Made by a program: the position numbers and the translations under genes
Shown here: positions 1 through 64,000 of the stretch, in pieces
How positions within the stretch are numbered: the stretch's first letter is position 1
Layout: every line of letters starts with the position of its first letter
Notes under the pieces: generated by a model
The model's input: only the letters and a program-made list of their open reading frames with translations
What the model was told of the DNA's origin: nothing
Databases searched by the model: none
NCBI GenBank assembly: GCA_048538275.1
Contig: JBLYPW010000002.1
Location: forward strand, 103,927 to 167,926
DNA from: Candidatus Komeilibacteria bacterium
Lineage (GTDB): Bacteria; Patescibacteriota; Patescibacteriia; UBA1558
DNA length: 64,000 nt
Direction: 5' to 3'

Positions 1-68
1 ATCATTGGGCGGTGATCAAAAGAGATCGTCAAGAAAAAACAGCTTAATTTATTTATTATTTGGTGGGA

Positions 69-110
69 CCCAGCTGTAGAGATATGATCAATCATATCTC
101 TACAGCTGGG
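69..110 (+). promoter_or_regulatory. 42-bp perfect palindrome (19-bp arms around central TGATCA) in the rplA 5' leader; possible L1 autoregulatory or attenuator hairpin
   Basis: cccagctgtagagatatgat|caat|catatctctacagctggg read directly; sits about 25 nt upstream of the rplA RBS and ATG; no T-run after it. Confidence 0.45.
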
Positions 111-134
111 GTTATTACCACGAAAGGAAATTTT

Positions 135-809
135 ATGTCAAAAAGAATGAAGGCTGCTAAAGCCAAAATTGATAAAACCCAAAAATATCCAATTGCTGAA
201 GCAATTGCTTTGTTAAAGGAAGTTAGTCAGGTGAAGTTTGATCCAACGATAGAAATTCACGTGCGTTTGAATATTGATCCTAAAAAATCAGATCAACAAG
301 TACGGGGCGCAATTAATTTACCAAATGGCAGTGGCAAGCAGAGAAAGATTGCCGCTTTTGTTGGTCCGGACAAAGTTAAGGACGCACAAGGTGCTGGCGC
401 TAGTTTGGTTGGCGGCGAAGACTTGATTGCTGAGATAAAAAAAACCGGTAAAACCGATTTTGACGTTGCGGTGGCCACGCCTGATATGATGGCTAAATTG
501 GCGGTGATTGCCAAAAATTTGGGACAAAAGGGTTTGATGCCCAATCCTAAAGCCGGCACCATCACTACTGATATTAAGAAGGTTGTGACTGATTTGACTA
601 AAGGCATGATTAATATAAAGAATGACGCCAGTGGCAATGTACACGCTGCCGTTGGTAAGCTTTCTTTTACGGACGATAAGCTAGTTTCCAATGTTGAATA
701 TTTTATGGACGAATTAAAGAAGATGAAGGGTGAAGGAGTCAAAAGTAATTTTATTATAGCTGCTTATCTCACCTCATCTATGGGTCCGAGCGTGCCGATT
801 GCTTTCTAG
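135..809 (+). CDS. rplA: 50S ribosomal protein L1
   Basis: MSKRMKAAKAKIDK...NLPNGSGK...AVATPDMMAKL... is typical L1; RBS aaaggaaa at 124-131; the ORF-track start at 60 is an in-frame extension through the leader palindrome. Confidence 0.9.
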   Translation: MSKRMKAAKAKIDKTQKYPIAEAIALLKEVSQVKFDPTIEIHVRLNIDPKKSDQQVRGAINLPNGSGKQRKIAAFVGPDKVKDAQGAGASLVGGEDLIAEIKKTGKTDFDVAVATPDMMAKLAVIAKNLGQKGLMPNPKAGTITTDIKKVVTDLTKGMINIKNDASGNVHAAVGKLSFTDDKLVSNVEYFMDELKKMKGEGVKSNFIIAAYLTSSMGPSVPIAF

Positions 810-965
810 ATTATTGTTTGAATTTATTGATAAAACCCGTCTAGTCTTATTAGGTGGGTTTTTATTTACCCTCCAACCTTGAAGGTCTTGGGGTATGTTT
901 TCCACATTTGGTGAGTAATTGATATATCTGCTACAATAAAGAAAGCTAATTATTCTCACAAGCCT

Positions 966-1469
966 ATGAGCAAAGGAAAATCTAAGCATATTCGCCCCAG
1001 TTGGGATGAATATTTTTTAAAAATTATGGAAACGGTGGCTTTACGGGCTACTTGTGGTCGTGGTCGTGCCGGTTGTGTTATTACCCATGAAAATAGGATT
1101 ATTTCTACTGGTTATGTTGGCGCGCCACCGGGCATAGCGGATTGTGATGAGGTTGGCCATCTAATAATACAGTCAACTAATGAAAATGATGACTCTGGAG
1201 AATTGCATGACCATTGTGTACGGACGATTCATGCCGAGCAAAATGCTATTGTACATGCTGCGAGAGTGGGGACTGCTTTGCAGGGTTCAACATTATATTG
1301 TCGGATGGAGCCTTGTGCTGTTTGCGCCCGTCTGATTATTGCCGCTGGTATCAAAAGAGTAGTCTGCCAACATAAGTATCATACGGCTGGTTATACCAGA
1401 GATTTATTTAAGGAAGCAGGCGTGCGACTAGATGTTTTAAATGATAGTGATGTAACATATGAAACATAA
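966..1469 (+). CDS. dCMP deaminase (cytidine/deoxycytidylate deaminase zinc-binding family)
   Basis: HAEQNAI...CRMEPCAVCARLI zinc-binding motifs (H-A-E, P-C-x2-C). Confidence 0.8.
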   Translation: MSKGKSKHIRPSWDEYFLKIMETVALRATCGRGRAGCVITHENRIISTGYVGAPPGIADCDEVGHLIIQSTNENDDSGELHDHCVRTIHAEQNAIVHAARVGTALQGSTLYCRMEPCAVCARLIIAAGIKRVVCQHKYHTAGYTRDLFKEAGVRLDVLNDSDVTYET

Positions 1470-2049
1470 TAAATTAGTCTGTATAGTGGGTTTGACTGGT
1501 GCGGGAAAAACTGAAATTGCCAATTATTTTAAGGACCAGGGTTATGCCTATGTTCGTTTTGGTCAGATTACCCTAGATGAGGTTGCCAGGCGTGGCCTGG
1601 AGCCAACTGAGGAGAATGAAAGACCTATTCGTGAAGCTTTTAGAAAAGAATATGGACCGGCCGCTTATGCTATTTTAAATATGCCCAAATTTGATGCTGG
1701 GTTGCAGAAAAGCAATGTTATTGGTGATGGTTTATACAGTTGGGATGAGTTTAAAGTTCTCAAAGAAAAATATGGTGAAAATTTTATTGTCATTGCCGTG
1801 ATAGCCAAGGCCGGCATTAGATATGCTCGGTTGGTAAATAGAGCAGAAAAACACGGTGCTGATCCTAAGATGATTTATCGTTCTGCCACCTTTGAGGCTG
1901 CTCAAGCCAGAGATTATGCGGAGATTGAAAATATTGCTAAGGCGGGGCCAATTGTGATGGCTGATTATACGATTGTTAATGAAGGCACGATGGCAGAATT
2001 TCAAGAAAAAATAAAACAGTTATACAATACAATAAACAATGAAAATTAA
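1459..2049 (+). CDS. P-loop (d)NMP/nucleoside kinase-like protein
   Basis: Walker A VGLTGAGKTE near the N-terminus; embedded in the dTMP-synthesis operon with overlapping starts and stops. Confidence 0.5.
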   Translation: MKHNKLVCIVGLTGAGKTEIANYFKDQGYAYVRFGQITLDEVARRGLEPTEENERPIREAFRKEYGPAAYAILNMPKFDAGLQKSNVIGDGLYSWDEFKVLKEKYGENFIVIAVIAKAGIRYARLVNRAEKHGADPKMIYRSATFEAAQARDYAEIENIAKAGPIVMADYTIVNEGTMAEFQEKIKQLYNTINNEN

Positions 2050-2461
2050 AGTAAAAAAATTATATCCAGAGGTTCAGCTTCCTAGTTATGCCAATCAGGG
2101 AGACGCTGGCATGGACGTTTTTTCTTTAGAGGATAAAATATTACAGCCGGGAGAGCGGTATTTATTTAAACTGGGTTTTGCTATGGAAATCCCGGATGGA
2201 TACGTGGGGTTGTTTTGGGATAAATCCGGCATAGCCGCTAAACACGGTATTCATACTTTAGCCGGCGTTATTGATTCGGTTTATAGAGGAGAGTTTGGCG
2301 TGGTTATGTTAAACACCGGTGATGTAAGCTATGAATTTCAAAAAGGAGATAAACTTGCCCAGCTCTTAATACAGCCCATTGCCAATCCTGAGCTTGAAGA
2401 AGTTGCAGAGCTTTCGGATACTAGTAGAGGCGAAGGTGGCTGGGGCAGTACCGGTAAATAA
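2039..2461 (+). CDS. dut: dUTP diphosphatase
   Basis: LPSYANQGDAGMDV...RGEGGWGSTG are canonical dUTPase motifs. Confidence 0.9.
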   Translation: MKIKVKKLYPEVQLPSYANQGDAGMDVFSLEDKILQPGERYLFKLGFAMEIPDGYVGLFWDKSGIAAKHGIHTLAGVIDSVYRGEFGVVMLNTGDVSYEFQKGDKLAQLLIQPIANPELEEVAELSDTSRGEGGWGSTGK

Positions 2462-2476
2462 TTAGTTTATATAATT

Positions 2477-3373
2477 ATGCAACAATATTTGGATCTTTTG
2501 GACAAAATAATGAAGGAGGGAATTGATAAGGGCGACCGTACTGGCACGGGCACGCGTAGTATTTTTGGGCAACAAATGCGTTTTAATTTGGCGGACGGCT
2601 TTCCTTTATTGACTACAAAAAAAGTTCATCTCAAATCTATTATTCACGAACTAATTTGGTTTGTACACGGCGATACCAATATAAAATATTTAGTTGAAAA
2701 CGGTGTGCGTATATGGAATGAGTGGCCTTTTCAAAAATATTTGGAAGCCAATAATTTAACCGGCAAGTTTCCGAAATATACCTCTGAATGGGATGAGCAG
2801 ATGAAAATATTTGTTGACAAGATTAAAAATGATGATGAATTTGCTAATCAGTGGGGGAGTATAGGTCCTGGTTATGGCAAGCAGTGGCGTGATTTTAATG
2901 GCGTGGATCAGCTGGCGGAGGCTATTGAAAAAATAAAAAATAATCCCAATGATAGGCGTATTATTGTGTCAGCTTGGAATCCATTTGAGATAGACAAAAT
3001 GGCGTTGCCCCCTTGTCATATGTTTTATCAGTTTTATGTGGCCAATGGTAAATTATCATGTTTGATGTACCAACGCAGCTGCGATACTTTTTTAGGCGTA
3101 CCTTTTAATATCGCTTCTTATTCTTTGTTTACTATGATGGTTGCGCAAGTGACAGGTTTGCAGCCAGGAGAATTTATTCATGTATTGGGTGATACACATA
3201 TTTATAAAAATCATTTTGATCAAGTTCAAGAACAATTGAGCCGTGCTCCCAGGTCTTTGCCCACCATGAAGATAAATCCTCGGGTAAAGAATATTGAAGA
3301 TTTTGTTTATGAGGATTTTGAATTAATGGGTTATGATCCTTATCCGACAATTCATGCCCCAATATCTGTATGA
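2477..3373 (+). CDS. thyA: thymidylate synthase (ThyA)
   Basis: DRTGTGT...[11 protein letters not shown]...[12 protein letters not shown]...DTHIY; TGA stop overlaps the folA ATG (ATGA). Confidence 0.95.
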
Positions 3374-3870
3374 AAAAACCAAGGCTTAGCACCATAGTGG
3401 CTATAGACAAAAATAGAGGGATTGGTAAAAATAATAAATTATTATGTCATTTGCCCAGTGATTTACGTCGTTTTAAAAAGATCACTAGCGGGCATGCCAT
3501 TATAATGGGCAGCACCACCTTTGAATCTATTGGTCGTCCCTTGCCAAATCGTACCAATATTGTATTAGCTTTTGATAAAAATTATAAAGCCGAAGGCTGT
3601 TTGTTATTTCATGATTTAGATAAGGCGATTGCTCATGCCAAAACCATTGAACCAGAGGAGATATTTATCACCGGTGGGGCCTCTATTTACCAACAGACTA
3701 TTGATCAGATTGACCGGTTGTATATCACCGTTATTGACTATGTATTTGAGGCGGATACTTTTTTCCCGTCTTATGATGAATTTAATAAATTAATTAATAA
3801 AGAGGAGGGAGAAGACGGAGGTTATAAATATAAATTTTTAGTATTAGAAAAGGAGGACAAAAATGGCTAG
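3370..3870 (+). CDS. folA: dihydrofolate reductase
   Basis: [31 protein letters not shown]...[11 protein letters not shown] are DHFR motifs. Confidence 0.9.
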
Positions 3871-4477
3871 AGGATTGTTCATTAATTTTGAAAGCATAGA
3901 TGGCGGCGGCAAAGATACGCAAATCCCTTTGTTGAGCGAGCGGTTGCAAAATCTTGGGCACCAGTTATTTATAGGTGTGGAGCCTACTTATAATTTTCCA
4001 GCTGGTCAGCGTATTCGTCAGATTTTAGCTCATAAGCTACCGGCGCCAGAGCCGGCCAAGATGCAGTATTTATACTATGAGGATAGAGTTGCGCATGTTC
4101 ATACTATGCTTGAGCCTATTTTAGCAGCCGGGGCGATAGTTTTGGAAAACAGATATATGTTTTCTACTATGGCCTATGGTATTGCTTTTGGTGTAGATTA
4201 TGATTTGATTCGCCAGTGGCATAGTGATATGCCATTGCCGGATATTAATTTTTATTTAAAAGTATCTCCGGCAGTAGCGATTGAGCGTTTGACTAAAAAA
4301 GGCAAGCTAGAATATTTTGAGAAGTTAGAGTCCCTGACACGGATTAGCGAGTCTTATGATCAATTATGGCAACGAACGGAGTGGAAAGATTCAGTAGTCA
4401 TTATCAACGGTGAACAAACTATAGAGAAAATACACGAAGAGATATGGAGTCATATCCAAGCTAAACTGGTCGCCTAG
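3863..4477 (+). CDS. tmk: thymidylate kinase
   Basis: INFESIDGGGKDTQ P-loop; operon context. Confidence 0.85.
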   Translation: MARGLFINFESIDGGGKDTQIPLLSERLQNLGHQLFIGVEPTYNFPAGQRIRQILAHKLPAPEPAKMQYLYYEDRVAHVHTMLEPILAAGAIVLENRYMFSTMAYGIAFGVDYDLIRQWHSDMPLPDINFYLKVSPAVAIERLTKKGKLEYFEKLESLTRISESYDQLWQRTEWKDSVVIINGEQTIEKIHEEIWSHIQAKLVA

Positions 4478-4491
4478 CGACCAGTTTTTTT
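4466..4491 (+). terminator. rho-independent terminator after tmk
   Basis: ctggtcgc-ctag-cgaccag followed by T7. Confidence 0.7.
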
Positions 4492-4537
4492 ATCAACAAA
4501 GAGCAACACATTGGCTGTCTTGTGGCGTTTTTTACAC

Positions 4538-4566
4538 TTGTAAGCAAAAAGGTTTAATGCTAATAT
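4538..4566 (+). promoter_or_regulatory. candidate sigma70 promoter (TTGTAA-17-TAATAT) for the M23 peptidase gene
   Basis: hexamers read directly; 17-bp spacer. Confidence 0.3.
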
Positions 4567-4616
4567 TATTATATGCCAAAAATTCAACTTTTTAGGTTAA
4601 ATTCTGGTAAAAAAAT

Positions 4617-5852
4617 ATGAAATCAAGACTAAAGCAAAATTGGCTGGCCGCCTTTTTTTTGTTGATAATATTTCCCTTATTTACGGTGTTGTTTTATCAG
4701 CATTATATTGCTTATAATGATGATCAAGGCATTGCTGAGCAAGCAACCGCCGCGGAACCGCCTAACCAAGTTTTGACCATACCTATTGGTAGTGGTGACG
4801 CCTATGGGAAGCTAATGGCTGAGGCCGGGTGGAGCGTAGTTGATTATCAAGGTATTTACAATGCCGCGCACGATATTTATGACTTGGCTAATGTCAGAGC
4901 TGGTAAAGAATTAGAATTGACTATACGCAAAGAGGATAATGTTTTATTGGCATTGGTATATAAAATAGATAGTGAGGACGAATTGGTAGTAGAGCGACAA
5001 GAGACAGAGGATGGTGCAGATGCTTGGCAAGCTAATAAACAGCCAATACCTTATGATATAAAAATCAAACACGCTGACGGCACCGTAACTTCATCCATGT
5101 ATCAAGCAGCACAGGAAAATGATATTGATGAACGAGCGATTATTGCCTTGGCAAATGCTTTTCAATGGAGCATAGATTTTGCTATGGATCCACGAGTGGG
5201 TGATACTTTTCAGTTGGTTTATGAAGAGCGCTACTTGGATGGCAAGTATATAATGCCGGGCAAGGTATTAGCCGGTCAGTATATCAACGATGGTACTACA
5301 TTTGAGGTATATTATTTTGAGGAGGATGATAGTAATATTGGCTATTTTGATGCGGACGGTAATTCAGTCCAGAAAATGTTTTTGAAAGCGCCGGTAGAGT
5401 TTAAGTATATTTCTTCTGGCTATACTACTGGCACGCGTGTAGTGATGGAGGTGGGTTTAGTAGGGCCGCATCGGGCGATTGACTATGCTGCAACATATGG
5501 TAGCCCGATACGAGCGGTGGGTGATGGCGTGATTACTTCGGCCGGCTGGTCCGGTTGTTATGGTAATTTAACAGCTATCCGACACAATGCTACATATACC
5601 ACTCGTTATGCGCATCAGTCTAAGATTATTGTTAAAGTTGGCCAGCGTGTTAAGCAAGGCGAGGTCATTGGTTATGTTGGTTCTACTGGCTGTTCTACTG
5701 GTCCTCATGTTCATTTTGAAATGATAAAAAATGGCGTTAAAATTGATTCATTGCAAGAGGTTTTACCACCAGGTAAGCCCATTAAGGATGAACATAAAGA
5801 GCGTTTTTTCCAAACGATTGTTCCTTATCAAGCCATGTTTAAACAAAAGTAA
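4617..5852 (+). CDS. M23 family metallopeptidase (LytM-like) with N-terminal TM anchor
   Basis: C-terminal GYVGSTGCSTGPHVHFEM motif; hydrophobic N-terminus. Confidence 0.85.
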   Translation: MKSRLKQNWLAAFFLLIIFPLFTVLFYQHYIAYNDDQGIAEQATAAEPPNQVLTIPIGSGDAYGKLMAEAGWSVVDYQGIYNAAHDIYDLANVRAGKELELTIRKEDNVLLALVYKIDSEDELVVERQETEDGADAWQANKQPIPYDIKIKHADGTVTSSMYQAAQENDIDERAIIALANAFQWSIDFAMDPRVGDTFQLVYEERYLDGKYIMPGKVLAGQYINDGTTFEVYYFEEDDSNIGYFDADGNSVQKMFLKAPVEFKYISSGYTTGTRVVMEVGLVGPHRAIDYAATYGSPIRAVGDGVITSAGWSGCYGNLTAIRHNATYTTRYAHQSKIIVKVGQRVKQGEVIGYVGSTGCSTGPHVHFEMIKNGVKIDSLQEVLPPGKPIKDEHKERFFQTIVPYQAMFKQK

Positions 5853-5853
5853 T

Positions 5854-6573
5854 ATGGGAGAAAGGCATGATTTAGGATTTGTGCATCATCGTTCTTCGGC
5901 CATGGCGAATGCTATTCGCGAGGTGGTTTTTGGCATGGAAGATGGTATGGTCTCTACCCTTGGTGCGATAACTGGTATTGCCGTTGGTAGCCATAGCTCT
6001 TTTATGGTGCTGCTTTCTGGTCTGGTAATTATTATGGTAGAGTCTATTTCTATGGGCGTGGGTTCTTACTTATCAAATCGTTCGGCTCATGATATTGATA
6101 AGCGAAAGTTAGGAGAAGAGGAGTTTGAAATTAAACATTTTTTGCCAGAAGAAGCCGAAGAGATGTTGGAGCTGTTTCAACGTGATGGATGGCCGGATAG
6201 ATTAGCTATGGATATGGCAAAGGCAGCCAGCCAAGATAAGGATTTGATGCTAAAGGAAATGGCTTATCGTGAATTAAACGTTTATCCTTATAAGACAAAT
6301 CGATTTAGCCATAATGCTTGGTTTATGTTCACCTTTTATATTTTAGGCGGTTTTATTCCTTTAAGCGCTTATATTTTTTTCCCTCTACAGCCGGCCATGA
6401 TTATTTCCGTGATACTTACTTTGCTGGGTCTATTTATTTTAGGCGCAGTAGTAACAAAATATACGCGTCAGCTTTGGTGGAAAGGAGCTTTACGTATGTT
6501 ACTGTTGGGCGGTTTAGCCTTGGCAGTCGGTTATACTATAGGTAGGCTAGGGGATATGTTTTTAGCGGTTTAA
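5854..6573 (+). CDS. VIT1/CCC1-family membrane transporter (Fe/Mn)
   Basis: REVVFGMEDGMVSTLGAITGIAVG...; hydrophobic C-terminal half; start reassigned to the ATG right after the peptidase stop. Confidence 0.7.
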   Translation: MGERHDLGFVHHRSSAMANAIREVVFGMEDGMVSTLGAITGIAVGSHSSFMVLLSGLVIIMVESISMGVGSYLSNRSAHDIDKRKLGEEEFEIKHFLPEEAEEMLELFQRDGWPDRLAMDMAKAASQDKDLMLKEMAYRELNVYPYKTNRFSHNAWFMFTFYILGGFIPLSAYIFFPLQPAMIISVILTLLGLFILGAVVTKYTRQLWWKGALRMLLLGGLALAVGYTIGRLGDMFLAV

Positions 6574-6586
6574 TTTGATAAAAATA

Positions 6587-6616
6587 CCCAGCTCCTGGTA
6601 AGAAGCTGGGTTATTT
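6587..6616. terminator. bidirectional intrinsic terminator between convergent genes
   Basis: cccagct-N11-agctggg flanked by an A-run and a T-run. Confidence 0.6.
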
Positions 6617-6655
6617 CATATGGATATTAGGGGATAGAAAAGTTTGTATTTTTTA

Positions 6656-7156
6656 TTAAATTCTTTCAAATTCGGCAGTTTCTAATTCGGCTAAATAAAG
6701 TTCTAAACGTAGGGCATTGAGATGAAAGGGTTGGTAAGAAGCAACTGGAGATTCTTTTACCAAATACCACTGATTGTCACGTTTGAGAAAGATAGCCGTT
6801 CCATTTTGTACGTGCCTAATCTTATCATTGCTAAAATCATAGAGAATGTTAGGCATAGTAATGGGGACGGTCACAATCATAATTTGTTCATTGGCCTCTG
6901 TCTGTAAATAATTCATATTGCCATTATGCGCCAGTTGTAAAAGTTTATCAGCATTTTCTTGTCGCCAAGCATTTATGAGTATTTGTCCAGAATTAGTTTG
7001 CAGTGCGGCTAGATCTCTGTTTATGCAGGTCACTAAGGGAAAATTAGATTTGTCTAGCCAATCATCGTTGGCGTTATGCAAGCGCTCCCAAAGTAGAGTT
7101 AGTGATTCTTCTGATAAGATCAATTGACCAGTAATATAATCATATCCATATTTCAT
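6656..7156 (-). CDS. hypothetical protein
   Basis: 166-aa ORF with no recognisable motif. Confidence 0.4.
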   Translation of the reverse strand: MKYGYDYITGQLILSEESLTLLWERLHNANDDWLDKSNFPLVTCINRDLAALQTNSGQILINAWRQENADKLLQLAHNGNMNYLQTEANEQIMIVTVPITMPNILYDFSNDKIRHVQNGTAIFLKRDNQWYLVKESPVASYQPFHLNALRLELYLAELETAEFERI

Positions 7157-7272
7157 TGAATCCCTCCAATCTGTTAAAGAGCCTTTAATTTATTCCTCCA
7201 TTTTTTCTTATTTATATTATAGCGTAATATAAAAATTATTACTAATAGTGAGTAGTTATTTTTGTGGAAAAA

Positions 7273-8199
7273 CTATTTAATACTGGCAATGACTTTTTGT
7301 AGAAGCTTGGCAGATTTTTGTAATTGTTGTTTTTCCTGATTATTGAGTATGGGAGTCACAGTGTTGATTATGCCTTCACAACCCACTACTCGGGGCATGC
7401 TCAGACAAATATTTTTTATACCGTATTCTCCTTGCAGACGGTGAGAAAGCGGCAAAACCGTGTGTTCATCAAATAAAATAGCTTTGATTAAAGCTGTGGT
7501 CCCGGCGCCGATTGCATAATAAGTCGCTTGTTTTCCAGCGATAATGGCATAAGCAGCATTGCGGGCGGACTGGAATATTTTCTTTTTATCAATTGCAGGT
7601 ATTTTATGGTATTTATCTACTGGGGTATTGCCAATTGTAGCGGTACTCCAAATAGGGAATTCACTATCACCGTGTTCGCCGGCAATATAGGCATGCACGC
7701 TGCGTGGATTGACATTTAAATATTGGCCCAGCAACCAGCGAAAACGAGCAGAGTCAAGTAATGTTCCGGTACCCATAATTTGGTTGGCTTTTTTGGGGTA
7801 CATTTGGATAGCTAGATCGGTTAATATGTCTACGGGGTTAGTTACGATCACCAAAGTTATTTTGGCATTAGCACGGAATATTTTAGGTAAGATTTTTTTA
7901 AGAATAGCAGCGTTTTTTTTCACTAGACTTAAACGGCTTTCACCTGGTTTTTGATTAGCGCCACAAGCTATTATTGCTACGTCGCTATCTTTTATATCAT
8001 TATAATCACCGACTTTAACACGGCTATATCCTAAGAAAGGTAAGGCATGTTGTAAGTCCATTACCTGGGCTGTGACCAGCTCTTTATTTATATCAATAAG
8101 CGCTATTTCTTCCGGCAAATTAGCGGCTAGTAAGCTATAGGCAATGGTACTGCCGACAAAGCCGGCGCCAATGATAGTAACTTTATTTTGCGTATTCAT
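7273..8199 (-). CDS. ldh: L-lactate dehydrogenase
   Basis: IIGAGFVGST Rossmann; GEHGDSEF substrate motif; IVTNPVD. Confidence 0.85.
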   Translation of the reverse strand: MNTQNKVTIIGAGFVGSTIAYSLLAANLPEEIALIDINKELVTAQVMDLQHALPFLGYSRVKVGDYNDIKDSDVAIIACGANQKPGESRLSLVKKNAAILKKILPKIFRANAKITLVIVTNPVDILTDLAIQMYPKKANQIMGTGTLLDSARFRWLLGQYLNVNPRSVHAYIAGEHGDSEFPIWSTATIGNTPVDKYHKIPAIDKKKIFQSARNAAYAIIAGKQATYYAIGAGTTALIKAILFDEHTVLPLSHRLQGEYGIKNICLSMPRVVGCEGIINTVTPILNNQEKQQLQKSAKLLQKVIASIK

Positions 8200-8313
8200 A
8201 GGTTTAACTTGCTTTATTATTTATTAATTGTTTATATTATAAGCTATTGAGTTGATTTTAGATAGGGAGGGCTTTGACGAAGTGAGTAAAAAACATTATA
8301 ATTAAGCTATATT

Positions 8314-9603
8314 ATGAAACAATTCTGTTCCAATTTAGCGGGTCAATTTATTGGCCAAACAGTCACCCTCAAGGCTTGGGTGGCTAATTTTCGTAGTAGC
8401 GGTAAAATCTATTTTTTGGAGCTGCGTGATGGTTATGGTTATATACAAGCAATAGCTTCGCAGGGTGACGTAGATGAAGCATCTTGGCGTGCTCTGGGAG
8501 AGCTTAGTCTGGAAACGTCGGTTATTGTGGAAGGAGAAGTTGCCAAGCATCCCAAGAAAGATGCATATGAACTTCATTTGACTAGAGTGTCCATTGTGCA
8601 AAAAGCTGATGAATATCCGATTAGCAAAAAAGAGCATGGCATTGAATTTTTATTGGATCATCGGCATTTGTGGTTGCGTTCGTCTCGCCAGGTGGCTATT
8701 CAAAAAATACGCAATACAGTTATCAATGCCATTTATCAGTATTTAAATGATAATGGTTTTATTAAGATTGATTCGCCTATTTTGACGCCAACTGCCTGTG
8801 AAGGCACCACAGAGCTATTTGCTTTGGATTATTTTGATCAGCGTCAAGCTTATTTGTCCCAATCCGGCCAATTATATTTGGAAGCGGCTATTGCTGCACA
8901 TAGTCGCGTATTTGATTTTGGTCCGGTGTTTAGAGCGGAAAAATCTAAAACCAGACGGCATTTGACCGAGTTTTGGATGATGGACGCGGAAATGGCTTGG
9001 TTTGATCAAGAGGAAAATATGAAATTACAAGAAGAATTAATCAGCTATATCGTGGCTCAGGTATTGGAAAAAAATCAAATTGAATTAAATATTTTAGAAC
9101 GTAATCAAGAACCTTTAAAAAAAATAAAGTCACCTTTTATTCGGATGACGCACGCAGAGGTAGTAGTCAAGCTTAATAAATTAGGTAGTAATATTAAGCC
9201 CAATGAGGATTTGGGTGGCGATGACGAGACTTTACTTACCGCTGATGCGCAGGTGCCAATATTTGTTACTGATTGGCCGGCCGAAATAAAGGCTTTTTAC
9301 ATGAAGCGCGATAAGGCTGATAAATTGGCTTTATGTGATGATATGATTGCGCCGGAAGGTTTTGGTGAGATTATCGGCGGCAGTCAAAGAGAAGATGATT
9401 ATGACACTTTATTAAAACGTATAAAAGATCATAAATTACCGGTCAAGGATTTTCAGTGGTATTTGGATTTACGTAAGTATGGCAGCGTGCCTCATTCTGG
9501 ATTTGGGATTGGTTTAGAACGTTTGGTGGGTTGGCTATGCGGCACGAAACATATTAGAGAAACCATTCCTTTCCCACGGTTGATTAATAGATTGGAGCCT
9601 TAG
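8314..9603 (+). CDS. asnS: asparaginyl-tRNA synthetase (class IIb)
   Basis: GPVFRAEKSKTRRHLTEFWMMDAEMAW motif 2; C-terminal GFGIGLERL motif 3. Confidence 0.8.
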   Translation: MKQFCSNLAGQFIGQTVTLKAWVANFRSSGKIYFLELRDGYGYIQAIASQGDVDEASWRALGELSLETSVIVEGEVAKHPKKDAYELHLTRVSIVQKADEYPISKKEHGIEFLLDHRHLWLRSSRQVAIQKIRNTVINAIYQYLNDNGFIKIDSPILTPTACEGTTELFALDYFDQRQAYLSQSGQLYLEAAIAAHSRVFDFGPVFRAEKSKTRRHLTEFWMMDAEMAWFDQEENMKLQEELISYIVAQVLEKNQIELNILERNQEPLKKIKSPFIRMTHAEVVVKLNKLGSNIKPNEDLGGDDETLLTADAQVPIFVTDWPAEIKAFYMKRDKADKLALCDDMIAPEGFGEIIGGSQREDDYDTLLKRIKDHKLPVKDFQWYLDLRKYGSVPHSGFGIGLERLVGWLCGTKHIRETIPFPRLINRLEP

Positions 9604-9932
9604 TTATGAATAAAACAAATAACAGCGCGTGCATAAATGGTCAGAATTTGTATATGGCAACAAAGGCAAGTCCCCAGGGTGCGTGGTTTGTTAATTTAAA
9701 AAAAGTTTAAAATATATTAAAAAGTAAGTATAGCGTCAGCAAGACTCTTGGTTTTCTAGGTTATGTTAAGGAAAATTACGTAAAAATAAAAAGGCTCCTC
9801 AGGCACAGGGCCGTTCGGATCCTTTTCTATCTATGTCTATTATATGATGGTTATAAATCAAGGTAATGACAAAAAATACTGTAAAAAAGCCAAAATTTAA
9901 CAAAAAAGCTACTTTAGTTAATTAGTAAACAT

Positions 9933-11369
9933 TTGAGTATCATTATGAACAGAATCAAAACAATTGAAACAGTTGAGCAGGAGGGCAAAGAAGTTTTGCT
10001 TAAAGGTTGGGTCAATGCCCGCCGTAATATGGGCAAGATTGTGTTTTTAGATTTGCGCGATCGTTGGGGAATGGTTCAGGTAGTTGGTGTTTCAGCTGAG
10101 CTAGATGAGCAATCGCAGGAAGAATTAAATCGCCTACGCCCAGAATTTGTAGTGACTATCAAAGGCATTGTTAATAAACGAGGCGCCAAGCAAATTAATA
10201 AAGATGTGGCAACTGGCAGTATTGAAATTTTAGCTAAGGAGATAAAAATTATTAATGAATCAGCCACCCCACCTTTTGAAATAGATAATGAAGAGCGTCA
10301 GGCCGGTGAAGAATTGCGTTTGCAGTATCGCTATTTGGATTTGCGCCATGAACGTATGAAGCAAAATATGATTTTGCGTGATAAAGTTATGCTATTTGTG
10401 CGTCAGTGGCTTCACAATAATGATTTTATTGAAGTTCAAACTCCTATTTTAACCAAGTCCACACCAGAGGGAGCGCGTGATTATTTGGTCCCGTCCCGCG
10501 TGCATCACGGTAAGTTTTTTGCCTTACCCCAATCGCCCCAACAGTACAAGCAGCTATTGATGGTGGCTGGCATGGATAGGTATTTTCAGATAGCGCCTTG
10601 TTTCCGGGATGAAGACGCCCGCGCTGATCGCAGCCCCGGTGAGTTTTATCAGATTGATATGGAGATGAGTTTTATGACGCAAGCGGAAATTTTGGATTTG
10701 ACAGAAAGAATGTTCAAAGATTTGATCAAGACCCACTTTCCTGAAAAAAAAATAACCTTTGATCCCTTTCCCAGACTGGATTATCAGGAGGTAGTGGATA
10801 AGTATGGTACGGATAAGCCTGATTTACGCAAGGATAAGAACGATCCGGATGAATTAGCCTTTGCTTTTGTAGTGAATTTTCCCTTATTTGTACAGCAAAG
10901 TGAAGAAGATCATTTTTATGGCGCTGGTGATAAATGGGCACCGTCTCATCATATGTTTACCGCCCCCAAAGAAGAGGATATTCCATTATTGGATAGCGAA
11001 CCAGGAAAAGCCCGTTCTTATCAGCACGATTTAGTATTGAATGGCTGGGAAGTGGGCGGCGGTAGTGTCAGAATTCACGATCCTAAGATACAAGAGAAAA
11101 TATTTGATTTAATTGGTTTTAGTGAAAAGCAGAAGCAGCAATTTGCTCACTTATTGGAAGCTTTCAAATATGGCGTGCCGCCACATGGTGGCATTGCGCC
11201 TGGTTTGGATCGCTTGGTTTCTATTTTAGCTAAGGAAAAAAGTATCAAAGAGGTGATAGCTTTTCCTTTGACAGGCGATGTACGCGATCCCTTGATGGAC
11301 GCCCCTTCAGAAGTTGCTCCAGAACAGCTGGATGATTTGGGAATTAGTTTAAAGAAAAGCAAAAAATAA
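9933..11369 (+). CDS. aspS: aspartyl-tRNA synthetase, compact form (478 aa, apparently lacking the bacterial GAD insertion)
   Basis: ALPQSPQQYKQLLM...FRDEDARADRSPGEFYQIDMEMSF; GIAPGLDRL motif 3. Confidence 0.8.
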   Translation: MSIIMNRIKTIETVEQEGKEVLLKGWVNARRNMGKIVFLDLRDRWGMVQVVGVSAELDEQSQEELNRLRPEFVVTIKGIVNKRGAKQINKDVATGSIEILAKEIKIINESATPPFEIDNEERQAGEELRLQYRYLDLRHERMKQNMILRDKVMLFVRQWLHNNDFIEVQTPILTKSTPEGARDYLVPSRVHHGKFFALPQSPQQYKQLLMVAGMDRYFQIAPCFRDEDARADRSPGEFYQIDMEMSFMTQAEILDLTERMFKDLIKTHFPEKKITFDPFPRLDYQEVVDKYGTDKPDLRKDKNDPDELAFAFVVNFPLFVQQSEEDHFYGAGDKWAPSHHMFTAPKEEDIPLLDSEPGKARSYQHDLVLNGWEVGGGSVRIHDPKIQEKIFDLIGFSEKQKQQFAHLLEAFKYGVPPHGGIAPGLDRLVSILAKEKSIKEVIAFPLTGDVRDPLMDAPSEVAPEQLDDLGISLKKSKK

Positions 11370-11384
11370 AAGTAGGGTTAATTA

Positions 11385-11729
11385 TTGACTGGTGTTATCA
11401 TGGTTTTGTCCAATTTGCAGAAATATATTTTACGCCAAGTCGCCAGTGCTAGCGGTAAAAATGTAAAGCGCAGTATCTTTGATAAATTTTATGATAAGCA
11501 AAAAAAGGCACCTAGTAAATTGGCACGTACTAAGATAATTACCCAGAGTTTAGAGCGTTTGATTGACCGTGGACTTTTGGTGGGTAGTGGTAAACGAACT
11601 CGTTATAAATGGTTTATTACCGAGGTGCGTTTGACGCCATTGGGTAGAAAGGAGACACAAAGATTGTGGGGACAACAAGATGAATTGCCATTTGTCAAGA
11701 GATATAAAAAAGTAAAAATTAAAATATAA
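11385..11729 (+). CDS. hypothetical small basic protein
   Basis: 114-aa ORF, lysine/arginine-rich. Confidence 0.4.
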   Translation: MTGVIMVLSNLQKYILRQVASASGKNVKRSIFDKFYDKQKKAPSKLARTKIITQSLERLIDRGLLVGSGKRTRYKWFITEVRLTPLGRKETQRLWGQQDELPFVKRYKKVKIKI

Positions 11730-11807
11730 ATATTAGATCTTGGTTTGTAAAATCTTCGCCAGCGGCGGAAAGACGTATATATTTTAGTATTATTATAATT
11801 TTAGTAT

Positions 11808-12359
11808 ATGGCCATAGCAAAGAAACTTGTCAAAAAATTAGACGAAGCGCAAGTCAAATATAATATAATTACTCATCGTAAAGTTTTTACGGCCTATGAC
11901 GCTGCACAAACTACCAAGCGCAAACTAGAGCAGATTGTAAAAACCTTGGTAGTGAAAGCGGGTAGTGATCTGTATTTAGTTCATCTGCCCGCTAGTAAGA
12001 ATTTGAATTTGGCTAAGTTGGCTAAGTTATTGGGAGTGAAAAAAGTGACCATTCCTTCAGAAAAGAAAATTGTAGCGGCTTTGAAAATAAAGCCAGGCCA
12101 GCTAACGGCTTTTGCCTTTATGCATAAGCTATCTACCGTGGTAGATAAGACTTTATTATCTCTGCCAAAGGCTATATTTTCCTCCGGCAGCTTAACTGAG
12201 AGTATTGAAATGTCGGTGAAAGAATTTGTTAAGCTAACTGACGATTATATTGATGGCGCGTTTACGGTAGCAAAAAAAATCAAAAAACAAAAAGCAATGC
12301 AGACCAAATCCACCAAACAGAAAACCAAACCGGTGTTTAAAAAAAGTAAAAGACTTTAA
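11808..12359 (+). CDS. YbaK/ProX-like aminoacyl-tRNA deacylase domain protein with lysine-rich C-terminal tail
   Basis: overall similarity to the YbaK editing-domain pattern; tentative. Confidence 0.4.
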   Translation: MAIAKKLVKKLDEAQVKYNIITHRKVFTAYDAAQTTKRKLEQIVKTLVVKAGSDLYLVHLPASKNLNLAKLAKLLGVKKVTIPSEKKIVAALKIKPGQLTAFAFMHKLSTVVDKTLLSLPKAIFSSGSLTESIEMSVKEFVKLTDDYIDGAFTVAKKIKKQKAMQTKSTKQKTKPVFKKSKRL

Positions 12360-13060
12360 TGTATAAAATTAAGTTAGATAAATTTGAAGGGCCGTTAGAT
12401 TTGTTATTGCAATTGATTGAGCAGCAAGAATTATCTATTACTGAAGTTTCTTTAGCACAGGTAGCGGATCAGTATATTGAATATATTCATTCAGCAACAG
12501 TTATTAATCCAGAAGAGATAGCTGATTTTTTGTTGGTAGCTGCCAAGTTATTATATTTGAAATCACGAGAGATTTTGCCAGATATGCTTTGGGAGGAGGA
12601 AGAAGAAGTTGATCTGGAAAGGCAGCTGAAAATTTATAAAGAATATTATGAAGCCAGTAAGAAACTGGACAAATTAGCGCGCCAAGAAAATTTTTCTTAT
12701 TCGCGCCTTGCTCCATTGCGTCACGCCAAAGAAGGATCAAGTGTTGCCATGCCCACTGGTCTGACAGGAGAAAAAATGAGTGAATTATTTAAAAATGCCT
12801 TAACTCGCTTGGAGCCGATTATAAAAATACCACGGAGTATAATTGAAAAAACCATTACTATTACAGAAAAGATCAAAGAAATTCGTGAAGCTCTACACAA
12901 TGCCGTTACTTTTGATTTTCGCAAATTGGTGAAAAAAGGAGGTCGTAGCGACGTTATTATTAGTTTTTTAGCCATGTTAGAGCTTGTCAAACAGTCCGAT
13001 ATTGACGTCGGGCAAGATGGCTTATTTGATGAAATTGTTATTAAAAGATTAGAATCATAA
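12359..13060 (+). CDS. scpA: segregation and condensation protein A
   Basis: MYKIKLDKFEGPLDLLLQLIEQQELSI N-terminus. Confidence 0.85.
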   Translation: MYKIKLDKFEGPLDLLLQLIEQQELSITEVSLAQVADQYIEYIHSATVINPEEIADFLLVAAKLLYLKSREILPDMLWEEEEEVDLERQLKIYKEYYEASKKLDKLARQENFSYSRLAPLRHAKEGSSVAMPTGLTGEKMSELFKNALTRLEPIIKIPRSIIEKTITITEKIKEIREALHNAVTFDFRKLVKKGGRSDVIISFLAMLELVKQSDIDVGQDGLFDEIVIKRLES

Positions 13061-13063
13061 ATT

Positions 13064-13792
13064 ATGTCTTTATCCTTAAGCGCCCAAATAGAAAGTTTGT
13101 TATTAGTAGCGACTAAGCCTTTGAAGTTGACTACTTTAAAGAAAATCTTAACTACAGCTAAAGCAGAAGAAATCCAACAAGCATTGGCTGATTTACAGTA
13201 CAAGTATAATCAAACTGATAGTGGTTTTCGTTTATTGTCAAATCAGGATGCTTGGCAATTGAGCACGGCGCCAGAAGCGGCTGAGCTAGTAAAGGATTTT
13301 GTAAAAGATGAAACTACTGGTGAGCTAACTAAACCATCTTTGGAGACACTGACTATTATTGCTTATCGTCAGCCTATAACCAAGGCAGAGTTGGAGCAAA
13401 TAAGAGGTGTAAATTGTAGTATGATTTTGCGCAATTTGCAGATTCGCGGTTTAGTTGCCAGTCGTGAAAATAAGCAGAGGATGGTAACAGAATATTTAGT
13501 CACTATGGATTTCTTAAAATTTATGGGTATTAATAATGTTAAAGAGTTGCCTGATTTTGATAAATTAAATAATGATACGAATTTGCGCAAGTTGTTGGGC
13601 GAGGATATTGTGGAAGATCCAGAACAAAATAACGGCGATAATGCTACAGATGATTCATCAGGTGAAGACAATGAAGATGATAGTGGCGGGGCGGATTTGC
13701 CTGGCAATGATGAGGTTGATGATACTATAGATAAAGCCAACGAATCATCTAGTGGTGGTAGCGTTTCTTTGCCAGTTAATATTTATTCGTAA
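13064..13792 (+). CDS. scpB: segregation and condensation protein B
   Basis: ETLTIIAYRQPITKAELEQIRGV winged-helix; acidic C-terminal tail. Confidence 0.85.
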   Translation: MSLSLSAQIESLLLVATKPLKLTTLKKILTTAKAEEIQQALADLQYKYNQTDSGFRLLSNQDAWQLSTAPEAAELVKDFVKDETTGELTKPSLETLTIIAYRQPITKAELEQIRGVNCSMILRNLQIRGLVASRENKQRMVTEYLVTMDFLKFMGINNVKELPDFDKLNNDTNLRKLLGEDIVEDPEQNNGDNATDDSSGEDNEDDSGGADLPGNDEVDDTIDKANESSSGGSVSLPVNIYS

Positions 13793-13793
13793 A

Positions 13794-14474
13794 ATGAGAT
13801 TGCATAAATTTCTCGCTAAGAGTGGCGTTGCTTCTCGTCGGGCCAGCGAAGAATTGATAGCCAGTGGGCGAGTCAGTGTCAATGATAAAGTGATAATGGA
13901 GATGGGCGTTGTCATTGATCCTGATCACGATATTATAAAATTGGACAATCAAGTTGTTGAGCTGCCAAATGAGCAGCTTTATATAATGATGAATAAACCA
14001 GTCGGTTATTTGACTACTAAGCAAGATCCACAAGGTAGGCCCACTATTTATGATATTATTCCTGTCTCATACCAACATTTATTTCCGGTTGGTCGTTTGG
14101 ATAAAGATAGTGAGGGACTGTTATTACTTACCAATGATGGACAATTAGCTGAATACTTAGCTCATCCTCGTTATCAGCATAGCAAAGAGTATCGTGTTAA
14201 CGTGGATAAGGATTTGAATCATAACATTGTCAGGCAGCTAAAAGCTGGCATTATACTCGATGAAGGTTTGGCCAGAGCTGATGAAGTTAAGATAATCAAT
14301 AATAAAGTACTGGATATTGTTTTACATCAAGGATGGAAACGGCAAATAAGACGTATGTTGCAGGCCTTGGGTTATGAAGTGGTAAAATTACAGAGACGTC
14401 GCTTGGGCAAATATAATATTGTGAATATGGGAAATAAGGATTTTATTATAGTTAGTAAAACAGAGATTATATAA
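13794..14474 (+). CDS. rluB: pseudouridine synthase, RsuA/RluB family
   Basis: S4 domain MRLHKFLAKSGVASRR; catalytic GRLDKDSEGLLLLTNDG. Confidence 0.85.
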   Translation: MRLHKFLAKSGVASRRASEELIASGRVSVNDKVIMEMGVVIDPDHDIIKLDNQVVELPNEQLYIMMNKPVGYLTTKQDPQGRPTIYDIIPVSYQHLFPVGRLDKDSEGLLLLTNDGQLAEYLAHPRYQHSKEYRVNVDKDLNHNIVRQLKAGIILDEGLARADEVKIINNKVLDIVLHQGWKRQIRRMLQALGYEVVKLQRRRLGKYNIVNMGNKDFIIVSKTEII

Positions 14475-14475
14475 T

Positions 14476-15399
14476 ATGTTTTGGCATTTTGTTTTAAATT
14501 TAGCTTTATTATGGCAAGTCGCCACTGTGCCGACGGTACTTCCTTGGCATGGACCTGTTTTACAACCAGAGGGGAATATTGTGAGCTGGCCAGAGCAAAG
14601 AGTGGCTGGTCATGAGGCTCCTTATAAATTAGATAATGATTCTTTAGGAGTAGATATAAAGGCTGATTCGGCGGCGGTTATGGATTGGGATAGCGGGGTT
14701 TTATTGTGGCAAAAACAAATACAGGTTATTCGTCCTATTGCCAGTTTAACTAAGCTGATGACAGCTTTGGTATGGTTGGATCAACAGACAGATCCGGAAA
14801 AAGTCATGCGTATTAGTACCGATGATTATCGGACGGGTGGTCGTTATTATATTTTTACCGGCGAGGAAATCAAAACACGAGATTTATTTTATGCGACTTT
14901 AGTAGCTTCTGATAATACGGCGGCGATTACTTTAGCTCGTTCTACCGGTTTGGATATGGAACAATTTGTGGCCGCTATGAATACTAAAGCTAAAGCAATA
15001 GGCATGCATGACACTCACTTTGTTGAACCTACCGGCTTGGATAATAACAATGTTTCTACGGCAGCAGACATGCTTAAATTAGCTCGTCAAGCATTTGCTG
15101 ATCCTGACATAGTAAATGCCAGCAGTCGGTCTGATTATTCTTATACTATTCAGAATACCAGCAGAAAAGTTTATGTGATCAGTACGGATAATTTATTGGA
15201 TAGCTACCTTGATATCATAGCGGGTAAAACAGGTTATTTAGATGAGGCGGGTGGTTGTTTGGTTACAGTTGCAAAAAACGAAGGTGGGCACAAGATTATT
15301 GCTATCGCATTGGGTTCGTCTGATCAGTATAGTCGTTTTTCTGATATTAAGGCTATGTTGCAATGGACTTGGGATAATTATGCGTGGCCGATAAATTAA
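14476..15399 (+). CDS. D-alanyl-D-alanine carboxypeptidase (serine peptidase S11)
   Basis: SLTKLMT (SxxK), SDNTAA (SxN), KTGY (KTG) motifs. Confidence 0.8.
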   Translation: MFWHFVLNLALLWQVATVPTVLPWHGPVLQPEGNIVSWPEQRVAGHEAPYKLDNDSLGVDIKADSAAVMDWDSGVLLWQKQIQVIRPIASLTKLMTALVWLDQQTDPEKVMRISTDDYRTGGRYYIFTGEEIKTRDLFYATLVASDNTAAITLARSTGLDMEQFVAAMNTKAKAIGMHDTHFVEPTGLDNNNVSTAADMLKLARQAFADPDIVNASSRSDYSYTIQNTSRKVYVISTDNLLDSYLDIIAGKTGYLDEAGGCLVTVAKNEGGHKIIAIALGSSDQYSRFSDIKAMLQWTWDNYAWPIN

Positions 15400-15881
15400 A
15401 ATTTATGTATCAAATATTAAAACCTTATTTGTGGGCCGCTTTTCTATCCACCCTGCCGGTTACAGAGTTACGCGGCGCGATACCATGGGTCTTGAGTCTT
15501 TATGAGGCCCAACCTTGGTTAGTAATGATAGCGGCTTGTATAGGGAATATTATTCCCGCTATTATATTACTATGGGGTTTGGATCTAATTGCGGGTATTG
15601 ACGATCAGGAGAGCCGTAATCCTGTCCGCCGATCAATTAATTGGGTATTGGATCGGACACGGCGTCGAACAGAGAAAAAAGTTTTACAATACGGCTATTT
15701 GGCGTTATTATTGTTTGTAGCTATTCCTTTGCCAGGGACCGGGGCTTGGACCGGAGCAATGGCGGCTTGGTTGTTTGGATTACGTAAAAAGCCAGCTTTA
15801 TTAATTATTAGTTTAGGTGTTATTTTAGCTGGTATTATTGTTACTTTAATTACTACTGGTGTTATTAATATTTTAGTTTGA
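15384..15881 (+). CDS. small integral membrane protein (COG2426-like putative small multidrug export protein)
   Basis: four hydrophobic segments; family assignment tentative. Confidence 0.45.
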   Translation: MADKLKFMYQILKPYLWAAFLSTLPVTELRGAIPWVLSLYEAQPWLVMIAACIGNIIPAIILLWGLDLIAGIDDQESRNPVRRSINWVLDRTRRRTEKKVLQYGYLALLLFVAIPLPGTGAWTGAMAAWLFGLRKKPALLIISLGVILAGIIVTLITTGVINILV

Positions 15882-16639
15882 TGAAAAAGAAATATATTAT
15901 AGCGAATTGGAAGATGGAGCTGACGCCCCAGCAAGCGCAACAGTTAGCGCAAGATTTTGCGCAAGTGACTAAAAAAAATACTTGGGCGGAAGATCGTCAG
16001 GTGATTATATGCCCCAGCTTTACTGATATTATCCCAATCGTTGCCTTATTATCACATAGTCAAATTGAGATTGGAGCACAAGATGTTTTTTGGTCAGATT
16101 ATGGCGCCTATACCGGCAGTATTAGTGCTAGCAGTTTGCGTCACTTGGGATGTACATATGTTATTGTAGGACATTCGGAAAGAAGAAAGTACCAACATGA
16201 AACTGATAGAGAAATAGGGCAAAAGATAGCAGCGGTTTTGCAAGCTGGCTTGGTGCCTATTTTATGTATAGGTGAAACTTTTGCAGAAAAACAGGGCGGG
16301 GGAAAAGAAGCTGCCCTGATGAAACAACTAACAGAAGCTTTATCCGATATTCATTTAACAGATAAAGATAATATATTGGTCGCTTATGAGCCGGTTTGGG
16401 TGATAGGATCTGGTCAAGCTGTAAATCCTCAGGATGCGAATCAAACCCATCAGTTAATTCGCCGTACTTTAGGTGAATTTTGGCCCACCAGCATAGTCAA
16501 TAAAATAGGTATTATATATGGTGGCAGTGTTAATCATTTAAATATAAAAGATTTTATGTACCAGCCCAATATAGATGGAGTATTGGTAGGTGGCGCCAGT
16601 TTGTCAGTAGATAAATTTTGGCCTATTATAAATTATTAA
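15878..16639 (+). CDS. tpiA: triosephosphate isomerase
   Basis: ANWKM...VGHSERR...AYEPVWVIGSG...YGGSV. Confidence 0.9.
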   Translation: MMKKKYIIANWKMELTPQQAQQLAQDFAQVTKKNTWAEDRQVIICPSFTDIIPIVALLSHSQIEIGAQDVFWSDYGAYTGSISASSLRHLGCTYVIVGHSERRKYQHETDREIGQKIAAVLQAGLVPILCIGETFAEKQGGGKEAALMKQLTEALSDIHLTDKDNILVAYEPVWVIGSGQAVNPQDANQTHQLIRRTLGEFWPTSIVNKIGIIYGGSVNHLNIKDFMYQPNIDGVLVGGASLSVDKFWPIINY

Positions 16640-16648
16640 AGAAATTTT

Positions 16649-17527
16649 ATGTTGTGTCATATCAAAGAAATTGTCAATCCGGCCAAGCAGAATCATTATG
16701 CTATTGGAGCATTTAATACTGCCAATTTGGAAATCACTTTGGCTATTGCCAGAGCGGCAGTAAACAGTCAGTCTCCGGTTATCATTCAGGTGAGCGAGAA
16801 AACTATCGCTTATGCCGGGTTAAAACCGATTACTCATATTGTAGAAACCGTAGCTAAGAATGAGGCTAATCACGTGCCGGTGGCTTTGCATCTTGATCAC
16901 GGTCATTCTTTTAAGTCTGTGGCAGAATGTATCAATGCGGGTTTTTCATCCATACATATTGACGGATCGGAGTTAGCTTTTGATGAAAATATAGCCATTA
17001 CTAAAGAGGCGGTTGCTTATGCTCATAAAAAAGGAGTTTGGGCTCAGGGAGAGCTGGGACGTATTTTAGGTAAGGAAGGTATGAAAAACTTCAAAGGTAG
17101 TTTTGATGAAATGGTTGATTACTTAACGGATCCTGAGGAAGCTATAGAATTTGTGGAAAAAACCGGTGTGGATACTTTAGCGGTGTCAGTGGGTACTTTT
17201 CATGGTAATTTTGTAGGTAAGGAAAAAATATATTTTGAGGTATTGGATAAGATAAGTAAGGCGATTGATGTGCCGTTAGTATTGCACGGCGCTTCGGGAA
17301 TTCCGGACGATGAATTGCAAAAAGCAGTAGAACATGGTATTAGTATTGTAAACATAGATACTGAGCTAAGAATAGCCTTTACAGAGCAATTGAAAAAAAC
17401 CATGCAACAGGCTTCTGATGATATGGTTGATCCACGTACAGTTTTAAGTCCTAGTATAACGGCAGTTAGCGAAGTAGTAGAACGAAAGTTGAAATATTTA
17501 GGTAGTTTTAATAAGTGTTTAAGTTAA
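16649..17527 (+). CDS. fba: fructose-bisphosphate aldolase, class II
   Basis: LHLDHGHS...VSVGTFHG...LHGASG motifs. Confidence 0.85.
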   Translation: MLCHIKEIVNPAKQNHYAIGAFNTANLEITLAIARAAVNSQSPVIIQVSEKTIAYAGLKPITHIVETVAKNEANHVPVALHLDHGHSFKSVAECINAGFSSIHIDGSELAFDENIAITKEAVAYAHKKGVWAQGELGRILGKEGMKNFKGSFDEMVDYLTDPEEAIEFVEKTGVDTLAVSVGTFHGNFVGKEKIYFEVLDKISKAIDVPLVLHGASGIPDDELQKAVEHGISIVNIDTELRIAFTEQLKKTMQQASDDMVDPRTVLSPSITAVSEVVERKLKYLGSFNKCLS

Positions 17528-17546
17528 ATTAAATAGTTTTTGATTT

Positions 17547-18425
17547 ATGTCTTTTTTTATTTTTTTATTAATAGTTGGGCTATTGATATTAGCTTGGTTG
17601 GTAGTAAGGAAGCTACCGCAGTTGAATATGATACAGCCTCACTCTACGCCGCGCGCTAAACAAGAAAAGCGTAAAAAACAAATGTATGAAGATAGATTAA
17701 AACGCCAATTAAGCCAAGTCAGTAGAGGAGCTAGTAAATGGATACAACCTTTATTAGAGGCTACGCAGAAATTATTTAAGGTTTCTTATCAGAAATTACG
17801 TAGCAAGGAGGAAGAATATAGGCATAAATTATTGCATCAAGATTTTCAAGATAGTGTAGATAAGGAACAAAAGATTGCAGCTCTTTTAACTGATGCGCAG
17901 GAAAGTTTTGCAGATAAAAATTGGAATGAAGCGGAAAGTAGATTGATAGATATTCTAAAAATGGACCCTCATAATATTGATGCTTATAATAAATTGGGCA
18001 GACTTTACTGGGAAAAGAAAGATTATGATCATGCAATAGAAATTTATGAATATTTAGCCAAATTGTCAGCTCACCCTGATGTTTATAATAATTTAGCAGC
18101 TATAGCCGAGGAAAGAGGTAATCTCGGTGAAGCTGAAAAAAACTATTTATCAGCTTTGCAATTAAATAATCAAGCCAGCGAATCTCATTATCATTTAGCG
18201 GAGCTATATGGTCAGCAGGATGATTGGGATAAAGCTCAGTTAGAGGCTAAGGCGGCGGCGAAATATAGAGCTAATAACCCTAAATATCTTGACTTTTTAT
18301 TGCGAGCGAGTATAATAGTTCAAGATAAAAAAACCGCTTTAGATACTTTGCAAAAGATGCAAGAGGTGAATCCGGAGAATAAAAAACTAGCGGTTTATCA
18401 AGAGCAAATAGATCAATTATCATAA
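17547..18425 (+). CDS. TPR-repeat protein with N-terminal TM helix
   Basis: hydrophobic N-terminus; repeated AYNKLG/YNNLA TPR-like helices. Confidence 0.6.
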   Translation: MSFFIFLLIVGLLILAWLVVRKLPQLNMIQPHSTPRAKQEKRKKQMYEDRLKRQLSQVSRGASKWIQPLLEATQKLFKVSYQKLRSKEEEYRHKLLHQDFQDSVDKEQKIAALLTDAQESFADKNWNEAESRLIDILKMDPHNIDAYNKLGRLYWEKKDYDHAIEIYEYLAKLSAHPDVYNNLAAIAEERGNLGEAEKNYLSALQLNNQASESHYHLAELYGQQDDWDKAQLEAKAAAKYRANNPKYLDFLLRASIIVQDKKTALDTLQKMQEVNPENKKLAVYQEQIDQLS

Positions 18426-18429
18426 ATAT

Positions 18430-18505
18430 GCCGTTGTAGCTCAGCTGGTAGAGCAACTCCATGGTAAGGAGTAGGTCCGCAGTTCAAGTCTGCGCAACGG
18501 CTCCA
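18430..18505 (+). tRNA. tRNA-Thr (anticodon GGT), CCA encoded
   Basis: manual cloverleaf: acceptor GCCGTTG/CAACGGC; anticodon stem ACTCC/GGAGT; loop AUGGUAA; T-loop TTCAAGT. Confidence 0.85.
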
Positions 18506-18536
18506 CTTTAAAGTCAGGCTTTATCGCCAGCTAGTA

Positions 18537-18698
18537 AATAGTGGCCTTGTAAAATCTACCAGGAGTGGCGCGCCTTGGATAGTAGTACATAGAGAGGAGT
18601 TTATTACTAGACAAGCTGCTTATAAAAGGGAACGTCAAATAAAATCGTATAAAGGTGGTACAGCATTTAAGAGATTGTTTAAAAATAAAATAGATTAA
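18537..18698 (+). pseudogene. 3' fragment of a GIY-YIG nuclease gene (duplicate copy A)
   Basis: near-identical to 18914-19075 (2 mismatches); in-frame TAG TAA immediately upstream; no start codon. Confidence 0.8.
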
Positions 18699-18704
18699 GT
18701 ACAT

Positions 18705-18815
18705 GGGTCGGTACCGAAGCGGTCCCCGCCACATTAGCGTTGCTAATGCACGGGGCGGGCAACCGGGCAGACTGCCACCGCCCTTGGCGGGGTGCCGCCA
18801 CAGGCGGCATAAATC
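18705..18815 (+). other. pseudo-tRNA-Tyr 5' portion (positions 1-40) interrupted by two 35-nt GC-rich hairpin modules
   Basis: 18705-18724 identical to tRNA-Tyr nt 1-20; insert 18725-18759; tRNA-like CAACCGGGCAGACTG; insert 18775-18809; then TAAATC. Confidence 0.7.
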
Positions 18816-18823
18816 TATTAATT

Positions 18824-19075
18824 ATGTATCTGGTTTATATATTACAAAGTAAGCTTTCTGGGCGTTATTACATTGGTCAGACAATTAATTTGGATAAGAG
18901 ATTAAAGAGACACAATAGTGGCCTTGTAAAATCTACCAGGAGTGGCGCGCCTTGGATAGTAGTACATAGAGAGGAGTTTATTACTAGACAAGCTGCTTAT
19001 AAAAGGGAACGTCAAATAAAATCGTATAAAGGCGGTGCAGCATTTAAGAGATTGTTTAAAAATAAAATAGATTAA
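18824..19075 (+). CDS. GIY-YIG nuclease family protein (small, YhbQ/UPF0213-like)
   Basis: MYLVYILQS...GRYYIGQT...KRLKRHNSG...REEF..R.AAYKRERQIKSYKG is the characteristic GIY-YIG pattern. Confidence 0.85.
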   Translation: MYLVYILQSKLSGRYYIGQTINLDKRLKRHNSGLVKSTRSGAPWIVVHREEFITRQAAYKRERQIKSYKGGAAFKRLFKNKID

Positions 19076-19081
19076 GTACAT

Positions 19082-19167
19082 GGGTCGGTACCGAAGCGGT
19101 CAACCGGGGCAGACTGTAAATCTGCTGGCTTTCGCCTTCGTAGGTTCGAATCCTACCCGGCCCACCA
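19082..19167 (+). tRNA. tRNA-Tyr (anticodon GTA), long variable arm, CCA encoded
   Basis: anticodon stem GCAGA/TCTGC with loop CUGUAAA; T-arm GGTTCGAATCC; acceptor GGGTCGG/CCGGCCC. Confidence 0.85.
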
Positions 19168-19214
19168 CGCCCGTGGAGTCAATTGATGAATTTACTCTAC
19201 GGGCGTGTTTTTTA
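19168..19214 (+). terminator. intrinsic terminator after tRNA-Tyr
   Basis: cgcccgtggagt...actctacgggcg stem followed by tgtttttt. Confidence 0.6.
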
Positions 19215-19274
19215 TAGATTATAAATAAAGCCCACCCGGAAGTGGACTATAATTTTTCATTTTGTTGTAAACTT

Positions 19275-20027
19275 TTATTCTATTAAAAGCATGGCAAACA
19301 TCAGACCAACGCCAATACCGACCATGACAAACTGTAATAATGTTTTTTTAATGGCTATTTCCTTATGCAGCTCCGGGACCAGGTCAGAGCCAGCAATATA
19401 GATAAAACCACCAGCCGCGGTTGCTAAAGCGTATTCGGTTACGGCTGTTATGTTATGGCCGATTATGAGAGCTAGTGCAGCTCCGATAATAGCTATGCTG
19501 GCGGAGAGTAGATTGAGCCAAATAGCTTTTGTTTTACTGAAACCAGCATGTAGTAGTAGTCCAAAGTCACTAATTTCTTGAGGAATTTCATGCAAAATGA
19601 CCGTTATGGTGGTGGCTATGCCTACCGGCAAAGAAACTAAATAAGCAACGGCAATAATGATACCATCAATAAGATTATGAATGCCATCGGAAATTAAATT
19701 TAGATAACCCAGCGGTTTAATGGTCTCATGACTATGATCAGAGTGATGATAATGATGCCAATTGAGAAACTTTTCCATGATAAAAAATATACATATTCCG
19801 GCTAAAATAAAGAATGAAGACCATACGGGATGAGTAGCGTCGCTGTATATTTCTGGAATGAGGTGAATAAAAGCATCACCAAATAAGGCGCCAACAGCCA
19901 AACTGACTAGTAGCCAAATTAGAGTTTTTTGTTTTTGTTCCTTATAAAATATGGTGATGACCCCAACCAATGAGATAAGACTGACTACAATTACGCTGGT
20001 CAATGTCCAAATCCAGATAGGCGACAT
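19275..20027 (-). CDS. zupT: ZIP-family zinc transporter
   Basis: multi-TM; HEIPQEISDF and HNLIDGIIIA ZIP signatures; His-rich loop. Confidence 0.8.
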   Translation of the reverse strand: MSPIWIWTLTSVIVVSLISLVGVITIFYKEQKQKTLIWLLVSLAVGALFGDAFIHLIPEIYSDATHPVWSSFFILAGICIFFIMEKFLNWHHYHHSDHSHETIKPLGYLNLISDGIHNLIDGIIIAVAYLVSLPVGIATTITVILHEIPQEISDFGLLLHAGFSKTKAIWLNLLSASIAIIGAALALIIGHNITAVTEYALATAAGGFIYIAGSDLVPELHKEIAIKKTLLQFVMVGIGVGLMFAMLLIE

Positions 20028-20088
20028 AAATTGTTTTCTAATAATAAAAATGCTAGTATAACTATATATAATTTTTTATTTCCTGGCA

Positions 20089-20805
20089 ATGATGCAGAAA
20101 AATACAGTAAAAATAATCAAACGAGAATTAATTGCGACTAACACAATGTTGTTGACAGTGAGTAGGCCGGCCGGCTGGCAGTATCAGGCGGGTCAATTCA
20201 CCAATATTATTTTACCCAATACAGTGGTGCCGGATGATCGGGGCGGTATTCGCAGCATGTCCTTAGCTTCAGCGCCTCGCGAAACCGATTTGCTATTTTT
20301 AATGCGTATCAGTAAGAGCGGTTTTAAACAAACATTGTATCGCCAGCCGGCCGGCTGGAAATTTGATATTACTCCAGCGGTTGGTCGTTGGCTATGGCCT
20401 CAGGACAAAAAACCGGTTATTTTTTTAGTAGGAGGTATTGGCATAGCTCCGGTGCGTAGTTTATTAGTGCAAGCTAGTAAAGATAAGCAAGATAATCGTT
20501 CGTTATTTTTATTTTATGCTAATCATACACAGGACGGATCACCTTGGCTTGGTATGTGGCAAAATTGGTCGGCGGTAGATTGGCATTTTGTGCCCACTAT
20601 GACTAGGCTAGCAAAAAAAGATTCTTGGGCTGGAGAGCGAGGTTATTTTTCGGTAGACATGATTCAGAAATATTGGCGGGATGATCATCAAGCTTGGTAT
20701 TATGTGGTTGGTCCTCAGCGTTTTGTGCGTGATATGAAGCAATTATTATATAAGCTTAATATTAGTCCAGAACGTATTAAAGTGGAAGAATTTTTTGGTT
20801 ATTAA
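20089..20805 (+). CDS. FNR-like FAD/NAD(P)-binding oxidoreductase
   Basis: RSMSLAS (R-x-Y/M-S FAD motif); VIFLVGGIGIAP NAD(P) glycine-rich motif. Confidence 0.65.
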   Translation: MMQKNTVKIIKRELIATNTMLLTVSRPAGWQYQAGQFTNIILPNTVVPDDRGGIRSMSLASAPRETDLLFLMRISKSGFKQTLYRQPAGWKFDITPAVGRWLWPQDKKPVIFLVGGIGIAPVRSLLVQASKDKQDNRSLFLFYANHTQDGSPWLGMWQNWSAVDWHFVPTMTRLAKKDSWAGERGYFSVDMIQKYWRDDHQAWYYVVGPQRFVRDMKQLLYKLNISPERIKVEEFFGY

Positions 20806-20808
20806 ATT

Positions 20809-21666
20809 ATGCCTGAGTTACCAGAAGTAGAGACAATTCGCCATGATTTGCGCGCTCGTATACTTAATAAGCAGATAAAAAAAGTAGTTGTGCGTAAATC
20901 TAATATGGTAGCACCTTCGGCTGCTATTTTTAAGCGTGCTTTGTTAAATAAGAAGATAGGGGACATAGATCGTATTGGTAAATTAATGATATTTAAGCTA
21001 GACGATGGCAATTATATATTATGGCATTTAAAAATGACAGGACAGTTAATTTATCAAGGCAAGAAAGGTATTGTGGCCGGCGGGCATAGCGTGCCTACCC
21101 AAAGTCAATCCCTGCCCAATCAATTTAGCCACGTATATATTATCTTTGCTGATAATTCAGTTTTGTATTTCAATGATATGCGTCAGTTTGGCTATGCCAA
21201 GCTGGCCAATCAAGAGAGCGTTGCACAAGCGAAGAAAAAATTTGGTCCAGAGCCATTGCAATCAGATTTTACTTGGGAATATTTTAAGCAGGCTTTAGGT
21301 AAGCGTAAAACCAGCATTAAGGCAGTCTTGTTGAATCAGCAATTAATAGCCGGCATTGGCAATATTTATGCTGATGAAATATGTTTTCAGGCCAAGGTGC
21401 GACCAGGTAATAAAGTTTATCGCTTATCACTGGCACAAAAAATGGCATTGTTTCAAGCTTGCAATACTATTATTAGTAAGGGTATTAAATATCGGGGCAC
21501 TACTTTGGCTGATTTTGTAGATGCAGATGGTAAGAGCGGTTTGATGGCAAGGCACTTGAAAGTTTTCGCTAGGCAGGGAAAAAAATGTTACCGTTGTGGA
21601 GAAGTTATTAAGAAAATACGCGTGGCGGGCAGGGGGACGCATTTTTGTCCTAATTGTCAGCTATAA
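20809..21666 (+). CDS. mutM: formamidopyrimidine-DNA glycosylase
   Basis: N-terminal MPELPEVE; C-terminal zinc finger CYRCG...CPNCQ. Confidence 0.9.
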   Translation: MPELPEVETIRHDLRARILNKQIKKVVVRKSNMVAPSAAIFKRALLNKKIGDIDRIGKLMIFKLDDGNYILWHLKMTGQLIYQGKKGIVAGGHSVPTQSQSLPNQFSHVYIIFADNSVLYFNDMRQFGYAKLANQESVAQAKKKFGPEPLQSDFTWEYFKQALGKRKTSIKAVLLNQQLIAGIGNIYADEICFQAKVRPGNKVYRLSLAQKMALFQACNTIISKGIKYRGTTLADFVDADGKSGLMARHLKVFARQGKKCYRCGEVIKKIRVAGRGTHFCPNCQL

Positions 21667-21762
21667 TTTTTTTAAAAAAAATAGATTGACCGGGTAGTTG
21701 TATGTTTATTTGACAGCTATTTTTTTATACTATATACTTATTAGTAATTATTCCTATTAATT

Positions 21763-22158
21763 ATGCAGCATATAAAACAGCAAATGAATCAAAAAGGGGA
21801 GCGTTTGACCCGCCAGCGGCGAGAAATATTGAGTTGGCTGCGCTCAGTAAAGACTCATCCTAGTGCTGAAGAAGTATATCAAGCAGTGAGTTTGAATATA
21901 AAGAATATTAGTCGGGGCACGGTTTATCGTAATTTAAATTATCTTGTTGATCGTGGCTTGGCGCGGGTAGTAAAAAATGATGATAATAAATATAGATTTG
22001 ATGGCAATGTAACGATGCATGATCATTTTATTTGCCAATCCTGTGGCCGCATCTTTGATATTCACACTACCGCCACGCACCATAGAAAAAAATTATCTTA
22101 TGGTAAAGTAAAAGAAAGAGAAGTGTTTTATTATGGCTTGTGTAAAAAATGCTATTAA
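21763..22158 (+). CDS. Fur-family metalloregulator (PerR-like by context)
   Basis: RLTRQRREIL DNA-binding helix; HDH; CxxC pairs; adjacent to rubredoxin/Prx/SOD genes. Confidence 0.75.
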   Translation: MQHIKQQMNQKGERLTRQRREILSWLRSVKTHPSAEEVYQAVSLNIKNISRGTVYRNLNYLVDRGLARVVKNDDNKYRFDGNVTMHDHFICQSCGRIFDIHTTATHHRKKLSYGKVKEREVFYYGLCKKCY

Positions 22159-22167
22159 TCATTAACA

Positions 22168-22362
22168 GTGTCTATTATGGCGAGTACAAGTAAAAAATAT
22201 ATTTGTAAAGCTTGTGGTTATATTTATGATCCGGAGAAAGGTGATCCGGATAGCGGTATAGCGCCAGGTACTTATTTTTCCGAAATACCTGATGATTGGG
22301 TCTGTCCTGATTGTGGGGTGTCTAAGGATATGTTTGAGCCTTATATTGAAGGCGAATACTAA
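22168..22362 (+). CDS. rubredoxin
   Basis: [10 protein letters not shown]...WVCPDCG two CxxCG knuckles. Confidence 0.9.
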
Positions 22363-22401
22363 TGAATTTAAATATTTTTCTAATTATTAAATAAAATAAC
22401 T

Positions 22402-22998
22402 ATGGAAGAAAAAAAAGCAGATCAAATAGTCAGACCAGCTTTGATTGGTCAAAAGTTACCTGATTATGAGTTTGAAATATATCATAATGATCAGGTGAAA
22501 AAAGTAAACTTTTCTGATTTTAAGGGTAAGTGGTTAATTTTGTTTTTTTATCCAGCAGATTTTACTTTTGTATGTCCCACTGAATTGGAAGATATGGCTG
22601 ATACTTATGACGAATTTAAGAAAATGGACGCCGAAGTGATTAGTTTTTCTACTGATACGGTCTTTGTGCATAAAGCTTGGCATGATAATTCTAAGGCAAT
22701 TGCCAAGATTCAGTTTCCAATGGCCGCCGATCCTACCGGCAAAGTATGCAAAGCCTTGGGTACTTATATCCAAGATGAAGGCGTTGCTTTGCGAGGTAGT
22801 TTTATAGTGGATCCGGATGGCGAGATTAAGGCTTATGAGATCCATGATAATAATATTGGTCGTAGTGCCAAGGAGTTATTGCGTAAGTTGCAAGCCGCTG
22901 ATTTTGTTCGCCAACATGGTGGTGAGGTTTGCCCGGCTAATTGGAAACCGGGTGAGAAAACTTTGCAACCGGGCTTGGATTTGGTAGGTAAAATTTAA
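22402..22998 (+). CDS. peroxiredoxin (AhpC/Prx1-type 2-Cys)
   Basis: FTFVCPTEL peroxidatic Cys motif; C-terminal resolving Cys (EVCPANW). Confidence 0.85.
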   Translation: MEEKKADQIVRPALIGQKLPDYEFEIYHNDQVKKVNFSDFKGKWLILFFYPADFTFVCPTELEDMADTYDEFKKMDAEVISFSTDTVFVHKAWHDNSKAIAKIQFPMAADPTGKVCKALGTYIQDEGVALRGSFIVDPDGEIKAYEIHDNNIGRSAKELLRKLQAADFVRQHGGEVCPANWKPGEKTLQPGLDLVGKI

Positions 22999-23037
22999 GA
23001 GAGTCAATACTGGTCTAATAATTAACTTATAAAATTT

Positions 23038-23619
23038 ATGGCTTATGAAGTAAAAGATTTTTCTAGCTTGTTGGGCACGACCGGTTTTTCTGATGATTTG
23101 TTGAATACGCATTTTAAGCTTTATCAGGGATATGTAGCCAATACCAATAAATTGGTGGATAAATTAACCGCTATGTCTGGCGATGATATTCAGTCACCAG
23201 AATACGCTGAGTTAAAAAGACGTTTTGGTTGGGAGTTTAATGGTATGCGTTTGCACGAATATTATTTTGCCAACATGTCTAAAGAAGTTTCAATTTTGCA
23301 GGAAGATGGAGCTTTGCATAAGCAGATTGTTCAAGATTTTGGTTCCTATGATCAATGGCTAGCTGACTTTAAAGGCACCGGCTCTTTACGGGGGATTGGT
23401 TGGTCAATTTTGAGTTATGATCCAATCGGTAAACGTTTATTTAATACTTGGATCAATGAGCACGATTTAGGCCATCTAGCTGGCGCACAACCGATCTTAG
23501 TAATGGATGTTTTTGAGCATGCTTTTGTCTTGGACTATGGTATGCAACGCGCTCAGTATATAGACGCTTTTGTAGCTGCAATAAATTGGCAAGAAGCAGA
23601 ACGCAGATTTACTGCATAG
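23038..23619 (+). CDS. sodA: Fe/Mn superoxide dismutase
   Basis: H...H N-terminal metal ligands; DVFEHAFVLDY C-terminal motif. Confidence 0.8.
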   Translation: MAYEVKDFSSLLGTTGFSDDLLNTHFKLYQGYVANTNKLVDKLTAMSGDDIQSPEYAELKRRFGWEFNGMRLHEYYFANMSKEVSILQEDGALHKQIVQDFGSYDQWLADFKGTGSLRGIGWSILSYDPIGKRLFNTWINEHDLGHLAGAQPILVMDVFEHAFVLDYGMQRAQYIDAFVAAINWQEAERRFTA

Positions 23620-23650
23620 GTTGAAATTATTTACAACTTGTTTTAATTTG

Positions 23651-23692
23651 GTCAACCCAGCCGAGTGTGACTCGGCTGGGTTGACATTTGTT
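23651..23692 (+). terminator. intrinsic terminator after sodA
   Basis: perfect 16-bp stem gtcaacccagccgagt-gtg-actcggctgggttgac followed by atttgtt. Confidence 0.7.
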
Positions 23693-23769
23693 AGGTTATG
23701 TATTATATTACGAAAGTATAAATTGGCTAGTCGCATTTATTTTCCTATTATTGATAATAGTAAAGATGC

Positions 23770-23846
23770 GCCAGCGTAGCTCAGGTTGGTAGAGCATCGG
23801 TTTTGTAAACCGCAGGTCAGGGGTTCAAGTCCTCTCGCTGGCTCCA
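23770..23846 (+). tRNA. tRNA-Thr (anticodon TGT)
   Basis: acceptor GCCAGCG/CGCTGGC; loop UUUGUAA; T-loop TTCAAGT; one mismatch at the 27-43 pair. Confidence 0.75.
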
Positions 23847-23891
23847 CAAGTTTATATATTTTAGAATCTTAATTTATTAACTAGCAAAGTT

Positions 23892-24047
23892 ATGTCACAG
23901 GACAACATGATTAAACTGGAATGCACCGAGTGCAAACGGATCAATTATCATAGTCATAAAAACAAAAAGGTGATAAAAGACCGCTTGGAAATCAAGAAGC
24001 ACTGCCCGCATTGTCGTAAGCACACTACTCATAAAGAAACTAAGTAA
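23892..24047 (+). CDS. rpmG: 50S ribosomal protein L33
   Basis: [51 protein letters not shown]; below the ORF-track length cutoff, found by reading the sequence. Confidence 0.85.
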
Positions 24048-24053
24048 AAATAT

Positions 24054-24470
24054 ATGAAGAAGATTTTTCTTCTCGCTATTATATTATTAATCGTAAATTA
24101 TTTTTACGGTGATCGCATTGATACTTGGTGGCAAGGTTGGCGTAGTGGCGCCAAGGTGCAAGAATTAGGTAGTCAAGCCTGGCAACAAGTGCAGGGTGAG
24201 GCTAGTCAGTATAGTGCCGATCAACTAAGACAAGCAGCCGCTAATCTACCAGATGATATAAAATTGCAGATTGATAATTGGCTTCTGTCTCAAGATCTAA
24301 ATCAGTATGGTGATCCGCAGGATACTGTTTATACTGGTGGGACACCTACTTTTGATGAGGCGACCGGTCAAACAACGGATCGTTTTCAGCTTATATTGCA
24401 AAAGTTTCCTGATTTGATTGATCAGTTTCAATTATCATGGGATCAGCTTATTCAGCCCGCCGAAGAGTAA
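24054..24470 (+). CDS. hypothetical membrane-anchored/secreted protein
   Basis: hydrophobic N-terminus, Gln/Asp-rich remainder. Confidence 0.45.
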   Translation: MKKIFLLAIILLIVNYFYGDRIDTWWQGWRSGAKVQELGSQAWQQVQGEASQYSADQLRQAAANLPDDIKLQIDNWLLSQDLNQYGDPQDTVYTGGTPTFDEATGQTTDRFQLILQKFPDLIDQFQLSWDQLIQPAEE

Positions 24471-24482
24471 TTGTATTATCAT

Positions 24483-24556
24483 GGGGGCGTCGTATAGTGG
24501 TAGTACAGGGGTCTCCAAAACCTCTAGCGTGGGTTCGATTCCTACCGCCCCTGCCA
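24483..24556 (+). tRNA. tRNA-Trp (anticodon CCA)
   Basis: acceptor GGGGGCG/CGCCCCT; loop CUCCAAA; T-loop TTCGATT; short D-loop. Confidence 0.8.
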
Positions 24557-24689
24557 TTTCATTATAGCTTGAACTCGCCGATTCATCTCGCCTTTGGCGC
24601 GATTACTCTTGACTCGTTCGACTATTCCTTTTTTTCTCATTCATTTAACCCTTCGGGTCCAAGTGAATTCGAAGTTAAATATATTAGAC

Positions 24690-25020
24690 CGTTAAGGTCT
24701 TTTTTAATTGGTCAGGAAACCCCGCACGAGCCCCCAGCGAGTGCGGGGATGAATGACTCCTCTCTTAACACGAACCGAAGGGTCGTGTTAAGCTATAACC
24801 ATGAGAATCCGAGCTCTAAATCATTCCACCTATCAACACCAATATCATATAGTTTGGGGAACAAAGTATCGCCGGAAATTTTTGAAAGAGTATGTTAAGC
24901 CAGAAGGATACACCGCAAACAACTACGTTCGGATTCTAATGAAACGAAAGGAAACCCCGCCTGAAAAAAGACTACCTTTGGGTAGTCTTTTTGAGCGCGG
25001 GGAGGATGTCATTTGTTTTA
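24690..25020 (+). mobile_element. decayed IS200/IS605-like remnant: two GGAAACCCCGC...GCGGGG subterminal-type hairpins bracketing a truncated Y1-transposase (TnpA) N-terminal fragment
   Basis: hairpins at about 24700-24746 and 24952-25009 share the 12-mer AGGAAACCCCGC; ORF 24801-25025 begins HSTYQHQYHIVWGTKYRRKFL like IS200 TnpA but lacks the HuH region. Confidence 0.55.
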
Positions 25021-25025
25021 GATAG
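24801..25025 (+). pseudogene. truncated IS200/IS605 TnpA (Y1 transposase) fragment
   Basis: YHIVWGTKYRRKFL matches the TnpA N-terminal beta-strand; the HuH motif is absent. Confidence 0.5.
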
Positions 25026-25108
25026 CTATATTACTATTTTAAAAAACATTGTTGTTTGTCAGTATTTTGTGAGATAATGAATATAGCCAATATTATCAAG
25101 TTTTTTTT

Positions 25109-26992
25109 ATGAATAAAAGGATAAGTTGTATTATTTTAGCTTGCGATTCACACATTACTAAAGGTTTTTCTATTTTTCACAGTTTGTTATCTGTTGTACG
25201 ACAGGATTATCTAAATGTTGAGATTATTATTGTGGAAAATAGTCATAGTAAACCTTCTTATGTAAAAGAGTTAAAGAGGAAGTTCTGCAAGTGGAATGAA
25301 TCAAATAAGGGTAAAATGACTTTAAAATTTATTAATAATACAAAGTCGCTAAGTCGTGGGGCGGCGCGTAATATTGGATTAGAATTTGCAACTGGGAATA
25401 TTATAATTTTTTTAGATGATGATACTATTCTTTTGGGACGAAATTATTTTTCTAAAATAATTAAGTTGTCTAGTAGATATGATTATGGCTATGGGGCGAA
25501 TCGTTATTGGACTTCGAATAAAATGTTTCAGAAAAAACATAGGATATTGTTAAAATTGTTTGAAAATAATGAAATTATCCAGTTAAGATCAATGGTTTCT
25601 TCTCCGTCAGTGGAGGGAAGACAGGATGATGATTCTGCTCATTATTTGAGTAAAACATTTATTGGTAATTTTGGGTTTGTTAAAGCTAATTTAATTAAAA
25701 AGGTGGGAGGATTTCCTAATTTTAATGGGTATGGATATGAAGATGATTTTTTGATGTTTAAATTATATAAATCGTATGCAAAAATGGTCATATTAGACGA
25801 CATGGAAGTTATCCATGTAAATCATAAGGTGTGTGAAAGCGGCAGGGAAAATTTTATACTTTATTTTAAAGAGTTAGTTCGTAGCGGATTTTATGGGTTT
25901 AATATTATTAAAACGCTTATTAGCGGCCACAAAAGAGAAGAAGTGTTGGAGCCTTTAAAAGTTTTACATTTTGATAGTCGGGTGGAAAGTATGTTTGAAA
26001 AATATAGGAGCTTACTACCTATCAATTTATATAATTCTACTATTAAACAGAAACAGTACTGTAAAGATAATTATATTTTGTCAAAGTTACGGTTTGTACA
26101 ACTATTATTTAAATTGGAGAATTCTCCTAGTATTGATGATTTTATTTCTAATAGTAGTGCAGATTTTGATAATTTGGCTAATATCATATCTATTGCCTTA
26201 GATTTTGATTTCATCAAGATGAATGGTGATTCTAAAATTACTTATACTTTTGGTTTTCAGTACACAAGTTTATTCTTAGCTAATTCACACGTTGATCCAA
26301 AATTAATTCCAAAAAATTCATTGAATCAATTTCCGTGTAATATGCAATCAAGGCGAAGGCGGTACAATTTTATTAAAGAGAGATATCCATATGTTGAATA
26401 CTTAAAGTTTGCTATAATAGGGGATGATGATTTTTTAAGTTTGGAATTTATTAATGATTATTGGGCGTGGCCAGTGATTATTGAAAAGGATAGTAGGATA
26501 ACTAGATTGTTAAGGAGTGTAAGTGATAGGTTTATGGTTTATGATCTGGATGTTGCAGATAATGACTCATTGAAAAAATTATCTAAAGTTCAAACCTTTA
26601 TTACAGATCCTCCTTATACTCTTGATGGGGCACTGGCTTTTATTTTCTTCGGTTTGTCTATGTTGGTTAATAGTGATGATATAAAAGAGTTTTACGTTAT
26701 TTTAAATCCAGCTATGATGGGAAGGAAGCTATTTCGTTTGCAGAAAATTCTTGCCAATGCTAATATTATTTTAGTAGATGTTATTAATAACTTTAGTCAA
26801 TATAATTTACCTACTAATTATGTTGAGAATAAACGCGCAGGAAAGTTTTCTGTTCAACATGGTATTAAGAAGAATAGTATTAAAACAAGCTCCTCATCAA
26901 ATATGTACATTTTTTCGACAGTTACGCCTGACTTGCAAGAGGTGAGAAGAAATATTAATTATAATAAAATGTATAATCATTATGATAACTAA
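25109..26992 (+). CDS. bifunctional-looking protein: N-terminal GT2 glycosyltransferase fused to a C-terminal class-I methyltransferase/aminopropyltransferase-like domain (GDDD...DPPY)
   Basis: GT2 motifs: VVENSHS, FLDDDTIL (DxD), GYGYEDDFLMF. C-terminal motifs: IIGDDDFLSLEF, MVYDLDVAD, FITDPPYT. Markedly AT-richer than flanking genes. Confidence 0.65.
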   Translation: MNKRISCIILACDSHITKGFSIFHSLLSVVRQDYLNVEIIIVENSHSKPSYVKELKRKFCKWNESNKGKMTLKFINNTKSLSRGAARNIGLEFATGNIIIFLDDDTILLGRNYFSKIIKLSSRYDYGYGANRYWTSNKMFQKKHRILLKLFENNEIIQLRSMVSSPSVEGRQDDDSAHYLSKTFIGNFGFVKANLIKKVGGFPNFNGYGYEDDFLMFKLYKSYAKMVILDDMEVIHVNHKVCESGRENFILYFKELVRSGFYGFNIIKTLISGHKREEVLEPLKVLHFDSRVESMFEKYRSLLPINLYNSTIKQKQYCKDNYILSKLRFVQLLFKLENSPSIDDFISNSSADFDNLANIISIALDFDFIKMNGDSKITYTFGFQYTSLFLANSHVDPKLIPKNSLNQFPCNMQSRRRRYNFIKERYPYVEYLKFAIIGDDDFLSLEFINDYWAWPVIIEKDSRITRLLRSVSDRFMVYDLDVADNDSLKKLSKVQTFITDPPYTLDGALAFIFFGLSMLVNSDDIKEFYVILNPAMMGRKLFRLQKILANANIILVDVINNFSQYNLPTNYVENKRAGKFSVQHGIKKNSIKTSSSSNMYIFSTVTPDLQEVRRNINYNKMYNHYDN

Positions 26993-28370
26993 ACATAAGC
27001 TTAAGCCAAATGATATTACTTTCTTAAATGAAAGTGATGTTTTATATTCTTTGGATTTTAGAGTATTGAGTGAAAATATAGACTATAAGATACCAACTAT
27101 GTGGAAATATGAAAATATATTACCATGGATACTTTCTGGTAGAAATGTTGTTGTTAATGAAAATTATACTGCCTTAGAGTATCCAAATAAAAATTCATTT
27201 GTTGTTACAAAGAAAACAAAAGATCCAAGAGTATCAATCTATGAAAGAATGTCAAAAGGATTAATGGGGGATAATATAAAAAAATTATGGGTAGCTGTGC
27301 CACATCCTGATGCTGATATTTTTTGTAAGGAAAATAAATTAAAAATTAACTATAATTATGATTCTTATCTCAAGTATAATAATAAAATCGAGCAAAAGAA
27401 ATTACTAGGTAATGCGAGCCCTAATTGGAAACTTATTTCGTCCTTTGATGAAATTAAAGGATTACAAAAAAAATATACAACAGGTTATATTAAGAGAAAG
27501 TTTGGATCGGGTGGCTATACGGTTTTTGAATTAAATAAATTGGATCATAATTTTTCTAAATTATTTAAAGAGTCATCAAATGAATGGTATTTTGAAGAGG
27601 AGGTTAAAGGAAAGGCTTATAGTATTCAATGCGTTAAGGATGGTAAAAATGTAACAGTTTTTGGATTCTCAGAACAAATTATTGAAGGACATAAGTTTTA
27701 TTCTGGTTCTAAGATTTTATCTCTTGATTTACTTAATATAAAGCTTTTTAACCAAGTTAAAAAAGCTTTAAGTAGATTTGGTGAATTTTTAGCTGACTAT
27801 AATGGTTTATTTGGCTTAGATTTTATTATTGATAAAAATAATAAAGTTTTTATTTTAGAGGCAAATATTAGGATAACTGCAGTGACAATTTCTACTTTAT
27901 TATTTAATATGGTGGGTGCAGAATCAGCTCTATTTAGGGAAGATGTAAAGAATGATAATATGGCTAAAGATGATGTGGTTCTCACATGCGAAGTTGACAA
28001 TATGAAGGACGTCCTTAGTTTTAATTCAGTTAAAGGTGTTTTAGGAATGAGCATCTATGTAGATTTTAAAAATTGCTTAGTCAACGTAAAAAGAATGGAT
28101 GATAAAGTTGCTAGAGAAATATCTGAAATTGTTAATATGATAATTAGCAATGTAGAAAAGATAGACTATCATAATTTTTGGCCGTACGGTTGGACATTGT
28201 CATTAATACTATCTAATTCACATTGCGTTATGAGTAGTTGGTATTTAGAGAAAAGAGTCTTGGTTGATGTTTTTAGTTGTAATTTAGATTATGATCAGAA
28301 ACTATTTATTAAGAAAATGTCTGATTATTTTAAGTCTAAAAATAATAAATTTAAAGTAGAATTAAGATAA
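26982..28370 (+). CDS. ATP-grasp family ligase
   Basis: C-terminal ATP-grasp signature GLFGLDFIID...NKVFILEANIR; start overlaps the upstream gene by 11 nt. Confidence 0.65.
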   Translation: MITKHKLKPNDITFLNESDVLYSLDFRVLSENIDYKIPTMWKYENILPWILSGRNVVVNENYTALEYPNKNSFVVTKKTKDPRVSIYERMSKGLMGDNIKKLWVAVPHPDADIFCKENKLKINYNYDSYLKYNNKIEQKKLLGNASPNWKLISSFDEIKGLQKKYTTGYIKRKFGSGGYTVFELNKLDHNFSKLFKESSNEWYFEEEVKGKAYSIQCVKDGKNVTVFGFSEQIIEGHKFYSGSKILSLDLLNIKLFNQVKKALSRFGEFLADYNGLFGLDFIIDKNNKVFILEANIRITAVTISTLLFNMVGAESALFREDVKNDNMAKDDVVLTCEVDNMKDVLSFNSVKGVLGMSIYVDFKNCLVNVKRMDDKVAREISEIVNMIISNVEKIDYHNFWPYGWTLSLILSNSHCVMSSWYLEKRVLVDVFSCNLDYDQKLFIKKMSDYFKSKNNKFKVELR

Positions 28371-28375
28371 ATAGT

Positions 28376-29407
28376 TTGGAAATGAATAATTATATTGTAA
28401 TTCCGCCTTATTATAAGGGTACTGCATTTCAGGAGATTGTAATACATATGCTTGTTGCGGTAAAAAAAACAAAGTACAATATAAAATTTATCGGTCTACT
28501 AGAACCAATAGATAATACCTTATCAGGGTTTTTGTTGGATGATGAGATTTATACCAAGTATCAATCTTTTTTAATTTCTGATTTAATGAATTTGAAGACA
28601 CCTGCTAAAATATTATTTTTGGATTTTTTTAATTTAGGTTTCGATTTATTACGATATTTACATGAACAAACTAATGCGAATGTTAAATATGGATCGTTAA
28701 TTCATGGAGGGTCATTTTTTGATGAAGACATATATAATATGCCGTGGTTGAGTAACTTTGAGAATGCGTGGGCAGATTTATATGATACGATGTATATAGC
28801 TTCAAATTATGGTAAGAATAGACTTCCGGATAGTTTCAAAGATAAGGTTAAAGTTATTCCTTGGGGGATGGATGGGTTTAGAAGTGAAGCATCAGTTAAT
28901 AAAATTAATGATGTTATTTTTCCACATAGATTGAGCCCAGATAAGGGGGTTGAGGATTTTATAATGATTGTTGACTCTTTGCCGCAAGTAAAGTTCATCG
29001 TGACTGTGCCTCAAAAAAAGAGTGTAATTAGCAAAAATAAATATTATAATGTCCTAAAAAAATATACTAATGTAAAATTTATTTTCAATGAGAGTATGGA
29101 AAATCACAATATAACATTATCCTCTGCAAGAGTAGTTTTGAGTTGTGCTAAACAAGAAATTTTTGGCTACTCTATTGCTAAGTCTGTTGCGTCAGGGTGT
29201 ATCCCAGTATTACCAAAAGATCAATGTTATCCAGAATTTTATCAAAGGAAATATTTATACAAGAATATACAAGATGCTATTTCTATGATAGAGGATGTTA
29301 TTATTGAGTCGAAAAGTAATACTTTATCAAATGAGGGCAATAGTAAATGTATTTATGATTTTGAAACATTTTCATTTAAGAACCATTTTGATGATTTTTT
29401 TGGTTAA
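28376..29407 (+). CDS. glycosyltransferase group 1 (GT4-like)
   Basis: C-terminal E-x7-E-like region QEIFGYSIAKSVASGCIPV; FPHRLSPDKG. Confidence 0.6.
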   Translation: MEMNNYIVIPPYYKGTAFQEIVIHMLVAVKKTKYNIKFIGLLEPIDNTLSGFLLDDEIYTKYQSFLISDLMNLKTPAKILFLDFFNLGFDLLRYLHEQTNANVKYGSLIHGGSFFDEDIYNMPWLSNFENAWADLYDTMYIASNYGKNRLPDSFKDKVKVIPWGMDGFRSEASVNKINDVIFPHRLSPDKGVEDFIMIVDSLPQVKFIVTVPQKKSVISKNKYYNVLKKYTNVKFIFNESMENHNITLSSARVVLSCAKQEIFGYSIAKSVASGCIPVLPKDQCYPEFYQRKYLYKNIQDAISMIEDVIIESKSNTLSNEGNSKCIYDFETFSFKNHFDDFFG

Positions 29408-29441
29408 AAAAGAGAGTATATATGATATATACTCTCTTTAG
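29408..29441. terminator. bidirectional terminator between the convergent GT1 and GGCT genes
   Basis: aaagagagtatatat-ga-tatatactctcttt palindrome with A/T runs on both sides. Confidence 0.6.
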
Positions 29442-29854
29442 TAATTAACATCGATTTGGGATACAATTTTTTTTATGTTCTTACATTCTCCGATAATTAC
29501 CGATGATTTAGCAACAAATACTATACCTTTGGATTTTTTACCATCAACTTCATAAAAAGTTGTCTCTTTCGGTTCATATAGAGGGCCTTCAAATTCATTA
29601 AGGCGTGATTTTAGTACGGCAAGTGAATTATTAGATACTGTGAACTGAGTTAACCATGCACTAATTTGCAGACCATTATCATCTAATATCACAATTGGGT
29701 ATTTAAAGATATTATTTGGCTCTGTTTCATCCGTCACTTCATACAAGTACCCCTTGATAAAACCAAGAGTTCTTTTTGTGGGTGATGTTTTGAGAATTTT
29801 TTTAATAAGTTTAACATTTTTTAATGATCCGTAAAATATAAATGAACAATTCAT
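29438..29854 (-). CDS. gamma-glutamyl cyclotransferase-like (AIG2/GGCT family) protein
   Basis: N-terminal FIFYGSLKN (YGSL/YGTL motif); LGFIKGYLYEV. Confidence 0.6.
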   Translation of the reverse strand: MNCSFIFYGSLKNVKLIKKILKTSPTKRTLGFIKGYLYEVTDETEPNNIFKYPIVILDDNGLQISAWLTQFTVSNNSLAVLKSRLNEFEGPLYEPKETTFYEVDGKKSKGIVFVAKSSVIIGECKNIKKIVSQIDVNY

Positions 29855-30068
29855 TTTACCTCCTTTTTTGTTTGATTTTATATATTAACATAGTTTTAAT
29901 AATTGTCAATTGTAGTGTCTTTTTTTGGTTAGCTAATAAGATTATTAAGCTAGTGATGATTATTTACAGATCAGTATTCAGACTGGGTTAATAATTTTGG
30001 TATGTAAATATAATCAGTTTCTTGTTGAATTATGGTTATAACTTCATCTACGACTGACTGCCATGAAA

Positions 30069-30098
30069 GCTCAAAGGATGAACCTTTGAGTTTTTTTT
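30069..30098 (+). terminator. orphan intrinsic terminator (no annotated + strand gene upstream)
   Basis: gctcaaagg-atgaa-cctttgag followed by T8. Confidence 0.6.
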
Positions 30099-30222
30099 GG
30101 GCAGGTCGCAAGGTACCAATAGTATGTAATCTGTTTATTGTCGTTAATTTTAGATTTGACAGTTTTGGTTGGTGGTGCTAAATTTTAGGCGTAAAGGTTG
30201 TTTTAAAATAAGGAGGGGTAAA

Positions 30223-30624
30223 GTGAATAATTTTACTGTTTTGTTTTGGCGCTTTATCGTTATTATTTGTTTATTGCCATTGTTTAGCAATTGTACTGCA
30301 AGTAATACGACTTATGCGACAGAGGTTAGTGCAGTTTCTTTGCGGATGATTGCTCAATTGCAGTATCTGAATCAGCAGATTACCGAAGTAATAATTTTGG
30401 CTGACATTACCAATCCATCGGGTTATCATTATGTTATTATTAGCACGGTGATCGGCAAGCAAAGACAGACTTGGGTACTGACTGATTGGCGGGGGACAGA
30501 GACTTTCCCACAGACCGTTGTAGCGGTAAATCAGTTGGGCGGTTGGCAGGTAATTCCTCATGCAATGGGAGGGCTGGAGATCAGGATTGATCCCTTGGTT
30601 ATTTATGAAGTTAGAAAACAGTAA
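30223..30624 (+). CDS. hypothetical secreted protein (GTG start after a GGAGGGG RBS)
   Basis: signal-peptide-like N-terminus; ORF-track start at 30169 is probably too far upstream. Confidence 0.4.
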   Translation: MNNFTVLFWRFIVIICLLPLFSNCTASNTTYATEVSAVSLRMIAQLQYLNQQITEVIILADITNPSGYHYVIISTVIGKQRQTWVLTDWRGTETFPQTVVAVNQLGGWQVIPHAMGGLEIRIDPLVIYEVRKQ

Positions 30625-30704
30625 GCATAATGTTTGAAGACGATGTCAGTTTGGCGTCGTCTTTTCATTTGAGTTTCAGCCTGTTATTTTGTTATAATAC
30701 AACT

Positions 30705-31286
30705 ATGAAATTAAAAGATACTGTACAGCATAGCACTAAAAAAGAAATTCTTTTACGTTTTTTGATTATGTTTGGCGTGCTGTTAGTATATTTTGTTTTT
30801 TTGTCTTGGCAATACGGTATGGCCACGGGTGGTTGGGTAGCCATATTGACTTGGAGTTTTTTTGTTTTGTGCACGCCAATTGCTGATGCTGGTTTTTTAT
30901 TGGATTTTCCTTTGCGTTTATTATTTAATATCAAGATGGTTTTTAGTGAGGTTATTGTTTGGGTTATAGCTATTGTCGTCAATGTGATTGCCGTTCAGTT
31001 TAGTCCCGATATTTATGGCAAAACAGTTTTGACTAGCATATTTTATCAAATTTTAACTAATTTAAATCCTTATGGCCTCATTATCTTATTAGCTACCGCT
31101 GGTACTTTTTTATCAGTCAGGTTTGGGGATGAATTAATGGATGTTATGTACCATCATGAGCGCGCTATATTTCATAGACACGGTCTGTGGGTAAGGATAT
31201 TGGGTTTTGTTACCATTTTTGTTTTAACTGTCATTATATATAATATTTTGATTCAGCAATTTGGTTTAACCGAGTTTATTCAATAG
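30705..31286 (+). CDS. hypothetical integral membrane protein
   Basis: several hydrophobic helices; start placed at MKLKDTV after a TATAAT box. Confidence 0.45.
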   Translation: MKLKDTVQHSTKKEILLRFLIMFGVLLVYFVFLSWQYGMATGGWVAILTWSFFVLCTPIADAGFLLDFPLRLLFNIKMVFSEVIVWVIAIVVNVIAVQFSPDIYGKTVLTSIFYQILTNLNPYGLIILLATAGTFLSVRFGDELMDVMYHHERAIFHRHGLWVRILGFVTIFVLTVIIYNILIQQFGLTEFIQ

Positions 31287-31563
31287 TTTGATTGAATATT
31301 TCTGTGACGCTAAAATATTGTGGAGAAAACAGAAAAGTGCATAGTTGGGTTAATCAATGATATTATCGCGGCAGATATGCATGACTGGAATTTTTAGGCA
31401 AATATTTAATTTTTTATTATAATATTAGCTAATATTAGCTAATATTTTTTATTTTATAGTTATGCACAGTTCAAAATAGTTAATATTATTGTACTTTTTG
31501 GCTTTTTTGCGGTAAAATATTTAACAGTTATTAATAAAACTGCTAATTATTAAGTAAAAAAAT

Positions 31564-31851
31564 ATGGCAGAAGGTAAAATTACCAAAAAGGAATTAGGCC
31601 AGAGATTGGCCGATAAGTACGAGCTCAACAAGAAGCAAGGTGTTGAGATTATTGAATGGCTCTTTGAAGAAATAAAGGGCGAAATGAAAGCTATGCACGA
31701 AGTAAATGTGAAAGATTTTGGCAAGTTCAAAATCCGCGAAAGCAAGGCTCGTATGGGCATTAACCCCATGACTAAAGAGCAGATTCACATTCCGGCTAAG
31801 AAGAAAGTTAAATTCTATCCGGCCAAGGCGGTTAAGGAACTGGTCATGTAA
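31564..31851 (+). CDS. hup: HU-family DNA-binding protein
   Basis: KKELGQRLADK...FGKFKIRESKARMGINPMTKEQIHIPAKK. Confidence 0.85.
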   Translation: MAEGKITKKELGQRLADKYELNKKQGVEIIEWLFEEIKGEMKAMHEVNVKDFGKFKIRESKARMGINPMTKEQIHIPAKKKVKFYPAKAVKELVM

Positions 31852-31873
31852 ATTTTTATTCTTTGCATTTGAT

Positions 31874-31902
31874 ATCCCTCGTTCTGTACTAGAGCGAGGG
31901 AT
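31874..31902 (+). terminator. terminator hairpin after hup
   Basis: atccctcg-N12-cgagggat followed by a weak T-run. Confidence 0.5.
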
Positions 31903-31960
31903 TTGCTTATTAAAGACTTTTTTTATACAATATTAAAGTATTAAATATTAAAATCAGTTT

Positions 31961-32995
31961 ATGGATTGGTGGCAACAAAACAGCCCGCAACAATATGCCA
32001 TGTTTATTGGCTGGCTAATTATTTGGTGGTTGATTTTTAAAGTAGTGATTAAATTATTGGTCAGCTGGGCCAAGCGTTTGACCAGGCGCACTAATAACGC
32101 TTATGATAATATGTTGGTGACGGTTTTTGATAAGTTGGCCTGGTGGTTTTATCTTGTCGTGGCTATTTATATTTCCAGCCGCTCTTTACAATTACCAGCA
32201 ATAGTTGACAATGCTTTACAGACTGTTTTTATATTAGTAGTCGCTTTGCAATTGATCGTGGCTATTAATCGGTTGATTGATTTGTGGTTGGAGCATTATC
32301 AAACCGTGATGGCTGAGCAAGATGATTCGGGCAGCCATAAATTGGGTTGGTTGGGGAAACTCTTAAAGTTACTTGTTTGGGTGATTGGTGTTTTGTTGGC
32401 TATTTCCAACTTAGGATATAACATTACTTCTTTATTGGCCGGTTTGGGTATTGGGGGTATTGCTATGGCTTTAGCAGTACAGAATATTTTGGAGGATATT
32501 TTTTCTTCCTTTTCTATTTATATGGATCAGCCTTTCAAAATAGGTGATTATATTGTGATTGGTGATAAGATGGGAACCGTGAAGAAAATTGGTATAAAAA
32601 CTACGCGTTTGACCAGTTTGGAAGGAGAAGAGATTGTAGTGTCCAATAAGGAGTTAACTAGCGCTCAAATTCAGAATTATAAAAAAATGCAAGAACGACG
32701 GGCATCATTTTCAGTTGGCGTTACTTATGATACTAGCAATGAGCAGCTGGCATTAATTCCAGAAATGGTCAAGGAGGTGATTGGTAAAGTTGATGGTTGT
32801 CGTTTTGATCGTGCTACTTGGAAAGATTTTGGTGACTTCAGTCTAAATTTTGAGATTGTGTATTATTTCCACAACAATGATTATGCTGAATATTTATTGG
32901 CTCAACAGGCAATAAATTTAGGTTTAAAACAAGCGTTTGAGAGGGCTAAGATTGAATTTGCTTATCCAACACAGACAATATTAGTTGAAAAGTAG
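31961..32995 (+). CDS. mechanosensitive ion channel, MscS family
   Basis: TM helices then IGDYIVIGDKMGTVKKIGIKTTRLTSLEGEEIVVSN beta-domain signature. Confidence 0.8.
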   Translation: MDWWQQNSPQQYAMFIGWLIIWWLIFKVVIKLLVSWAKRLTRRTNNAYDNMLVTVFDKLAWWFYLVVAIYISSRSLQLPAIVDNALQTVFILVVALQLIVAINRLIDLWLEHYQTVMAEQDDSGSHKLGWLGKLLKLLVWVIGVLLAISNLGYNITSLLAGLGIGGIAMALAVQNILEDIFSSFSIYMDQPFKIGDYIVIGDKMGTVKKIGIKTTRLTSLEGEEIVVSNKELTSAQIQNYKKMQERRASFSVGVTYDTSNEQLALIPEMVKEVIGKVDGCRFDRATWKDFGDFSLNFEIVYYFHNNDYAEYLLAQQAINLGLKQAFERAKIEFAYPTQTILVEK

Positions 32996-33263
32996 TATGA
33001 AAATTATTAAAATTGGTGCTGTTTGGTGCCCGGGCTGTTTAGTCATGAGGCCGCGTTGGCAGAAAATAGAAGCTAAATTTCCTTGGCTGAAAACTGAATA
33101 TTTTGATATTGATGAACATCCGGAGTTAAAAGAAAAATACCAATTGAGTAATTATCCGGCCTTTATTTGTCTATCAGAGCAGGGAGAGGTCTTGTCACAG
33201 CAATCTGGCGAATTATCCGAAGCTGAACTAGAAGAATGGTTTATACCTTTTAAAGAACAATGA
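32985..33263 (+). CDS. thioredoxin-like protein
   Basis: WCPGC active site. Confidence 0.75.
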   Translation: MKSSMKIIKIGAVWCPGCLVMRPRWQKIEAKFPWLKTEYFDIDEHPELKEKYQLSNYPAFICLSEQGEVLSQQSGELSEAELEEWFIPFKEQ

Positions 33264-34462
33264 AGAAATTAAGTTTTATAATATTAATATCAGTGGTACT
33301 AGTAGCCAGTCTAGTCCCTTTTATTTTTCCAGCGCAAGCCGCCACTGATCCGGTGACAGTTTATTTTTTCTGGGGTGACGGTTGTCCGCACTGCGCTAAA
33401 GAGGAGATTTTTTTGAATAAATTAGAATATGAAACTCCCGGTGTAATAGTTAAGCATTTTGAAGTTTGGCATGATAGTGATAATTTGAAATTATTACAGC
33501 AAGTTGCTGAGCGCATGCAAATTAAGGCCAATGGCGTGCCCCTTACTATCGTGGGAGAATATTCACAAATTGGCTGGCTGAGTGAAGAGACAACCGGACA
33601 GCAGATCCGGCAGTGGGTAAATAGTTATATCGCGCGCGGTGGAGCGCCAGATGTGGTGGCCAACCTTAGAGTGTCGCAGGAAAGCTCTAAGCCAGAAACA
33701 GAAGTTAGTAGTGATACTCAAATGCTGGATTTGCCTTTATTTGGGCAGATTAATACTGCTCATGCTTCCTTGTTTGGATTGACTACTATGATTGCTTTTT
33801 TGGATGGGTTTAACCCCTGTGCTATGTGGGTTTTGTTATTTTTATTGAGTCTGCTTATTCCCATGCAGAACAGGCGGCGGGCCTGGTTATTGGGCTTGGC
33901 TTTTATTGGCACATCGGGGGTCGTTTATTTCTTATTTTTAGCTGCTTGGCTGAATTTATTTTTATTCTTAGGTGTGATAGCGGCGGTACGAATTGTGATT
34001 GGTTTGATAGCGATTGTTTCAGGGTATTTGAACTTGCAAGCTTGGCGTCGTCAACGTACAGGTTGTGTGGCTAGTAATGATGAGAAACGTAGAGTCTGGT
34101 TTGAGAAAATCAGAAATGTGATTGCTCGCAGGCAGTGGTGGTGGGCGCTCTTTGGTATTGTCTTATTGGCAGCGGCAGTGAATTTGGTAGAGTTAGTATG
34201 TTCGGCTGGTTTGCCTGCTATCTATACGCAAATTTTGAGTTTGTCTGATTTGCCTGCTTGGCATTATTATTTATACATGCTTTGGTATATATTTGTATTT
34301 ATGTTGGATGATTTGATTGTGTTTATTATTGGTATGATTAGTTTGCATGCGGTCGGGATTAGCACGAAGTATAGCCTTTATACAAAATTAATAGGCGGTA
34401 TTATCATTTTATTACTAGGTTTGATACTAATATTTCAGCCTGCTTGGCTAATGTTTGGCTAG
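33260..34462 (+). CDS. thioredoxin-fold domain (CPHC) fused to a DsbD/CcdA-like transmembrane domain
   Basis: N-terminal signal and WGDGCPHC; C-terminal multi-TM region with Cys in TM helices (GFNPCAMW, CSAGLP). Confidence 0.55.
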   Translation: MKKLSFIILISVVLVASLVPFIFPAQAATDPVTVYFFWGDGCPHCAKEEIFLNKLEYETPGVIVKHFEVWHDSDNLKLLQQVAERMQIKANGVPLTIVGEYSQIGWLSEETTGQQIRQWVNSYIARGGAPDVVANLRVSQESSKPETEVSSDTQMLDLPLFGQINTAHASLFGLTTMIAFLDGFNPCAMWVLLFLLSLLIPMQNRRRAWLLGLAFIGTSGVVYFLFLAAWLNLFLFLGVIAAVRIVIGLIAIVSGYLNLQAWRRQRTGCVASNDEKRRVWFEKIRNVIARRQWWWALFGIVLLAAAVNLVELVCSAGLPAIYTQILSLSDLPAWHYYLYMLWYIFVFMLDDLIVFIIGMISLHAVGISTKYSLYTKLIGGIIILLLGLILIFQPAWLMFG

Positions 34463-34535
34463 TTTGGTATTGGTTTTTTGTATCTTCTGAAAAATGGTAT
34501 AATATAAATACCATTTTTATTATTAGCAAAGAAGT

Positions 34536-35447
34536 ATGGCTAAGGTAGCGGACAAAACATTATTGCTAGGTATTGATATCGGTGGCACTAAAGTGAAATT
34601 AGTTTTAATGCGGCGAGCAAAGGTGTTGGCGGAAGATAAGTACTTATTGAAAAGTTTTAAGACCAGTCGCCAATTTTTGGCCACTTTATTGGCTCATATT
34701 GAGTTATTATTGCAAGGATATCCGCGTAGCCAAGTGCGCGGCATTGGCATTGGGTTGCCGGCGGTATTGGATGCTAATCGGCGACGCGTAATTTTGCCGC
34801 CTAACTTGTCTATTATTAAGAATATAAATTTTAAGAAAGTTATCCGCACAAAGTTCAATTTGCCGGTCAGATTAGAAAATGATGCCAATGCCATGGCTTT
34901 GGGTGAAATGATGTTTGGTGCCGGCAAGGGAAAACAATCATTAGTAATGTTATCATTGGGAACTGGCGTGGGTGGTGGTATAGTTTATCGTCAGGACAAT
35001 AAATTGAAATTATTAACTGGCCATGATGGCGCGGCAGCTGAGATAGGGCATATGATTATTAATTTTCAAGGTGTGGAAGGGCGTCCGCAGCGCCGAGGAG
35101 AGCTGGAACAATATGCATCAGCTAAGTTTATCAAGCGACGGAGCAGCAAACACCCTCTTAAATTACAAGAAGCAGCTTTGGCTGGAAAAAAAGGAGCGGT
35201 AAAAATATATGAAGAATTGGGTTATTATTTAGGAATAGGATTGGCTAATATTATTAATATAGTTAATCCAGAGGTGATTGTTTTGGGCGGGGGCTTAAGT
35301 GCGGCATATAAAGTATTTAGCAAGGCAGCGAAAAAAAGTATGAAAGCTAATATTTTAGCACCCACTGCCATGGACACAGTAGTATTGCAGAGTAAATTAA
35401 AAGATCGTGGTGGCGCTATGGGCGCGGCTGCTTTGTGGTTGAATTAA
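34536..35447 (+). CDS. ROK-family sugar kinase (glucokinase-like)
   Basis: LGIDIGGTKVK N-terminal ATPase motif; GLGTGVGGGIV; CxCGxxGCxE-like region is degenerate. Confidence 0.7.
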   Translation: MAKVADKTLLLGIDIGGTKVKLVLMRRAKVLAEDKYLLKSFKTSRQFLATLLAHIELLLQGYPRSQVRGIGIGLPAVLDANRRRVILPPNLSIIKNINFKKVIRTKFNLPVRLENDANAMALGEMMFGAGKGKQSLVMLSLGTGVGGGIVYRQDNKLKLLTGHDGAAAEIGHMIINFQGVEGRPQRRGELEQYASAKFIKRRSSKHPLKLQEAALAGKKGAVKIYEELGYYLGIGLANIINIVNPEVIVLGGGLSAAYKVFSKAAKKSMKANILAPTAMDTVVLQSKLKDRGGAMGAAALWLN

Positions 35448-35448
35448 G

Positions 35449-36783
35449 ATGTCTATCAATAATAAAAGTAAAACAAAAAAAAGGACACGCGTCATGGCTG
35501 AAAAAAAAGATGAGGCGGTTTTGAATTTTCCACCCAATTTTTTATGGGGCGCTGCCACATCTTCACATCAAGTGGAGGGCAATAATATACATAATGATTG
35601 GTGGGCTTGGGAACAGGCGGGTCATGCCAATGGCCATCAAGTTTCTGGTGAAGCCTGTGATCATTATCATCGTTATGATAGTGATTTTGGTATCGCTCAG
35701 GATTTACATCAAAATGCGCATCGCTTATCTTTAGAATGGAGTAGGATAGAGCCAGAGGATAATGAATGGAACAAAGAGGCGATAGAGCATTATCGTAGAG
35801 TTTTGCAGTCGGCTAAAAAACATGGCTTGAAGACTTTTGTTACCCTTCATCATTTTACCAATCCTTTGTGGTTTACTCACGCCGGCGGTTGGTTACAAAA
35901 GGAAGCGCCAGAGATATTCCAATCTTATGTTTTAATGGTGGTAAAACAACTAGGTGATTTAGTTGATTATTGGATCACAATCAATGAGCCTATGGTTTAT
36001 GCCTCACAAGGATATTTAGCGGCTGTATGGCCGCCGCAGGAGAAATCTTTGTGGAAGACCAAAAAAGTAATCAATAATTTAGCTCGGGCTCATATTTTAG
36101 CTTATCGTACTATTCATAATCTAATGGATAATGATGATCAGAAGACTTGGGTCGGTTTTGCCAATAATGTCGCTTCTTATCAAGTTTATAATAAACATTC
36201 TTTACGAGATCAGATGTTTGTACAGGTAGTAGATAGACTTTGGAATCACTCTTTTTATCGCCGCACCAAGGGTTGTCATGATTTTCTTGGTTTAAATTAT
36301 TATTTTCATTATCGGGTAGCCAGGGCGAGATTAGCACATTGGCAATTTTTTGCTGATGTTCGTAAAGAGAGAAGAGAGGCATCGGATGTTGGTTGGGAAG
36401 TATATCCACCTGGTATTTTTGACGTAGTTATGGATATGAGTCAGTATAAATTACCGATTTTTATTACGGAGAATGGAATTGCCGTGGAAAAGGATAATAA
36501 ACGTTCACGTTTTATAGTGTCTTATGTGAAAGAACTTTATCACGCAATACAGGCCGGTGCTCCGGTGGCTGGTTATTTTTATTGGTCTTTGTTGGATAAT
36601 TGGGAATGGGAAAAAGGCTATGATGCGCGTTTTGGTATAGTGGGAGTTGATTTTGAAACACAGCAGCGTACCGTCCGAGAGTCGGCTAAAGTATATGCAA
36701 ATATTGCTCAGCATAATGGTATTCCACATGAGCTTTTGAAATTTGTTGGCCATGTTACTTTAGGAGAGATCACTATAAAATAA
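35449..36783 (+). CDS. GH1 beta-glucosidase
   Basis: FLWGAATSSHQVEGN; TLHHFTNP; ITENG nucleophile motif. Confidence 0.85.
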   Translation: MSINNKSKTKKRTRVMAEKKDEAVLNFPPNFLWGAATSSHQVEGNNIHNDWWAWEQAGHANGHQVSGEACDHYHRYDSDFGIAQDLHQNAHRLSLEWSRIEPEDNEWNKEAIEHYRRVLQSAKKHGLKTFVTLHHFTNPLWFTHAGGWLQKEAPEIFQSYVLMVVKQLGDLVDYWITINEPMVYASQGYLAAVWPPQEKSLWKTKKVINNLARAHILAYRTIHNLMDNDDQKTWVGFANNVASYQVYNKHSLRDQMFVQVVDRLWNHSFYRRTKGCHDFLGLNYYFHYRVARARLAHWQFFADVRKERREASDVGWEVYPPGIFDVVMDMSQYKLPIFITENGIAVEKDNKRSRFIVSYVKELYHAIQAGAPVAGYFYWSLLDNWEWEKGYDARFGIVGVDFETQQRTVRESAKVYANIAQHNGIPHELLKFVGHVTLGEITIK

Positions 36784-36785
36784 TT

Positions 36786-37673
36786 ATGTGGTTACCTGTT
36801 GTTATTATTGCTTATTTTCTCAACGCCATTGCCTTGGCGGTGGATAAAAAGTTATTAAACAAGGGTATACCGCAGCCGGCGGTTTATACTTTTTATATTG
36901 CCGCTTTAGGTTTATTGGTGTGGGTACTTGCTCCTTGGGGTTGGCACTGGGCTGGTAGCGGCATTTTTTTGTACAGCTTATTAGCCGGTGTCTTGTTCAC
37001 AACAGCTTTATTGATTATGTTTATGGCGGTTTCTCGTGATGAAGTGTCACGTATAACGCCTATTATAGGTGGTTTTTCACCTTTATTTGTGTTTTTTTTG
37101 GCTTGGTGGTGGCTAGGGGAAGCTTTATCTGGTAATCAGCTATGGGCTTTTGTCTTGGTTGTGCTTGGCAGCTTATTGATTAGTATGCGTTGGCGGCAAT
37201 GGCGTAAAACTCAGTGGCGCGCCTTGGTTTTAGCTATTTTATCAGCCGCGATTTTCGGCGCTCATTATGTTCTTAGTAAGTTTATTTATGAACGAGTAGA
37301 TTTTATTACTGGCTTTATTGATATTAGAACCGGTGCTTTTTTAGGTGCTTTACTTTTATTATTGATCCCGGCTTGGCGCTATAGCATTTTCCATCGTTCT
37401 GCGGGTAATAATAAACAAACGGCCGGTTGGTTTTTGACCGGTCAAACTACTGGTGCACTTTCTGCGGTGATGGTAAATTGGGCCGTAGCTTTGGGCAGCG
37501 TTACTTTGGTAAATGCCCTGCAGGGCCTCCAGTATGTGTTTTTATTTTTTATTGTGTTACTGATGGCGCGCATTTATCCCTCTTGGCTAAAGGAAGAAAA
37601 TGCTCGTTCTGTTTGGTGGCAAAAAGCTTTAGCTATTATTCTTATTAGTATTGGTATCTATCTTTTGGCATGA
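36786..37673 (+). CDS. DMT/EamA-like integral membrane transporter
   Basis: about 10 hydrophobic segments over 295 aa. Confidence 0.45.
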   Translation: MWLPVVIIAYFLNAIALAVDKKLLNKGIPQPAVYTFYIAALGLLVWVLAPWGWHWAGSGIFLYSLLAGVLFTTALLIMFMAVSRDEVSRITPIIGGFSPLFVFFLAWWWLGEALSGNQLWAFVLVVLGSLLISMRWRQWRKTQWRALVLAILSAAIFGAHYVLSKFIYERVDFITGFIDIRTGAFLGALLLLLIPAWRYSIFHRSAGNNKQTAGWFLTGQTTGALSAVMVNWAVALGSVTLVNALQGLQYVFLFFIVLLMARIYPSWLKEENARSVWWQKALAIILISIGIYLLA

Positions 37674-38713
37674 TTCATTTTCCTAAAATATGGGGAGAGA
37701 AAAAGAGTTGGCGGCGGCGCGGTTATTATTTGTGGTTTATAGTGGTTTTGTTATTGGGCTTGGTTATTTATTTATTTAGTATGAGTATTATTCCAGCGGG
37801 TGGTTATGATTATGGTATAACATTTAGTGATACCTATGCTACTGAATTAGGGTTAGATTGGAAAGATACTTATATAAGTTTATTGGACGATTTAGAGTTT
37901 AAAAATTTACGTTTGATGACTTATTGGGATGAAATAGAGATGGTTCCTGGACAATTTAATTGGGAGAAAATAGATTGGCAAGTGCAACAAGCGGCTCAGC
38001 GCCAAGCTAATATCATCATGGTAGTGGGCAGGCGTCAGCCACGCTGGCCAGAATGTCATGACCCTGGTTGGTTGAATGAGCTGAGTGTTTGGGAACAACA
38101 CCAAGCAATAAATAATTTTGTTAAGGCCACTATAGAGCATTTTAAGACGGCCGATAATATCATTGCTTGGCAGGTGGATAATGAAGTTTTTTTAACTACC
38201 TTTGGCGATTGTCCGCTGATTAGCGCTAGTCAATACGAGCAAAGACTCAATTTGGTTAAAAGTTTGGATAGTCGTCCTATTATTAGTACAGAGAGTGGCG
38301 AATTGTCCACTTGGTGGCGCAGCGCTCGCTTAAATAATATATTGGGAGTGAGCGTGTATCGCAATACCTGGACCAAATGGTATGGTAAGTTTTATTATCC
38401 TTTGCCACCTTTTTATTATTATCTAAAAGCAAAATTATTGATGTGGCTGACGCCTTTGCAAAAGGTTTTTGTTTCAGAATTACAATTGGAACCATGGAGT
38501 GATATACCATTAGCGGAAATGGAATTAGCTGATCAGTTAGAGAGTATGAACATTGATACTTTTTGGAAAAATATTCGCTATGCTCAGCGTATAGGATTTT
38601 CTGATATTTATCTTTGGGGAGGGGAGTGGTGGTATTGGTTGAAAGTTAAACGTGGAGATGACAGTTTTTGGCAGGCGGCTAAGCAGGTATTAGATAATGA
38701 TAATAGAGATTAA
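37670..38713 (+). CDS. putative TIM-barrel glycoside hydrolase (GH5/GH113-like), membrane-anchored
   Basis: N-terminal TM; WQVDNEV (NE acid/base-like); aromatic-rich; tentative. Confidence 0.4.
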   Translation: MIHFPKIWGEKKSWRRRGYYLWFIVVLLLGLVIYLFSMSIIPAGGYDYGITFSDTYATELGLDWKDTYISLLDDLEFKNLRLMTYWDEIEMVPGQFNWEKIDWQVQQAAQRQANIIMVVGRRQPRWPECHDPGWLNELSVWEQHQAINNFVKATIEHFKTADNIIAWQVDNEVFLTTFGDCPLISASQYEQRLNLVKSLDSRPIISTESGELSTWWRSARLNNILGVSVYRNTWTKWYGKFYYPLPPFYYYLKAKLLMWLTPLQKVFVSELQLEPWSDIPLAEMELADQLESMNIDTFWKNIRYAQRIGFSDIYLWGGEWWYWLKVKRGDDSFWQAAKQVLDNDNRD

Positions 38714-38735
38714 TTAAAAAATAATAGAGTTTATT

Positions 38736-39587
38736 ATGAAAAGAATAAGTATAATAAAAGCAGATGGCAGTAAGCGCGCTTTTAGCTATAAGAAATTATT
38801 ACATTCAGTAGAACGAGCCGGAGCTAATAGAGAAACAGCCAAGCGAGTGGCTAAATCTGTTTTAGCGCAGTTGCCTCGGGAAATAAATACCAATCAGCTT
38901 TATGATTTAATATATAAAGAATTGCGCAGTACGCATAGACCGGCGGCGCAAGTTTATTCTTTACGCCGAGCTTTGGCTGATTTGCCGCCGGAAGTATGGG
39001 AGAAATATATTGCAAAATTGTTTTCTTATTATGGTTATATTACGACATGGAATGTGATAGTGCCGGGCGCTAGCGTAGAACATCAAGTGGATGTTATTGC
39101 AAAACGAGATGATAAAGTTTGGCTGATAGAATGTAAGCATCATTACGATTATCATCGCGACACCGGCTTGGGCGAAATTTTACAGGTACAAGCTAGATTA
39201 GAAGATGTGCAAGATGGGTATAAAATTGGTAAAAATAAATATGGTTTTACGGGTGCTTGGTTAGTAACTAATACAAAATTTTCTAATCATAATAAACGTT
39301 ATGCCGAAGCAAAAAAAATAAATTTAAGCGGTTGGCGTTATCCGGAGAAATATAGTTTAGAGCGCCTGATACAAGATAAGGCAGTTTATCCGCTTACTAT
39401 TCTTTCATTGGATAAGCAGAGTCGTCATTGGTTAATGAATAATAACATTCTTACCTTGCAAGACGTCTTAGCAAATGGCAATAAGATTATAAAAAATTTG
39501 GGTAAAGATAAGGCAGATCGCTTAGCTCGTCAAGTGCAGCATTTGTTGGATTTTGGTACAGAACAATCAGGCTGGACAAGATTGTAG
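38736..39587 (+). CDS. ATP-cone domain fused to an Mrr-like restriction endonuclease domain
   Basis: N-terminal IIKADGSKRAFSYKKLLHSVERAG (ATP-cone); central Mrr_cat-like D...E.K: VEHQVDVIAKRDDKVWLIECKHH. Confidence 0.65.
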   Translation: MKRISIIKADGSKRAFSYKKLLHSVERAGANRETAKRVAKSVLAQLPREINTNQLYDLIYKELRSTHRPAAQVYSLRRALADLPPEVWEKYIAKLFSYYGYITTWNVIVPGASVEHQVDVIAKRDDKVWLIECKHHYDYHRDTGLGEILQVQARLEDVQDGYKIGKNKYGFTGAWLVTNTKFSNHNKRYAEAKKINLSGWRYPEKYSLERLIQDKAVYPLTILSLDKQSRHWLMNNNILTLQDVLANGNKIIKNLGKDKADRLARQVQHLLDFGTEQSGWTRL

Positions 39588-39677
39588 TTTTTCGTTAAAC
39601 TACTGTCGTTATGTTTCTGATTTTTAGATTATATAGCATAAATTGATGTCTGGTTCTGACTACGGCGTGACAAGTTA

Positions 39678-39698
39678 TAATATATCGGGCTGTAGCGC
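39678..39698 (+). repeat. duplicated 5' end of tRNA-Pro (acceptor plus D-stem, with 8 nt of upstream flank), direct repeat of 39807-39827
   Basis: taatatatcgggctgtagcgc identical at both sites. Confidence 0.8.
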
Positions 39699-39733
39699 CC
39701 CGTACAACTCAATTCTTTCGTTTACGGGGCAAG
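39699..39733 (+). other. 35-nt hairpin module CCCG-N21-ACGGGGC (same architecture as 18725-18759)
   Basis: cccgta...tacgggg stem; ACGGGGC heptamer at offset 26-32 in both modules. Confidence 0.6.
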
Positions 39734-39814
39734 CAGTTTTAGCCACAGGCTAATTAACTTCTGGCCAAGACTAGCACCAAGGTTATTTTTTTGATAGAAG
39801 AATATTTAATATAT

Positions 39815-39891
39815 CGGGCTGTAGCGCAGTTGGCTAGCGCGCCACGTTCGGGACGTGGAGGTCGGAGGTTCAAGTCCTCTCAGCCCGACCA
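39815..39891 (+). tRNA. tRNA-Pro (anticodon CGG)
   Basis: acceptor CGGGCTG/CAGCCCG; anticodon stem CCACG/CGTGG with loop UUCGGGA; T-loop TTCAAGT. Confidence 0.85.
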
Positions 39892-39978
39892 TAAAATTTT
39901 TTCACTATAAGATTTTATGGATAATTATTTTCAAATAAAGCTAAATATTTTAAGTATCTATTATTTTAATATTGTAAT

Positions 39979-40404
39979 ATGTTAAAGAACGTATCAATAG
40001 TAGTAATAATCATTTTAGTCATTATAGCCGCGTGGTGGTATTGGTTTGATAACTCAGTCGTATCTCCGCCGCTTCAAGAAGAGCCTGCTGTTGTTATATT
40101 AGATGATTTGCGAGCTGGAGATGTGATCAGTAGTCCATTAACTTTTCATGGTCAGGCACGGGGTTGGTGGTTTTTTGAAGCCAGCTTCCCGGTACATATA
40201 TTGGATGATAAAGATAATATTATAGCTACCGGTTTAGCTACGGCTAGTAGTGATTGGATGACTGAGGATTATGTTCCTTTTACCGCTCAGATAAAATTTA
40301 CTGTCCCGCCAGGAGTAAAAGGCACATTGGTATTACAAAAAGATAATCCTTCCGGTTTACCAGAACATGATGCCAGTATCATTCTACCAATAAAATTTAA
40401 GTAG
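39979..40404 (+). CDS. hypothetical secreted protein (Gmad2/Ig-like domain possible)
   Basis: N-terminal TM or signal; beta-rich C-terminus; tentative. Confidence 0.4.
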   Translation: MLKNVSIVVIIILVIIAAWWYWFDNSVVSPPLQEEPAVVILDDLRAGDVISSPLTFHGQARGWWFFEASFPVHILDDKDNIIATGLATASSDWMTEDYVPFTAQIKFTVPPGVKGTLVLQKDNPSGLPEHDASIILPIKFK

Positions 40405-40405
40405 T

Positions 40406-40708
40406 ATGGCTTTTATTCGTCAGAAAGAGGATTTTGTTTGTACTCACTGTGGTCAGTCGGTAACCGGTGATGGCTATACCAATCATTGTCCGCATTGCTT
40501 ATATTCCCGCCACGTAGATATAGAGCCGGGGGATAGAGCAGCCGTTTGCAATGGCATGATGGCGCCGTTTGATTGGGAACAGCAAGGCAAGGAAATTGTT
40601 ATTATCCATCGTTGTGAAAAATGCGGTTTAATTCGACGCAATCGTCTGCAAGCGGGGGATAACCAAGAAATCATATTAGAACTTAGTCAGCGCAAGAGCA
40701 GAGAGTAA
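40406..40708 (+). CDS. RNHCP-domain protein (zinc-ribbon)
   Basis: CTHCG...YTNHCPHCLYSRH...CEKCG; contains the literal NHCP motif. Confidence 0.65.
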   Translation: MAFIRQKEDFVCTHCGQSVTGDGYTNHCPHCLYSRHVDIEPGDRAAVCNGMMAPFDWEQQGKEIVIIHRCEKCGLIRRNRLQAGDNQEIILELSQRKSRE

Positions 40709-40769
40709 TTAGTTTTGAGGTATAAAAAAACCCCTACCAAGTTAATCTCAATAGGGGGTTTGGTTGTTT

Positions 40770-41060
40770 TTAGCCAGCAATACGCTGGCTTAATTTTTTT
40801 CCAATCAAGACGATAATTGATGCGAGAAGCCACACCGCTGTTATCGCAAATATTGGGTATTGTTCAAGATTTTTGATAATGGCACCCGCTGTGCCGTGGC
40901 TTGCTGCGTAGGAGAATAGAAGCGCCGTGTAAAACGTTATTGTAAGTAACATCCCCCACGCCATGCTTTCGCACATACTTTTCATTTTAAGTCCTTCCTG
41001 GTTTTTATTGGTCTTTTTAGAGGATGTAAATATGATAGCATATATATTATATTTTGTCAA
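40770..41060 (-). CDS. small hypothetical membrane protein
   Basis: two hydrophobic helices. Confidence 0.4.
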   Translation of the reverse strand: MTKYNIYAIIFTSSKKTNKNQEGLKMKSMCESMAWGMLLTITFYTALLFSYAASHGTAGAIIKNLEQYPIFAITAVWLLASIIVLIGKKLSQRIAG

Positions 41061-41304
41061 TAGGTGTTGTAAATTTTTGGCTAAAATTAGGCAATAAATT
41101 TTATATCATTATTTTATTAGTAATAAATCATTTTTTTATATATTTGTTTGGCCTTAAGACAATGCCTAAATTGAATTATGATGAAGGTAAACAGCTTAAT
41201 CATAATTGGAAATCAGTTGCCGTTCAAACGCCAACTTATCGATCAGATACGGAAGACCATGACGCATGATCTTCTCGTGTCGTAAAAGAGGGTATAATAT
41301 TAAT

Positions 41305-42303
41305 CTATATCCTCTTTCTTTTTTTTAGTATAATTTTAGCTGGACAGCTAGAATTTATTTGAGAAGATTTAGAGATTATTTCTAGCAGTGCCAGGTGTTC
41401 ATTATTTAGTAGCTTTAAACTGTTTGTCAAGAGTGATAATATTGCAAGAGCTTTGTTTCGCAGTGTAGATGATGGGTATCTTAGTATATCTGATGAGAGA
41501 ATATCAAATAGTTTAGATTTCTCAGTATTAGGTAGATTTGTAACTAGTGGTATTAGTTGTAATAGTATAATATTTTTCTCTTTTTCTGATCCAGTAGTAA
41601 GATTTTTCAGTAATTTTTTAAATAGTATAGAATCCTTTTTTACCCAGCTCATAGCATATAATTCCTCATAGGTGTAGTTATTTTCATTATCACGATTAAG
41701 TAAATTATTATCTGTATCCTCCATTATCTGGTTGATTTTTTTTTCGATTTTGTATAATTGTCTATTCTGTGAAAATAACATTCCATCAATTTTTATATAT
41801 TTTATATTTACATTTGATTTTTCAAATAGAAGTTCAGATAATTTTTCATGCTTCTTTATAATAGAATTTAGTTTATTATTTTGGTTTGAAGATTGTTTTT
41901 TTGGGCCTATCATTTGAAGTAGTTTAGGATTTTTGGTTATATCTATATTGATTACAGTATGTCCCTTATCTGGATAATAAGGATTCATTGTAGAACACAC
42001 AATCCAATTATTCTTTTCTAATTCATGAATTATTTTTTTTATAATAAATCTAAATTCTTTTGTGTTATATTTATTACCTAAATAGTATCCAACAATTTTT
42101 GGATTGTTTTCTAAAATAGGTAGAGATGATCCGCTATATGACCACAATTCAATGTCTTTGAGAGTGTATTTCATGCAATTATTATAACATAAATTGGGCT
42201 TATTTATATAATTATAACCTTGGTGAGTGTTCACGTAGAAAATAGGGTATTTTAGAACCATTTTTTTGTAAGATTTATATTTATTACAATCTATTCTTGA
42301 CAA
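41305..42303 (-). CDS. hypothetical protein (AT-rich orphan, 332 aa)
   Basis: long ORF with strongly AT-biased codons; no recognisable motif. Confidence 0.45.
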   Translation of the reverse strand: MSRIDCNKYKSYKKMVLKYPIFYVNTHQGYNYINKPNLCYNNCMKYTLKDIELWSYSGSSLPILENNPKIVGYYLGNKYNTKEFRFIIKKIIHELEKNNWIVCSTMNPYYPDKGHTVINIDITKNPKLLQMIGPKKQSSNQNNKLNSIIKKHEKLSELLFEKSNVNIKYIKIDGMLFSQNRQLYKIEKKINQIMEDTDNNLLNRDNENNYTYEELYAMSWVKKDSILFKKLLKNLTTGSEKEKNIILLQLIPLVTNLPNTEKSKLFDILSSDILRYPSSTLRNKALAILSLLTNSLKLLNNEHLALLEIISKSSQINSSCPAKIILKKRKRI

Positions 42304-42328
42304 TATTTTAGAAACTACTATAATGGAA

Positions 42329-42355
42329 TTAGCACTCTTGAATGGAGAGTGCTAA
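42329..42355 (+). promoter_or_regulatory. CIRCE operator (HrcA binding site)
   Basis: TTAGCACTC-N9-GAGTGCTAA perfect consensus immediately upstream of hrcA. Confidence 0.9.
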
Positions 42356-42366
42356 TAGGAAAACTT

Positions 42367-43074
42367 ATGACTTTAAATAGCAGACAAGAAAAATTACTGT
42401 ATTCTATTATTGATCAGTATGTTAAAACCGCAGAGCCGGTTGGTTCCAAACCTTTAGTAGATAGCGGTAAATTTTCGGTTTCACCAGCCACTATTCGTAA
42501 TGAAATGGCCGAATTGGAGAAAAATGGCTTAGTTTGCCAACCGTACACTTCTGCTGGTCGCATTCCCACCGAAGCTGGATTTCGTTATTATTTAGAGCAG
42601 AAATTACAGTCTGGCAAATTAGCTCAAGCAGATATAAAGCGATTGCAAAAATATTTAAATAAATTGAATGATGAACAGTTAGAAATTGTTATTAAACAAA
42701 GTGCTAAAGAGGTGGCGACTATGGTCAATGCCGCCGTAATTGCCGCTTTTGGACCAGGACAAGTTTATTTTACTGGTATCAGCAATGTTTTTAAACAACC
42801 TGAATTTTATCGTCCGGATATGATTATAAATATTAGTAGAGTGATTGATCATTTGGATCAAGTATTGCTAAGCTTATTGGACGCCATTGATAATACTCAG
42901 GTATTTATAGGTAGCGACAATCCTTTTGGTGAAGACACGGGTGCTATAATTAGCTCTTATCAGTATGATGATGAGCATAAAGGCTTATTTGGTATTTTAG
43001 GTCCGATACGCATGGATTATCAACGTAATTTTAATATTGTTAATTATTTAACCAAGCAAATATCTCATGTCTAA
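42367..43074 (+). CDS. hrcA: heat-inducible transcription repressor HrcA
   Basis: MTLNSRQEKLLYSIIDQYVKTAEPVGSK N-terminus; start placed after CIRCE. Confidence 0.85.
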   Translation: MTLNSRQEKLLYSIIDQYVKTAEPVGSKPLVDSGKFSVSPATIRNEMAELEKNGLVCQPYTSAGRIPTEAGFRYYLEQKLQSGKLAQADIKRLQKYLNKLNDEQLEIVIKQSAKEVATMVNAAVIAAFGPGQVYFTGISNVFKQPEFYRPDMIINISRVIDHLDQVLLSLLDAIDNTQVFIGSDNPFGEDTGAIISSYQYDDEHKGLFGILGPIRMDYQRNFNIVNYLTKQISHV

Positions 43075-43552
43075 GAAAACAGCGGCTGATGGCAAATTGA
43101 TTGAAGAATTGCAAGCCAAAGTGGCCGAATATCAACAGGGCTGGCAACGGGCCCGTGCCGACTATGAAAATTTACAAAAAGAAACGACACAATGGAAAGA
43201 ATCATTCGGTCAATACGCGCAACGTACATTACTACAAGAATTATTACCGGTAATAAACCATTATGAATTAGCATTACAGCATATACCGGTAGAACAAAAA
43301 GAGGCTGATTGGATAAAAGGCATATATCATATTCATAAACAGCTGCAAGATTTTATGACTAAGATGGGTATGACTAAAATTGATACGGTGGGACAACCTT
43401 TTGATCATCAATGGCATGAGGCGGTTGGTGAAGATCAAGATGAGAATCAGCCGGACGGTATTATTTTAAAAGAAATGCAGGTTGGTTGGCGACAAGGAGA
43501 TAATGTTTTACAGCCAGCCAAAGTCATAGTAAATAATTTAGAAAAAAAATAA
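43067..43552 (+). CDS. grpE: nucleotide exchange factor GrpE
   Basis: coiled-coil N-terminus; position between hrcA and dnaK; C-terminal beta domain. Confidence 0.8.
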   Translation: MSKKTAADGKLIEELQAKVAEYQQGWQRARADYENLQKETTQWKESFGQYAQRTLLQELLPVINHYELALQHIPVEQKEADWIKGIYHIHKQLQDFMTKMGMTKIDTVGQPFDHQWHEAVGEDQDENQPDGIILKEMQVGWRQGDNVLQPAKVIVNNLEKK

Positions 43553-43611
43553 TTAACTCATCCGTGCTGGCAAAATAAGCTGCACGAGATGATATAAAGG
43601 AGATAAATAAT

Positions 43612-44043
43612 ATGTCAATTATTCGTTGGACACCAATGCTGGATCCATTTGAGGAAATGGATAATATGTTGAGCCGCTTTAATCCTAGTGGTTTTAGCAA
43701 TGCTTTTGTACCGGCGATGGACGTCTATCAGACGGATAAAAGTGTAGTGGCAAAAGTGGCTTTACCAGGCATTGATCCTAAAGACGTAAAGATTTCCATT
43801 GCCAATGACGTATTAACCGTTGAAGGAAGCGCGCAAAAGGAAACAGAAGTAGATGAGGCGGATTATTATCGTAAGGAAGTGCGTTGCGGTTCTTTTCATC
43901 GTAGCGTGGCATTACCAGCCGCCGTTGACGGCGACAAAGCTAAGGCTGTTTATGAAGATGGCGTATTGAAGATTGATGTGCCCAAGGAAGAAAGGGTACA
44001 GCCTAAAGCCGTAAAAATTGAAGTAAAAAATAAAAAGAAATAA
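43612..44043 (+). CDS. small heat shock protein (Hsp20/alpha-crystallin)
   Basis: alpha-crystallin domain pattern D..V.A.LPG....I.I......L.V.G; GAGGA-type RBS. Confidence 0.8.
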   Translation: MSIIRWTPMLDPFEEMDNMLSRFNPSGFSNAFVPAMDVYQTDKSVVAKVALPGIDPKDVKISIANDVLTVEGSAQKETEVDEADYYRKEVRCGSFHRSVALPAAVDGDKAKAVYEDGVLKIDVPKEERVQPKAVKIEVKNKKK

Positions 44044-44116
44044 ATTATTATTTGTTTAGCGGGTTATCAATCTAAAGTTGATAGCTCGCAATCAGCTAAT
44101 AATGTAAATAAAGTGT

Positions 44117-44440
44117 ATGGATTTTAATAAACGTTCCATTCGTTTGGTCCAGCAATGTCCAGTCTGTAATCGCCAATATCAGGAGAATCGTGTACAGATC
44201 ATTGCGGAGGACAATAATACTTTTTTGGCTTATATGACTTGTCATTTTTGTCAGTCCAATATTATTGTCCGGGTTTTTAGCTTGCCGCAGGGACTGGTTG
44301 GAAGCGCCATCTTGACCGATTTAGCGCCCACGGAAGTTCTACACTTTATGAATCAGAGCGTTGTTTCTGCAAATGATGTTTTGGCGGTACATCAATTGAC
44401 TAGGAATGGACGACTGTGGACATTATTGCGACAAAGTTAG
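44117..44440 (+). CDS. hypothetical zinc-ribbon protein
   Basis: CPVC...CHFC cysteine pairs. Confidence 0.4.
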   Translation: MDFNKRSIRLVQQCPVCNRQYQENRVQIIAEDNNTFLAYMTCHFCQSNIIVRVFSLPQGLVGSAILTDLAPTEVLHFMNQSVVSANDVLAVHQLTRNGRLWTLLRQS

Positions 44441-44478
44441 TTTTCAATTACTAATAATTAAATTTTAATAGAAATAAT

Positions 44479-46410
44479 ATGAGTAAAATATTAGGCATTG
44501 ACTTGGGTACAACCAACTCAGCCATGGCCATCATAGAGGGTGGACAACCCAAGATTTTGGAAAATGGTGAAGGTAATCGCACCACACCGTCAATGGTGGC
44601 GGTCAATAAGAATAATGAACGTTTGGTGGGCCTTTCCGCGAAGCGTCAAGCTGTTATCAACCCTAATAATACTTTATTTTCAATTAAACGTTTGATTGGC
44701 CGTCGTTTTGACGAGCCAGAAGTGCAAGAGGACGTTAAAACCATGCCTTATAAAATCAAACAGGCAGGCGAAGGTATCAAAATTACTATGGGTGACAAGG
44801 ATTATTCGCCACAGGAAATATCTGCTATGATTTTGCAAAAGTTAAAAAGTGATGCAGAATCAAAATTAGGTGAAAAAATTACTGAGGCGGTTATTACCGT
44901 GCCGGCTTATTTTGACGACTCACAACGCCAAGCTACCAAAGATGCAGGTGAGATTGCTGGTTTAAAAGTGAAGCGTATTATCAATGAGCCTACCGCAGCT
45001 GCTTTAGCTTATGGTTTTGACAAAAAGAAAGATCAACAAATCGCGGTTTATGATTTAGGCGGTGGTACATTTGATATTTCTATTTTGGAGGTGGCTAGTG
45101 ATACGGTGGAAGTAAAGTCTACCAACGGTGATACTCATTTGGGTGGGGATGATTTTGATCAACGTATCATTCAATGGTTGATAGACGAATTTAAAAAAGA
45201 TCAGGGTATTGATTTATCTGGTGACCAAACTGCTTTGCAACGTCTCAAAGAATCTGCGGAGAAAGCTAAAATTGAATTGTCTACTCAGTCGGAAACTGAA
45301 ATTAATCAGCCCTTCATTACCACCGACGCCAATGGTCCAAAACATTTGGTTATTAAAATGACTAGAGCAAAGCTGGAAGAGCTAGTTGGTAATTTAGTTA
45401 AAAAAACTTTAGAGCCTGTAGAAAAAGCTATTAGTGATGCTGGTTTTAAGAAAGATGACATTGATGAAATTATCATGGTTGGTGGTATGACTCGTATGCC
45501 CTTGGTACAAAAGATAGTGGAAGAGTATTTTGGTAAGAAACCTAATATTTCTATGAATCCCGATGAGGTGGTGGCAATGGGTGCGGCTGTACAAGCTGGA
45601 GTTTTGCAGGGTGATGTAAAGGATGTGTTGTTATTGGATGTTACTCCTTTGACTTTAGGCATTGAAACTTTGGGTGGTGTAGCTACTCCTTTGATCGAGC
45701 GTAATACAACTATCCCAACATCTAAGTCTCAGATTTTTTCTACCGCGGCCGATAATCAAACTTCTGTAGAGATTCACGTGGTGCAGGGGGAGCGCCCCAT
45801 GGTACAGGATAATAAGTCCTTGGGCCGCTTTATTCTATCCGGTATTCCGCCATCACCACGAGGAGTGCCACAGGTAGAAGTTACTTTTGATTTGGATGCT
45901 AACGGTATATTGAATGTGAAGGCACAAGACAAAGCAACCGGTAAGGAGCAATCCATTACCATCACCGCTTCATCTGGTTTATCCAAAGATGAGGTAGAGA
46001 AAATGAAAAAAGAAGCAGAGGCTCACGCAGATGAGGATAAGAAAAAGAAGGAAAGTATAGAGATAAAGAACAATGCTGATGCCGTTATCTTTAATACCGA
46101 AAATATTCTTAAGGAAAATGGTGATAAGGTGCCAGAGGACATCAAAAAAGAAGTTACGGAAAAATTGGAAGCTTTGAAAAAAGTGAAGGACGGTGAGGAC
46201 ATAGAAGCTATCAAAAAGGCTTTGGAAGAAGTGAATCAGACAGTTAGTAAGATTGGTCAGGCCATGTATAAAGATCAGGCGGCGGCCGGCGCTCAAGCCG
46301 GTGCTGGTGATCAGGCACAGGCTGAGCAAAAAGATGATCAATCAGCTGATGATAAGCAGGAAACCGTGGAAGGCGAGTATGAAGAGGTAAAAGAGGAACC
46401 GAGTAAATAA
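44479..46410 (+). CDS. dnaK: molecular chaperone DnaK (Hsp70)
   Basis: [10 protein letters not shown]; DLGGGTFD; canonical Hsp70 throughout. Confidence 0.95.
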
Positions 46411-46495
46411 TTGATATTTTGAGAAGGGCGGTAGTGAGCTGTTAATGTGGCGGCTGCCGCCTTAGTGTTTATTTAATTATTGATTAGTCAAATTT

Positions 46496-46795
46496 ATGAC
46501 AGATAATAAAGCGACGCAATCAGCTGAAATAAAAATAGCTGACAATATTGCCGGAGCTGAATATACCAATGCCATGCAGGTGCGACACAATCAAGATGAA
46601 TTTCATATGATTTTTATGAATGTAGTGCCACCAGCTGGCCGAGTAGCTAGTAAAATCGTGACTACTCCCGGGCATATGAAACGGATAGCAGCTGCTTTGC
46701 AGGACAATATAAAAAAATATGAAGAACAGTTTGGAGTTATTAGTGAAGCGCAGGCACCGACTGATTTGGGTTTTAGTGATCGCAAACAAAAATAA
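46496..46795 (+). CDS. hypothetical protein (DUF3467-like) inserted between dnaK and dnaJ
   Basis: 99-aa ORF; family assignment tentative. Confidence 0.45.
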   Translation: MTDNKATQSAEIKIADNIAGAEYTNAMQVRHNQDEFHMIFMNVVPPAGRVASKIVTTPGHMKRIAAALQDNIKKYEEQFGVISEAQAPTDLGFSDRKQK

Positions 46796-46798
46796 ATT

Positions 46799-47917
46799 AT
46801 GGCCAAAGATTATTATAAAATTTTAGGCGTTGATAAAACCGCTAGTAAAGAGGAAATAAAAAAAGCTTTCCGTAAATTAGCGCATGAGCATCATCCTGAC
46901 AAAGGCAATGGCAATGATGCGAAGTTTAAAGAAATTAACGAGGCTTACCAAGTATTATCTAATGATGATAAAAGACGGCAATATGACCAGTTTGGTAGTG
47001 GCGGTCCTTTTGGTTTTGATGGTGGGCGAGCAGGTGCTGGCCAGGCCGGGGGTATGAATTGGCAAGATTTTGCTAGGCAGCAGCAGGCTGGGGGAGGAGG
47101 TTTTGATTTTGGTGATTTGGGTGATATTTTTGGTAGTTGGGGAGATATTTTTGGTTTTGGTGCTGGTAGTCGCGGACATGCTGGGCCGCAACACGGTCAC
47201 GATATTGAAGCACGATTGCGAGTTAGTTTTGCTGAGGCCTATCATGGAGTGGAGAAAGTTTTGCCATTAAAACGTCGGGTAAAATGTGAACATTGTCATG
47301 GTAATGGCGCTGAACCAGGTAGCAAAATATCAACCTGTAGTACATGTCAGGGTAAAGGCAGGGTGCAGCGCGTACAACAAAGTATTTTTGGTCAGATTGC
47401 TAGTACTGTTATTTGTCCGGATTGTCAGGGTGCTGGTGAACGAGCCGAAAAACCTTGCAGCAAATGTCAGGGCATTGGCGTACAAGATAAGCAGGAGACT
47501 ATCAAGGTAAAAGTTCCGGCAGGTATAGATAATGGTCAAACTATAAAATTAACTGGTCAGGGTGAGGCCGGAAGCAAGGGGGCGCCTAGCGGTGATTTGT
47601 ATATGACTATTGTGGTAGAGCCGGATAAAGTTTGGCGTCGGGATGGTGATGATTTGTATACCATAAAAAATATTTCATTGACGCAGGCTACTTTAGGAGA
47701 TAAGGTAGTTATCGTGACCATGGATGGTAAGGTAAACTTGAAAATACCGGCCGGCACAGTGGCGGGAAAGCGATTTATGATCAAAGGCAAGGGCATGCCC
47801 AAATTGCATGGGCGTGGTCAAGGTAATTTGTATGTGGAAATAAAGATAAATATACCTGATAAGTTGAGTCGTGAACAAAAGAAATTATTAGAAAAATTAA
47901 GAGAAACAGGATTATAG
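46799..47917 (+). CDS. dnaJ: molecular chaperone DnaJ
   Basis: J-domain HPD (HHPDKG); G/F-rich region; four CxxCxGxG repeats. Confidence 0.95.
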
Positions 47918-48086
47918 AGAGGGTCATCAGTCAGGATAGGTTTTAAGTCTATAAGTTATATTTTTCATGGGATATTTATGAATCTATAGATTTTAAACTT
48001 ATAAACCATATCGTGTATTAGCAATTATTTTGTGCGCATTGATAGGCCTGATACTGATTTTTTCTTAATACTACTTTTGATAAAAA

Positions 48087-48125
48087 AACACCGTCTTGGC
48101 TGATAGGGAGGCGGTGTTTTGTTTA
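48087..48125. terminator. bidirectional terminator between dnaJ (+) and cysS (-)
   Basis: aaaaaacaccg...cggtgttttgttt. Confidence 0.5.
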
Positions 48126-48134
48126 TATGATTTT

Positions 48135-49517
48135 TTACTTGGGTAGGATAGTATATGAATTACCGTCGTCTTGGACAATAAAACCATCTTTTTCTATTTT
48201 TTTACGTAACTTGTCGGCTGCTGCGAAATCTTTATTTTGCTTGGCTTGCCATCTAGCCCTGGCCAATTTTTGTATTAAAGCCGGGATAGTTGGTAGTTTT
48301 GCGATTTGTAGGCCCAGCCCAAACACTTTGTCAAAATTCAAAGCTGTCGCTCTTTTTATAGCTGGTGATATAGTATTATCTTTCAACATATCCCACAGCA
48401 CAGAAAGGGCGCTTGGTATGTTTAAATCATTATTGATAGCTTGCTTAAATTTGTCCCGCCATTGTTGATTGGGACGAACAGGTCGCTTGGGTAAGCTAGC
48501 TATCAAGTAAAGTAATTTTTGATAGGCTTTGTCAGCCGCACCTAGTGCTTCCCAAGAGAATTCAATACGTTTGGCATAATGTGTTTGCAAGAGTAAATAG
48601 CGGAAAGCCAGTGGAGAGATGCCCTTTTTAGCAATGTCGTCCATGGTCAATGTTTTGCCACCTGATTTTGCCATTTTATTTTGACCAATTTGTAAGAATT
48701 CATAATGTATCCAATGATGAGCCAAATATTCTCCAGTTAGCGCTTCCGTTTGTGCAATTTCATTGGTGTGATGAATGGGTATGTGATCCACGCCGCCACT
48801 GTGTATGTCAAAATAGTCACCTAAAAATTTTGTTGCTATAACAGAACATTCCAAATGCCAGCCAGGAAAACCTTTGCCCCAAGGGGAGTTCCATTCCATA
48901 TCACGTTGGCTGTGAGCGGGAGAAAATTTCCAAACGGCAAAATCGGTAGGATGCTTTTTTTCTTTACTCATAGCTACTCGAGCGCCCGCTTTCAGGGTTT
49001 TAGCATCTTGTCCAGTGAGAATGCCATAGTCAGATAGTTTGCTGGTATCAAAATAAAGACCGTCACTGGTTTTATATAGCCAGCCATTATTATAAAGTTT
49101 TTTGACATAAGTTATTTGATCTTTGATTTGGCTGGTAGCGGTGACATATTTGGTGGGCGGTAGAATGTTTAGTTGGTGACAATAGTCTTTAAATATTTTG
49201 GTATAAAATCTAGCTATTTCCCAGGCGGATTTATGCTCTTGACGTTTAGCTTTTTCCATTTTATCTTCGCCGCTATCAGCATCGGAAGTCAGGTGGCCGA
49301 CATCGGTAATATTCATGATATGCTTTACTTGGTAGCCATTATAAATAAGGACGCGTTTTAAAAGGTCATTACAGACATAAGCACGCATATTACCAATATG
49401 AGGATAATCATAGACTGTTGGCCCGCACGAATAAAAACCCACGCGACCACGACGCAAGGGTATAAAATTCTCTTTTTTATGGGTAAGAGTATTATATAGT
49501 TGAAGATCAGTCAGCAT
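48135..49517 (-). CDS. cysS: cysteinyl-tRNA synthetase
   Basis: YSCGPTVYDYPHIGN (HIGH); KMAKSGG (KMSKS). Confidence 0.9.
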   Translation of the reverse strand: MLTDLQLYNTLTHKKENFIPLRRGRVGFYSCGPTVYDYPHIGNMRAYVCNDLLKRVLIYNGYQVKHIMNITDVGHLTSDADSGEDKMEKAKRQEHKSAWEIARFYTKIFKDYCHQLNILPPTKYVTATSQIKDQITYVKKLYNNGWLYKTSDGLYFDTSKLSDYGILTGQDAKTLKAGARVAMSKEKKHPTDFAVWKFSPAHSQRDMEWNSPWGKGFPGWHLECSVIATKFLGDYFDIHSGGVDHIPIHHTNEIAQTEALTGEYLAHHWIHYEFLQIGQNKMAKSGGKTLTMDDIAKKGISPLAFRYLLLQTHYAKRIEFSWEALGAADKAYQKLLYLIASLPKRPVRPNQQWRDKFKQAINNDLNIPSALSVLWDMLKDNTISPAIKRATALNFDKVFGLGLQIAKLPTIPALIQKLARARWQAKQNKDFAAADKLRKKIEKDGFIVQDDGNSYTILPK

Positions 49518-49535
49518 AGTATCGGTACAAGTGAT

Positions 49536-50471
49536 TTAGAGCCACTTTTTATGTTTGAAGTAGAAGAACATGACTATGGTGCCTAAAAACATTATGCCGA
49601 TTACATACCAAAAGTCATATGAGCTTTTCATAAAAGGCATGGCGGTTGTTGTGTTCATGCCAAAAATGGCTGCTAGCAAAGTTAAAGGAAAGACAATAAC
49701 AGAAAAAATGGTCAAAGTTTTCATAATGTCATTAAGGCGAAAAGATATTAAAGATTCATTAGTACTGCGCAGCGCCTCAATTGTTTCTTTCTGATTATTT
49801 AAGATATCCCAGATATCTTTAGTTTGTTCTAGAATATTGGCATAATAGCTGTCTATGCTGGAGGGTATAAAGTACTTGGTATTTTTGGCTATGAGTTTGC
49901 GGATAACATTTTTATGTGCTTGCATGATTTTTCTGAAGTTTACAATATTGCGTTTAATGATCAATATTTCTTTGACCATTTCTTTTTCAAAGCCTTTAAA
50001 TATGCCTTGCTCCAAAAAATTTATGTCATCGTTTATGTGATCAAGCATGGGAAAGCAATATTCTTGCAAGCGATTGAGCACTTCATAAAGTAATTTGGTG
50101 GGGTTGCCGTCCATATAGCGTTGTCGCATAGTATCGTTTAGCTGGCATTGTTCAAATAATTTTTCTATGGGTGGTAAACCATCCTTATTGATTGTGATCA
50201 AAAACTCTGGACCAATAAAGAAGTTTACTTCACCAGAAATTATTTCTTTGTCATTTCTTACATAAATAGGGAAAGTAAGAATCATGAAAATATAATCATT
50301 GTATTCATCTAGCTTGGGTCGTTGGCTAGGAGAGAGACAGTCATCAATATCCAAGGGATGAAAATTATAATTTTCCCTTAGGTATTCAGCTTCATCAGCG
50401 CCAAACTCGGTAAAGTTTAGCCAAGTTATACGACGTGTTTTTATTTTTTTCATAGCATCTAACATGTTCAA
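49536..50471 (-). CDS. corA: CorA-family Mg2+/Co2+ transporter
   Basis: C-terminal two TM helices with FGMNT (GMN motif). Confidence 0.8.
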   Translation of the reverse strand: MNMLDAMKKIKTRRITWLNFTEFGADEAEYLRENYNFHPLDIDDCLSPSQRPKLDEYNDYIFMILTFPIYVRNDKEIISGEVNFFIGPEFLITINKDGLPPIEKLFEQCQLNDTMRQRYMDGNPTKLLYEVLNRLQEYCFPMLDHINDDINFLEQGIFKGFEKEMVKEILIIKRNIVNFRKIMQAHKNVIRKLIAKNTKYFIPSSIDSYYANILEQTKDIWDILNNQKETIEALRSTNESLISFRLNDIMKTLTIFSVIVFPLTLLAAIFGMNTTTAMPFMKSSYDFWYVIGIMFLGTIVMFFYFKHKKWL

Positions 50472-50549
50472 ATTATAACATAAAATAATAGCTTCGTGAA
50501 CCTAGCCCTTATTATATCTTAAAGATTAGACAATTTTATGTTATAATTT
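50470..50549 (+). promoter_or_regulatory. 15-bp inverted repeat pair (AAATTATAACATAAA / TTTATGTTATAATTT) in a divergent promoter region
   Basis: exact reverse complements at 50470-50484 and 50535-50549. Confidence 0.45.
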
Positions 50550-50553
50550 AGCC

Positions 50554-51027
50554 ATGGAAACAAAAGCAAAAGGTATGGAAAAAATGCCAACTTCACCAAC
50601 AGAGCAATCGGGTGATAAAGTAGAGAAAGAGGTGACGGTAGACGAGGTTTTGGGTAAGACCGCTGAACACATTAATCAGTCGGCGGCTTCATTACCAGCT
50701 AATCTTCCGGTGGATGATCAATCACCAAAGACTATGGCGTCGGCTAAGCCCCTGGCTATTGTAGAAATAGAAGATATTTTGTCTGACGGTTTGGGCGAGT
50801 TTTATCAACAATTGAGCGTATCGGAAAAAGAGAATTTTAGAGTGAGTGGTGAAAAAACTGCCGTAGAGATAGACAGTCTTTTACAACAGGCAAAAGTTAA
50901 AATTAAGGAGATTATTAACCTTATTCGTGGATGGCTTCAGTCGGTGCCGGGATTAAATAAATTTTTTGTTGAACAATCAGCTAAAATTAAAGCTGATAAG
51001 ATTTTGATTAAAAGAGGACGACGTTAA
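50554..51027 (+). CDS. hypothetical protein
   Basis: 157-aa ORF directly upstream of the large ATPase. Confidence 0.45.
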   Translation: METKAKGMEKMPTSPTEQSGDKVEKEVTVDEVLGKTAEHINQSAASLPANLPVDDQSPKTMASAKPLAIVEIEDILSDGLGEFYQQLSVSEKENFRVSGEKTAVEIDSLLQQAKVKIKEIINLIRGWLQSVPGLNKFFVEQSAKIKADKILIKRGRR

Positions 51028-51041
51028 TATTATTTCAATTT

Positions 51042-53591
51042 ATGCTTGATCCCAATTATACACAGGCAGTGGTTACGACCAGTCAAATAGGGTGGTTTAT
51101 TTTTGTGACAGCGCTATTGCTATTCATAGTAGTTGTTTTTTGGTGGTGGCGTCGTCATTTACGCCTGCATCATATTGTGCCGTCTGAGTGGAAGCATGAT
51201 GTTTTAGAATTAACAGTTCCAAAGTTAAGGAGAAAAGATGGCCAGGATGAAAAGGTTGATAATACTCATGAGTTGGTTTCTTTGGCGGAAAATCTTTTTT
51301 CTACAGTAGGTGGTCTACAAGTGCAAAGCGGTTGGCAGGCTTGGTTGTATGGTCGTCAGGATACATTTGCTTTTGAGATAGTTGTCCAGGGAGGAATTAT
51401 TTATTTTTATGTATCTGTGCCACGGACAAACCGTGAATTTTTGGAACAGCAACTCAATTCCATATATCCGCATATTAATATAATGCCAGTAGAGGATTAT
51501 AATATTTTTCAGCCAAAAGGCGAGGTGGCGGCTGCCGCTATGCAATTGCAGAGAGAATATATTTTTCCCATCAAAACTTATAAACAGTTGGAAAATGATC
51601 CTTTAGGCATTATTACTAGCAGTCTTAGTAAAATTACAGATAAAGAGGGAGCGGCGGTGCAATTGGTTTTGCGTTCTTCACATCGGCGTTGGCATCGGCG
51701 GGGAACAGAGGTGGCTTCTTTGGTGCAACAGGGTAAAAGCATTTCCGAAGCTATGAAAAATGTTGGTTTTGGCTCTTGGTTTGGTAAATTGCTGGATATT
51801 ATTATAAATCTTATTAAGAGCGCTGGTAGTGGTCAGGAAAATAAAACCCCAGAGCCAGCTCATCAACTGACGCCTCAAGAGCAGGAGATGATTAAAGGGA
51901 TAGAACAGAAAAGCTCCAAAGCCGGTTTGGATGCTAATTTGCGAGTAGTTGTGTCGGCTCAGAATCAAGCCTTAGCGCAACAAAAATTGAATGATATCAT
52001 ACACGCTTATTCGCAATTTAATATTTATCAATATGGTAATGGTTTTAAGGCTTGGCAGCCACGGCGTCAAGCGAAGAAGGATAGTTTGATAGAGGATTTT
52101 ATTTATCGTAACTATGTTCAGTCAAGAGCTATGGTATTGAACACCGAAGAGGTCGTCAGTCTTTGGCATTTACCATTACCGACCAATGAAACACCCAATA
52201 TTAAGTGGCTAAAGGCCAGACAAGCAGCCCCGCCAGTTGATTTACCAACTGATGGGCTATTGTTAGGCATGAGCAAATATCGTGGCGTAGAACGGGAGGT
52301 TCGTATTCGTCGTTCGGATCGGCGTCGTCATATTTATGTCATCGGACAAACCGGTACTGGTAAATCCACTTTCTTAAAACATATGACGGCACAAGACATT
52401 GCTAATGGTGAAGGCTGTTGCGTGATAGATCCGCACGGTGATTTTGCTATTGATATGTTGGCTCAAATACCGCCGGAAAGAGCGGATGATGTGATTTATT
52501 TTAACCCCTTTGATGTTGAAAGGCCCTTGGCGCTTAATATGTTAGAACATAATACTCCGGAGCAGAAAACATTTGTTGTGAATGAATTGCTCTCTATTTT
52601 TGATAAATTATATGATTTAAAATCCACTGGTGGTCCTATGTTTGAAATGTATATGCGCAATGCCTTGCTTTTGATTATGGATGATCCGCAATCGGGTATG
52701 ACCTTGATGGAAGTACCAAGAATTTTGGCGGATCAAGAATTTCGTAATTATAAGCTAAATAAGTGCAAAACTCAGTCGGTGATTGATTTTTGGCGTAAAG
52801 AAGCGGAAAAGGCCGGAGGCGAAGCGGCGCTGGCTAATATTGTGCCTTATATTACCAGTAAGTTAACACCATTTATTGCCAATGATATTATGCGCCCAAT
52901 TATCGCTCAGCAGAAGAGTAGTTTTGATTTTCGTGATATCATGGACAATAAGAAAATTTTGATTTGTAATTTGAGTAAAGGAAAGCTGGGGGAGATTAAT
53001 AGTAATTTATTGGGCATGGTAGTCGTTGGTAAGATTTTATTAGCTGCCTTGTCGCGGGTTGACTTGGGGGAGCAAGAGCGATCGGATTTTTATATGTATA
53101 TAGATGAGTTTCAGAATTTTACCACCGATAGCATTGCCATTATATTGTCGGAAGCACGTAAGTATCGTTTGAATCTAAACATTGCTCATCAATATATTGG
53201 TCAGCTGGTCAAACATAATGACACCACTATTCGCGATGCGGTATTTGGTAATGTTGGTACGACCGTGGCCTTCCGCATTGGTGTGGATGACGCGGAAACT
53301 ATTACTAAACAGTTTGCGCCGGTATTTGATGAATACGATGTAGTCAATGTTCCTGCCAGGACCGCTTATATAAAGTTGATGGTAGACAATGCTAATCCGC
53401 CCGCCTTTAGTATTTCTACAATCCGTGAGCCGCAAGGCGATAAAAAAATTGCAGCCAAAGTAATAGAGTTATCTCGTCAAAAATATGGTCGTCCACGCGC
53501 CGATATAGAAAAAGAAATTTTACAGCGTAGTCAAAATGCGGGTCAGCCAGATTGGCTAGATCAATCACAAAATTCACCCACGGGGGATTAG
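51042..53591 (+). CDS. membrane-anchored P-loop ATPase, VirB4/TraD(TraG/VirD4)-like (AAA_10/DUF87-type)
   Basis: N-terminal TM; Walker A IGQTGTGKST around residue 440; Walker B MYIDEFQNF; 849 aa. Confidence 0.6.
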   Translation: MLDPNYTQAVVTTSQIGWFIFVTALLLFIVVVFWWWRRHLRLHHIVPSEWKHDVLELTVPKLRRKDGQDEKVDNTHELVSLAENLFSTVGGLQVQSGWQAWLYGRQDTFAFEIVVQGGIIYFYVSVPRTNREFLEQQLNSIYPHINIMPVEDYNIFQPKGEVAAAAMQLQREYIFPIKTYKQLENDPLGIITSSLSKITDKEGAAVQLVLRSSHRRWHRRGTEVASLVQQGKSISEAMKNVGFGSWFGKLLDIIINLIKSAGSGQENKTPEPAHQLTPQEQEMIKGIEQKSSKAGLDANLRVVVSAQNQALAQQKLNDIIHAYSQFNIYQYGNGFKAWQPRRQAKKDSLIEDFIYRNYVQSRAMVLNTEEVVSLWHLPLPTNETPNIKWLKARQAAPPVDLPTDGLLLGMSKYRGVEREVRIRRSDRRRHIYVIGQTGTGKSTFLKHMTAQDIANGEGCCVIDPHGDFAIDMLAQIPPERADDVIYFNPFDVERPLALNMLEHNTPEQKTFVVNELLSIFDKLYDLKSTGGPMFEMYMRNALLLIMDDPQSGMTLMEVPRILADQEFRNYKLNKCKTQSVIDFWRKEAEKAGGEAALANIVPYITSKLTPFIANDIMRPIIAQQKSSFDFRDIMDNKKILICNLSKGKLGEINSNLLGMVVVGKILLAALSRVDLGEQERSDFYMYIDEFQNFTTDSIAIILSEARKYRLNLNIAHQYIGQLVKHNDTTIRDAVFGNVGTTVAFRIGVDDAETITKQFAPVFDEYDVVNVPARTAYIKLMVDNANPPAFSISTIREPQGDKKIAAKVIELSRQKYGRPRADIEKEILQRSQNAGQPDWLDQSQNSPTGD

Positions 53592-53828
53592 TTGTGTAAA
53601 AGTTTGGGGTTCAATTGTGTGCAAGTGAATAAAATCGGCTAGCTAATTTGAATTTCTAAAGAGTAGTGGGATAAAATGGTAAAAATAGGCAATTTTTTGT
53701 GCCTTTTTTTATATAATTTTTTTGCTATAATATGAGTGCAAAATAAAAAGTTAGTATAAAAAGGGAAAAAATAAAAATAAAAAGTTAGGATTTTAAAATA
53801 AAAATCTAAAAAAATAAAAAATAAATTT

Positions 53829-54410
53829 ATGGACGAAGAAGAAAAAAAACAAAATCAATCCCCAGAAGTAGATGCGGAAGCATTGAGCGGTATCCAATTA
53901 ACGCTAGGTAAGATTGAGGAAGAATTGCAAAAAGTAAAATTAGAATTGGCCAAATCTGGTTTGGTGTCTGGCAAGAGTCAGGATTTTTCTGGTAAGCTAA
54001 AGGATCTCCAGATAACTGAAGATGATAATGAACAAATAGTAGAGGGTGTTTTTGATGGCCAACAAATGATAGGTCCCGACGGTAAGCAGTATTCTATTCC
54101 TGCCAATTATATTTCTAAATCAAAGTTGGTGGAAGGAGATATCTTGAAACTGAAAATAATGCCGGACGGGTCTTTTATTTATAAACAAATCGGACCGGTG
54201 GCACGTGAGCGGCGGGTAGGCAATCTGATAAAGGATGATCAGGGTGATTTTGCTGTAATGGTAGGTCAGCGTATGTATAAAGTGATTTTGGCGGCGGTTA
54301 CTTATTTTCATGGTAGTGAGGGCGATGAGGCTGTAATTCTTTTACCCAAGGATACGGAAAGTAAGTGGGCAGCCATTGAGAATGTTATAAAAAGCTCTAG
54401 TCCCCTGTAA
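53829..54410 (+). CDS. hypothetical protein (coiled-coil N-terminus)
   Basis: 193-aa ORF after a long A-rich spacer. Confidence 0.45.
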   Translation: MDEEEKKQNQSPEVDAEALSGIQLTLGKIEEELQKVKLELAKSGLVSGKSQDFSGKLKDLQITEDDNEQIVEGVFDGQQMIGPDGKQYSIPANYISKSKLVEGDILKLKIMPDGSFIYKQIGPVARERRVGNLIKDDQGDFAVMVGQRMYKVILAAVTYFHGSEGDEAVILLPKDTESKWAAIENVIKSSSPL

Positions 54411-54424
54411 AAGATAGGGCAAAG

Positions 54425-54457
54425 CGTCCCTCAGAGATTCTCTGAGGGCGTTTTTAT
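54425..54457 (+). terminator. intrinsic terminator
   Basis: cgtccctcagag-att-ctctgagggcg followed by T5. Confidence 0.7.
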
Positions 54458-54519
54458 TATTTATGTATAATTTTATTTTTTGTTATTTATCTGTTACAAT
54501 ATCTGGGTAAGACAAAAGC

Positions 54520-56175
54520 ATGAATCAATCACAATCAACTCTTTATAATAAATATAGGCCTCAGACATTTGCCGATGTGGTGGATCAAAATCATGTCAAA
54601 GTGACCTTGCAGAATGAATTGTCCCAAAATAAGACAACGCACGCTTATTTATTTACTGGAGCCAGGGGAGTGGGCAAGACTACTATTGCTAGACTTTTGG
54701 CTAAATCTTTGAATTGTCAGCAGCGTGCAGGTGACAATAATGAGCCTTGTAATAAATGTCAGTCTTGTAAAGATATAGCTGCTGGTCAGTCATTGGACCT
54801 GGTGGAGATTGATGCTGCTTCTCAAACTAAAGTAGAGCAAACACGAGAAAATATTATTGCCGCTTCCCGAGTATCAGCTACCGCCGGAAAAGTAAAAGTT
54901 TTTATTATTGATGAGGTGCATATGTTGTCCAGCGCTTCGTTCAATGCTTTACTTAAAACCTTAGAAGAGCCACCAGCTAAGGTGGTTTTTATTTTGGCCA
55001 CCACCGAGGTGCATAAAGTACCAGAAACCATTGTTTCTCGTTGCCAGCGTTTTGATTTTCATCGTTTGCCGGTGAAGGCTCTCACGGACTGGCTAGGTGA
55101 CATTTGTCGTCAGGAGAAAGTTGAAGTAGATAAAAAAGTATTACAAGCTATTGCCAAACAGGCCGAGGGAGGAGCACGCGATGCTTTAAGTTTACTGGGG
55201 CAGGTATTGGTCTTGTCTGATAAGCAGATAACTTTTGACCAAGCGTCATTGGTATTGCCGCGGTCTGATTTGAGTGTAGTGCAACAATTGGTGGACAATT
55301 TATTGGCCAAGCAAAGCAGTGAAGCGATTGATAATTTGAACAAAGCTTTGAATGAGGGTATGGATTTGCATCAGCTGGTTAAGGATTTATTAGAATATTT
55401 ACGTTGGGCCATGCTATATATCTTGTCTGGTCAAGAAAAGCAACTGATCAGGGAGCTAGATGCGGACATCCGTACCGATTTAGAAAGGCAGTGCGCTAAT
55501 GTGACTATTGAAAGTTTGGTTTTTATGATTGATATTTTATTAGAAAAATATCAACAGATTAAATATTCCACTATTCCCCAGCTGCCTATTGAGATGGCTT
55601 TTATTATCATTTGTCAGGAAAATGATGTATCGTCAGGTGATAATAGACCCTTACGTCCTAAGCAAGAACAGTCATCAGCTTCTCAGCAGCCGTCTATTGA
55701 AAAAGATTCTGCTCCGCCAGGCATTACTAAAATGTCAGTTGATGGAACAGAGCCGGCTTCGCAAGAGCCGGTTAAAAAAAGCCCAGTCAATAAATCGGGC
55801 AAGCCAGTAAGTTTAGCTGATATTGAGTCAGCCTGGAAAGATATATTAGCTGCTGTACGCGAGCATCATCAATCATTAGCTGCCTTTCTACAAGTAGCGC
55901 GGGCAGTTAGTTTAGTGAACGGTGTTTTGACTTTTGGTTTTCAGTATGATTTTCATAGGGAATTATTGGCGAATCCAGCCAATAGTAAAGTTTTACGTGA
56001 GATTATAGCTGATCAGTTGGGAGCGGTAGTTGATATAGTAGCTATTTTAGATGAAGATTATGATAAAAGACAGGTTTGGGAGGTCTATTTGCCCGGTAAT
56101 AATGGTGGATCTGATGACAATGATGATAGGGGTACCGAGGAGATAGAAGTTGACGTAGCCGCCGCTTTTGGTTAG
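54520..56175 (+). CDS. dnaX: DNA polymerase III subunit gamma/tau
   Basis: YLFTGARGVGKTT Walker A; CxxC zinc module (CNKCQSCKD); IIDEVHML. Confidence 0.9.
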   Translation: MNQSQSTLYNKYRPQTFADVVDQNHVKVTLQNELSQNKTTHAYLFTGARGVGKTTIARLLAKSLNCQQRAGDNNEPCNKCQSCKDIAAGQSLDLVEIDAASQTKVEQTRENIIAASRVSATAGKVKVFIIDEVHMLSSASFNALLKTLEEPPAKVVFILATTEVHKVPETIVSRCQRFDFHRLPVKALTDWLGDICRQEKVEVDKKVLQAIAKQAEGGARDALSLLGQVLVLSDKQITFDQASLVLPRSDLSVVQQLVDNLLAKQSSEAIDNLNKALNEGMDLHQLVKDLLEYLRWAMLYILSGQEKQLIRELDADIRTDLERQCANVTIESLVFMIDILLEKYQQIKYSTIPQLPIEMAFIIICQENDVSSGDNRPLRPKQEQSSASQQPSIEKDSAPPGITKMSVDGTEPASQEPVKKSPVNKSGKPVSLADIESAWKDILAAVREHHQSLAAFLQVARAVSLVNGVLTFGFQYDFHRELLANPANSKVLREIIADQLGAVVDIVAILDEDYDKRQVWEVYLPGNNGGSDDNDDRGTEEIEVDVAAAFG

Positions 56176-56196
56176 AATAGTTTTTGTTATTAATAT

Positions 56197-56270
56197 TCGG
56201 GGATCGTCTAATGGTAGGACAGCTGGTTCTGGTCCAGCCAATCGGGGTTCGAATCCCTGTCCCCGAGCCA
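56197..56270 (+). tRNA. tRNA-Gln (anticodon CTG)
   Basis: acceptor TCGGGGA/TCCCCGA; anticodon stem GCTGG/CCAGC with loop UUCUGGU; T-loop TTCGAAT. Confidence 0.8.
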
Positions 56271-56332
56271 TCAAGGAACTTTTGTGAAAGCAGAAGTTTT
56301 TTGTTTACCTTAAATAAGGTATACTAAATTAT

Positions 56333-57265
56333 ATGAACAATAAAGCTGTAATAATTTTAACCATCATTTCAATTTCATTATCACTGTTATTACTGTTTTT
56401 TTTATTAATAGGCATATATTGGTTTAAACGTGGAGATGCTTGTTTAACACAACCACCATATTTAAATTGTCATACCCAAAATAAGTTTGAGGAAATAGAT
56501 GCTGAATTTAATAATTTATCAGGACAAATATTAAGCCTAAATGAACCATCTATTTTTAGTATTGATAAAAATGAAGGCGTTTTTTCTTTTGACCATATAG
56601 GCGAAGATACTGATTTTGGAGTAGGCTGGACTAGGATAATGCAAAATGAAGAGATTAAAGATTCTTTAGGTTTTTACACATACTATATAGATCCTATTCT
56701 TACACCTTTAACAAAAGATACTTTGATTGGATCAGCTTGGCAATACCCACAAGATTCAAAACTATATAATGGACCATTTATTAATTATTATTTAGATTTT
56801 AAAACCAGAAAAACAGTTGAATTGCCGACTAAAGGCAGGATTATTTCCAAATCTCAAGATGGACAAAAAGTGGTTTTTCTGGAAAGCGCTTGCGACAAGG
56901 AACATATACCCGAACCAACAGCGGATTGCAATAATTTAGATTTGAGTTTGAGGATTATTGATCTAACGTCAGATTTAAATGGTATGATGATTAATCATTA
57001 TTACGCGATGAACCATTGGACAGACCAGGGACCACCCTATGTTAATTTTTTGGATTTTGGCAAACTTGTATTCTCACCCGACGGAAATAGGCTGGCAATG
57101 GAAATTAAAATTGAACAAATTGACTATGACACCCCGAGTGAATATTGGACTCTATTTATCGCTGATACTAAGACAGGAGAAATTATCAAACAGAACAACA
57201 GATTATCCAAGAGTGGATATGAATATATGTTTTGGTCAGATAATGAAAATGTGATTTATTGGTAA
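56333..57265 (+). CDS. hypothetical secreted/membrane-anchored protein (AT-rich)
   Basis: N-terminal TM; no recognisable motif. Confidence 0.45.
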   Translation: MNNKAVIILTIISISLSLLLLFFLLIGIYWFKRGDACLTQPPYLNCHTQNKFEEIDAEFNNLSGQILSLNEPSIFSIDKNEGVFSFDHIGEDTDFGVGWTRIMQNEEIKDSLGFYTYYIDPILTPLTKDTLIGSAWQYPQDSKLYNGPFINYYLDFKTRKTVELPTKGRIISKSQDGQKVVFLESACDKEHIPEPTADCNNLDLSLRIIDLTSDLNGMMINHYYAMNHWTDQGPPYVNFLDFGKLVFSPDGNRLAMEIKIEQIDYDTPSEYWTLFIADTKTGEIIKQNNRLSKSGYEYMFWSDNENVIYW

Positions 57266-57269
57266 ATTA

Positions 57270-57914
57270 ATGAAAAAGATAATAACTACTTTAATTATTC
57301 TAATTGTTATTTTATTGTTTTTTGTTTTTGCAATAAATATTCATATAAACAAAATTGGTAGTAATATGTGTGATTTGGATAATATAAATCAACAAGCCGC
57401 TTTAGTTTTGGGTGCTAAAGTTTGGAATAATGGTAACTTGAGCGATATTTTTAAAGATAGGATTAATACAGCTATTGATTTGTATAATAAGGGAGAAGTA
57501 GAAAAAATTTTAGTTAGCGGCGATCATGGTCAAACGGATTATGACGAAGTAAATACCGCTAAAGAGTATCTGTTAGACAATGGGGTAAGGTTAGAAGATA
57601 TTTTTTTAGATCATGCTGGGTTTGATACTTATGATAGTCTTTATCGCGCTCGAGATGTTTTTAAAGCCGAATCATTGGTTGTAGTTACACAAAACTTTCA
57701 TCTACCGCGAGCTTTATATATAAGTAACAAGTTAGGCTTGGATTCTTGTGGTGTAAGTGCTGATTTACATAAGTATTTAGGTGAAACCACTAGGAATAGA
57801 AGAGAAATTTTGGCAAAAGTAAAAGCTTGGTTAAATATTATTTTTAATTCAACCCCCAAATATTTAGGAGATAAAATTCCCTTGTCTGGTAGCGGTTTTA
57901 ATAGTTGGGATTAA
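57270..57914 (+). CDS. DUF218 (SanA/YdcF/ElyC-like) domain protein
   Basis: N-terminal TM; ALVLGAKVWNNG...ILVSGDHG pattern. Confidence 0.6.
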   Translation: MKKIITTLIILIVILLFFVFAINIHINKIGSNMCDLDNINQQAALVLGAKVWNNGNLSDIFKDRINTAIDLYNKGEVEKILVSGDHGQTDYDEVNTAKEYLLDNGVRLEDIFLDHAGFDTYDSLYRARDVFKAESLVVVTQNFHLPRALYISNKLGLDSCGVSADLHKYLGETTRNRREILAKVKAWLNIIFNSTPKYLGDKIPLSGSGFNSWD

Positions 57915-57926
57915 TGAAATGATTAT

Positions 57927-60065
57927 ATGAAAAAAATTTATTTGATTTCACTCATAACAATCGTAGTAGGTTTAATATTTTATACACTACCTCATTGGTT
58001 TAGTTTTTTGTGGGGTTTTCAACTTTTATTATTGCCCATGTTAGCTGGTGTGTTGATGGTATTAGTTCAGAATGAAGATAGGACTTATAGGTTTTTACCA
58101 AAACTTATTACTGGGTCATTGATAGCAAGTTTTGTTTATTTAATTTTATTGCAAGTAATCGAATATGATCATGATGGTTATTTTGTTTTTTTTGGTTTTT
58201 TAATGCCAGCATTATTTTTAACAGGTGTTAGTATATTCGGTGGTTTAGTAGGAATTGTTATTAAAGGTACCGCTTTGTTATTGAATATAAAATCCGAATC
58301 GAAATTTATTTTAATAGTTAAGAAAATATTTGGAGGATTATTTTTAAGTATAGATTCGATTTTAACATTGATAGCTATTGTATTTTTTTTGATAGTAGCG
58401 TTTTATCCTTCAAGCTCTTGGCTCAACATGGTTATGGTTGATTTTAGAGTAATAGATGTAGTTGGATTTTTTAATTATTATTTGTTGCTTATCTCTGTAT
58501 TATTTATTTTTACAACACCGTTGATATTTGTCACTAATTTAGGTTTAATTTTACTGTTTCCTCTAAAAAGATATTTGAATAAAAAATTATCTTCTCGTTT
58601 AATCATTTATTTTTTTATCTTTTTAGCCGTTTTTCTTTTATCGTCTTCTTATTTGAATTCTAAATTTGAATTAAAGAAAGCAGAAATGAAAAAAAATAAT
58701 ACTAAAGAACATTTTGATATTAAAGATTTTAACAAAATAAATGTTTCGCGTTTTGTTGAATTTGATGAGATAAAAATTATTCAAGGCGATAAATTTGATA
58801 TAGTGGTTAAGGGTAGTCAATATGACCAAATAGGACTTGATATTGAAAAAAACGATGATAAAACATTAGTAATAAAAAGATCAGAGCTTGAAACGTATTA
58901 TAATACTGAAACTTGGACAATGGAGAATGAAGATTCTTTGTTTCCTGCTGGTACTAAGCATTTGGTTATAGAAATAATTATGCCCGATATTGAAAAGATT
59001 GTTTTAGATGGAGGTCATATAGAACTGGTAGATTTTGATGTTGATAATGTTGACATCGAACTCAATAAGCGATTTACTGATATCAAAGGTAATATCATAG
59101 TTGAAGACACATTAAAACTAGATGCTAAAGGAGGCGTAATTAATTTGTCTGGTTCGGCTAAAAATTTAATCATAAATTCAGGCGACTGTTGGATTGAAAT
59201 GGATAAATTTATAGTTCAAGATGCCATTATTGATGCAGTAAATACCAGCAGATTGAATGTGAATGTAAGTAATAATATGGAAATAGAAATAAACAAAAAT
59301 TCTGGTATCACAAATCATAATAATAGTGAAGTTTGGGATTCAGAAATTCAGGAGCTAGCGTTTAAACTCAAATCAAGTATTTCTGGTATAAATATCAGTT
59401 TTCCGAAGGATTCATCTCTTTGGTGGAATGATGAGGATGGCTATAGTATTTTAGTTCCTGGAAACGAATCAATTGAAGTTGTTGGGGATGATGGTGTTAG
59501 GTCTGATAATTTTGCTGAAAGTAGTTTTGTCGCTGAGTTGTTGGATATTACTAAACAAGTGTTATCTACTAGGGGATTTATTTTAAATGAGAGTAATTCA
59601 TCTGCAAATATAATGGATAAGAAGTTTTATGACTATGTTCGAGCATATAAAAATGATGATAAGTTGTGTGTAGTTAGGGTTAATCCTGATTATAGCTCTT
59701 ATGGTTGTACTGATAATATGTTGATGTGTAATGTGGTAGAGATAACCTGTGGTAATGATTTAGCTGGAAGCCAGGTTCAACAAAGACCGTTTTTAGAAGC
59801 ACTTGAACTGCAAAACAAAGAAACAATTGTACAAATCATAAAACAAATTGGAGATTTTTATAAAGTTGCTATTAGCTATCGTCGTACTGGTTCAACAGGA
59901 GTTGTTAAAAAAGAGGATGGTGGTTTACGACTTTTATATACGAGTCAAGAAGATCCACATTGTGAAATAGTAGAAACAGAACGTATTCCAAGTAATGTAC
60001 TTGAGGGTTTTGAAATAAATGGCTGTTGGACTGAAAATGGGTATAGAAAATTTAGTGGAAATTAA
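57927..60065 (+). CDS. large hypothetical membrane protein (multi-TM N-terminus, about 470-aa extracytoplasmic C-terminal domain)
   Basis: 712-aa ORF, very AT-rich; about 8 hydrophobic helices in the first 240 aa. Confidence 0.5.
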   Translation: MKKIYLISLITIVVGLIFYTLPHWFSFLWGFQLLLLPMLAGVLMVLVQNEDRTYRFLPKLITGSLIASFVYLILLQVIEYDHDGYFVFFGFLMPALFLTGVSIFGGLVGIVIKGTALLLNIKSESKFILIVKKIFGGLFLSIDSILTLIAIVFFLIVAFYPSSSWLNMVMVDFRVIDVVGFFNYYLLLISVLFIFTTPLIFVTNLGLILLFPLKRYLNKKLSSRLIIYFFIFLAVFLLSSSYLNSKFELKKAEMKKNNTKEHFDIKDFNKINVSRFVEFDEIKIIQGDKFDIVVKGSQYDQIGLDIEKNDDKTLVIKRSELETYYNTETWTMENEDSLFPAGTKHLVIEIIMPDIEKIVLDGGHIELVDFDVDNVDIELNKRFTDIKGNIIVEDTLKLDAKGGVINLSGSAKNLIINSGDCWIEMDKFIVQDAIIDAVNTSRLNVNVSNNMEIEINKNSGITNHNNSEVWDSEIQELAFKLKSSISGINISFPKDSSLWWNDEDGYSILVPGNESIEVVGDDGVRSDNFAESSFVAELLDITKQVLSTRGFILNESNSSANIMDKKFYDYVRAYKNDDKLCVVRVNPDYSSYGCTDNMLMCNVVEITCGNDLAGSQVQQRPFLEALELQNKETIVQIIKQIGDFYKVAISYRRTGSTGVVKKEDGGLRLLYTSQEDPHCEIVETERIPSNVLEGFEINGCWTENGYRKFSGN

Positions 60066-60162
60066 TTTAAATTGTATCCAAGTTTAGTAAAATGGAGAAT
60101 GGCTGTTATTCTAGAGACTTGATTACAGTTCGAATGTTAGCCTTGAAGAGTTTAACAAAAGA

Positions 60163-60192
60163 GTTCTAAAGTTGTCCCGGTATGCGAGCCAA
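60163..60192 (+). repeat. 30-bp direct repeat copy 1 (GTTCTAAAGTTGTCCCGGTATGCGAGCCAA)
   Basis: identical copy at 61449-61478; the two copies flank the Fic gene. Confidence 0.85.
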
Positions 60193-60213
60193 TTTTTTAA
60201 GGGATTTTTAGCA

Positions 60214-60335
60214 GATAATTGCAGATTGCAGCGATTGAGGTTATAGTAATGCAGCAATAAATTGTTGTTTTTATTACTAAATTTGATGATTTATATATAT
60301 TATGCAGCAATAACGTATTTGAAATGCAGCAATTA
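60214..60335 (+). promoter_or_regulatory. array of TGCAGCAAT-type repeats upstream of the Fic gene (candidate operator array)
   Basis: ATGCAGCAATAA at 60249-60260 and 60302-60313; ATGCAGCAATTA at 60324-60335; TTGCAGATTGCAGCGATTG at 60219-60237. Confidence 0.5.
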
Positions 60336-60352
60336 AGTGCTATAATAAAAGC

Positions 60353-61399
60353 ATGAATAAGAGGCAAAAAAGACAACAAAAAATAATTACTTTTATAAAG
60401 AGTAAAGATAAGGTATCTAACTCTGAAATTTTAGATTTCCTTGGTGGTACAATTGAAAGAACGACATTGCAAAGAGATTTAAATTCTTTACAAAAACAAG
60501 GTTTTATTCTGAAAACTGGGCTTGGTCGGAGTACAGTTTATACCATTGCAGATATAAATAGAATATCCTTACCAGTTGATATTAAAGAATATTTCAATAT
60601 CCCATATTTGAATAGAGATATAAAAGAGACTTTCAATTTTGATATATTTAATATTTTGAATGACGATATTTTTACAGTAGAAGAAAAAGATAAGTTAGAG
60701 AAGCTACAGGCAGATTTCGTTAAAAATTTTTCCAAATATGATAGTCAAACGATTATTAATAAGGAGTTTGAGAGAATAATGATTGAATTTTCTTGGAAGT
60801 CGTCGGTTATTGAAGGAAACACATATTCACTTTTAGGTACCGAAGCTTTGATAAAAAATAATATTATTGGAAAAGGTAAGACTGAAAAAGAAACCCAGAT
60901 GATCATTAATCATAAGGACGCTTTTAACGAGGCAATTCAAAATAAAAATAAATTTATAAAATTACATTCTTCCAGTATTGAATATATTCATTCAGTTTTG
61001 ATTAAGAAATTAGGAATTTCTAAGAATATAAGAAATGAAGGTGTTGGAATTACTGGTACAAAATATAGACCCCTGGATAATAGTTATCAAATTAATGAGG
61101 CAATGCAGAAAATGATAGACTTGATTAATAAGAAAGAATCGTTTTTTGAAAAAGCTTTTTTAGTATTGATTTTTATTTCCTATATTCAGATTTTTGAGGA
61201 TGGGAATAAAAGAACTTCTCGCATGATTTCTAATGCTATTTTATTAGCACACAACTCAATACCACTTTCTTATAGAATTGTTGATGTTGAGGAATACAAA
61301 AAAGCTGTCATACTATTTTATGAAATAAATAATATTTCTTATTTTAAACAAATATTTATTGAGCAGTTTGAAGATGCGGTTAATAATTATTTTAGGTAG
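60353..61399 (+). CDS. Fic/DOC-family protein with N-terminal winged-HTH and a degenerate core motif (QIFEDGNKR instead of HPFx[DE]GNGR)
   Basis: ...YIQIFEDGNKRTSRMISNAILL aligns to the Fic motif with H to Q and G to K substitutions. Confidence 0.65.
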   Translation: MNKRQKRQQKIITFIKSKDKVSNSEILDFLGGTIERTTLQRDLNSLQKQGFILKTGLGRSTVYTIADINRISLPVDIKEYFNIPYLNRDIKETFNFDIFNILNDDIFTVEEKDKLEKLQADFVKNFSKYDSQTIINKEFERIMIEFSWKSSVIEGNTYSLLGTEALIKNNIIGKGKTEKETQMIINHKDAFNEAIQNKNKFIKLHSSSIEYIHSVLIKKLGISKNIRNEGVGITGTKYRPLDNSYQINEAMQKMIDLINKKESFFEKAFLVLIFISYIQIFEDGNKRTSRMISNAILLAHNSIPLSYRIVDVEEYKKAVILFYEINNISYFKQIFIEQFEDAVNNYFR

Positions 61400-61448
61400 T
61401 ATTTTTTATAAGAACATTGCCATCTAATTGTTGTTTGTGGTTAAAAAA

Positions 61449-61478
61449 GTTCTAAAGTTGTCCCGGTATGCGAGCCAA
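61449..61478 (+). repeat. 30-bp direct repeat copy 2
   Basis: identical to 60163-60192. Confidence 0.85.
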
Positions 61479-61547
61479 AAGACCATTCATGATAATAAGT
61501 GGTTTTTTTGTTTTGACTTTTATTTAAGAACATAAGATAATAAGACC

Positions 61548-62264
61548 ATGGATATAATTTTATTAGATACAGAAACCACCGGTATTGATCAAGACGCGCG
61601 ATTAGTACAGTTGGCTTATAAAAATTTGAGTAGCGGTAAATCTGTAAATGAATTTTTCAAGCCGCCGATACCTATTTCTATTAAGGCTCAGGCTACGCAT
61701 CATATTACAGAGCGAGAGGTAGCCGATAAGCCAGCCTTTATCAATAGTGATTGGCAAAAACAATTGATCCAAGAGCTAGCAGATAATATCATGGTGGCAC
61801 ATAATGCGCCTTATGACATTCGTATTCTCAACAATGAAAAAGTAGCGGTCAATAAATTTATAGACACACTGCGTGTCTCTCGGCATTTATTGGAGAGTGA
61901 AGAGTATAATATGCAGTATTTACGCTATGCTTTAGATCTTAATGTTACTGCTTTGGCGCACAATGCCATGGGGGATGTAGCTGTCTTGGAGGCATTGTTT
62001 AATTATTTGTGTAATTTTATTAAAGCAAAGCATACGGTGGCGAGCGACGCAGAGGTTTATGATCTGATGCTGCATTTGACCGAACAGCCGGTTTTATTGC
62101 GAGTGATGAATTTTGGCAAGCACAAGGGTAAGTTTTTTAAAGACGTGGCCGAGTATGATATAAACTATCTGCAATGGTTGTATGATAAACAAATGGAGAA
62201 TGACATGCTTGGTCGCAATGAGGACCTTATTCATACTTTGGAGCAGTATTTGGGGATCAAATAG
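61548..62264 (+). CDS. DEDDh 3'-5' exonuclease (DnaQ-like) domain protein
   Basis: ILLDTETTG (Exo I); HNAPYDIRIL (Exo II); HNAMGDVAVL (Exo III with His). Confidence 0.75.
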   Translation: MDIILLDTETTGIDQDARLVQLAYKNLSSGKSVNEFFKPPIPISIKAQATHHITEREVADKPAFINSDWQKQLIQELADNIMVAHNAPYDIRILNNEKVAVNKFIDTLRVSRHLLESEEYNMQYLRYALDLNVTALAHNAMGDVAVLEALFNYLCNFIKAKHTVASDAEVYDLMLHLTEQPVLLRVMNFGKHKGKFFKDVAEYDINYLQWLYDKQMENDMLGRNEDLIHTLEQYLGIK

Positions 62265-62306
62265 TAGAGTAATACTTGTTTTGTATTGCTAGATGTAAAT
62301 AAAAAA

Positions 62307-62336
62307 GGCGCTAAGTTTGGATACTCAACGCCTTGA
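62307..62336 (-). terminator. terminator for the minus-strand gene 62351-62653
   Basis: aaggcg-N18-cgcctt with a T-run on the minus strand. Confidence 0.45.
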
Positions 62337-62350
62337 TAGCGGTTTATGTT

Positions 62351-62653
62351 TTAATCATCAAACCTGATTTTGTATATTTTGGTCAAAGGCAGGTTTATTA
62401 GTGAGCCACCTGATGGAATAGTTTGACGCACTGTGATAGATTTTTCACCTTTTAATTTTGCTGCTTCAATAATTTTGAGCGTATCTTTTGCAGTATATTC
62501 GTTAATATCCCGTGATATGCCTGATTTAGCTACATAAAATATCAACGGCCAAGCTAGAAACGACACTACTCCCATAAGAAGCATCAAAAAAGTGCAACTG
62601 ATCGTGGCCATTAAAACTGGTACTAGATTATTGGTTGAAGTAGTGATACGCAT
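62351..62653 (-). CDS. hypothetical small membrane protein
   Basis: one or two TM helices. Confidence 0.4.
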   Translation of the reverse strand: MRITTSTNNLVPVLMATISCTFLMLLMGVVSFLAWPLIFYVAKSGISRDINEYTAKDTLKIIEAAKLKGEKSITVRQTIPSGGSLINLPLTKIYKIRFDD

Positions 62654-62658
62654 AATAT

Positions 62659-63084
62659 TTAGCCTATCTCCACTACAGTGGTTACTCCTGCCATTTCACC
62701 TTGTCCAAAGAACGTGTTTGCTTTGGTATCGCTGTAAGAACGGGCTTTGAATCGCTTTTCATCTGACCACCTATTTTGCAGCCATGTACAAATGATATCA
62801 CGATTATGAGATGAAAGTTTGCGAATGGTTTCATTTCGTTCAGAGACACGTTGATTAAACAAAACCTTACGAGTCACTTTGTTAAATACTTGGGGATCGG
62901 TTTCGGCGATTACCGATAATGAGTCAGGTTGATGGATTAATGACCAATCATAATAATTATTTGGGTATAAACCGTTTTTTGGTAGAATTAGTGATTTTTC
63001 GTTTAACATGATAGACTCCTTTGGTTTGATTTTAGGTTTTAAATGAACTAATTTCATCATATAGATATATAAAAAAGATGTCAA
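62659..63084 (-). CDS. hypothetical protein
   Basis: 141-aa ORF (start may be the internal Met). Confidence 0.4.
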   Translation of the reverse strand: MTSFLYIYMMKLVHLKPKIKPKESIMLNEKSLILPKNGLYPNNYYDWSLIHQPDSLSVIAETDPQVFNKVTRKVLFNQRVSERNETIRKLSSHNRDIICTWLQNRWSDEKRFKARSYSDTKANTFFGQGEMAGVTTVVEIG

Positions 63085-63332
63085 TATATGTACTGTAGTA
63101 GATGAAAGATACTTTTTAAGGATAAATATTATTTAAAATTTAATAAAGCAGAGCGGATATTTGCTCCGGATCTGGGAAATTATAATGATTTGGTAGTGGA
63201 GCATGATAAATTGTATATAGTAAGCATAGATAGCTCATTACTAAAGAAATTAATCACGCAATAATTATTTGTTGCGCTTGATTGTCATTGATTCTTGCTT
63301 ATTGGCATAATTTATGTTAAACCATAAAGAGA

Positions 63333-63761
63333 ATGTCTGATGTACTTTCAAACAAGGAGGGAAATATGGTAAGGGATGTTCACCCTATTCGTAAGCGTGC
63401 GATGATCACTGTTTATTTTTTGGCATTTTCCATGATTGGCATTTTAATTCTTATGCATCGTCATGATTGGCGCCATTATACTGACGTGGTGGGGCGGAAG
63501 GTTTATGCTAAAGGAAATTGTGTCATCTATGTTTGGGCAGATAGTCTGCGCGTGGAGGCGTATTCTCCGGAGGATAATATTAAACAGATTATTCACGTGA
63601 GTGACAATTATTGGCAGCAAGATGATTATTTGATTTCTAATAATGGTTCTTTGTTGGTTACTTGTTTAAAGACAAATGTTTTTCAAAATAAGTATCTTCC
63701 TTATTTGCGCTATTTGCCGACAGATATCCAGCGGCGTTTATTAGCGGTGATGCCTAGGTAA
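63333..63761 (+). CDS. hypothetical membrane protein
   Basis: one TM helix near the N-terminus. Confidence 0.4.
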   Translation: MSDVLSNKEGNMVRDVHPIRKRAMITVYFLAFSMIGILILMHRHDWRHYTDVVGRKVYAKGNCVIYVWADSLRVEAYSPEDNIKQIIHVSDNYWQQDDYLISNNGSLLVTCLKTNVFQNKYLPYLRYLPTDIQRRLLAVMPR

Positions 63762-63851
63762 AAAAAGCCACACCCTTGAGTAATATCAAGGGTTTTTTAT
63801 TAGTTTTAAAAAATGCTATAATAAAAAAAGTTATAATTAACAAAAAGATTT

Positions 63852-64000
63852 ATGCAATTACAAGGCAAAGTCGCCATTATTACTGGCGCCGGTAGCGGTA
63901 TTGGTTTGGCTACTGCCAAGCGTTTTTTAGCAGCTGGCGCAAGCGTTGTATTGTCTGATATTAAGCCCGGTGAAGCGATGAAAGTGGTGCAGGATAATCC
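63852..64000 (+). CDS. short-chain dehydrogenase/reductase (SDR), 5' partial at the window edge
   Basis: [25 protein letters not shown] glycine-rich NAD(P) motif; runs off the window. Confidence 0.75.

What the first reader, a model, noticed from the sequence alone, without database searches (positions are those of the whole stretch)
38736..39587. ATP-cone domain fused to an Mrr-type restriction endonuclease domain next to tRNA-Pro
The N-terminal 90 aa match the ATP-cone nucleotide-sensing domain of NrdR and ribonucleotide reductases (IIKADGSKRAF...LHSVERAG...YSLRRAL). The following region has an Mrr_cat-like D...E.K core (VDVIAKRDDKVWLIECKHH).

A nucleotide-pool-sensing module coupled to a PD-(D/E)xK nuclease is a plausible allosterically gated nuclease, perhaps defence-related or dNTP-responsive. 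It sits at a tRNA locus that also shows the duplicated tRNA-fragment and hairpin footprint. Downstream lie an RNHCP zinc-ribbon protein and an AT-rich 332-aa orphan.
Basis: partly seen in the sequence, partly recalled or inferred. Interest (0 to 1): 0.55.

Follow-up and report, generated by a model that had tools for sequence, protein, structure and literature searches.

The report
ATP-cone-gated nuclease tied to nucleotide catabolism
This gene encodes an uncharacterised nuclease fused to an ATP/dATP-sensing domain, and in related microbes it sits in operons that break nucleotides down for carbon and energy, so it looks like a metabolically gated scavenging nuclease and not an anti-phage weapon.

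Summary

The defence reading is not supported. About 230 homologous loci show no defence neighbours, phages give no hits, and only 2 of 72,556 plasmids match. Gene order is lineage-stable. The Komeilibacteria clade is nested in a clade where 24 of 26 informative loci read e2b2 (R15P isomerase-like) - AMP phosphorylase - apgM - nuclease. Criblamydia and Pontibacter carry nuclease - beta-CASP nuclease - AMP-phosphorylase-like - Prs.

Best explanation, by inference: an adenine-nucleotide-gated nuclease that feeds nucleic-acid breakdown products into the AMP/pentose-bisphosphate pathway. In the window itself those partner genes are absent. The local partner is the RNHCP zinc-ribbon gene, and the tRNA-Pro adjacency is incidental. 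The family is large, named only by domain in databases, and I found no characterisation in the searchable literature. Substrate and direction of regulation are untested.

The parts
38736..39587 (+). Complete gene for the 283-aa ATP-cone / AF1548-type PD-(D/E)xK nuclease / (HhH)2 protein
   Evidence: ORF. Three Pfam domains above their gathering scores. 100% identical to an NCBI protein named 'MAG: ATP cone domain-containing protein [Candidatus Komeilibacteria bacterium]'. AlphaFold model with pLDDT 94.8 and pTM 0.90.
38748..38975 (+). ATP-cone domain (residues 5-80), the predicted adenine-nucleotide sensor
38979..39326 (+). Mrr_cat / AF1548-type PD-(D/E)xK nuclease domain (residues 82-197). 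Catalytic codons: E89 at 39000-39002, D119 at 39090-39092, E132 at 39129-39131, K134 at 39135-39137
39387..39545 (+). AF1548-like C-terminal helical domain (residues 218-270), an (HhH)2-like nucleic-acid-binding module
40406..40708 (+). RNHCP zinc-ribbon protein gene, the lineage-conserved downstream partner in Komeilibacteria. Its function is unknown.
   Evidence: Pfam PF12647, E 6e-30. In L081, L082 and L093-L096 the RNHCP gene abuts or overlaps the nuclease gene. It is absent from the 80 non-Komeilibacteria loci.
39588..40405 (+). Sub-lineage-specific insert between the nuclease and RNHCP genes: tRNA 5'-fragment copy plus hairpin (39678-39806), tRNA-Pro(CGG) (39815-39891) and a Gmad2 Ig-like gene (39979-40404). 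This is context, not part of the system.
   Evidence: Relatives L081, L082 and L093-L096 have no such insert.

Best explanation
The gene encodes a cytoplasmic three-domain enzyme. It has an N-terminal ATP-cone that binds adenine nucleotides, a metal-dependent AF1548/Mrr-type PD-(D/E)xK endonuclease core, and a C-terminal (HhH)2 module that holds nucleic acid without sequence specificity.

By analogy with ribonucleotide reductases and NrdR, I infer that nucleotide occupancy of the cone (ATP versus dATP, or ATP versus ADP/AMP) changes the oligomeric state and so switches cleavage on or off.

The biological role I consider most likely is metabolic, not defensive. The nuclease would open up nucleic acid (RNA or DNA; undetermined) so that exonucleases can release nucleoside monophosphates. 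In some bacteria a beta-CASP enzyme is encoded beside it. The monophosphates would then enter the AMP phosphorylase / ribose-1,5-bisphosphate isomerase (pentose-bisphosphate) pathway or nucleotide salvage. The ATP-cone would act as the feedback sensor that keeps a dangerous intracellular nuclease off when the adenylate or dATP pool is replete.

Shown here: the domain architecture, intact catalytic residues and most cone residues, the fold, and the gene-neighbourhood statistics. Inferred: nucleotide binding, gating, its direction, the substrate, and the physiological role. In this Komeilibacteria genome the gene has left the AMP-pathway operon. It sits after a sugar-catabolism gene array and before its lineage-specific partner RNHCP.
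For: Architecture and fold. Catalytic E89/D119/E132/K134 and further residues are invariant in 37 homologues. Cone lid and helix residues equivalent to the E. coli NrdR inner-site contacts are conserved. The K-A-D-G lid is compatible with binding because E. coli NrdR has K53-S54.

Context 1. In the clade that contains the query's Komeilibacteria group (NJ tree), 24 of 26 loci with at least 1.5 kb of upstream sequence have IF-2B(e2b2)/AMP phosphorylase/apgM or a His_Phos mutase directly upstream on the same strand. These span at least 14 clusters at 70% identity. The phosphorylases reach NCBIfam's AMP_phos equivalog cut-off: 557 and 539.5 against 535.

Context 2. Criblamydia (Chlamydiota) and Pontibacter (Bacteroidota) carry nuclease - beta-CASP/RMMBL nuclease - archaeal-type thymidine/AMP phosphorylase - Prs, tightly packed. 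The beta-CASP gene is also adjacent in a Chlamydiia MAG and in L010.

Context 3. Other nucleotide-metabolism neighbours occur: NTPase_I-T in Komeilibacteria, YfbR-like 5'-deoxynucleotidase, DeoC and PRPP synthase, and an AAA_28 kinase-like P-loop protein in two Bacteroidota.

The AMP pathway is documented as a nucleotide-catabolic route in CPR and DPANN organisms. The two key papers mention no nuclease (PMC5113843, PMC6389311).
Against: The 64-kb window contains none of the pathway partners. For this particular gene the role is therefore extrapolated from relatives.

In the largest CPR group sampled (Paceibacteria-type, 55 of 76 loci) the gene lies between mnmA and alaS, often with DNA-repair genes and not with catabolic genes. 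Undinarchaeota and Micrarchaeota loci show no metabolic link.

PD-(D/E)xK plus (HhH)2 suggests duplex DNA. The pentose-bisphosphate pathway is ribose-specific and the beta-CASP partner looks like an RNase. The substrate is therefore unresolved.

In this protein and its close relatives the lid glutamate (E59 of E. coli NrdR) is Arg, Thr or Gln. The helix-4 tyrosine mapping is ambiguous. Some ATP-cones detected by the Pfam profile are known to be non-functional (PMC4390871). There is no biochemical evidence. Gene neighbourhood is only guilt by association. The tree is a rough NJ tree without support values.
Confidence: 0.5

Rival explanations
1. Anti-phage or anti-plasmid defence nuclease. In this reading it is a Mrr-like (type IV restriction-like) or abortive-infection effector, switched on by the ATP-cone when infection perturbs ATP or dNTP pools.
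For: Mrr_cat domain. PADLOC match to the ZorD Mrr-like nuclease domain, E 6e-8. Structural neighbours include modification-dependent restriction enzymes (AspBHI, MspJI) and ligand-activated defence nucleases (Can2, Card1, NucC, Cap4). A sensor fused to a PD-(D/E)xK nuclease is a common defence layout.
Against: No defence genes, methyltransferases, integrases or islands flank the gene in about 230 loci. Gene order is stable within lineages, and the gene sits tightly on the same strand in housekeeping or metabolic operons. There are no phage hits and only 2 of 72,556 plasmids match. The PADLOC hit covers only the nuclease domain of a 1071-position model. The N-terminal Mrr DNA-recognition domain is absent.
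Confidence: 0.1
2. DNA-repair endonuclease. It would work in base-excision or mismatch-type repair, comparable to NucS/EndoMS or an AP-site/nick-processing nuclease. Incision would be licensed by the ATP-cone only when dATP or ATP is available for resynthesis.
For: In 30 of 76 Paceibacteria-type loci a repair gene lies within four genes downstream: family-4 UDG, UNG, an MGMT-type DNA-binding protein or a Cas4-like PDDEXK_1 nuclease. It is often the very next gene. The (HhH)2 domain resembles those of RAD51 and of X/Y-family polymerases, and NucS is a top structural neighbour.
Against: The association is confined to one class. It lies in a variable slot of a long housekeeping array (leuS...mnmA-X-alaS-infA-rps) that also holds peptidases and other unrelated genes. 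It is not seen in the query's own clade, in the AMP-linked clade or in the Bacteroidota and Chlamydiota loci.
Confidence: 0.17
3. RNA-processing or RNA-turnover nuclease dedicated to translation-related RNA (tRNA or rRNA maturation or decay), with no link to nucleotide catabolism.
For: Neighbours include mnmA, alaS, leuS, THUMP/ThiI-like and TtuA-like tRNA-modification genes and ribosomal protein genes. A beta-CASP/RMMBL RNase-type partner is present in four loci. Some PD-(D/E)xK enzymes cleave RNA, for example Can2 and Card1.
Against: The canonical metal-dependent DNA-nuclease motif and the (HhH)2 module are more typical of DNA enzymes. The translation-gene context is a large conserved superoperon in which many unrelated genes ride. 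It does not explain the near-obligatory AMP phosphorylase linkage.
Confidence: 0.1

Closest known systems
AF1548 of Archaeoglobus fulgidus (PDB 1Y88), a structural-genomics protein of unknown function that was predicted to be a restriction-endonuclease-like enzyme
   Different: The crystallised AF1548 chain (199 residues) has only about 22 residues ahead of the nuclease core, so it has no ATP-cone. Its function has never been determined experimentally as far as the searchable literature shows.
NrdR, and the ATP-cones of ribonucleotide reductases (NrdA, NrdB of Leeuwenhoekiella, NrdD)
   Different: The output domain is a nuclease, not a reductase or a zinc-ribbon DNA binder, and there is no zinc ribbon. 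The sequence relationship is weak (profile E about 0.01). The lid Glu is replaced in the query's clade. The regulated process would be nucleic-acid cleavage, not dNTP synthesis.
Mrr-family type IV restriction endonucleases (Pfam Mrr_cat)
   Same: The catalytic domain family is the same, above the Pfam cut-off, with the same E...D...ExK motif and a TNT-K-F-S/T segment.
   Different: It lacks the N-terminal Mrr DNA-recognition domain and carries an ATP-cone instead. It has an extra (HhH)2 domain. Its genomic context is metabolic or housekeeping, not mobile or defence-related.
CARF/SAVED-nuclease effectors (Can2, Card1, Cdn1, Cap4, NucC)
   Different: The sensor is an ATP-cone that binds ordinary adenine nucleotides, not a CARF or SAVED domain that binds cyclic oligonucleotides. 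No CRISPR or CBASS genes are nearby.
Archaeal AMP / pentose-bisphosphate pathway operon (deoA AMP phosphorylase, e2b2 R15P isomerase, form III RuBisCO)
   Same: In the clade that contains the query, the nuclease is the last gene of e2b2-deoA-apgM arrays.
   Different: No nuclease has been described as part of this pathway in the papers examined. The window's own copy is not linked to these genes.

Membership tests
ATP-cone domain (PF03477) | Profile match above the curated cut-off | tested here: met
   37.2 bits against a gathering score of 25.8, residues 5-80.
ATP-cone domain (PF03477) | Four-helix cone with a beta-hairpin lid (the fold) | tested here: met
ATP-cone domain (PF03477) | Conserved nucleotide-contact residues: lid Lys, lid Glu, Phe, helix-1 Lys/Leu, helix-3 Ser/Thr and Ile, helix-4 Tyr | tested here: inconclusive
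   K8, F16, K20, L21, R27, T52 and L55 correspond to E. coli NrdR K53, F61, K65, L66, R72, S105 and I108. The lid Glu (E59) is R14 in this protein, although it is Glu in the family consensus. The position equivalent to Tyr131 is ambiguous.
ATP-cone domain (PF03477) | Actual binding of ATP/dATP and allosteric effect | not testable with these tools
   Needs biochemistry.
PD-(D/E)xK nuclease, Mrr_cat family (PF04471) | Profile match above the cut-off and the restriction-endonuclease-like fold | tested here: met
PD-(D/E)xK nuclease, Mrr_cat family (PF04471) | Catalytic E ... D ... (E/Q)xK residues intact and conserved | tested here: met
   E89, D119, E132 and K134 are invariant in 37 sequences down to 29% identity.
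Mrr-type type IV restriction enzyme (full-length Mrr) | N-terminal winged-helix Mrr_N DNA-recognition domain; modification-dependent cleavage | tested here: not met
   The N-terminus is an ATP-cone and no Mrr_N match was found. Modification dependence is not testable here.
AF1548-like proteins (PDB 1Y88; PF22357 C-terminal domain) | AF1548-type nuclease core followed by the AF1548-like C-terminal helical domain | tested here: met
NrdR transcriptional repressor | N-terminal zinc ribbon followed by an ATP-cone | tested here: not met
   There is no zinc ribbon, the cone is N-terminal and a nuclease follows it. No NCBIfam NrdR match.
Known anti-phage defence systems (PADLOC-DB) | Match to a defence protein model plus the system's partner genes nearby | tested here: not met
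   Only a partial match to the nuclease end of ZorD (profile positions 917-1051 of 1071). The neighbours gave no PADLOC hits. No defence context in about 230 loci.
AMP / pentose-bisphosphate pathway gene cluster | Adjacency to, and same strand as, deoA (AMP phosphorylase) and e2b2 (R15P isomerase) | tested here: not met
   For the window's own gene there is no deoA, e2b2, apgM, beta-CASP or Prs anywhere in the 64 kb. The feature is met in the clade in which the query is nested: 24 of 26 informative loci.

The most novel reading that the evidence does not exclude
The ATP-cone/AF1548 nuclease is the regulated entry enzyme of a nucleic-acid-to-central-carbon route: nucleic acid to NMP, then AMP phosphorylase to ribose-1,5-bisphosphate, on to RuBisCO or glycolysis. 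If so, it would be the first ATP-cone shown to control something other than dNTP synthesis. It would work as an energy-charge or dATP-gated switch that decides when a cell with minimal biosynthesis (CPR, DPANN, and also Bacteroidota and Chlamydiota) digests RNA or DNA for carbon, energy and nucleotides.
Probability: 0.35. Interest if true: 0.78.

Novelty: new variant of a known kind. Interest (0 to 1): 0.6.

Why it matters
ATP-cones are the classic allosteric on/off switch of ribonucleotide reductases and of the repressor NrdR. A nuclease under ATP-cone control would extend that switch to nucleic-acid degradation.

CPR bacteria and DPANN archaea lack de novo nucleotide synthesis and are thought to live off scavenged nucleic acids through the AMP/pentose-bisphosphate pathway. 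The papers examined name no enzyme, and no control point, that feeds polymers into that pathway. This family, which sits as the last gene of e2b2-deoA-apgM arrays, is a concrete and testable candidate.

The family is large, with thousands of sequence clusters. It also occurs in cultured bacteria: Pontibacter actiniarum, Chitinophaga eiseniae, Psychroserpens ponticola and Criblamydia sequanensis. Genetics and biochemistry are therefore feasible. The analysis also warns against labelling every sensor-plus-PD-(D/E)xK fusion as a defence gene.

Tried and rejected
- **Defence reading.** PADLOC on the protein and three neighbours gave only a ZorD nuclease-domain hit. Phage tblastn found nothing, and the plasmid search found two records whose context is metabolic.
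- **NCBIfam on the protein.** Nothing near any curated cut-off.
- **Single-sequence PDB search with the ATP-cone alone.** Only spurious HU hits. A profile of the cone reached NrdD and NrdR only weakly, E about 0.01, with designed helical repeats scoring higher. The cone assignment therefore rests on Pfam plus the fold.
- **Genome scan.** The first scan with the 37-sequence alignment failed because it had no sufficiently conserved stretch. It was repeated with a 10-sequence alignment.
- **RNHCP as a family-wide partner.** Rejected: it is absent from all 80 non-Komeilibacteria loci.
- **AMP-pathway linkage as family-wide.** Rejected: it is absent from the 80 GTDB loci and confined to one clade plus the bacterial cassette.
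- **tRNA-Pro as an integration site that explains the gene's presence.** Rejected: most Komeilibacteria relatives have no tRNA there.
- **Intergenic 39588-39814 as a known RNA.** No Rfam family at the gathering or E-value thresholds.
- **Literature.** Nothing on an ATP-cone nuclease, on RNHCP, or on AF1548 beyond the 2007 prediction. The paper on AMP phosphorylase substrate range (PMC3510611) was not available.

Full report
**1. Observation**

The quoted peptides are present at residues 6-16, 22-29, 74-80 and 118-136.

Pfam gives three domains, all above their curated gathering scores:
- ATP-cone, residues 5-80, E 4.3e-9.
- Mrr_cat, residues 82-197, E 4.6e-9.
- AF1548-like_C, residues 218-270, E 4.3e-8.

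The sequence matches the solved structure 1Y88 (AF1548 of Archaeoglobus fulgidus) at E 1.5e-32 over residues 91-258. The protein is 100% identical to an NCBI entry named 'MAG: ATP cone domain-containing protein [Candidatus Komeilibacteria bacterium]'. The window therefore comes from a CPR/Patescibacteria genome.

tRNA-Pro(CGG) lies at 39815-39891. RNHCP lies at 40406-40708, and a Gmad2 Ig-like gene at 39979-40404.

**2. Anatomy**

An AlphaFold2 model built on a 37-sequence alignment is very confident: mean pLDDT 94.8, pTM 0.90.

In 37 homologues spanning 64% down to 29% identity, E89, D119, E132 and K134 are invariant. So are H116, H136, R154, D157, N179, Y189 and W200. AF1548's predicted catalytic D/E/K triad (PMC1821046) aligns with D119, E132 and K134. 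The nuclease is therefore very likely active.

For the cone, a profile alignment to E. coli NrdR was read against the published inner-site contacts (bioRxiv 10.1101/2025.03.28.645925). The mapping is V51/K53/F61/K65/L66/R72/S105/I108 onto I6/K8/F16/K20/L21/R27/T52/L55. G11 and F16 are invariant and K8 nearly so.

The family's K-A-D-G lid lacks the Arg of the common K-R-D-G motif. E. coli NrdR has K53-S54 at those positions, so this does not argue against binding.

Two caveats apply. The lid Glu (E59 in NrdR) is Glu in the family consensus but R14 here, and Arg, Thr or Gln in close relatives. The position of the ATP/dATP-discriminating Tyr is ambiguous.

**3. Size and spread of the family**

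An exhaustive phmmer search of 1.84 billion representatives finds 827 relatives at E <= 1e-3 and 567 at E <= 1e-10. Nearly all are 265-295 aa and match end to end. The three-domain fusion is therefore old and stable.

A pattern scan of one genome per GTDB species confirmed 322 loci. Most are Patescibacteria, with DPANN archaea (Undinarchaeota, Micrarchaeota) and a few Nitrospinales and Archaeoglobales.

Searching with the Criblamydia member shows at least 6,551 clusters at 90% identity. These include cultured Bacteroidota (Chitinophaga eiseniae, Psychroserpens ponticola) and Chlamydiia.

Databases name these proteins only by domain: 'ATP cone domain-containing protein', 'restriction endonuclease', 'Holliday junction resolvase-like'. 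Full-text searches found no paper on an ATP-cone nuclease, on RNHCP, or on AF1548 beyond the 2007 prediction.

**4. Genomic context**

This evidence changes the interpretation. The contexts fall into five groups.

(a) Komeilibacteria. Nine further loci at 60-65% identity share the window's order:
- ROK kinase - GH1 - EamA - GH-like - nuclease - RNHCP (- NTPase_I-T) ... hrcA-grpE-dnaK.
- In six of them RNHCP directly follows the nuclease gene, abutting or overlapping it where gene calls are available.
- tRNA-Pro is next to the nuclease in only three of the nine.
- The window's 818-bp insert (tRNA fragment, tRNA-Pro, Gmad2) is therefore a sub-lineage rearrangement.
- The '332-aa orphan' has a 42%-identical homologue in the same position upstream of hrcA in L081.

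(b) The clade nearest to the query (36-52% identity).
- One member is annotated by NCBI as Aenigmarchaeota. I did not verify the domain of life of the others.
- All five context look-ups showed IF-2B-family (e2b2) / AMP phosphorylase / phosphoglycerate mutase, or DeoC-phosphorylase-mutase, or a His_Phos mutase. These lie directly upstream on the same strand.
- In 41 metagenomic loci of this clade, 24 of the 26 with at least 1.5 kb upstream have these genes. tblastn gaps run from 2 nt upward.
- Nineteen of 21 loci with at least 3.5 kb upstream have the phosphorylase.
- The linked loci fall in at least 14 clusters at 70% identity.
- The phosphorylases reach NCBIfam's AMP phosphorylase equivalog cut-off.
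- The IF-2B proteins match ribose-1,5-bisphosphate isomerase best, but below its cut-off.
- A rough NJ tree places the Komeilibacteria clade inside this clade.

(c) Bacteria outside the CPR.
- Criblamydia sequanensis and Pontibacter actiniarum, both on large plasmids, carry nuclease - beta-CASP/RMMBL nuclease - archaeal-type thymidine/AMP phosphorylase - ribose-phosphate diphosphokinase. The genes are overlapping or nearly so.
- A Chlamydiia MAG and L010 also have the beta-CASP gene immediately downstream.
- Two Bacteroidota chromosomes have an AAA_28 P-loop protein downstream, with CstA, Usp, PFK and DeoC nearby.

(d) Paceibacteria-type CPR.
- In 55 of 76 loci the gene follows mnmA; where mnmA is the very next gene upstream (40 loci) the median gap is 7 nt.
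- The array reads leuS - sigma/HARE-HTH - unknown - mltG - mnmA - X - ... - alaS - infA - rpsM - rpsK - rpsD.
- In 30 of 76 loci a repair gene (UDG family 4, UNG, MGMT-type, Cas4-like PDDEXK_1) lies within four genes downstream.

(e) Nitrospirota, Undinarchaeota, Micrarchaeota and others. Contexts are varied. They include a YfbR-like 5'-deoxynucleotidase 5 nt upstream in one locus.

Nowhere did I see restriction-modification, CRISPR, CBASS, toxin-antitoxin or integrase contexts. Phage genomes give no hit.

**5. Mechanism**

Shown: a sensor domain with the ATP-cone fold and most of its ligand contacts; an intact metal-dependent nuclease; a non-specific nucleic-acid-binding module; a cytoplasmic protein whose N-terminus is the ATP-cone itself, which leaves no room for a signal peptide.

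Inferred: adenine-nucleotide occupancy of the cone alters oligomerisation, as in RNRs and NrdR, and thereby gates cleavage.

The context argues that the gated activity serves nucleotide and nucleic-acid catabolism. The AMP pathway converts NMPs to ribose-1,5-bisphosphate and on to 3-phosphoglycerate. It is regarded as a key nucleotide-utilisation route in CPR and DPANN organisms (PMC5113843, PMC6389311). Those papers name no nuclease. A nuclease (plus a beta-CASP exonuclease in bacteria) encoded in the same operon would supply the NMPs. The ATP-cone would provide feedback from the adenylate or dATP pool.

The direction of regulation and the substrate are open. PD-(D/E)xK plus (HhH)2 favours duplex DNA. 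The ribose-specific pathway and the RNase-type beta-CASP partner favour RNA.

For the window's own gene the pathway partners are absent from the 64 kb. The role here is therefore extrapolated. Locally the gene follows sugar-catabolic genes at a 22-nt gap and is partnered with RNHCP, and in relatives with an ITPase/XTPase-family gene as well.

**6. Rivals**

- Defence: about 0.1. It has structural and domain resemblance only, and the context and mobility evidence speak against it.
- DNA repair: about 0.17. It is supported by the repair-gene neighbours in Paceibacteria, but only there.
- Dedicated tRNA/rRNA processing: about 0.1.
- A purely regulatory, non-catalytic role is unlikely given the invariant catalytic residues.

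**7. Comparison and novelty**

The protein is a member of the ATP-cone, Mrr_cat and AF1548-like domain families, and those tests are met. It is not a full-length Mrr (no Mrr_N domain), not NrdR (no zinc ribbon) and not a known defence system.

It works like ligand-gated PD-(D/E)xK nucleases such as Can2 and Card1, but with an ATP-cone as the sensor and in a metabolic setting. The architecture is already recorded in databases, so the fusion itself is not new. What appears to be new is the functional placement: a large, uncharacterised family linked to the AMP/pentose-bisphosphate pathway.

I rate it a new variant of a known kind, interest 0.6.

Noticed in passing
window 39678-39827: An exact 21-nt direct repeat, TAATATATCGGGCTGTAGCGC, at 39678-39698 and 39807-39827. 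It covers 8 nt of leader plus the first 13 nt of tRNA-Pro. The 108 nt between the copies form a strong hairpin (GCGCCCCGTA...TACGGGGC) and end in a T-run. The predicted fold has z = -3.2, and there is no Rfam match.
   Followed up: partly
window 18661-19101: tRNA-Tyr shows the same phenomenon on a larger scale. An exact 64-nt repeat (44 nt of leader plus the first 20 nt of the tRNA) occurs 377 nt apart. The insert starts with a GC-rich hairpin region and encodes a small GIY-YIG nuclease (Pfam E 3.9e-16). Both inserts share the motif GCCACAGGC. This looks like a small GIY-YIG-associated element, with a miniature derivative at tRNA-Pro, that duplicates the 5' part of tRNA genes.
   Followed up: partly
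window 41305-42303 (-): The AT-rich (GC about 0.27) 332-aa 'orphan' has a 42%-identical homologue in the same position, divergent from hrcA, in another Komeilibacteria genome (L081 11646-12509). It has no Pfam or NCBIfam family. It is a conserved lineage-specific gene of unknown function.
   Followed up: partly
window 40406-40708; L081 8837-9148; L082 8821-9150: The RNHCP zinc-ribbon gene abuts or overlaps the nuclease gene in most Komeilibacteria, which suggests translational coupling. An NTPase_I-T (ITPase/XTPase family) gene follows it there. The window lacks that gene. No literature on RNHCP was found.
   Followed up: partly
window 25001-30000 and 57001-61000: Two long stretches with GC 0.26-0.30, against about 0.38-0.40 for the rest of the window. 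They may be horizontally acquired or otherwise unusual regions. I did not examine them.
   Followed up: no
L004-L080 (Paceibacteria-type loci), about 8 kb either side of the homologue: A highly conserved same-strand array: leuS - sigma70_r4/HARE-HTH protein - unknown 421-aa protein - mltG - mnmA - [nuclease] - variable slot - alaS (short, about 600 aa) - unknown - unknown - infA - rpsM - rpsK - rpsD - rpoA - rplQ. The variable slot collects DNA-repair genes (UDG4, UNG, MGMT-type, Cas4-like) and peptidases (M3, M29, M13).
   Followed up: partly
window 40731-40790: Back-to-back terminator-like hairpins on both strands lie between the RNHCP gene and a small (96-aa) predicted membrane ORF on the minus strand at 40770-41060.
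   Followed up: no
L087 10595-12199: One member of the 'AMP clade' contig set carries a 534-aa protein with Sigma70_r2/r4 domains next to archaeal-looking genes (Archease, TtuA, ThiS). The archaeal versus bacterial origin of parts of this clade is therefore not settled.
   Followed up: no

Follow-up and report, generated by a model that had tools for sequence, protein, structure and literature searches.

GIY-YIG nucleases that act on tRNA genes are known from phages. SegB of T4 and T6 cuts within tRNA genes at the motif RAWTSGAAC (PMC13096335, PMC2330249); this motif matches T-loop DNA. SegB drives tandem amplification of a segment with segB and tRNA-Tyr, the junctions lying at the tRNA 5' end (PMC13096335), and the amplification units contain a truncated nuclease gene together with tRNA-Tyr (PMC13096335, PMC2330249). 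In the CPR (Patescibacteria) loci described here, a GIY-YIG gene likewise directly adjoins tRNA genes. The tRNA-Tyr locus of the window (the whole stretch of DNA that was analysed, 64 kb) also has a truncated GIY-YIG copy and a partial tRNA-Tyr in a repeat unit of 377 nt. In contrast to Seg and I-TevI types with their DNA-binding domains, the CPR proteins have about 80 aa, consist of the catalytic domain only and belong to the Slx1/UPF0213 branch. Their cassettes are located in cellular genomes and not in phages, the partial tRNA copies hold GC-rich palindromes, and the working tRNA stands between 5' and 3' pieces. A GIY-YIG ORF, as in a Seg-like homing cassette, is present at the tRNA-Tyr of the window, but missing at the tRNA-Pro.

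GC clusters, double-hairpin elements and hairpin-forming repeats were reported for fungal and sponge mtDNA (PMC4478555, PMC2800124). The CPR modules resemble them as GC-rich palindromes of 30-80 nt in A/T-rich genomes, often with two adjacent hairpins, multicopy, located in spacers and dispensable parts of RNA genes and tied to recombination. Differences are the bacterial host and the stems, which follow YCNGCC/GGCNGR with 3-nt loops; mobility of the CPR modules is at most suggested by several identical copies within one genome (L045). REP and BIME sequences, which have many copies per genome and are associated with RAYT (Y1 HUH) transposases, are GC-rich imperfect palindromes as well, often paired and intergenic. 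In the E. coli REP-RAYT work, REPs are preceded by the tetranucleotide GTAG. GTAG stands 3 nt before the stem in the window and directly before the stem in L006, a distant relative, but it belongs to the tRNA (positions 7-10), and other inserts follow GTT, CTGT, CTCG and similar.

Furthermore, mobile elements classically integrate into tRNA genes and are then bounded by direct repeats of parts of the tRNA. A partial tRNA copy beside an intact one and inserted DNA that brings the replacement part are common to these elements and the CPR loci. Classic cases involve an integrase and a second copy of the tRNA 3' part. The CPR loci have very small units instead, with the 5' part upstream of the gene and the 3' part downstream of it, and a GIY-YIG gene takes the place of the integrase, which is absent.

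Group I introns occur at position 35/36 of Patescibacteria tRNAs (PMC13011429). In the same phylum, several pseudo-copies are broken by cassettes or hairpin inserts at this very position of the anticodon loop (L060, L098, L113, L069). However, a ribozyme is absent according to Rfam, the interrupted copies are truncated with an uninterrupted gene present beside them, and the tRNA-Pro insert sits in the D arm. An intron-like element (group I or bulge-helix-bulge), one of the options of the initial annotation, was rejected: the pseudo-copy is recognisable for positions 1-17 only (perhaps to 24), and Rfam at gathering and permissive thresholds gave tRNAs only. In the literature covered, neither tRNA pieces associated with GC hairpins nor minimal GIY-YIG genes adjoining tRNAs were found described for Patescibacteria. 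Free-standing GIY-YIG cassettes and palindromes of REP or GC-cluster type are already known; the CPR tRNA arrangement would appear to be a new form of them.

Anatomy of the tRNA-Pro and tRNA-Tyr loci

Table 1 Features of the two loci, with positions in the window
Feature	Position	Strand	Remarks
GIY-YIG gene copy, 5'-truncated, then 6 nt, then pseudo-tRNA-Tyr positions 1-20	18492..18724	+	
Remainder of pseudo-tRNA-Tyr 5' half	18725..18816	+	
Pseudo-tRNA-Tyr hairpin module 1	18725-18759	+	
Pseudo-tRNA-Tyr positions 20-34	18760-18774	+	
Pseudo-tRNA-Tyr module 2	18775-18809	+	Double hairpin
Pseudo-tRNA-Tyr positions 35-41	18810-18816	+	
GIY-YIG nuclease gene, 83 aa	18824..19075	+	Pfam PF01541, E = 3.9e-16
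Intact tRNA-Tyr	19082-19167	+	
tRNA-Tyr intrinsic terminator	19166-19215	+	
Pseudo-3' piece GCCCACCCGGAAGTGGAC	19230-19247	+	Repeats acceptor end and terminator start
A/T-rich box TATAATATAT	39676..39685	+	Abuts pseudo-5' piece; from sequence
8-nt flank, part of the 21-nt repeat	39678-39685	+	Within A/T-rich box
Pseudo-tRNA-Pro 5' piece	39686..39698	+	tRNA positions 1-13, exact self-match
Insert with GC hairpin, 34 nt	39699..39732	+	Fold prediction
Pseudo-tRNA resumption	39733..39744	+	GCAGTT (39733-39738) = tRNA positions 12-17
A/T-rich spacer	39745..39806	+	Without ORF
Flank copy 2 and intact tRNA-Pro(CGG)	39807-39814 and 39815-39891	+	ARAGORN; Rfam tRNA 66.2 bits

The initial annotation had described a duplicated 5' segment of tRNA-Pro, and this duplication is real. 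The exact 21-mer TAATATATCGGGCTGTAGCGC has two copies in the 64-kb window (39678-39698 and 39807-39827), the upstream one lying on the same strand 129 nt 5' of the copy at the intact gene. It consists of 8 nt of flank and tRNA positions 1-13, which cover the acceptor 5' strand, U8 A9 and the D-stem 5' strand. By chance, about 1e-5 exact repeats of 21 nt within 600 nt are expected for the window. Only four local repeats of at least 14 nt were detected in the 64 kb, and the longest are two at tRNA 5' ends. The A/T-rich box contains a perfect TATAAT at 39676-39681, and boxes of similar kind (..TAATAT / ..TATCAT) adjoin five of the six tRNA 5' ends in the window. For this box the promoter consensus scan made no call; L006 has TATAGATATAT at the corresponding place. 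The box is probably the original promoter-proximal flank of tRNA-Pro and may act as promoter.

Directly after the upstream copy the claimed GC hairpin was found. Its stem of 8 bp is formed by GCCCCGTA (39697-39704) and TACGGGGC (39723-39730), encloses an A/T-rich loop of 18 nt and opens with the final two bases of the tRNA fragment (GC). Past the module the tRNA sequence resumes, which was not part of the initial annotation; a given 6-mer a few nt from the insert end has an estimated chance of about 0.002-0.005. Thus, the hairpin module is an insert inside the D arm of a pseudo-tRNA, as also at tRNA-Tyr. As the resumed GCAGTT begins at position 12, the 2-nt GC stands on either side of the insert as a duplicate. 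The following TTAGCC is possibly a decayed GGCTAGC (to about tRNA position 24), although its derivation from tRNA is only suggestive. Resumption after the insert was also observed in L045, L030, L033, L094, L267 and L270. In the predicted fold of the leader the hairpin is lengthened by pairing of GGCUGU with GCAGUU, and folding exceeds that of shuffles (z = -2.9). No match was obtained with Rfam for 39600-39814 at E <= 10.

Local and global alignments of the spacer region 39731-39806 with the tRNA were no better than those of shuffles. Between 39588 and 39814 no GIY-YIG ORF or remnant was detected, the six-frame translation being full of stops. On the 3' side of the intact tRNA-Pro there is no clear pseudo-3' piece; a weak A/T-rich 13-mer, ACTATAAGATTTT, with two mismatches stands at 39904. 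The neighbouring genes code for ATP-cone/Mrr, Gmad2 and RNHCP proteins and are without integrase or recombinase domain.

The tRNA-Tyr locus has the complete nested architecture. Its nuclease gene, likewise beyond what had been annotated initially, ends with the stop codon 6 nt ahead of the tRNA and codes for a minimal bacterial protein of Slx1/UPF0213 type (PDB 1zg2 and 1ywl were matched, SLX1 weakly), whose homologues come from the CPR and have about 80 aa. The segment with the truncated gene contains copy 1 of a direct repeat of 188 nt (18537-18724 / 18914-19101). Module 2 is composed of CCGCC-CTT-GGCGG and GCCGCC-ACA-GGCGGC, and the modules 5' of the GIY-YIG gene in L267 have the same make-up. 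Apart from tRNAs, Rfam gave no ribozyme or other match for 18400-19300.

Both loci had been connected by the pattern CCCG-N21-ACGGGGC. Exact matches are present at 39699-39730 and 18725-18756, and none of 100 shuffles reached this count for the window, with a pattern that was derived from the same two sequences it then matched. The loops, however, agree at 6 of 22 positions, which is random, and are unrelated. A search through 1.93 Mb, made up of related and other loci, gave three matches, which is about the chance level with roughly one expected, and none of them lies beside a tRNA piece; the pattern was hence abandoned as a family signature. The tRNA-Pro hairpin with its 18-nt loop and CCCCG stem also differs from the common double-hairpin type. 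All three GC modules of the window lie within tRNA pieces.

Recurrence at tRNA genes of relatives and other CPR

The distant relative L006 belongs to the Komeilibacteria, with about 60% protein identity. At its orthologous locus, upstream of tRNA-Pro, ATATAT-CGGGCTGTAG and the hairpin TCCCGCC-TCT-GGCGGGA are followed by 67 nt to the tRNA, and downstream stands a T-arm/acceptor piece carrying three GC hairpins. Outside the tRNA-derived parts the spacers of L006 and the window are unalignable, and no similarity was found between the window Gmad2 gene and the 141-aa ORF beside RNHCP in L006. Six related lineages have no segment of tRNA-Pro and Gmad2 at this position, and in relatives the gap from the ATP-cone gene to the next gene is 0-22 nt.

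The arrangement of truncated 5' copy, GC hairpin, spacer and intact tRNA, which had been proposed as recurrent for the two loci of the window, was found not only in L006 but at many tRNA-Pro, Ser, Tyr, Asn, Lys, Thr and Phe loci of the CPR and is thus no coincidence of two loci. Partial self-copies of at least 11 nt occur at 9 of 46 species-level tRNA-Pro loci (about 0.7 expected) and at 27 of 118 tRNAs, compared to 3 in the reverse-complement control. The pieces show a strict polarity: upstream of the 118 tRNAs there are 14 5' parts, 1 middle and no 3' part, downstream 16 3' parts, 6 middle and no 5' part. Breakpoints cluster at the loop-coding positions 9/10, 17/18, 23/24, 35/36 and 55-57. 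A GC hairpin abuts 17 of 37 fragment breakpoints, but 2.9% of random positions (16-fold enrichment), and for loci chosen other than via hairpins the count is 10 of 20. The association of hairpins and tRNA fragments is thereby supported. Arrays of repeated units were found in L033, L040, L041, L044 and L273, tandem partial duplications including the upstream flank in L027, L042, L040 and at the tRNA-Tyr of the window. L006 and L008 are identical across 2,300 nt save one extra unit of 121 nt; as this unit falls below k = 141, the difference in copy number could be due to a collapsed assembly. A palindromic junction in L042 was rejected, as a masked N run separates its two halves.

GIY-YIG ORFs in the comparison loci adjoin tRNAs and hairpin modules. 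Three GIY-YIG homologues were picked regardless of their genomic context, and all three are followed by a tRNA at a distance of 3-99 nt and by a pseudo-3' piece, while a pseudo-5' piece and GC hairpins stand just ahead of the ATG. The complete form thus comprises a pseudo-5' piece, one or more hairpins, a GIY-YIG gene of about 80 aa and Slx1/UPF0213 type, the intact tRNA and a pseudo-3' piece, with the working tRNA nested inside a broken copy of itself. In complete members the nuclease gene ends 3-8 nt 5' of the intact tRNA, and at least one GC-rich palindromic hairpin module lies directly 5' of its start codon, embedded in the 5' piece of the same tRNA, which retains the old promoter-proximal flank. 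A downstream T-arm/acceptor piece, a class not mentioned in the initial annotation, is frequent and also occurs with hairpin inserts. This pattern of tRNA genes partly duplicated around GIY-YIG genes and hairpins is widespread in the CPR and apparently undescribed.

Origin of the tRNA-Pro feature

We interpret the tRNA-Pro feature, with a probability of roughly 0.55, as the upstream scar of a duplication or insertion in the D arm, and hence as a decayed, nuclease-less member of the family of CPR tRNA rearrangements. The process would start with a break in loop-coding DNA of a tRNA gene, for which the D loop (positions 9-24), the anticodon loop (35/36) and the T loop (55-57) are candidate sites; the nuclease may cause it. 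Repair could copy a template that bears a cassette, or it could proceed by unequal exchange between sister copies. One intact tRNA would always be regenerated, because the copied segment ends in a duplicate of the displaced tRNA part. The site would so be open to repeated events, which would lead to arrays. The displaced piece would remain, accompanied by a hairpin module close to or at the break. For tRNA-Pro the remains would be the old flank, positions 1-13, the 34-nt hairpin insert, decayed positions 12-17 and the 62-nt spacer, the possible former place of a nuclease gene. The empty site, i.e. the locus without the 129-nt unit, is predicted to read ...GTTATAATATATCGGGCTGTAGCGCAGTTGG... Today the feature is most likely a neutral relic and at most part of a long 5' leader for removal by RNase P.

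Several observations speak against the relic reading. The tRNA-Pro locus has neither a GIY-YIG gene nor a remnant of it, and the spacer is not demonstrably derived from tRNA or nuclease. Its hairpin is not of the common double-hairpin type, and about 88% of the double-hairpin modules in metagenomes lie away from tRNAs, so that the hairpins may be unrelated hitch-hikers. A regenerated tRNA would stay a target, and the avoidance of continual cutting is unaccounted for. Moreover, these GIY-YIG proteins are without the DNA-binding domains of proven homing endonucleases. A similar flank of the distal fragment in two distant lineages could mean a selected function instead of a relic.

A further-reaching and rather doubtful proposal is that the CPR carry an undescribed selfish element, in which a minimal Slx1-type GIY-YIG gene invades tRNA genes at loop-coding positions with GC palindromes acting in cis, and of which tRNA-Pro would be a fossil. 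Insertion would be harmless to the host since the element brings a duplicate of the displaced tRNA part. The single or double hairpins would perhaps form branched or cruciform DNA recognised by a structure-specific Slx1-like nuclease. In a bolder version, the nuclease would in reality act on tRNA, and hairpin-bearing pseudo-tRNA transcripts may serve against it as decoy or antidote RNAs.

Among the other explanations, a functional 5' leader is unlikely, and it overlaps in part with the relic reading, as a relic can be co-opted. Transcription would start from the TATAAT at 39676-39681, and the piece with its hairpin would be a selected leader structure that stabilises the precursor, guides or delays RNase P or prevents mispairing with the tRNA 3' strand. 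In agreement with this, distal A/T box, piece and GC hairpin are present at the same locus in the window and L006 in spite of the unalignable spacer, and the leader folding described above sequesters the piece in the extended hairpin. In complete cassettes there is no room for a promoter of the tRNA itself, so that the promoter must lie 5' of the pseudo-piece. However, hairpin sequence, size and position (after position 13 in the window, after 10 in L006) differ between the two lineages, an upstream piece of this kind is lacking at about 75-80% of the tRNA-Pro loci whose tRNA 5' half is the same, and the tRNA is missing from this locus in the six related lineages. No covariation evidence or Rfam family was found for the leader, and a small RNA derived from it, as suggested in the initial annotation, was not supported.

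Ordinary local duplication by slippage or unequal exchange, free of nuclease or element and with the hairpin there by accident, appears less probable still. The tandem partial duplications including upstream flank mentioned above would fit, as would a tRNA-Pro without nuclease gene. But after a simple tandem duplication the 108 nt that separate the copies should recur upstream of the first one, which is not so, and a specific process is indicated by the strict polarity, the breakpoint clusters at loop positions and the 16-fold enrichment of hairpins. The initial annotation had also considered a MITE-like element; apart from the stem there are no terminal inverted repeats, and just the 2-nt GC is duplicated.

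Remnant att sites of an integrase element that once resided in tRNA-Pro and was later mostly deleted are very improbable. The role of tRNA genes as integration sites and the segment of tRNA-Pro and Gmad2 missing in six related lineages would favour such an origin, but an integrase leaves its copy of the tRNA 3' part beyond the other end of the element. At tRNA-Pro it is the 5' part that recurs, and it does so upstream; just 108 nt are enclosed, and no neighbouring gene has an integrase or recombinase domain. There is hardly any probability left for an intrinsic terminator of the upstream ATP-cone/Mrr gene with a coincidental or artefactual 21-mer: the GC stem does lie 110 nt past the stop codon at 39587, and TTTT starts 7 nt after the stem, but the loop has 18 nt instead of the 3-8 nt of such terminators, CAAGCAG precedes TTTT so that no T run is adjacent, the terminator scanner made no call, an ancestral terminator is not expected as the ATP-cone gene abuts the next gene in relatives (0-22 nt), a repeat of 21 nt cannot cause misassembly because assembler k-mers exceed this length, and the arrangement recurs in independent assemblies of a relative.

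If the relic reading and the cassette behind it are right, a compact nuclease cassette repeatedly targets CPR tRNA genes and enters an essential gene without an intron by duplicating the displaced part. This would account for the tRNA pieces and GC hairpins littering the tRNA flanks of these tiny genomes and would be a cellular counterpart to the SegB-driven tRNA amplification in phages. It would also place the bacterial Slx1/UPF0213 GIY-YIG proteins, so far uncharacterised, in a biological setting and establish the doubled palindrome YCNGCC-N3-GGCNGR as an abundant repeat family of CPR metagenomes. In CPR genomes, tRNA annotation, searches for introns and the prediction of genomic islands by att sites can be led astray by these tRNA pieces.

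Structure and context of the tRNA-Pro feature

The feature before the intact tRNA-Pro(CGG), 39678-39806, is read as a decayed relic, since no nuclease gene remains at this locus. It would consist of old flank, tRNA positions 1-13, a hairpin insert, positions 12-17 and a spacer. The relic may still hold the original promoter and so form a 129-nt leader.

In the initial annotation a 21-nt segment was described at the 5' end of tRNA-Pro and again upstream, there followed directly by a GC hairpin. Sequence search confirmed the exact repeat, and the hairpin adjoins the upstream copy. From the location of the tRNA gene, the repeat comprises 8 nt of upstream flank and tRNA positions 1-13, which cover U8, A9 and the 5' strands of the acceptor and D stems. 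Across the 64-kb window there are only four local direct repeats with a length of at least 14 nt; the longest two involve the 5' ends of tRNA-Tyr and tRNA-Pro. Behind the hairpin the tRNA-Pro sequence resumes, which had been overlooked. Thus, the module interrupts a pseudo-tRNA within its D arm, with a 2-nt GC duplicated on either side. The pseudo-tRNA-Tyr is built alike, with GCGGTC ahead of its first hairpin insert (module 1) and GCGGGC behind. The spacer showed no detectable relation to tRNA-Pro by alignment, nor to any ORF.

Positions of the features in the window and in comparison loci (L-numbers)
Feature	Position	Description
Upstream 21-nt copy	39678-39698	TAATATATCGGGCTGTAGCGC
Hairpin stem	39697-39704 / 39723-39730	8 bp, GCCCCGTA / TACGGGGC; A/T-rich loop of 18 nt
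Insert in pseudo-tRNA-Pro	39699-39732	34 nt
Resumed tRNA-Pro	39733-39738	GCAGTT, positions 12-17
Spacer	39745-39806	
Second 21-nt copy	39807-39827	TAATATATCGGGCTGTAGCGC
tRNA-Pro(CGG)	39815-39891	ARAGORN, Rfam
tRNA-Pro and Gmad2 segment	39588-40405	818 nt
Minus-strand ORFs	40770-41060; 41305-42303	within 40709-42348
Nested unit of tRNA-Tyr	18492-19247	188-nt direct repeat, spacing 377 nt
CCCG-N21-ACGGGGC at pseudo-tRNA-Tyr	18725-18756	
Pseudo-3' piece of tRNA-Tyr	19230-19247	GCCCACCCGGAAGTGGAC
Hairpin run downstream of tRNA-Trp	24557-24800	CCCCGCAC-N13-GTGCGGGG (~24720-24750); terminator-like GACCGTTAAGGTC with T run
5' ends behind A/T boxes	18430, 24483, 39815, 56197	distal copy 39686
36-nt direct repeat	60157-60192; 61443-61478	97% identical
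L006 pseudo-5' piece		ATATAT-CGGGCTGTAG, tRNA-Pro positions 1-10
L006 hairpin		TCCCGCC-TCT-GGCGGGA, directly after the piece
L006 spacer		67 nt, then intact tRNA-Pro
L006 pseudo-3' piece	44 nt past tRNA-Pro	T arm/acceptor with three GC hairpins, GGAGGTT[TCCGCCGGAGGCGGA][TCAGCCTCTGGCTGA]CAAGTCC[CTGCCTGCCGTCAGGCAGG]CTCTCAGCCCGATCA
121-nt tandem unit	L006 5750; L008 2427-2547	tRNA-Pro 3' end, trailer, hairpin-bearing pseudo-3' piece
Masked run of ~100 N	L023 ~4923-5021; L042 ~3700-3810	exactly between upstream tRNA-Pro piece and intact tRNA
L033 GIY-YIG ORFs	5543-5833; 5929-6219	end in ...AVSAIGGPASGGG*
L044 pseudo-tRNA-Phe 3' units	2940-3135	two, tandem, after intact tRNA-Phe

The window belongs to a Candidatus Komeilibacteria (CPR/Patescibacteria) genome and shares with relatives the conserved gene order ROK, GH1, EamA, glycosidase, ATP-cone/Mrr, RNHCP and later HrcA, GrpE. 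Six related lineages differ in that the RNHCP gene follows the ATP-cone gene after 0-22 nt without a tRNA between them, and the segment with tRNA-Pro and the Gmad2 gene is extra in the window. Behind RNHCP, relatives carry an NTPase_I-T gene; the window instead has two minus-strand ORFs of low GC content without Pfam match. A tRNA-Pro(CGG) at the ATP-cone/RNHCP position was found in two lineages only, the window (with the Gmad2 gene) and a Komeilibacteria relative (L006/L007/L008). Their ATP-cone proteins are only ~60% identical, yet the same kind of structure stands at tRNA-Pro, with a spacer that is unalignable between the two. Across 2,300 nt the L006 and L008 contigs, from two different samples, differ only in a tandem unit of 121 nt that L008 has in one additional copy; this could be a true copy-number polymorphism or an assembly collapse.

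The main alternative is a selected leader structure for tRNA-Pro, which would be compatible with a relic. The presence of a distal box, tRNA piece and hairpin in two distant lineages and the folding of the leader (z = -2.9) agree with selection, but sequence, size and position of the hairpin differ between these lineages and the majority of tRNA-Pro loci are without any such piece.

Recurrence, polarity and hairpins

A scan with the tRNA-Pro 5' 26-mer, using one genome per species, gave 46 loci, mostly of Patescibacteria. Leaving out matches attributable to a neighbouring complete tRNA, partial self-copies of at least 11 nt were detected in the flanks of 9 of these loci, compared with ~0.7 expected by chance; two further loci showed the first 9 nt of the tRNA with duplicated flank. 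Among all tRNAs in the loci gathered by then, 27 of 118 had self-copies, with strict polarity: 14 5' parts, one middle and no 3' part upstream, and 16 3' parts, six middle and no 5' part downstream. The reverse-complement control gave three matches only.

The breakpoints of the fragments concentrate at loop-coding positions. For tRNA-Pro they were found at 9/10 (L006, L025, L027, L042) and 23/24 (L023, L040, L045, L030, probably also the window), and three independent genomes (L030, L033, L045) carry hairpin inserts at 17/18. For other tRNAs, breaks or inserts affect the anticodon loop at 35/36 (L060 Asn, L098 Ser, L113 Tyr, L069 Tyr) and the T loop at 55-57 (L006, L035, L041, L044, L069, L098). 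GC-rich hairpins (stems of 6 bp or more, including five or more G/C pairs) abut 17 of 37 breakpoints, compared with 2.9% of positions drawn at random from these loci; the sampling of loci is biased by the way of fetching, and in loci chosen without the hairpin pattern the ratio was 10 of 20. Recurrence, polarity and this enrichment bear out the core idea of the initial annotation, a recurring arrangement of truncated 5' tRNA copy, GC hairpin, spacer and intact tRNA.

Plain slippage duplication does not explain these features: polarity, clustered breakpoints and hairpin enrichment are unaccounted for, and the 108-nt spacer is without the expected upstream copy. The 5' polarity contradicts an integrase att remnant, as does the lack of a recombinase, and a terminator is contradicted by synteny and by the geometry of the hairpin; the feature also failed the membership tests for both classes, as well as those for the intron-like or MITE-like element suggested before. 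An assembly artefact is improbable with a repeat of 21 nt, and the independent assemblies of the relative contradict it.

The pattern CCCG-N21-ACGGGGC, proposed as common module, is indeed present at the pseudo-tRNA-Tyr as well. As a family signature it had to be abandoned, because it was derived from these two sequences, their loops agree at 6 of 22 positions only, and the three matches in 1.93 Mb of fetched loci are about chance level, none adjoining a tRNA piece. Many inserts are instead double hairpins with stems YCNGCC/GGCNGR and 3-nt loops, e.g. TCCGCC-NNN-GGCGGA followed by TCAGCC-TCT-GGCTGA. Module 2 of the pseudo-tRNA-Tyr (CCGCC-CTT-GGCGG, then GCCGCC-ACA-GGCGGC) is of this type. The tRNA-Pro hairpin (CCCCG stem) and module 1 (CCCGCC ... 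GGCGGG; compare L069) are long-loop variants and not canonical double hairpins.

The palindromic repeat YCNGCC-N3-GGCNGR, twice, is very abundant: a metagenome scan gave at least 120 loci (L058-L177), and 16 complete copies are located on viral contigs (L182-L261). Among the matches listed, the part of the second hairpin not constrained by the pattern was perfectly complementary in 99 of 158. Stem positions 1 (T-A 99, C-G 19, T-G 17) and 3 (C-G 85, A-T 29, T-A 16) co-vary in these matches, loops vary freely, and flanks are often TTT...AAA or further inverted repeats (T-shaped). Of 95 modules listed, 11 are no more than 300 nt from a tRNA and 9 no more than 50 nt, with ~1 expected from tRNA density; the majority is away from tRNAs. 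No Rfam family matches the double-hairpin modules. The hairpins at tRNA pieces may be selfish palindromes, similar to REP elements or GC clusters, surviving only where insertion is harmless, or may interrupt the displaced piece and so prevent folding, recombination or re-cutting. A structure-specific nuclease of Slx1 type may recognize them as structured DNA, or they may form stem-loops at the 5' end of the nuclease mRNA. In the L044 units a GC tetraloop hairpin of equal size (GTCCCGC-TCAA-GCGGGAC) takes the place of the T arm instead of interrupting it, and CCCGC-TTT-GCGGG stands in for the D-stem/anticodon-stem region.

GIY-YIG genes at tRNAs and proposed mechanism

The tRNA-Tyr locus begins with tRNA-Thr and a 5'-truncated GIY-YIG copy, followed by positions 1-41 of a pseudo-tRNA-Tyr that holds two GC modules of 35 nt each. 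A complete GIY-YIG gene (83 aa) comes next and ends 6 nt ahead of the intact tRNA-Tyr, behind which are the terminator and a short pseudo-3' piece. The protein comprises the GIY-YIG catalytic domain only and belongs to the bacterial Slx1/UPF0213 branch (PDB 1zg2, E = 3e-6; 1ywl, E = 2e-5; SLX1 weakly; for the family see PMC1564403). By iterative search in all fetched loci, GIY-YIG ORFs were found adjoining tRNA-Tyr, Pro, Ile, Asn, Thr, Ser and Arg. Usually a pseudo-5' piece stands ahead of the start codon, and hairpin modules lie in between. In an unbiased test, three homologues were picked from the protein database blind to context. For all three a tRNA follows the stop codon (after 3, 7 or 99 nt; Ser, Ser, Lys), a pseudo-5' piece of the same tRNA with GC hairpins stands just before the ATG, and a pseudo-3' piece (T arm with loop insert, acceptor end) lies beyond the tRNA terminator. 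Hence, the complete arrangement is a working tRNA, with or without nuclease gene, nested in its own broken copy. Arrays of units occur in L033, L040, L041, L044 and L273. In L033 the entire 386-nt unit is present in two copies; its GIY-YIG ORF continues across the double hairpin and ends with the TAG of the tRNA D loop, so nuclease gene and pseudo-tRNA overlap.

Regarding the mechanism, every step of which we infer, the simplest reading would start with a break in the loop-coding DNA of a tRNA gene. In the repair template, the pseudo-5' piece would be followed by hairpin, GIY-YIG gene and a second set of positions 1 to k of the tRNA, and only then by the tRNA remainder; a mirror-image version would work on the 3' side. 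Alternatively, repair could proceed by unequal exchange with a sister copy. Both routes would leave one intact tRNA and one displaced piece. As the target would be regenerated, the process would be repeatable. This would account for the arrays and for another GIY-YIG copy, a truncated one, ahead of the pseudo-tRNA-Tyr.

The phage T4/T6 GIY-YIG nuclease SegB is a direct experimental precedent. It cuts inside tRNA genes at the motif RAWTSGAAC (PMC13096335), the T-loop sequence on the opposite strand. In concert with uvsX and uvsY, two recombination genes, it causes tandem amplification of a 718-bp unit that holds tRNA-Tyr and a truncated segB and shows microhomology at the 5' end of the tRNA (PMC13096335), and segB homologues are significantly linked to tRNAs. 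The tRNA-Pro feature resembles a homing-endonuclease cassette of the free-standing kind joined to palindromes like those of REP elements or mitochondrial GC clusters. Unlike a Seg-like cassette it has no ORF, and the GIY-YIG proteins associated elsewhere belong to another branch without DNA-binding domains. In the literature searched, neither tRNA pieces with GC hairpins nor minimal GIY-YIG genes next to tRNAs were found described for Patescibacteria; closest is a paper on group I introns at position 35/36 in this phylum (PMC13011429).

Further observations in the window

The hairpin run downstream of tRNA-Trp has no Rfam match and no detectable tRNA-Trp piece. A/T boxes ending in TAATAT, TATCAT or AAATAT stand 0-3 nt before five of the six tRNA genes, which suggests promoters or leader signals unusually near the mature tRNA 5' end. 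The 36-nt direct repeat precedes two consecutive ORFs in a low-GC stretch. The GC content is 28-30% at 26-30 kb and 58-62 kb, compared with ~38% elsewhere.

Follow-up and report, generated by a model that had tools for sequence, protein, structure and literature searches.

The locus raises two questions: what kind of motor is encoded by the 849-aa ATPase gene found next to corA, and whether the inverted repeat between the two transcription units serves as an operator. Patescibacteria (CPR bacteria) represent a large share of bacterial diversity and cannot make nucleotides, and how macromolecules reach them from their hosts still awaits an answer. The 'orphan coupling proteins' abundant in these bacteria have so far been counted, not explained. 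The features of the locus within the window (the whole stretch of DNA analysed, 64 kb) are as follows.

49536–50471, minus strand: corA, divergent to p157 (ORF call; start revised)
50463–50486, minus strand: putative leaderless corA promoter arm, extended -10 plus ATG; left repeat arm
50533–50556, plus strand: putative promoter arm for p157 and the ATPase gene, extended -10 plus ATG; right repeat arm
50554–51027, plus strand: p157, small partner protein of 157 aa (ORF call)
51042–53591, plus strand: membrane-anchored ATPase, 849 aa, of the DUF8128 plus T4CP-like family (phrog_5156 relatives)
53687–53704, plus strand: terminator-like hairpin and T-run, 3' of the ATPase gene
53723–53731, plus strand: TGCTATAAT, candidate p193 promoter
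53829–54410, plus strand: p193, 193 aa (ORF call)
54428–54448, plus strand: strong intrinsic terminator between p193 and dnaX (9-bp stem, 6 GC pairs)

The layout given in the initial annotation (ORFs of 157, 849 and 193 aa, with corA divergent) agrees with the ORF coordinates and strands, and its proposal that the ATPase is co-transcribed with p157 is supported: the gap at this locus is 14 nt, and 63 of 69 related loci show the two genes tightly coupled (median gap 4 nt, with sixteen 4-nt overlaps). p157 and the ATPase gene thus probably form a two-gene operon with a leaderless promoter of the extended -10 type. The 237-nt spacer between the ATPase gene and p193 contains a terminator-like hairpin and its own TGCTATAAT, so co-transcription of p193 with the ATPase is unlikely; p193 is a separate, optional unit. 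GC content and skew run on unbroken from the locus into its flanks.

The repeat had been described as two exact 15-bp arms about 50 bp apart and interpreted as a palindromic operator. The arms are indeed located at 50470–50484 and 50535–50549, with 50 nt in between; the exact match is in fact 17 nt long (50470–50486 and 50533–50549), and at 88% complementarity the arms reach 24 nt, taking in both start codons. The extended -10 box of corA, TGTTATAAT, is the reverse complement of 50472–50480 and is followed, after 6 nt, by the ATG at 50465–50463, which is a more likely start than the TTG at 50471. On the p157 side TGTTATAAT is located at 50539–50547, again 6 nt before the ATG at 50554. No further exact copy of the 15-mer is present in the 64-kb window; matches with up to three mismatches number 40 versus 19 ± 4 in shuffles, so the motif is over-represented. 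TGnTATAAT, 6 nt and ATG also occur at three other, unrelated genes of the window, and recurrence of the repeat motif at unrelated promoters is what the initial annotation had itself named as evidence against its operator. This leaderless type (extended -10, 6 nt, ATG) is recurrent in the window, and Shine-Dalgarno sites are rare there.

Alternatively, the repeat could be a true operator, both arms of which are bound by one regulator co-regulating corA and the ATPase operon. The exact identity of 17 bp exceeds the expectation from the 9-bp -10 consensus alone by some 8–9 positions beyond the need of TGnTATAAT, which counts against a plain promoter pair, and the arms are identical in the closest relative, L081, as well (11-nt TGGTATAATAT). 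However, both arms are placed as -10 boxes 6 nt from ATG, and TTTATGTTATAAT is also found 5' of an unrelated gene at 42174 (minus strand). A compact dyad, separate from the core promoter and conserved at orthologous promoters, was not found: the arms lie 46–50 nt apart, and in 20 related corA/p157 intergenic regions the -10 boxes alone are kept with no longer dyad, the two boxes being unlike each other outside the consensus in most of them. Co-regulation through an operator is therefore improbable, and to judge from these sequences the repeat is more plausibly the mirror image of two divergent leaderless -10 promoters. For the annotation of such genomes, the lesson is that divergent extended -10 pairs should not be taken for operators.

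The following features are encoded within the ATPase gene (all on the plus strand).

51087–51149: predicted single N-terminal TM helix (hydrophobicity), aa 16–36, followed by RRHLRLHH
51195–52241: N-terminal domain, aa 52–400, Pfam DUF8128 (PF26449), VirB4-NTD-like fold
52254–53441: P-loop motor domain, aa 405–800
52344–52370: Walker A, GQTGTGKST, aa 435–443
52428–52442: DPHGD motif in the motor domain
52557–52877: helical insert in the motor domain
53097–53120: Walker B, YIDEFQNF, aa 686–693
53151–53192: ARKY...HQ motif in the motor domain

The TM helix and both Walker motifs had been recognized before and were all located. Catalytic residues (Walker A and B, ARK and HQ motifs) are invariant among 25 homologues. 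According to the positive-inside rule, applied to RRHLRLHH after the TM helix, the rest of the protein is predicted to be cytoplasmic. From the N-terminus, a short tail on the outside would probably be followed by one TM helix, the cytoplasmic DUF8128 domain of VirB4 type and a motor of VirB4/VirD4 type.

Judging by profile and fold comparisons, the ATPase can be placed with reasonable confidence in the FtsK-HerA superfamily, on its VirB4/VirD4 (T4SS ATPase) branch. The motor exceeds the Pfam cutoffs of TrwB_AAD_bind (36.6 bits, cutoff 20.5), T4SS-DNA_transf (25.8 bits, cutoff 20.1) and TraG-D_C (27.4 bits, cutoff 22). The best NCBIfam matches are TraD/VirD4-like models (2e-12 to 1e-9), and TrwB is matched by PDB sequence comparison (E 2.5e-5); by its sequence signatures the motor appears closest to coupling proteins (T4CPs). 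For the N-terminal domain, 11 of the 11 Foldseek matches at E ≤ 1e-3 are TrwK/VirB4 chains, a likeness that is structural only (8% identity), and neither CagE_TrbE_VirB nor PDB sequences matched this domain. CagE_TrbE_VirB and AAA_10 gave no Pfam match at E ≤ 0.1 (nor did 15 N-terminal domains yield one at E ≤ 10), NCBIfam VirB4_plasma reached 20.8 bits versus a cutoff of 590, and PDB 4ag5 gave E 0.57. The two-domain organization of VirB4 (N-terminal domain of ~400 aa, then a RecA-like P-loop domain) is present, as is its membrane association (VirB3 or a fused N-terminal TM), here via the predicted helix at aa 16–36. The 'VirB4/TraD-like' label fits well, given the VirB4-NTD fold of the N-terminal domain; among the profiles proposed with it, TraG-D_C and T4SS-DNA_transf matched, AAA_10 did not, and the FtsK/SpoIIIE combination of a motor profile above threshold, a multi-TM N-terminus and a gamma domain was not found. 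DUF8128 fused to a motor in a protein of ~800–880 aa is found here, and PF26449 is annotated on the identical database protein and on all top matches; the DUF8128-ATPase family is already known and annotated.

A canonical T4CP (VirD4/TraD) belonging to a conjugative or integrative element would deliver DNA in complex with a relaxase to the channel of a T4SS. About 47 ORFs of the window were screened against Pfam, and no T4SS, channel, pilin, pilus, relaxase, competence, VirB4, VirB6/8 or integrase genes were found among them; the initial annotation had suggested DNA uptake or transfer, or effector secretion, as tasks that such an ATPase could power. Channel, pilin, relaxase and competence genes were likewise absent within ±10 kb in the annotated loci L081 and L082, and the T4SS cluster expected within about 20 genes of a VirB4 was found neither there nor in the window. 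Before the P-loop stand one TM helix and a 350-aa VirB4-like domain instead of the usual two-TM stub. The NCBIfam equivalog and subfamily cutoffs are missed 5–8-fold (SXT_TraD 46.4 bits, cutoff 366; CD1115 40.5 bits, cutoff 250), relaxases are scarce across the phylum (PMC12102498 has 109 in its dataset), and an identical housekeeping position recurs in 80 loci of different CPR classes. All this makes a conjugative coupling protein very improbable. Judging from these ORFs and loci, the ATPase in Patescibacteria is outside any mobile element or T4SS cluster.

Homologues of the ATPase number more than 5,800, the best 120 showing 51–65% identity over the full length in several CPR groups, and the profile of the N-terminal domain matched 3,968 cluster representatives. 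The order cysS/corA, p157-ATPase-[p193]-dnaX is shared in 80 related Patescibacteria loci: p157 directly precedes the ATPase gene in 70 of them, dnaX is found downstream in 66 and p193 in 50; the neighbours are housekeeping genes. Within these loci, conservation is higher for the ATPase than for DnaX, CysRS, DnaJ and CorA, a comparison biased by the selection of loci by ATPase similarity. p157 and the ATPase gene are thus likely a strongly conserved, vertically inherited and constrained chromosomal pair beside dnaX. A FtsK/SpoIIIE-like pump, clearing or segregating chromosomal DNA at division, would account for the dnaX linkage. The position directly upstream of dnaX, the membrane-anchored ring-ATPase type, the core-gene-like conservation (in loci selected by ATPase similarity) and the phage homologues located among recombination and replication genes all favour such a pump, which is nevertheless unlikely.

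The preferred reading is an ATPase that is anchored in the membrane and belongs to the clade of type IV secretion ATPases, probably acting as a ring by analogy with its relatives. Reasonable confidence attaches to what the sequences show: its family and architecture, the intactness of its catalytic motifs, the structure of the operon, the synteny and the layout of the promoters; oligomeric state, substrate, transport direction and channel partner are what we infer. By analogy with VirB4/TrwB, the ATPase would assemble as an ATP-driven hexamer on the cytoplasmic side of the membrane, with help from p157, which is soluble and co-translated. The hexamer would drive a macromolecule, by pushing or pulling, through a membrane channel whose genes lie elsewhere; nucleic acid is the most plausible cargo. 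The nucleic-acid translocation step, taken alone, can be suggested only tentatively. The T4CP homologue of Southlakia ML1 is reported as non-essential for epibiotic growth (PMC12102498), which would speak against an indispensable role of the ATPase should the two be orthologues. p157 has no TM segment and no match in Pfam, NCBIfam, PHROG or PADLOC; its N-terminal half is acidic/Pro-rich and variable, and its C-terminal ~85 aa form a conserved helical region (WLxxIPGVNKFFLEQEAKIKADKI). The C-terminal 120 aa of p193 are highly conserved (median identity 56%).

The ATPase could also be the cytoplasmic motor that imports host DNA or RNA together with ComEC, type IV pili or a T4SS-like pilus, feeding a cell unable to make nucleotides. 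Its motor class is that of DNA translocators (TrwB), the archaeal DNA-import ATPase model CedD is matched weakly (1.3e-6), and the family is widespread in Patescibacteria, which reportedly lack de novo nucleotide synthesis (PMC12857230); how host RNA is taken up is described as still unsettled (bioRxiv 10.64898/2026.06.21.733656). However, the ORFs screened in the window show no comEC, pil or T4SS linkage, Southlakia viability is unaffected by comEC deletion (PMC12857230), and no nuclease or nucleic-acid-binding domain was recognized in p157 or p193, which leaves import a possible but doubtful role. An ATPase of an anti-phage defence system is extremely unlikely: HerA/DptH/MADS-like matches span the generic motor domain only, no nuclease, Sir2 or other effector is adjacent, the gene holds a fixed position in every related Patescibacteria locus examined whereas defence islands are patchy, and phages themselves carry homologues.

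On a broader and rather speculative view, DUF8128 ATPases could be a deep, hitherto overlooked third lineage among T4SS-type motors, which retained the VirB4 N-terminal domain while having a motor like that of coupling proteins and would thus stand between VirB4 and VirD4 as a living intermediate. Patescibacteria would have domesticated it from phages or plasmids as a nucleic-acid translocase, essential and working on its own, and with p157 it would serve to consume or exchange nucleic acid of the host. The VirB4 architecture, the small partner, conservation at least equal to that of DnaX and CysRS, and relatives of full length in Bacillus phages that are amenable to genetics are concrete handles, which open the family to study in tractable systems.

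Among known systems, FtsK/SpoIIIE and HerA belong to the same ring-translocase superfamily, and FtsK is likewise membrane-anchored. In contrast to VirB4 (TrwK of R388, Thermoanaerobacter VirB4 CTD; PDB 7o42/7o43/8rtd, 4ag5), the ATPase matches no VirB4 model in sequence, has no VirB3/6/8 or pilin genes alongside among the ORFs screened and keeps a fixed chromosomal position in 80 related loci. In contrast to T4CPs (TrwB, VirD4, TraD, DotL, Cag-beta), it carries a 350-aa VirB4-like domain between anchor and motor, one TM helix instead of two, and no relaxase/T4SS neighbourhood, the latter in the screened ORFs of the window, L081 and L082. Quinonero-Coronel et al. 2025 (PMC12102498) treat Patescibacteria T4CP homologues as coupling proteins: in the passages cited here, 5,713 VirD4-type homologues are counted in 2,918 genomes, only 148 of them near virB4, and exaptation of those far from virB4 is suggested. 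The present gene is almost certainly one of these 5,713 matches; the same passages are silent on the VirB4-like N-terminal domain, on p157 as a conserved partner, on the linkage to dnaX and on relatives in phages.

The N-terminal domain alone is present on haloarchaeal plasmids, and full-length homologues are found in about 109 Bacillus-group phages as phrog_5156, the 'ATPase domain protein' of Bacillus/Geobacillus phages (YungSlug, SP-10, SPO1-like phages, TP-84 gp48). The match extends over aa 102–836 by PHROG (E 4e-79) and aa 70–827 by BLASTP (E 6e-28, ~21% identity). The proteins are collinear, having the N-terminal domain, motor and C-terminal helices in common. The phage genes are located in early/recombination regions and, like the ATPase gene here, have a small gene directly upstream. 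Unlike the ATPase, the phage proteins have no fused TM helix; a separate small 2-TM membrane protein is encoded upstream instead, accompanied in one phage by a peptidoglycan hydrolase.

Judged by sequence, the 849-aa ATPase groups with the type IV coupling proteins (T4CP). It carries a hydrophobic helix (aa 16–36), a Walker A motif (GQTGTGKST, aa 435–443) and a Walker B motif (YIDEFQNF, aa 686–693), and the residues of both Walker motifs are invariant over 25 homologues. In the profile comparison proposed by the initial annotation, the Pfam models TrwB_AAD_bind, T4SS-DNA_transf and TraG-D_C all exceed the gathering score, and FtsK_SpoIIIE stays below it. The best NCBIfam matches are TraD/VirD4-like models, far under their equivalog cutoffs; among PDB sequences TrwB and DotL match best. 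As in the type IV coupling proteins, the motor bears coupling-protein-like motifs, such as DPHGD.

The fold of the protein was compared with the PDB by Foldseek. Its build is VirB4-like: a membrane anchor is followed by a VirB4-type N-terminal domain and then by the motor. The assignment to VirB4/TraD-like ATPases made earlier was thus right and can be sharpened to a VirB4 architecture with a T4CP-like motor. All of the protein past the transmembrane (TM) helix is predicted to be cytoplasmic because the basic stretch RRHLRLHH directly follows the helix. A link of the N-terminal domain to VirB4 at the sequence level was rejected, since its profile had no match among PDB sequences and CagE_TrbE_VirB, sought with this domain in Pfam at E ≤ 10, gave none; the link is structural only. 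In the precomputed Pfam annotation the domain is DUF8128 (PF26449), a name for which a literature search returned no paper. The family is known and annotated, though uncharacterised. The homologues P0226, P0231, P0230, P0209, P0222 and P0201 (1,045–2,006 aa) have the same N-terminal domain and motor with very long C-terminal extensions. Inteins were suspected in them and rejected, Pfam giving just the same domains and C-terminal tails free of Pfam matches.

The source of the window is a Candidatus Komeilibacteria (Patescibacteria/CPR) MAG, and an NCBI protein from such a genome is 100% identical to the 849-aa product. ORF calls bear out the gene layout described in the initial annotation:

49536-50471, minus strand: corA
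50554-51027, plus strand: p157 gene (157-aa ORF)
51042-53591, plus strand: ATPase gene (849-aa ORF)
53687-53704: terminator-like hairpin in the ATPase–p193 spacer
53723-53731: TGCTATAAT in the same spacer
53829-54410, plus strand: p193 gene (193-aa ORF)
54428-54448: strong terminator after the p193 gene, before dnaX

The p157 and ATPase genes form the predicted operon and the p193 gene is probably a separate transcription unit, because only 14 nt without a terminator separate the former two, whereas an AT-rich spacer of 237 nt with the hairpin and TGCTATAAT lies on the 3' side of the ATPase gene. Rfam and tRNA scans of 50.4–54.5 kb gave no match. Every 2-kb bin of the window (1–64000) has a positive GC skew, and the plus strand carries about 85% of genes; therefore the whole window lies on one replichore, with genes strongly co-oriented with replication.

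More than 5,800 homologues of the ATPase were found, the best 120 of which, drawn from several CPR groups, share 51–65% identity with it along the full length; searching with just the N-terminal-domain profile retrieved 3,968 cluster representatives. Among 80 related loci, a p157 homologue stands directly upstream of the ATPase gene in 70, dnaX is located downstream in 66 and a p193 homologue intervenes in 50; cysS is nearby in 33 and corA is divergent in 24. Translational coupling of p157 and the ATPase is indicated by the gap between their genes, which has a median of 4 nt, is ≤20 nt in 63 of 69 cases and becomes a 4-nt overlap in 16 loci. Gene calls around the locus on two long contigs of relatives (those encoding P0004 and P0053) give a common backbone, hrcA-grpE-dnaK-dnaJ ... 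cysS-(corA), p15x-ATPase-p19x-dnaX, and no secretion genes within ±10 kb of the ATPase gene. A Pfam screen of the locus (four ORFs) and of the 40 largest ORFs elsewhere in the window found only housekeeping or metabolic families, and no T4SS, pilus or competence genes. Median identity to the window protein in the same loci is 50.6% for the ATPase, 47.2% for CysRS, 46.1% for DnaJ, 43.5% for CorA and 39.8% for DnaX, so that the ATPase is the most conserved of these in loci picked by ATPase similarity. These findings agree with a Patescibacteria survey, which counts 5,713 VirD4-type homologues in 2,918 genomes, places just 148 of these near virB4 and suggests exaptation (PMC12102498).

Profile scores and gene context also bear on other functions. 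Both make three rival functions less likely: a canonical plasmid coupling protein, a segregation pump like FtsK, and an ATPase for defence; on these grounds the protein was also rejected as an FtsK, HerA or defence ATPase. The TM7x genome has its own annotated ftsK.

The promoter region shared with corA had been described as a palindromic operator. The inverted repeat itself was confirmed, its arms (50470–50484 and 50535–50549, 50 nt apart) being exact over 15 nt; the exact match reaches 17 nt, and at 88% complementarity the arms extend to 24 nt with both start codons included. Read in the direction of its gene, each arm consists of ATTTTATGTTATAATTT, the remaining 3–4 nt of a 6-nt spacer and ATG. 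Each is a predicted extended −10 element, TGnTATAAT, with exactly 6 nt between the end of its hexamer and a start codon, one arm belonging to the 157-aa gene (ATG 50554) and the other to corA (ATG 50465). TGnTATAAT occurs ten times in the window, and at five of these sites an ATG follows after exactly 6 nt and begins an ORF of 157 aa or more:

30690-30707, plus strand: extended −10 element and ATG, start 30705
42174-42193, minus strand: extended −10 element and ATG, start 42174
50463-50486, minus strand: extended −10 element and ATG, start 50465 (corA)
50533-50556, plus strand: extended −10 element and ATG, start 50554 (p157 gene)
60338-60355, plus strand: extended −10 element and ATG, start 60353

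Over the 69 predicted genes, −10-like hexamers have a sharp peak at 6-nt spacing (7 genes against 1–3 at neighbouring spacings), and a Shine-Dalgarno-like 4-mer precedes only 5 of the 69. In most related loci TGnTAtAAT again stands 6–7 nt in front of the ATG of the p157 homologue, and nearly all of 20 divergent-corA loci have one such box per orientation; in these 20, neither the two boxes of a locus nor the genomes compared share conserved sequence outside the −10 consensus. The supposed operator is better described as two predicted divergent promoters that would give leaderless transcripts, because its arms are −10 boxes 6 nt from ATGs which recur in the window and in relatives. The operator claim was wrong: the same motif is found at unrelated promoters, an observation that the initial annotation itself had named as contrary to it. 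A slim chance is left for an additional regulator common to both arms, because their 17-nt identity goes beyond the 9 nt that the consensus demands.

The extended −10 element exactly 6 nt before ATG is a recurrent promoter type across the window, implying leaderless mRNAs; the searchable literature gave no relevant account of leaderless promoters in Patescibacteria. The mechanical ORF starts TTG 50471, TTG 42303 and ATG 30630 probably lie too far upstream; translation is likely to begin instead at the promoter-adjacent ATGs 50465 (corA, probably in place of TTG 50471), 42174 (a 289-aa protein) and 30705 (a 193-aa protein).

The partner protein p157 had no consistent match in Pfam, NCBIfam, PHROG or PADLOC. 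Weak AbrB/MazE-like Pfam matches were obtained for 10 of 50 members of the p193 family; an AbrB/MazE-like DNA binder was rejected at hhalign probabilities of 1.7% (AbrB) and 0.1% (MazE). In a single MAG (related locus L069, 3694–6726) no stop codon separates the p157 homologue from the ATPase, and the two form one in-frame ORF of 1,010 aa; this is either a natural fusion or the result of a lost stop codon or assembly error. As evidence of interaction it has little weight, for these reasons and because of its awkward topology, the fused part coming before an N-out TM helix.

Other features of the window include two low-GC stretches (28–33% against about 38–40% elsewhere), which may be surface-modification or host-interaction islands. 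The first (25109–29407) encodes a GT2 + BpsA_C fusion, an ATP-grasp + AdoMet decarboxylase fusion and GT1; the second (56333–62264) a 310-aa protein, DUF218, a 712-aa multi-TM protein with a DUF2807 adhesin-head domain and a Fic protein. An unusual fusion of ATP-cone, Mrr-type restriction endonuclease and AF1548-like C-terminal domain is located at 38736–39587. A compact thymidylate cluster (966–4477: dCMP deaminase, P-loop kinase-like protein, 140-aa ORF, ThyA, DHFR and Tmk) shows, by its predicted gene content, an organism that would interconvert rather than build pyrimidine nucleotides, which bears on a nucleic-acid-scavenging lifestyle.

Judging from its homologues VirB4 and TrwB, the ATPase would most likely be an ATP-driven ring at the inner membrane face, driving a macromolecule through a channel encoded elsewhere, and p157, translated together with it, could serve as a soluble subunit or adaptor. 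Nucleic acid is put forward tentatively as the most plausible cargo, given the kind of motor, its linkage with dnaX and the phage copies that lie among DNA-metabolism genes. The mechanism of host nucleic acid uptake by Patescibacteria is explicitly stated to be unresolved (bioRxiv 10.64898/2026.06.21.733656), and comEC is dispensable for the viability of Southlakia (PMC12857230). The locus is of moderate but real interest, since the ATPase family provides testable handles on this open question.

Outside Patescibacteria, the N-terminal domain matches proteins of haloarchaeal plasmids, two Bacillales megaplasmids and Bacillus phages. A full-length ATPase homologue is carried by about 109 phages, most of them phages of Bacillus or Geobacillus. 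The regions compared are as follows:

Halobacterium noricense plasmid (L083), 7863-9026: stand-alone 387-aa DUF8128/VirB4-NTD-like protein (hhalign probability 98%)
Bacillus phage YungSlug (L085), 4366-8418: phage homologue region
Phage 000TH010 (L086), 4593-7421: phage homologue region
Geobacillus phage TP-84 (L087), 4345-6884: phage homologue region

The haloarchaeal protein, encoded a few kb from a gene annotated as 'transfer complex protein', may be the archaeal counterpart of TrsD-like proteins. The family phrog_5156 matches the window ATPase over its whole length (E 4e-79), and the 856-aa 'ATPase domain protein' of YungSlug is collinear with it over aa 70–827. In the two smaller phages inspected, 000TH010 and TP-84, the homologue is located between lysis-side/early genes and recombination/replication genes. 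Unlike the window ATPase, the phage proteins examined have no fused TM helix, and their upstream neighbours are small membrane proteins: the directly adjoining upstream product in 000TH010 has hydrophobic segments consistent with two TM helices, and upstream of the YungSlug homologue lie two 'membrane protein' genes and one for a peptidoglycan hydrolase. This arrangement recalls the adjacency of VirB3 (and VirB1) to VirB4, and the phage gene set looks like a minimal VirB3/VirB1/VirB4-like module.
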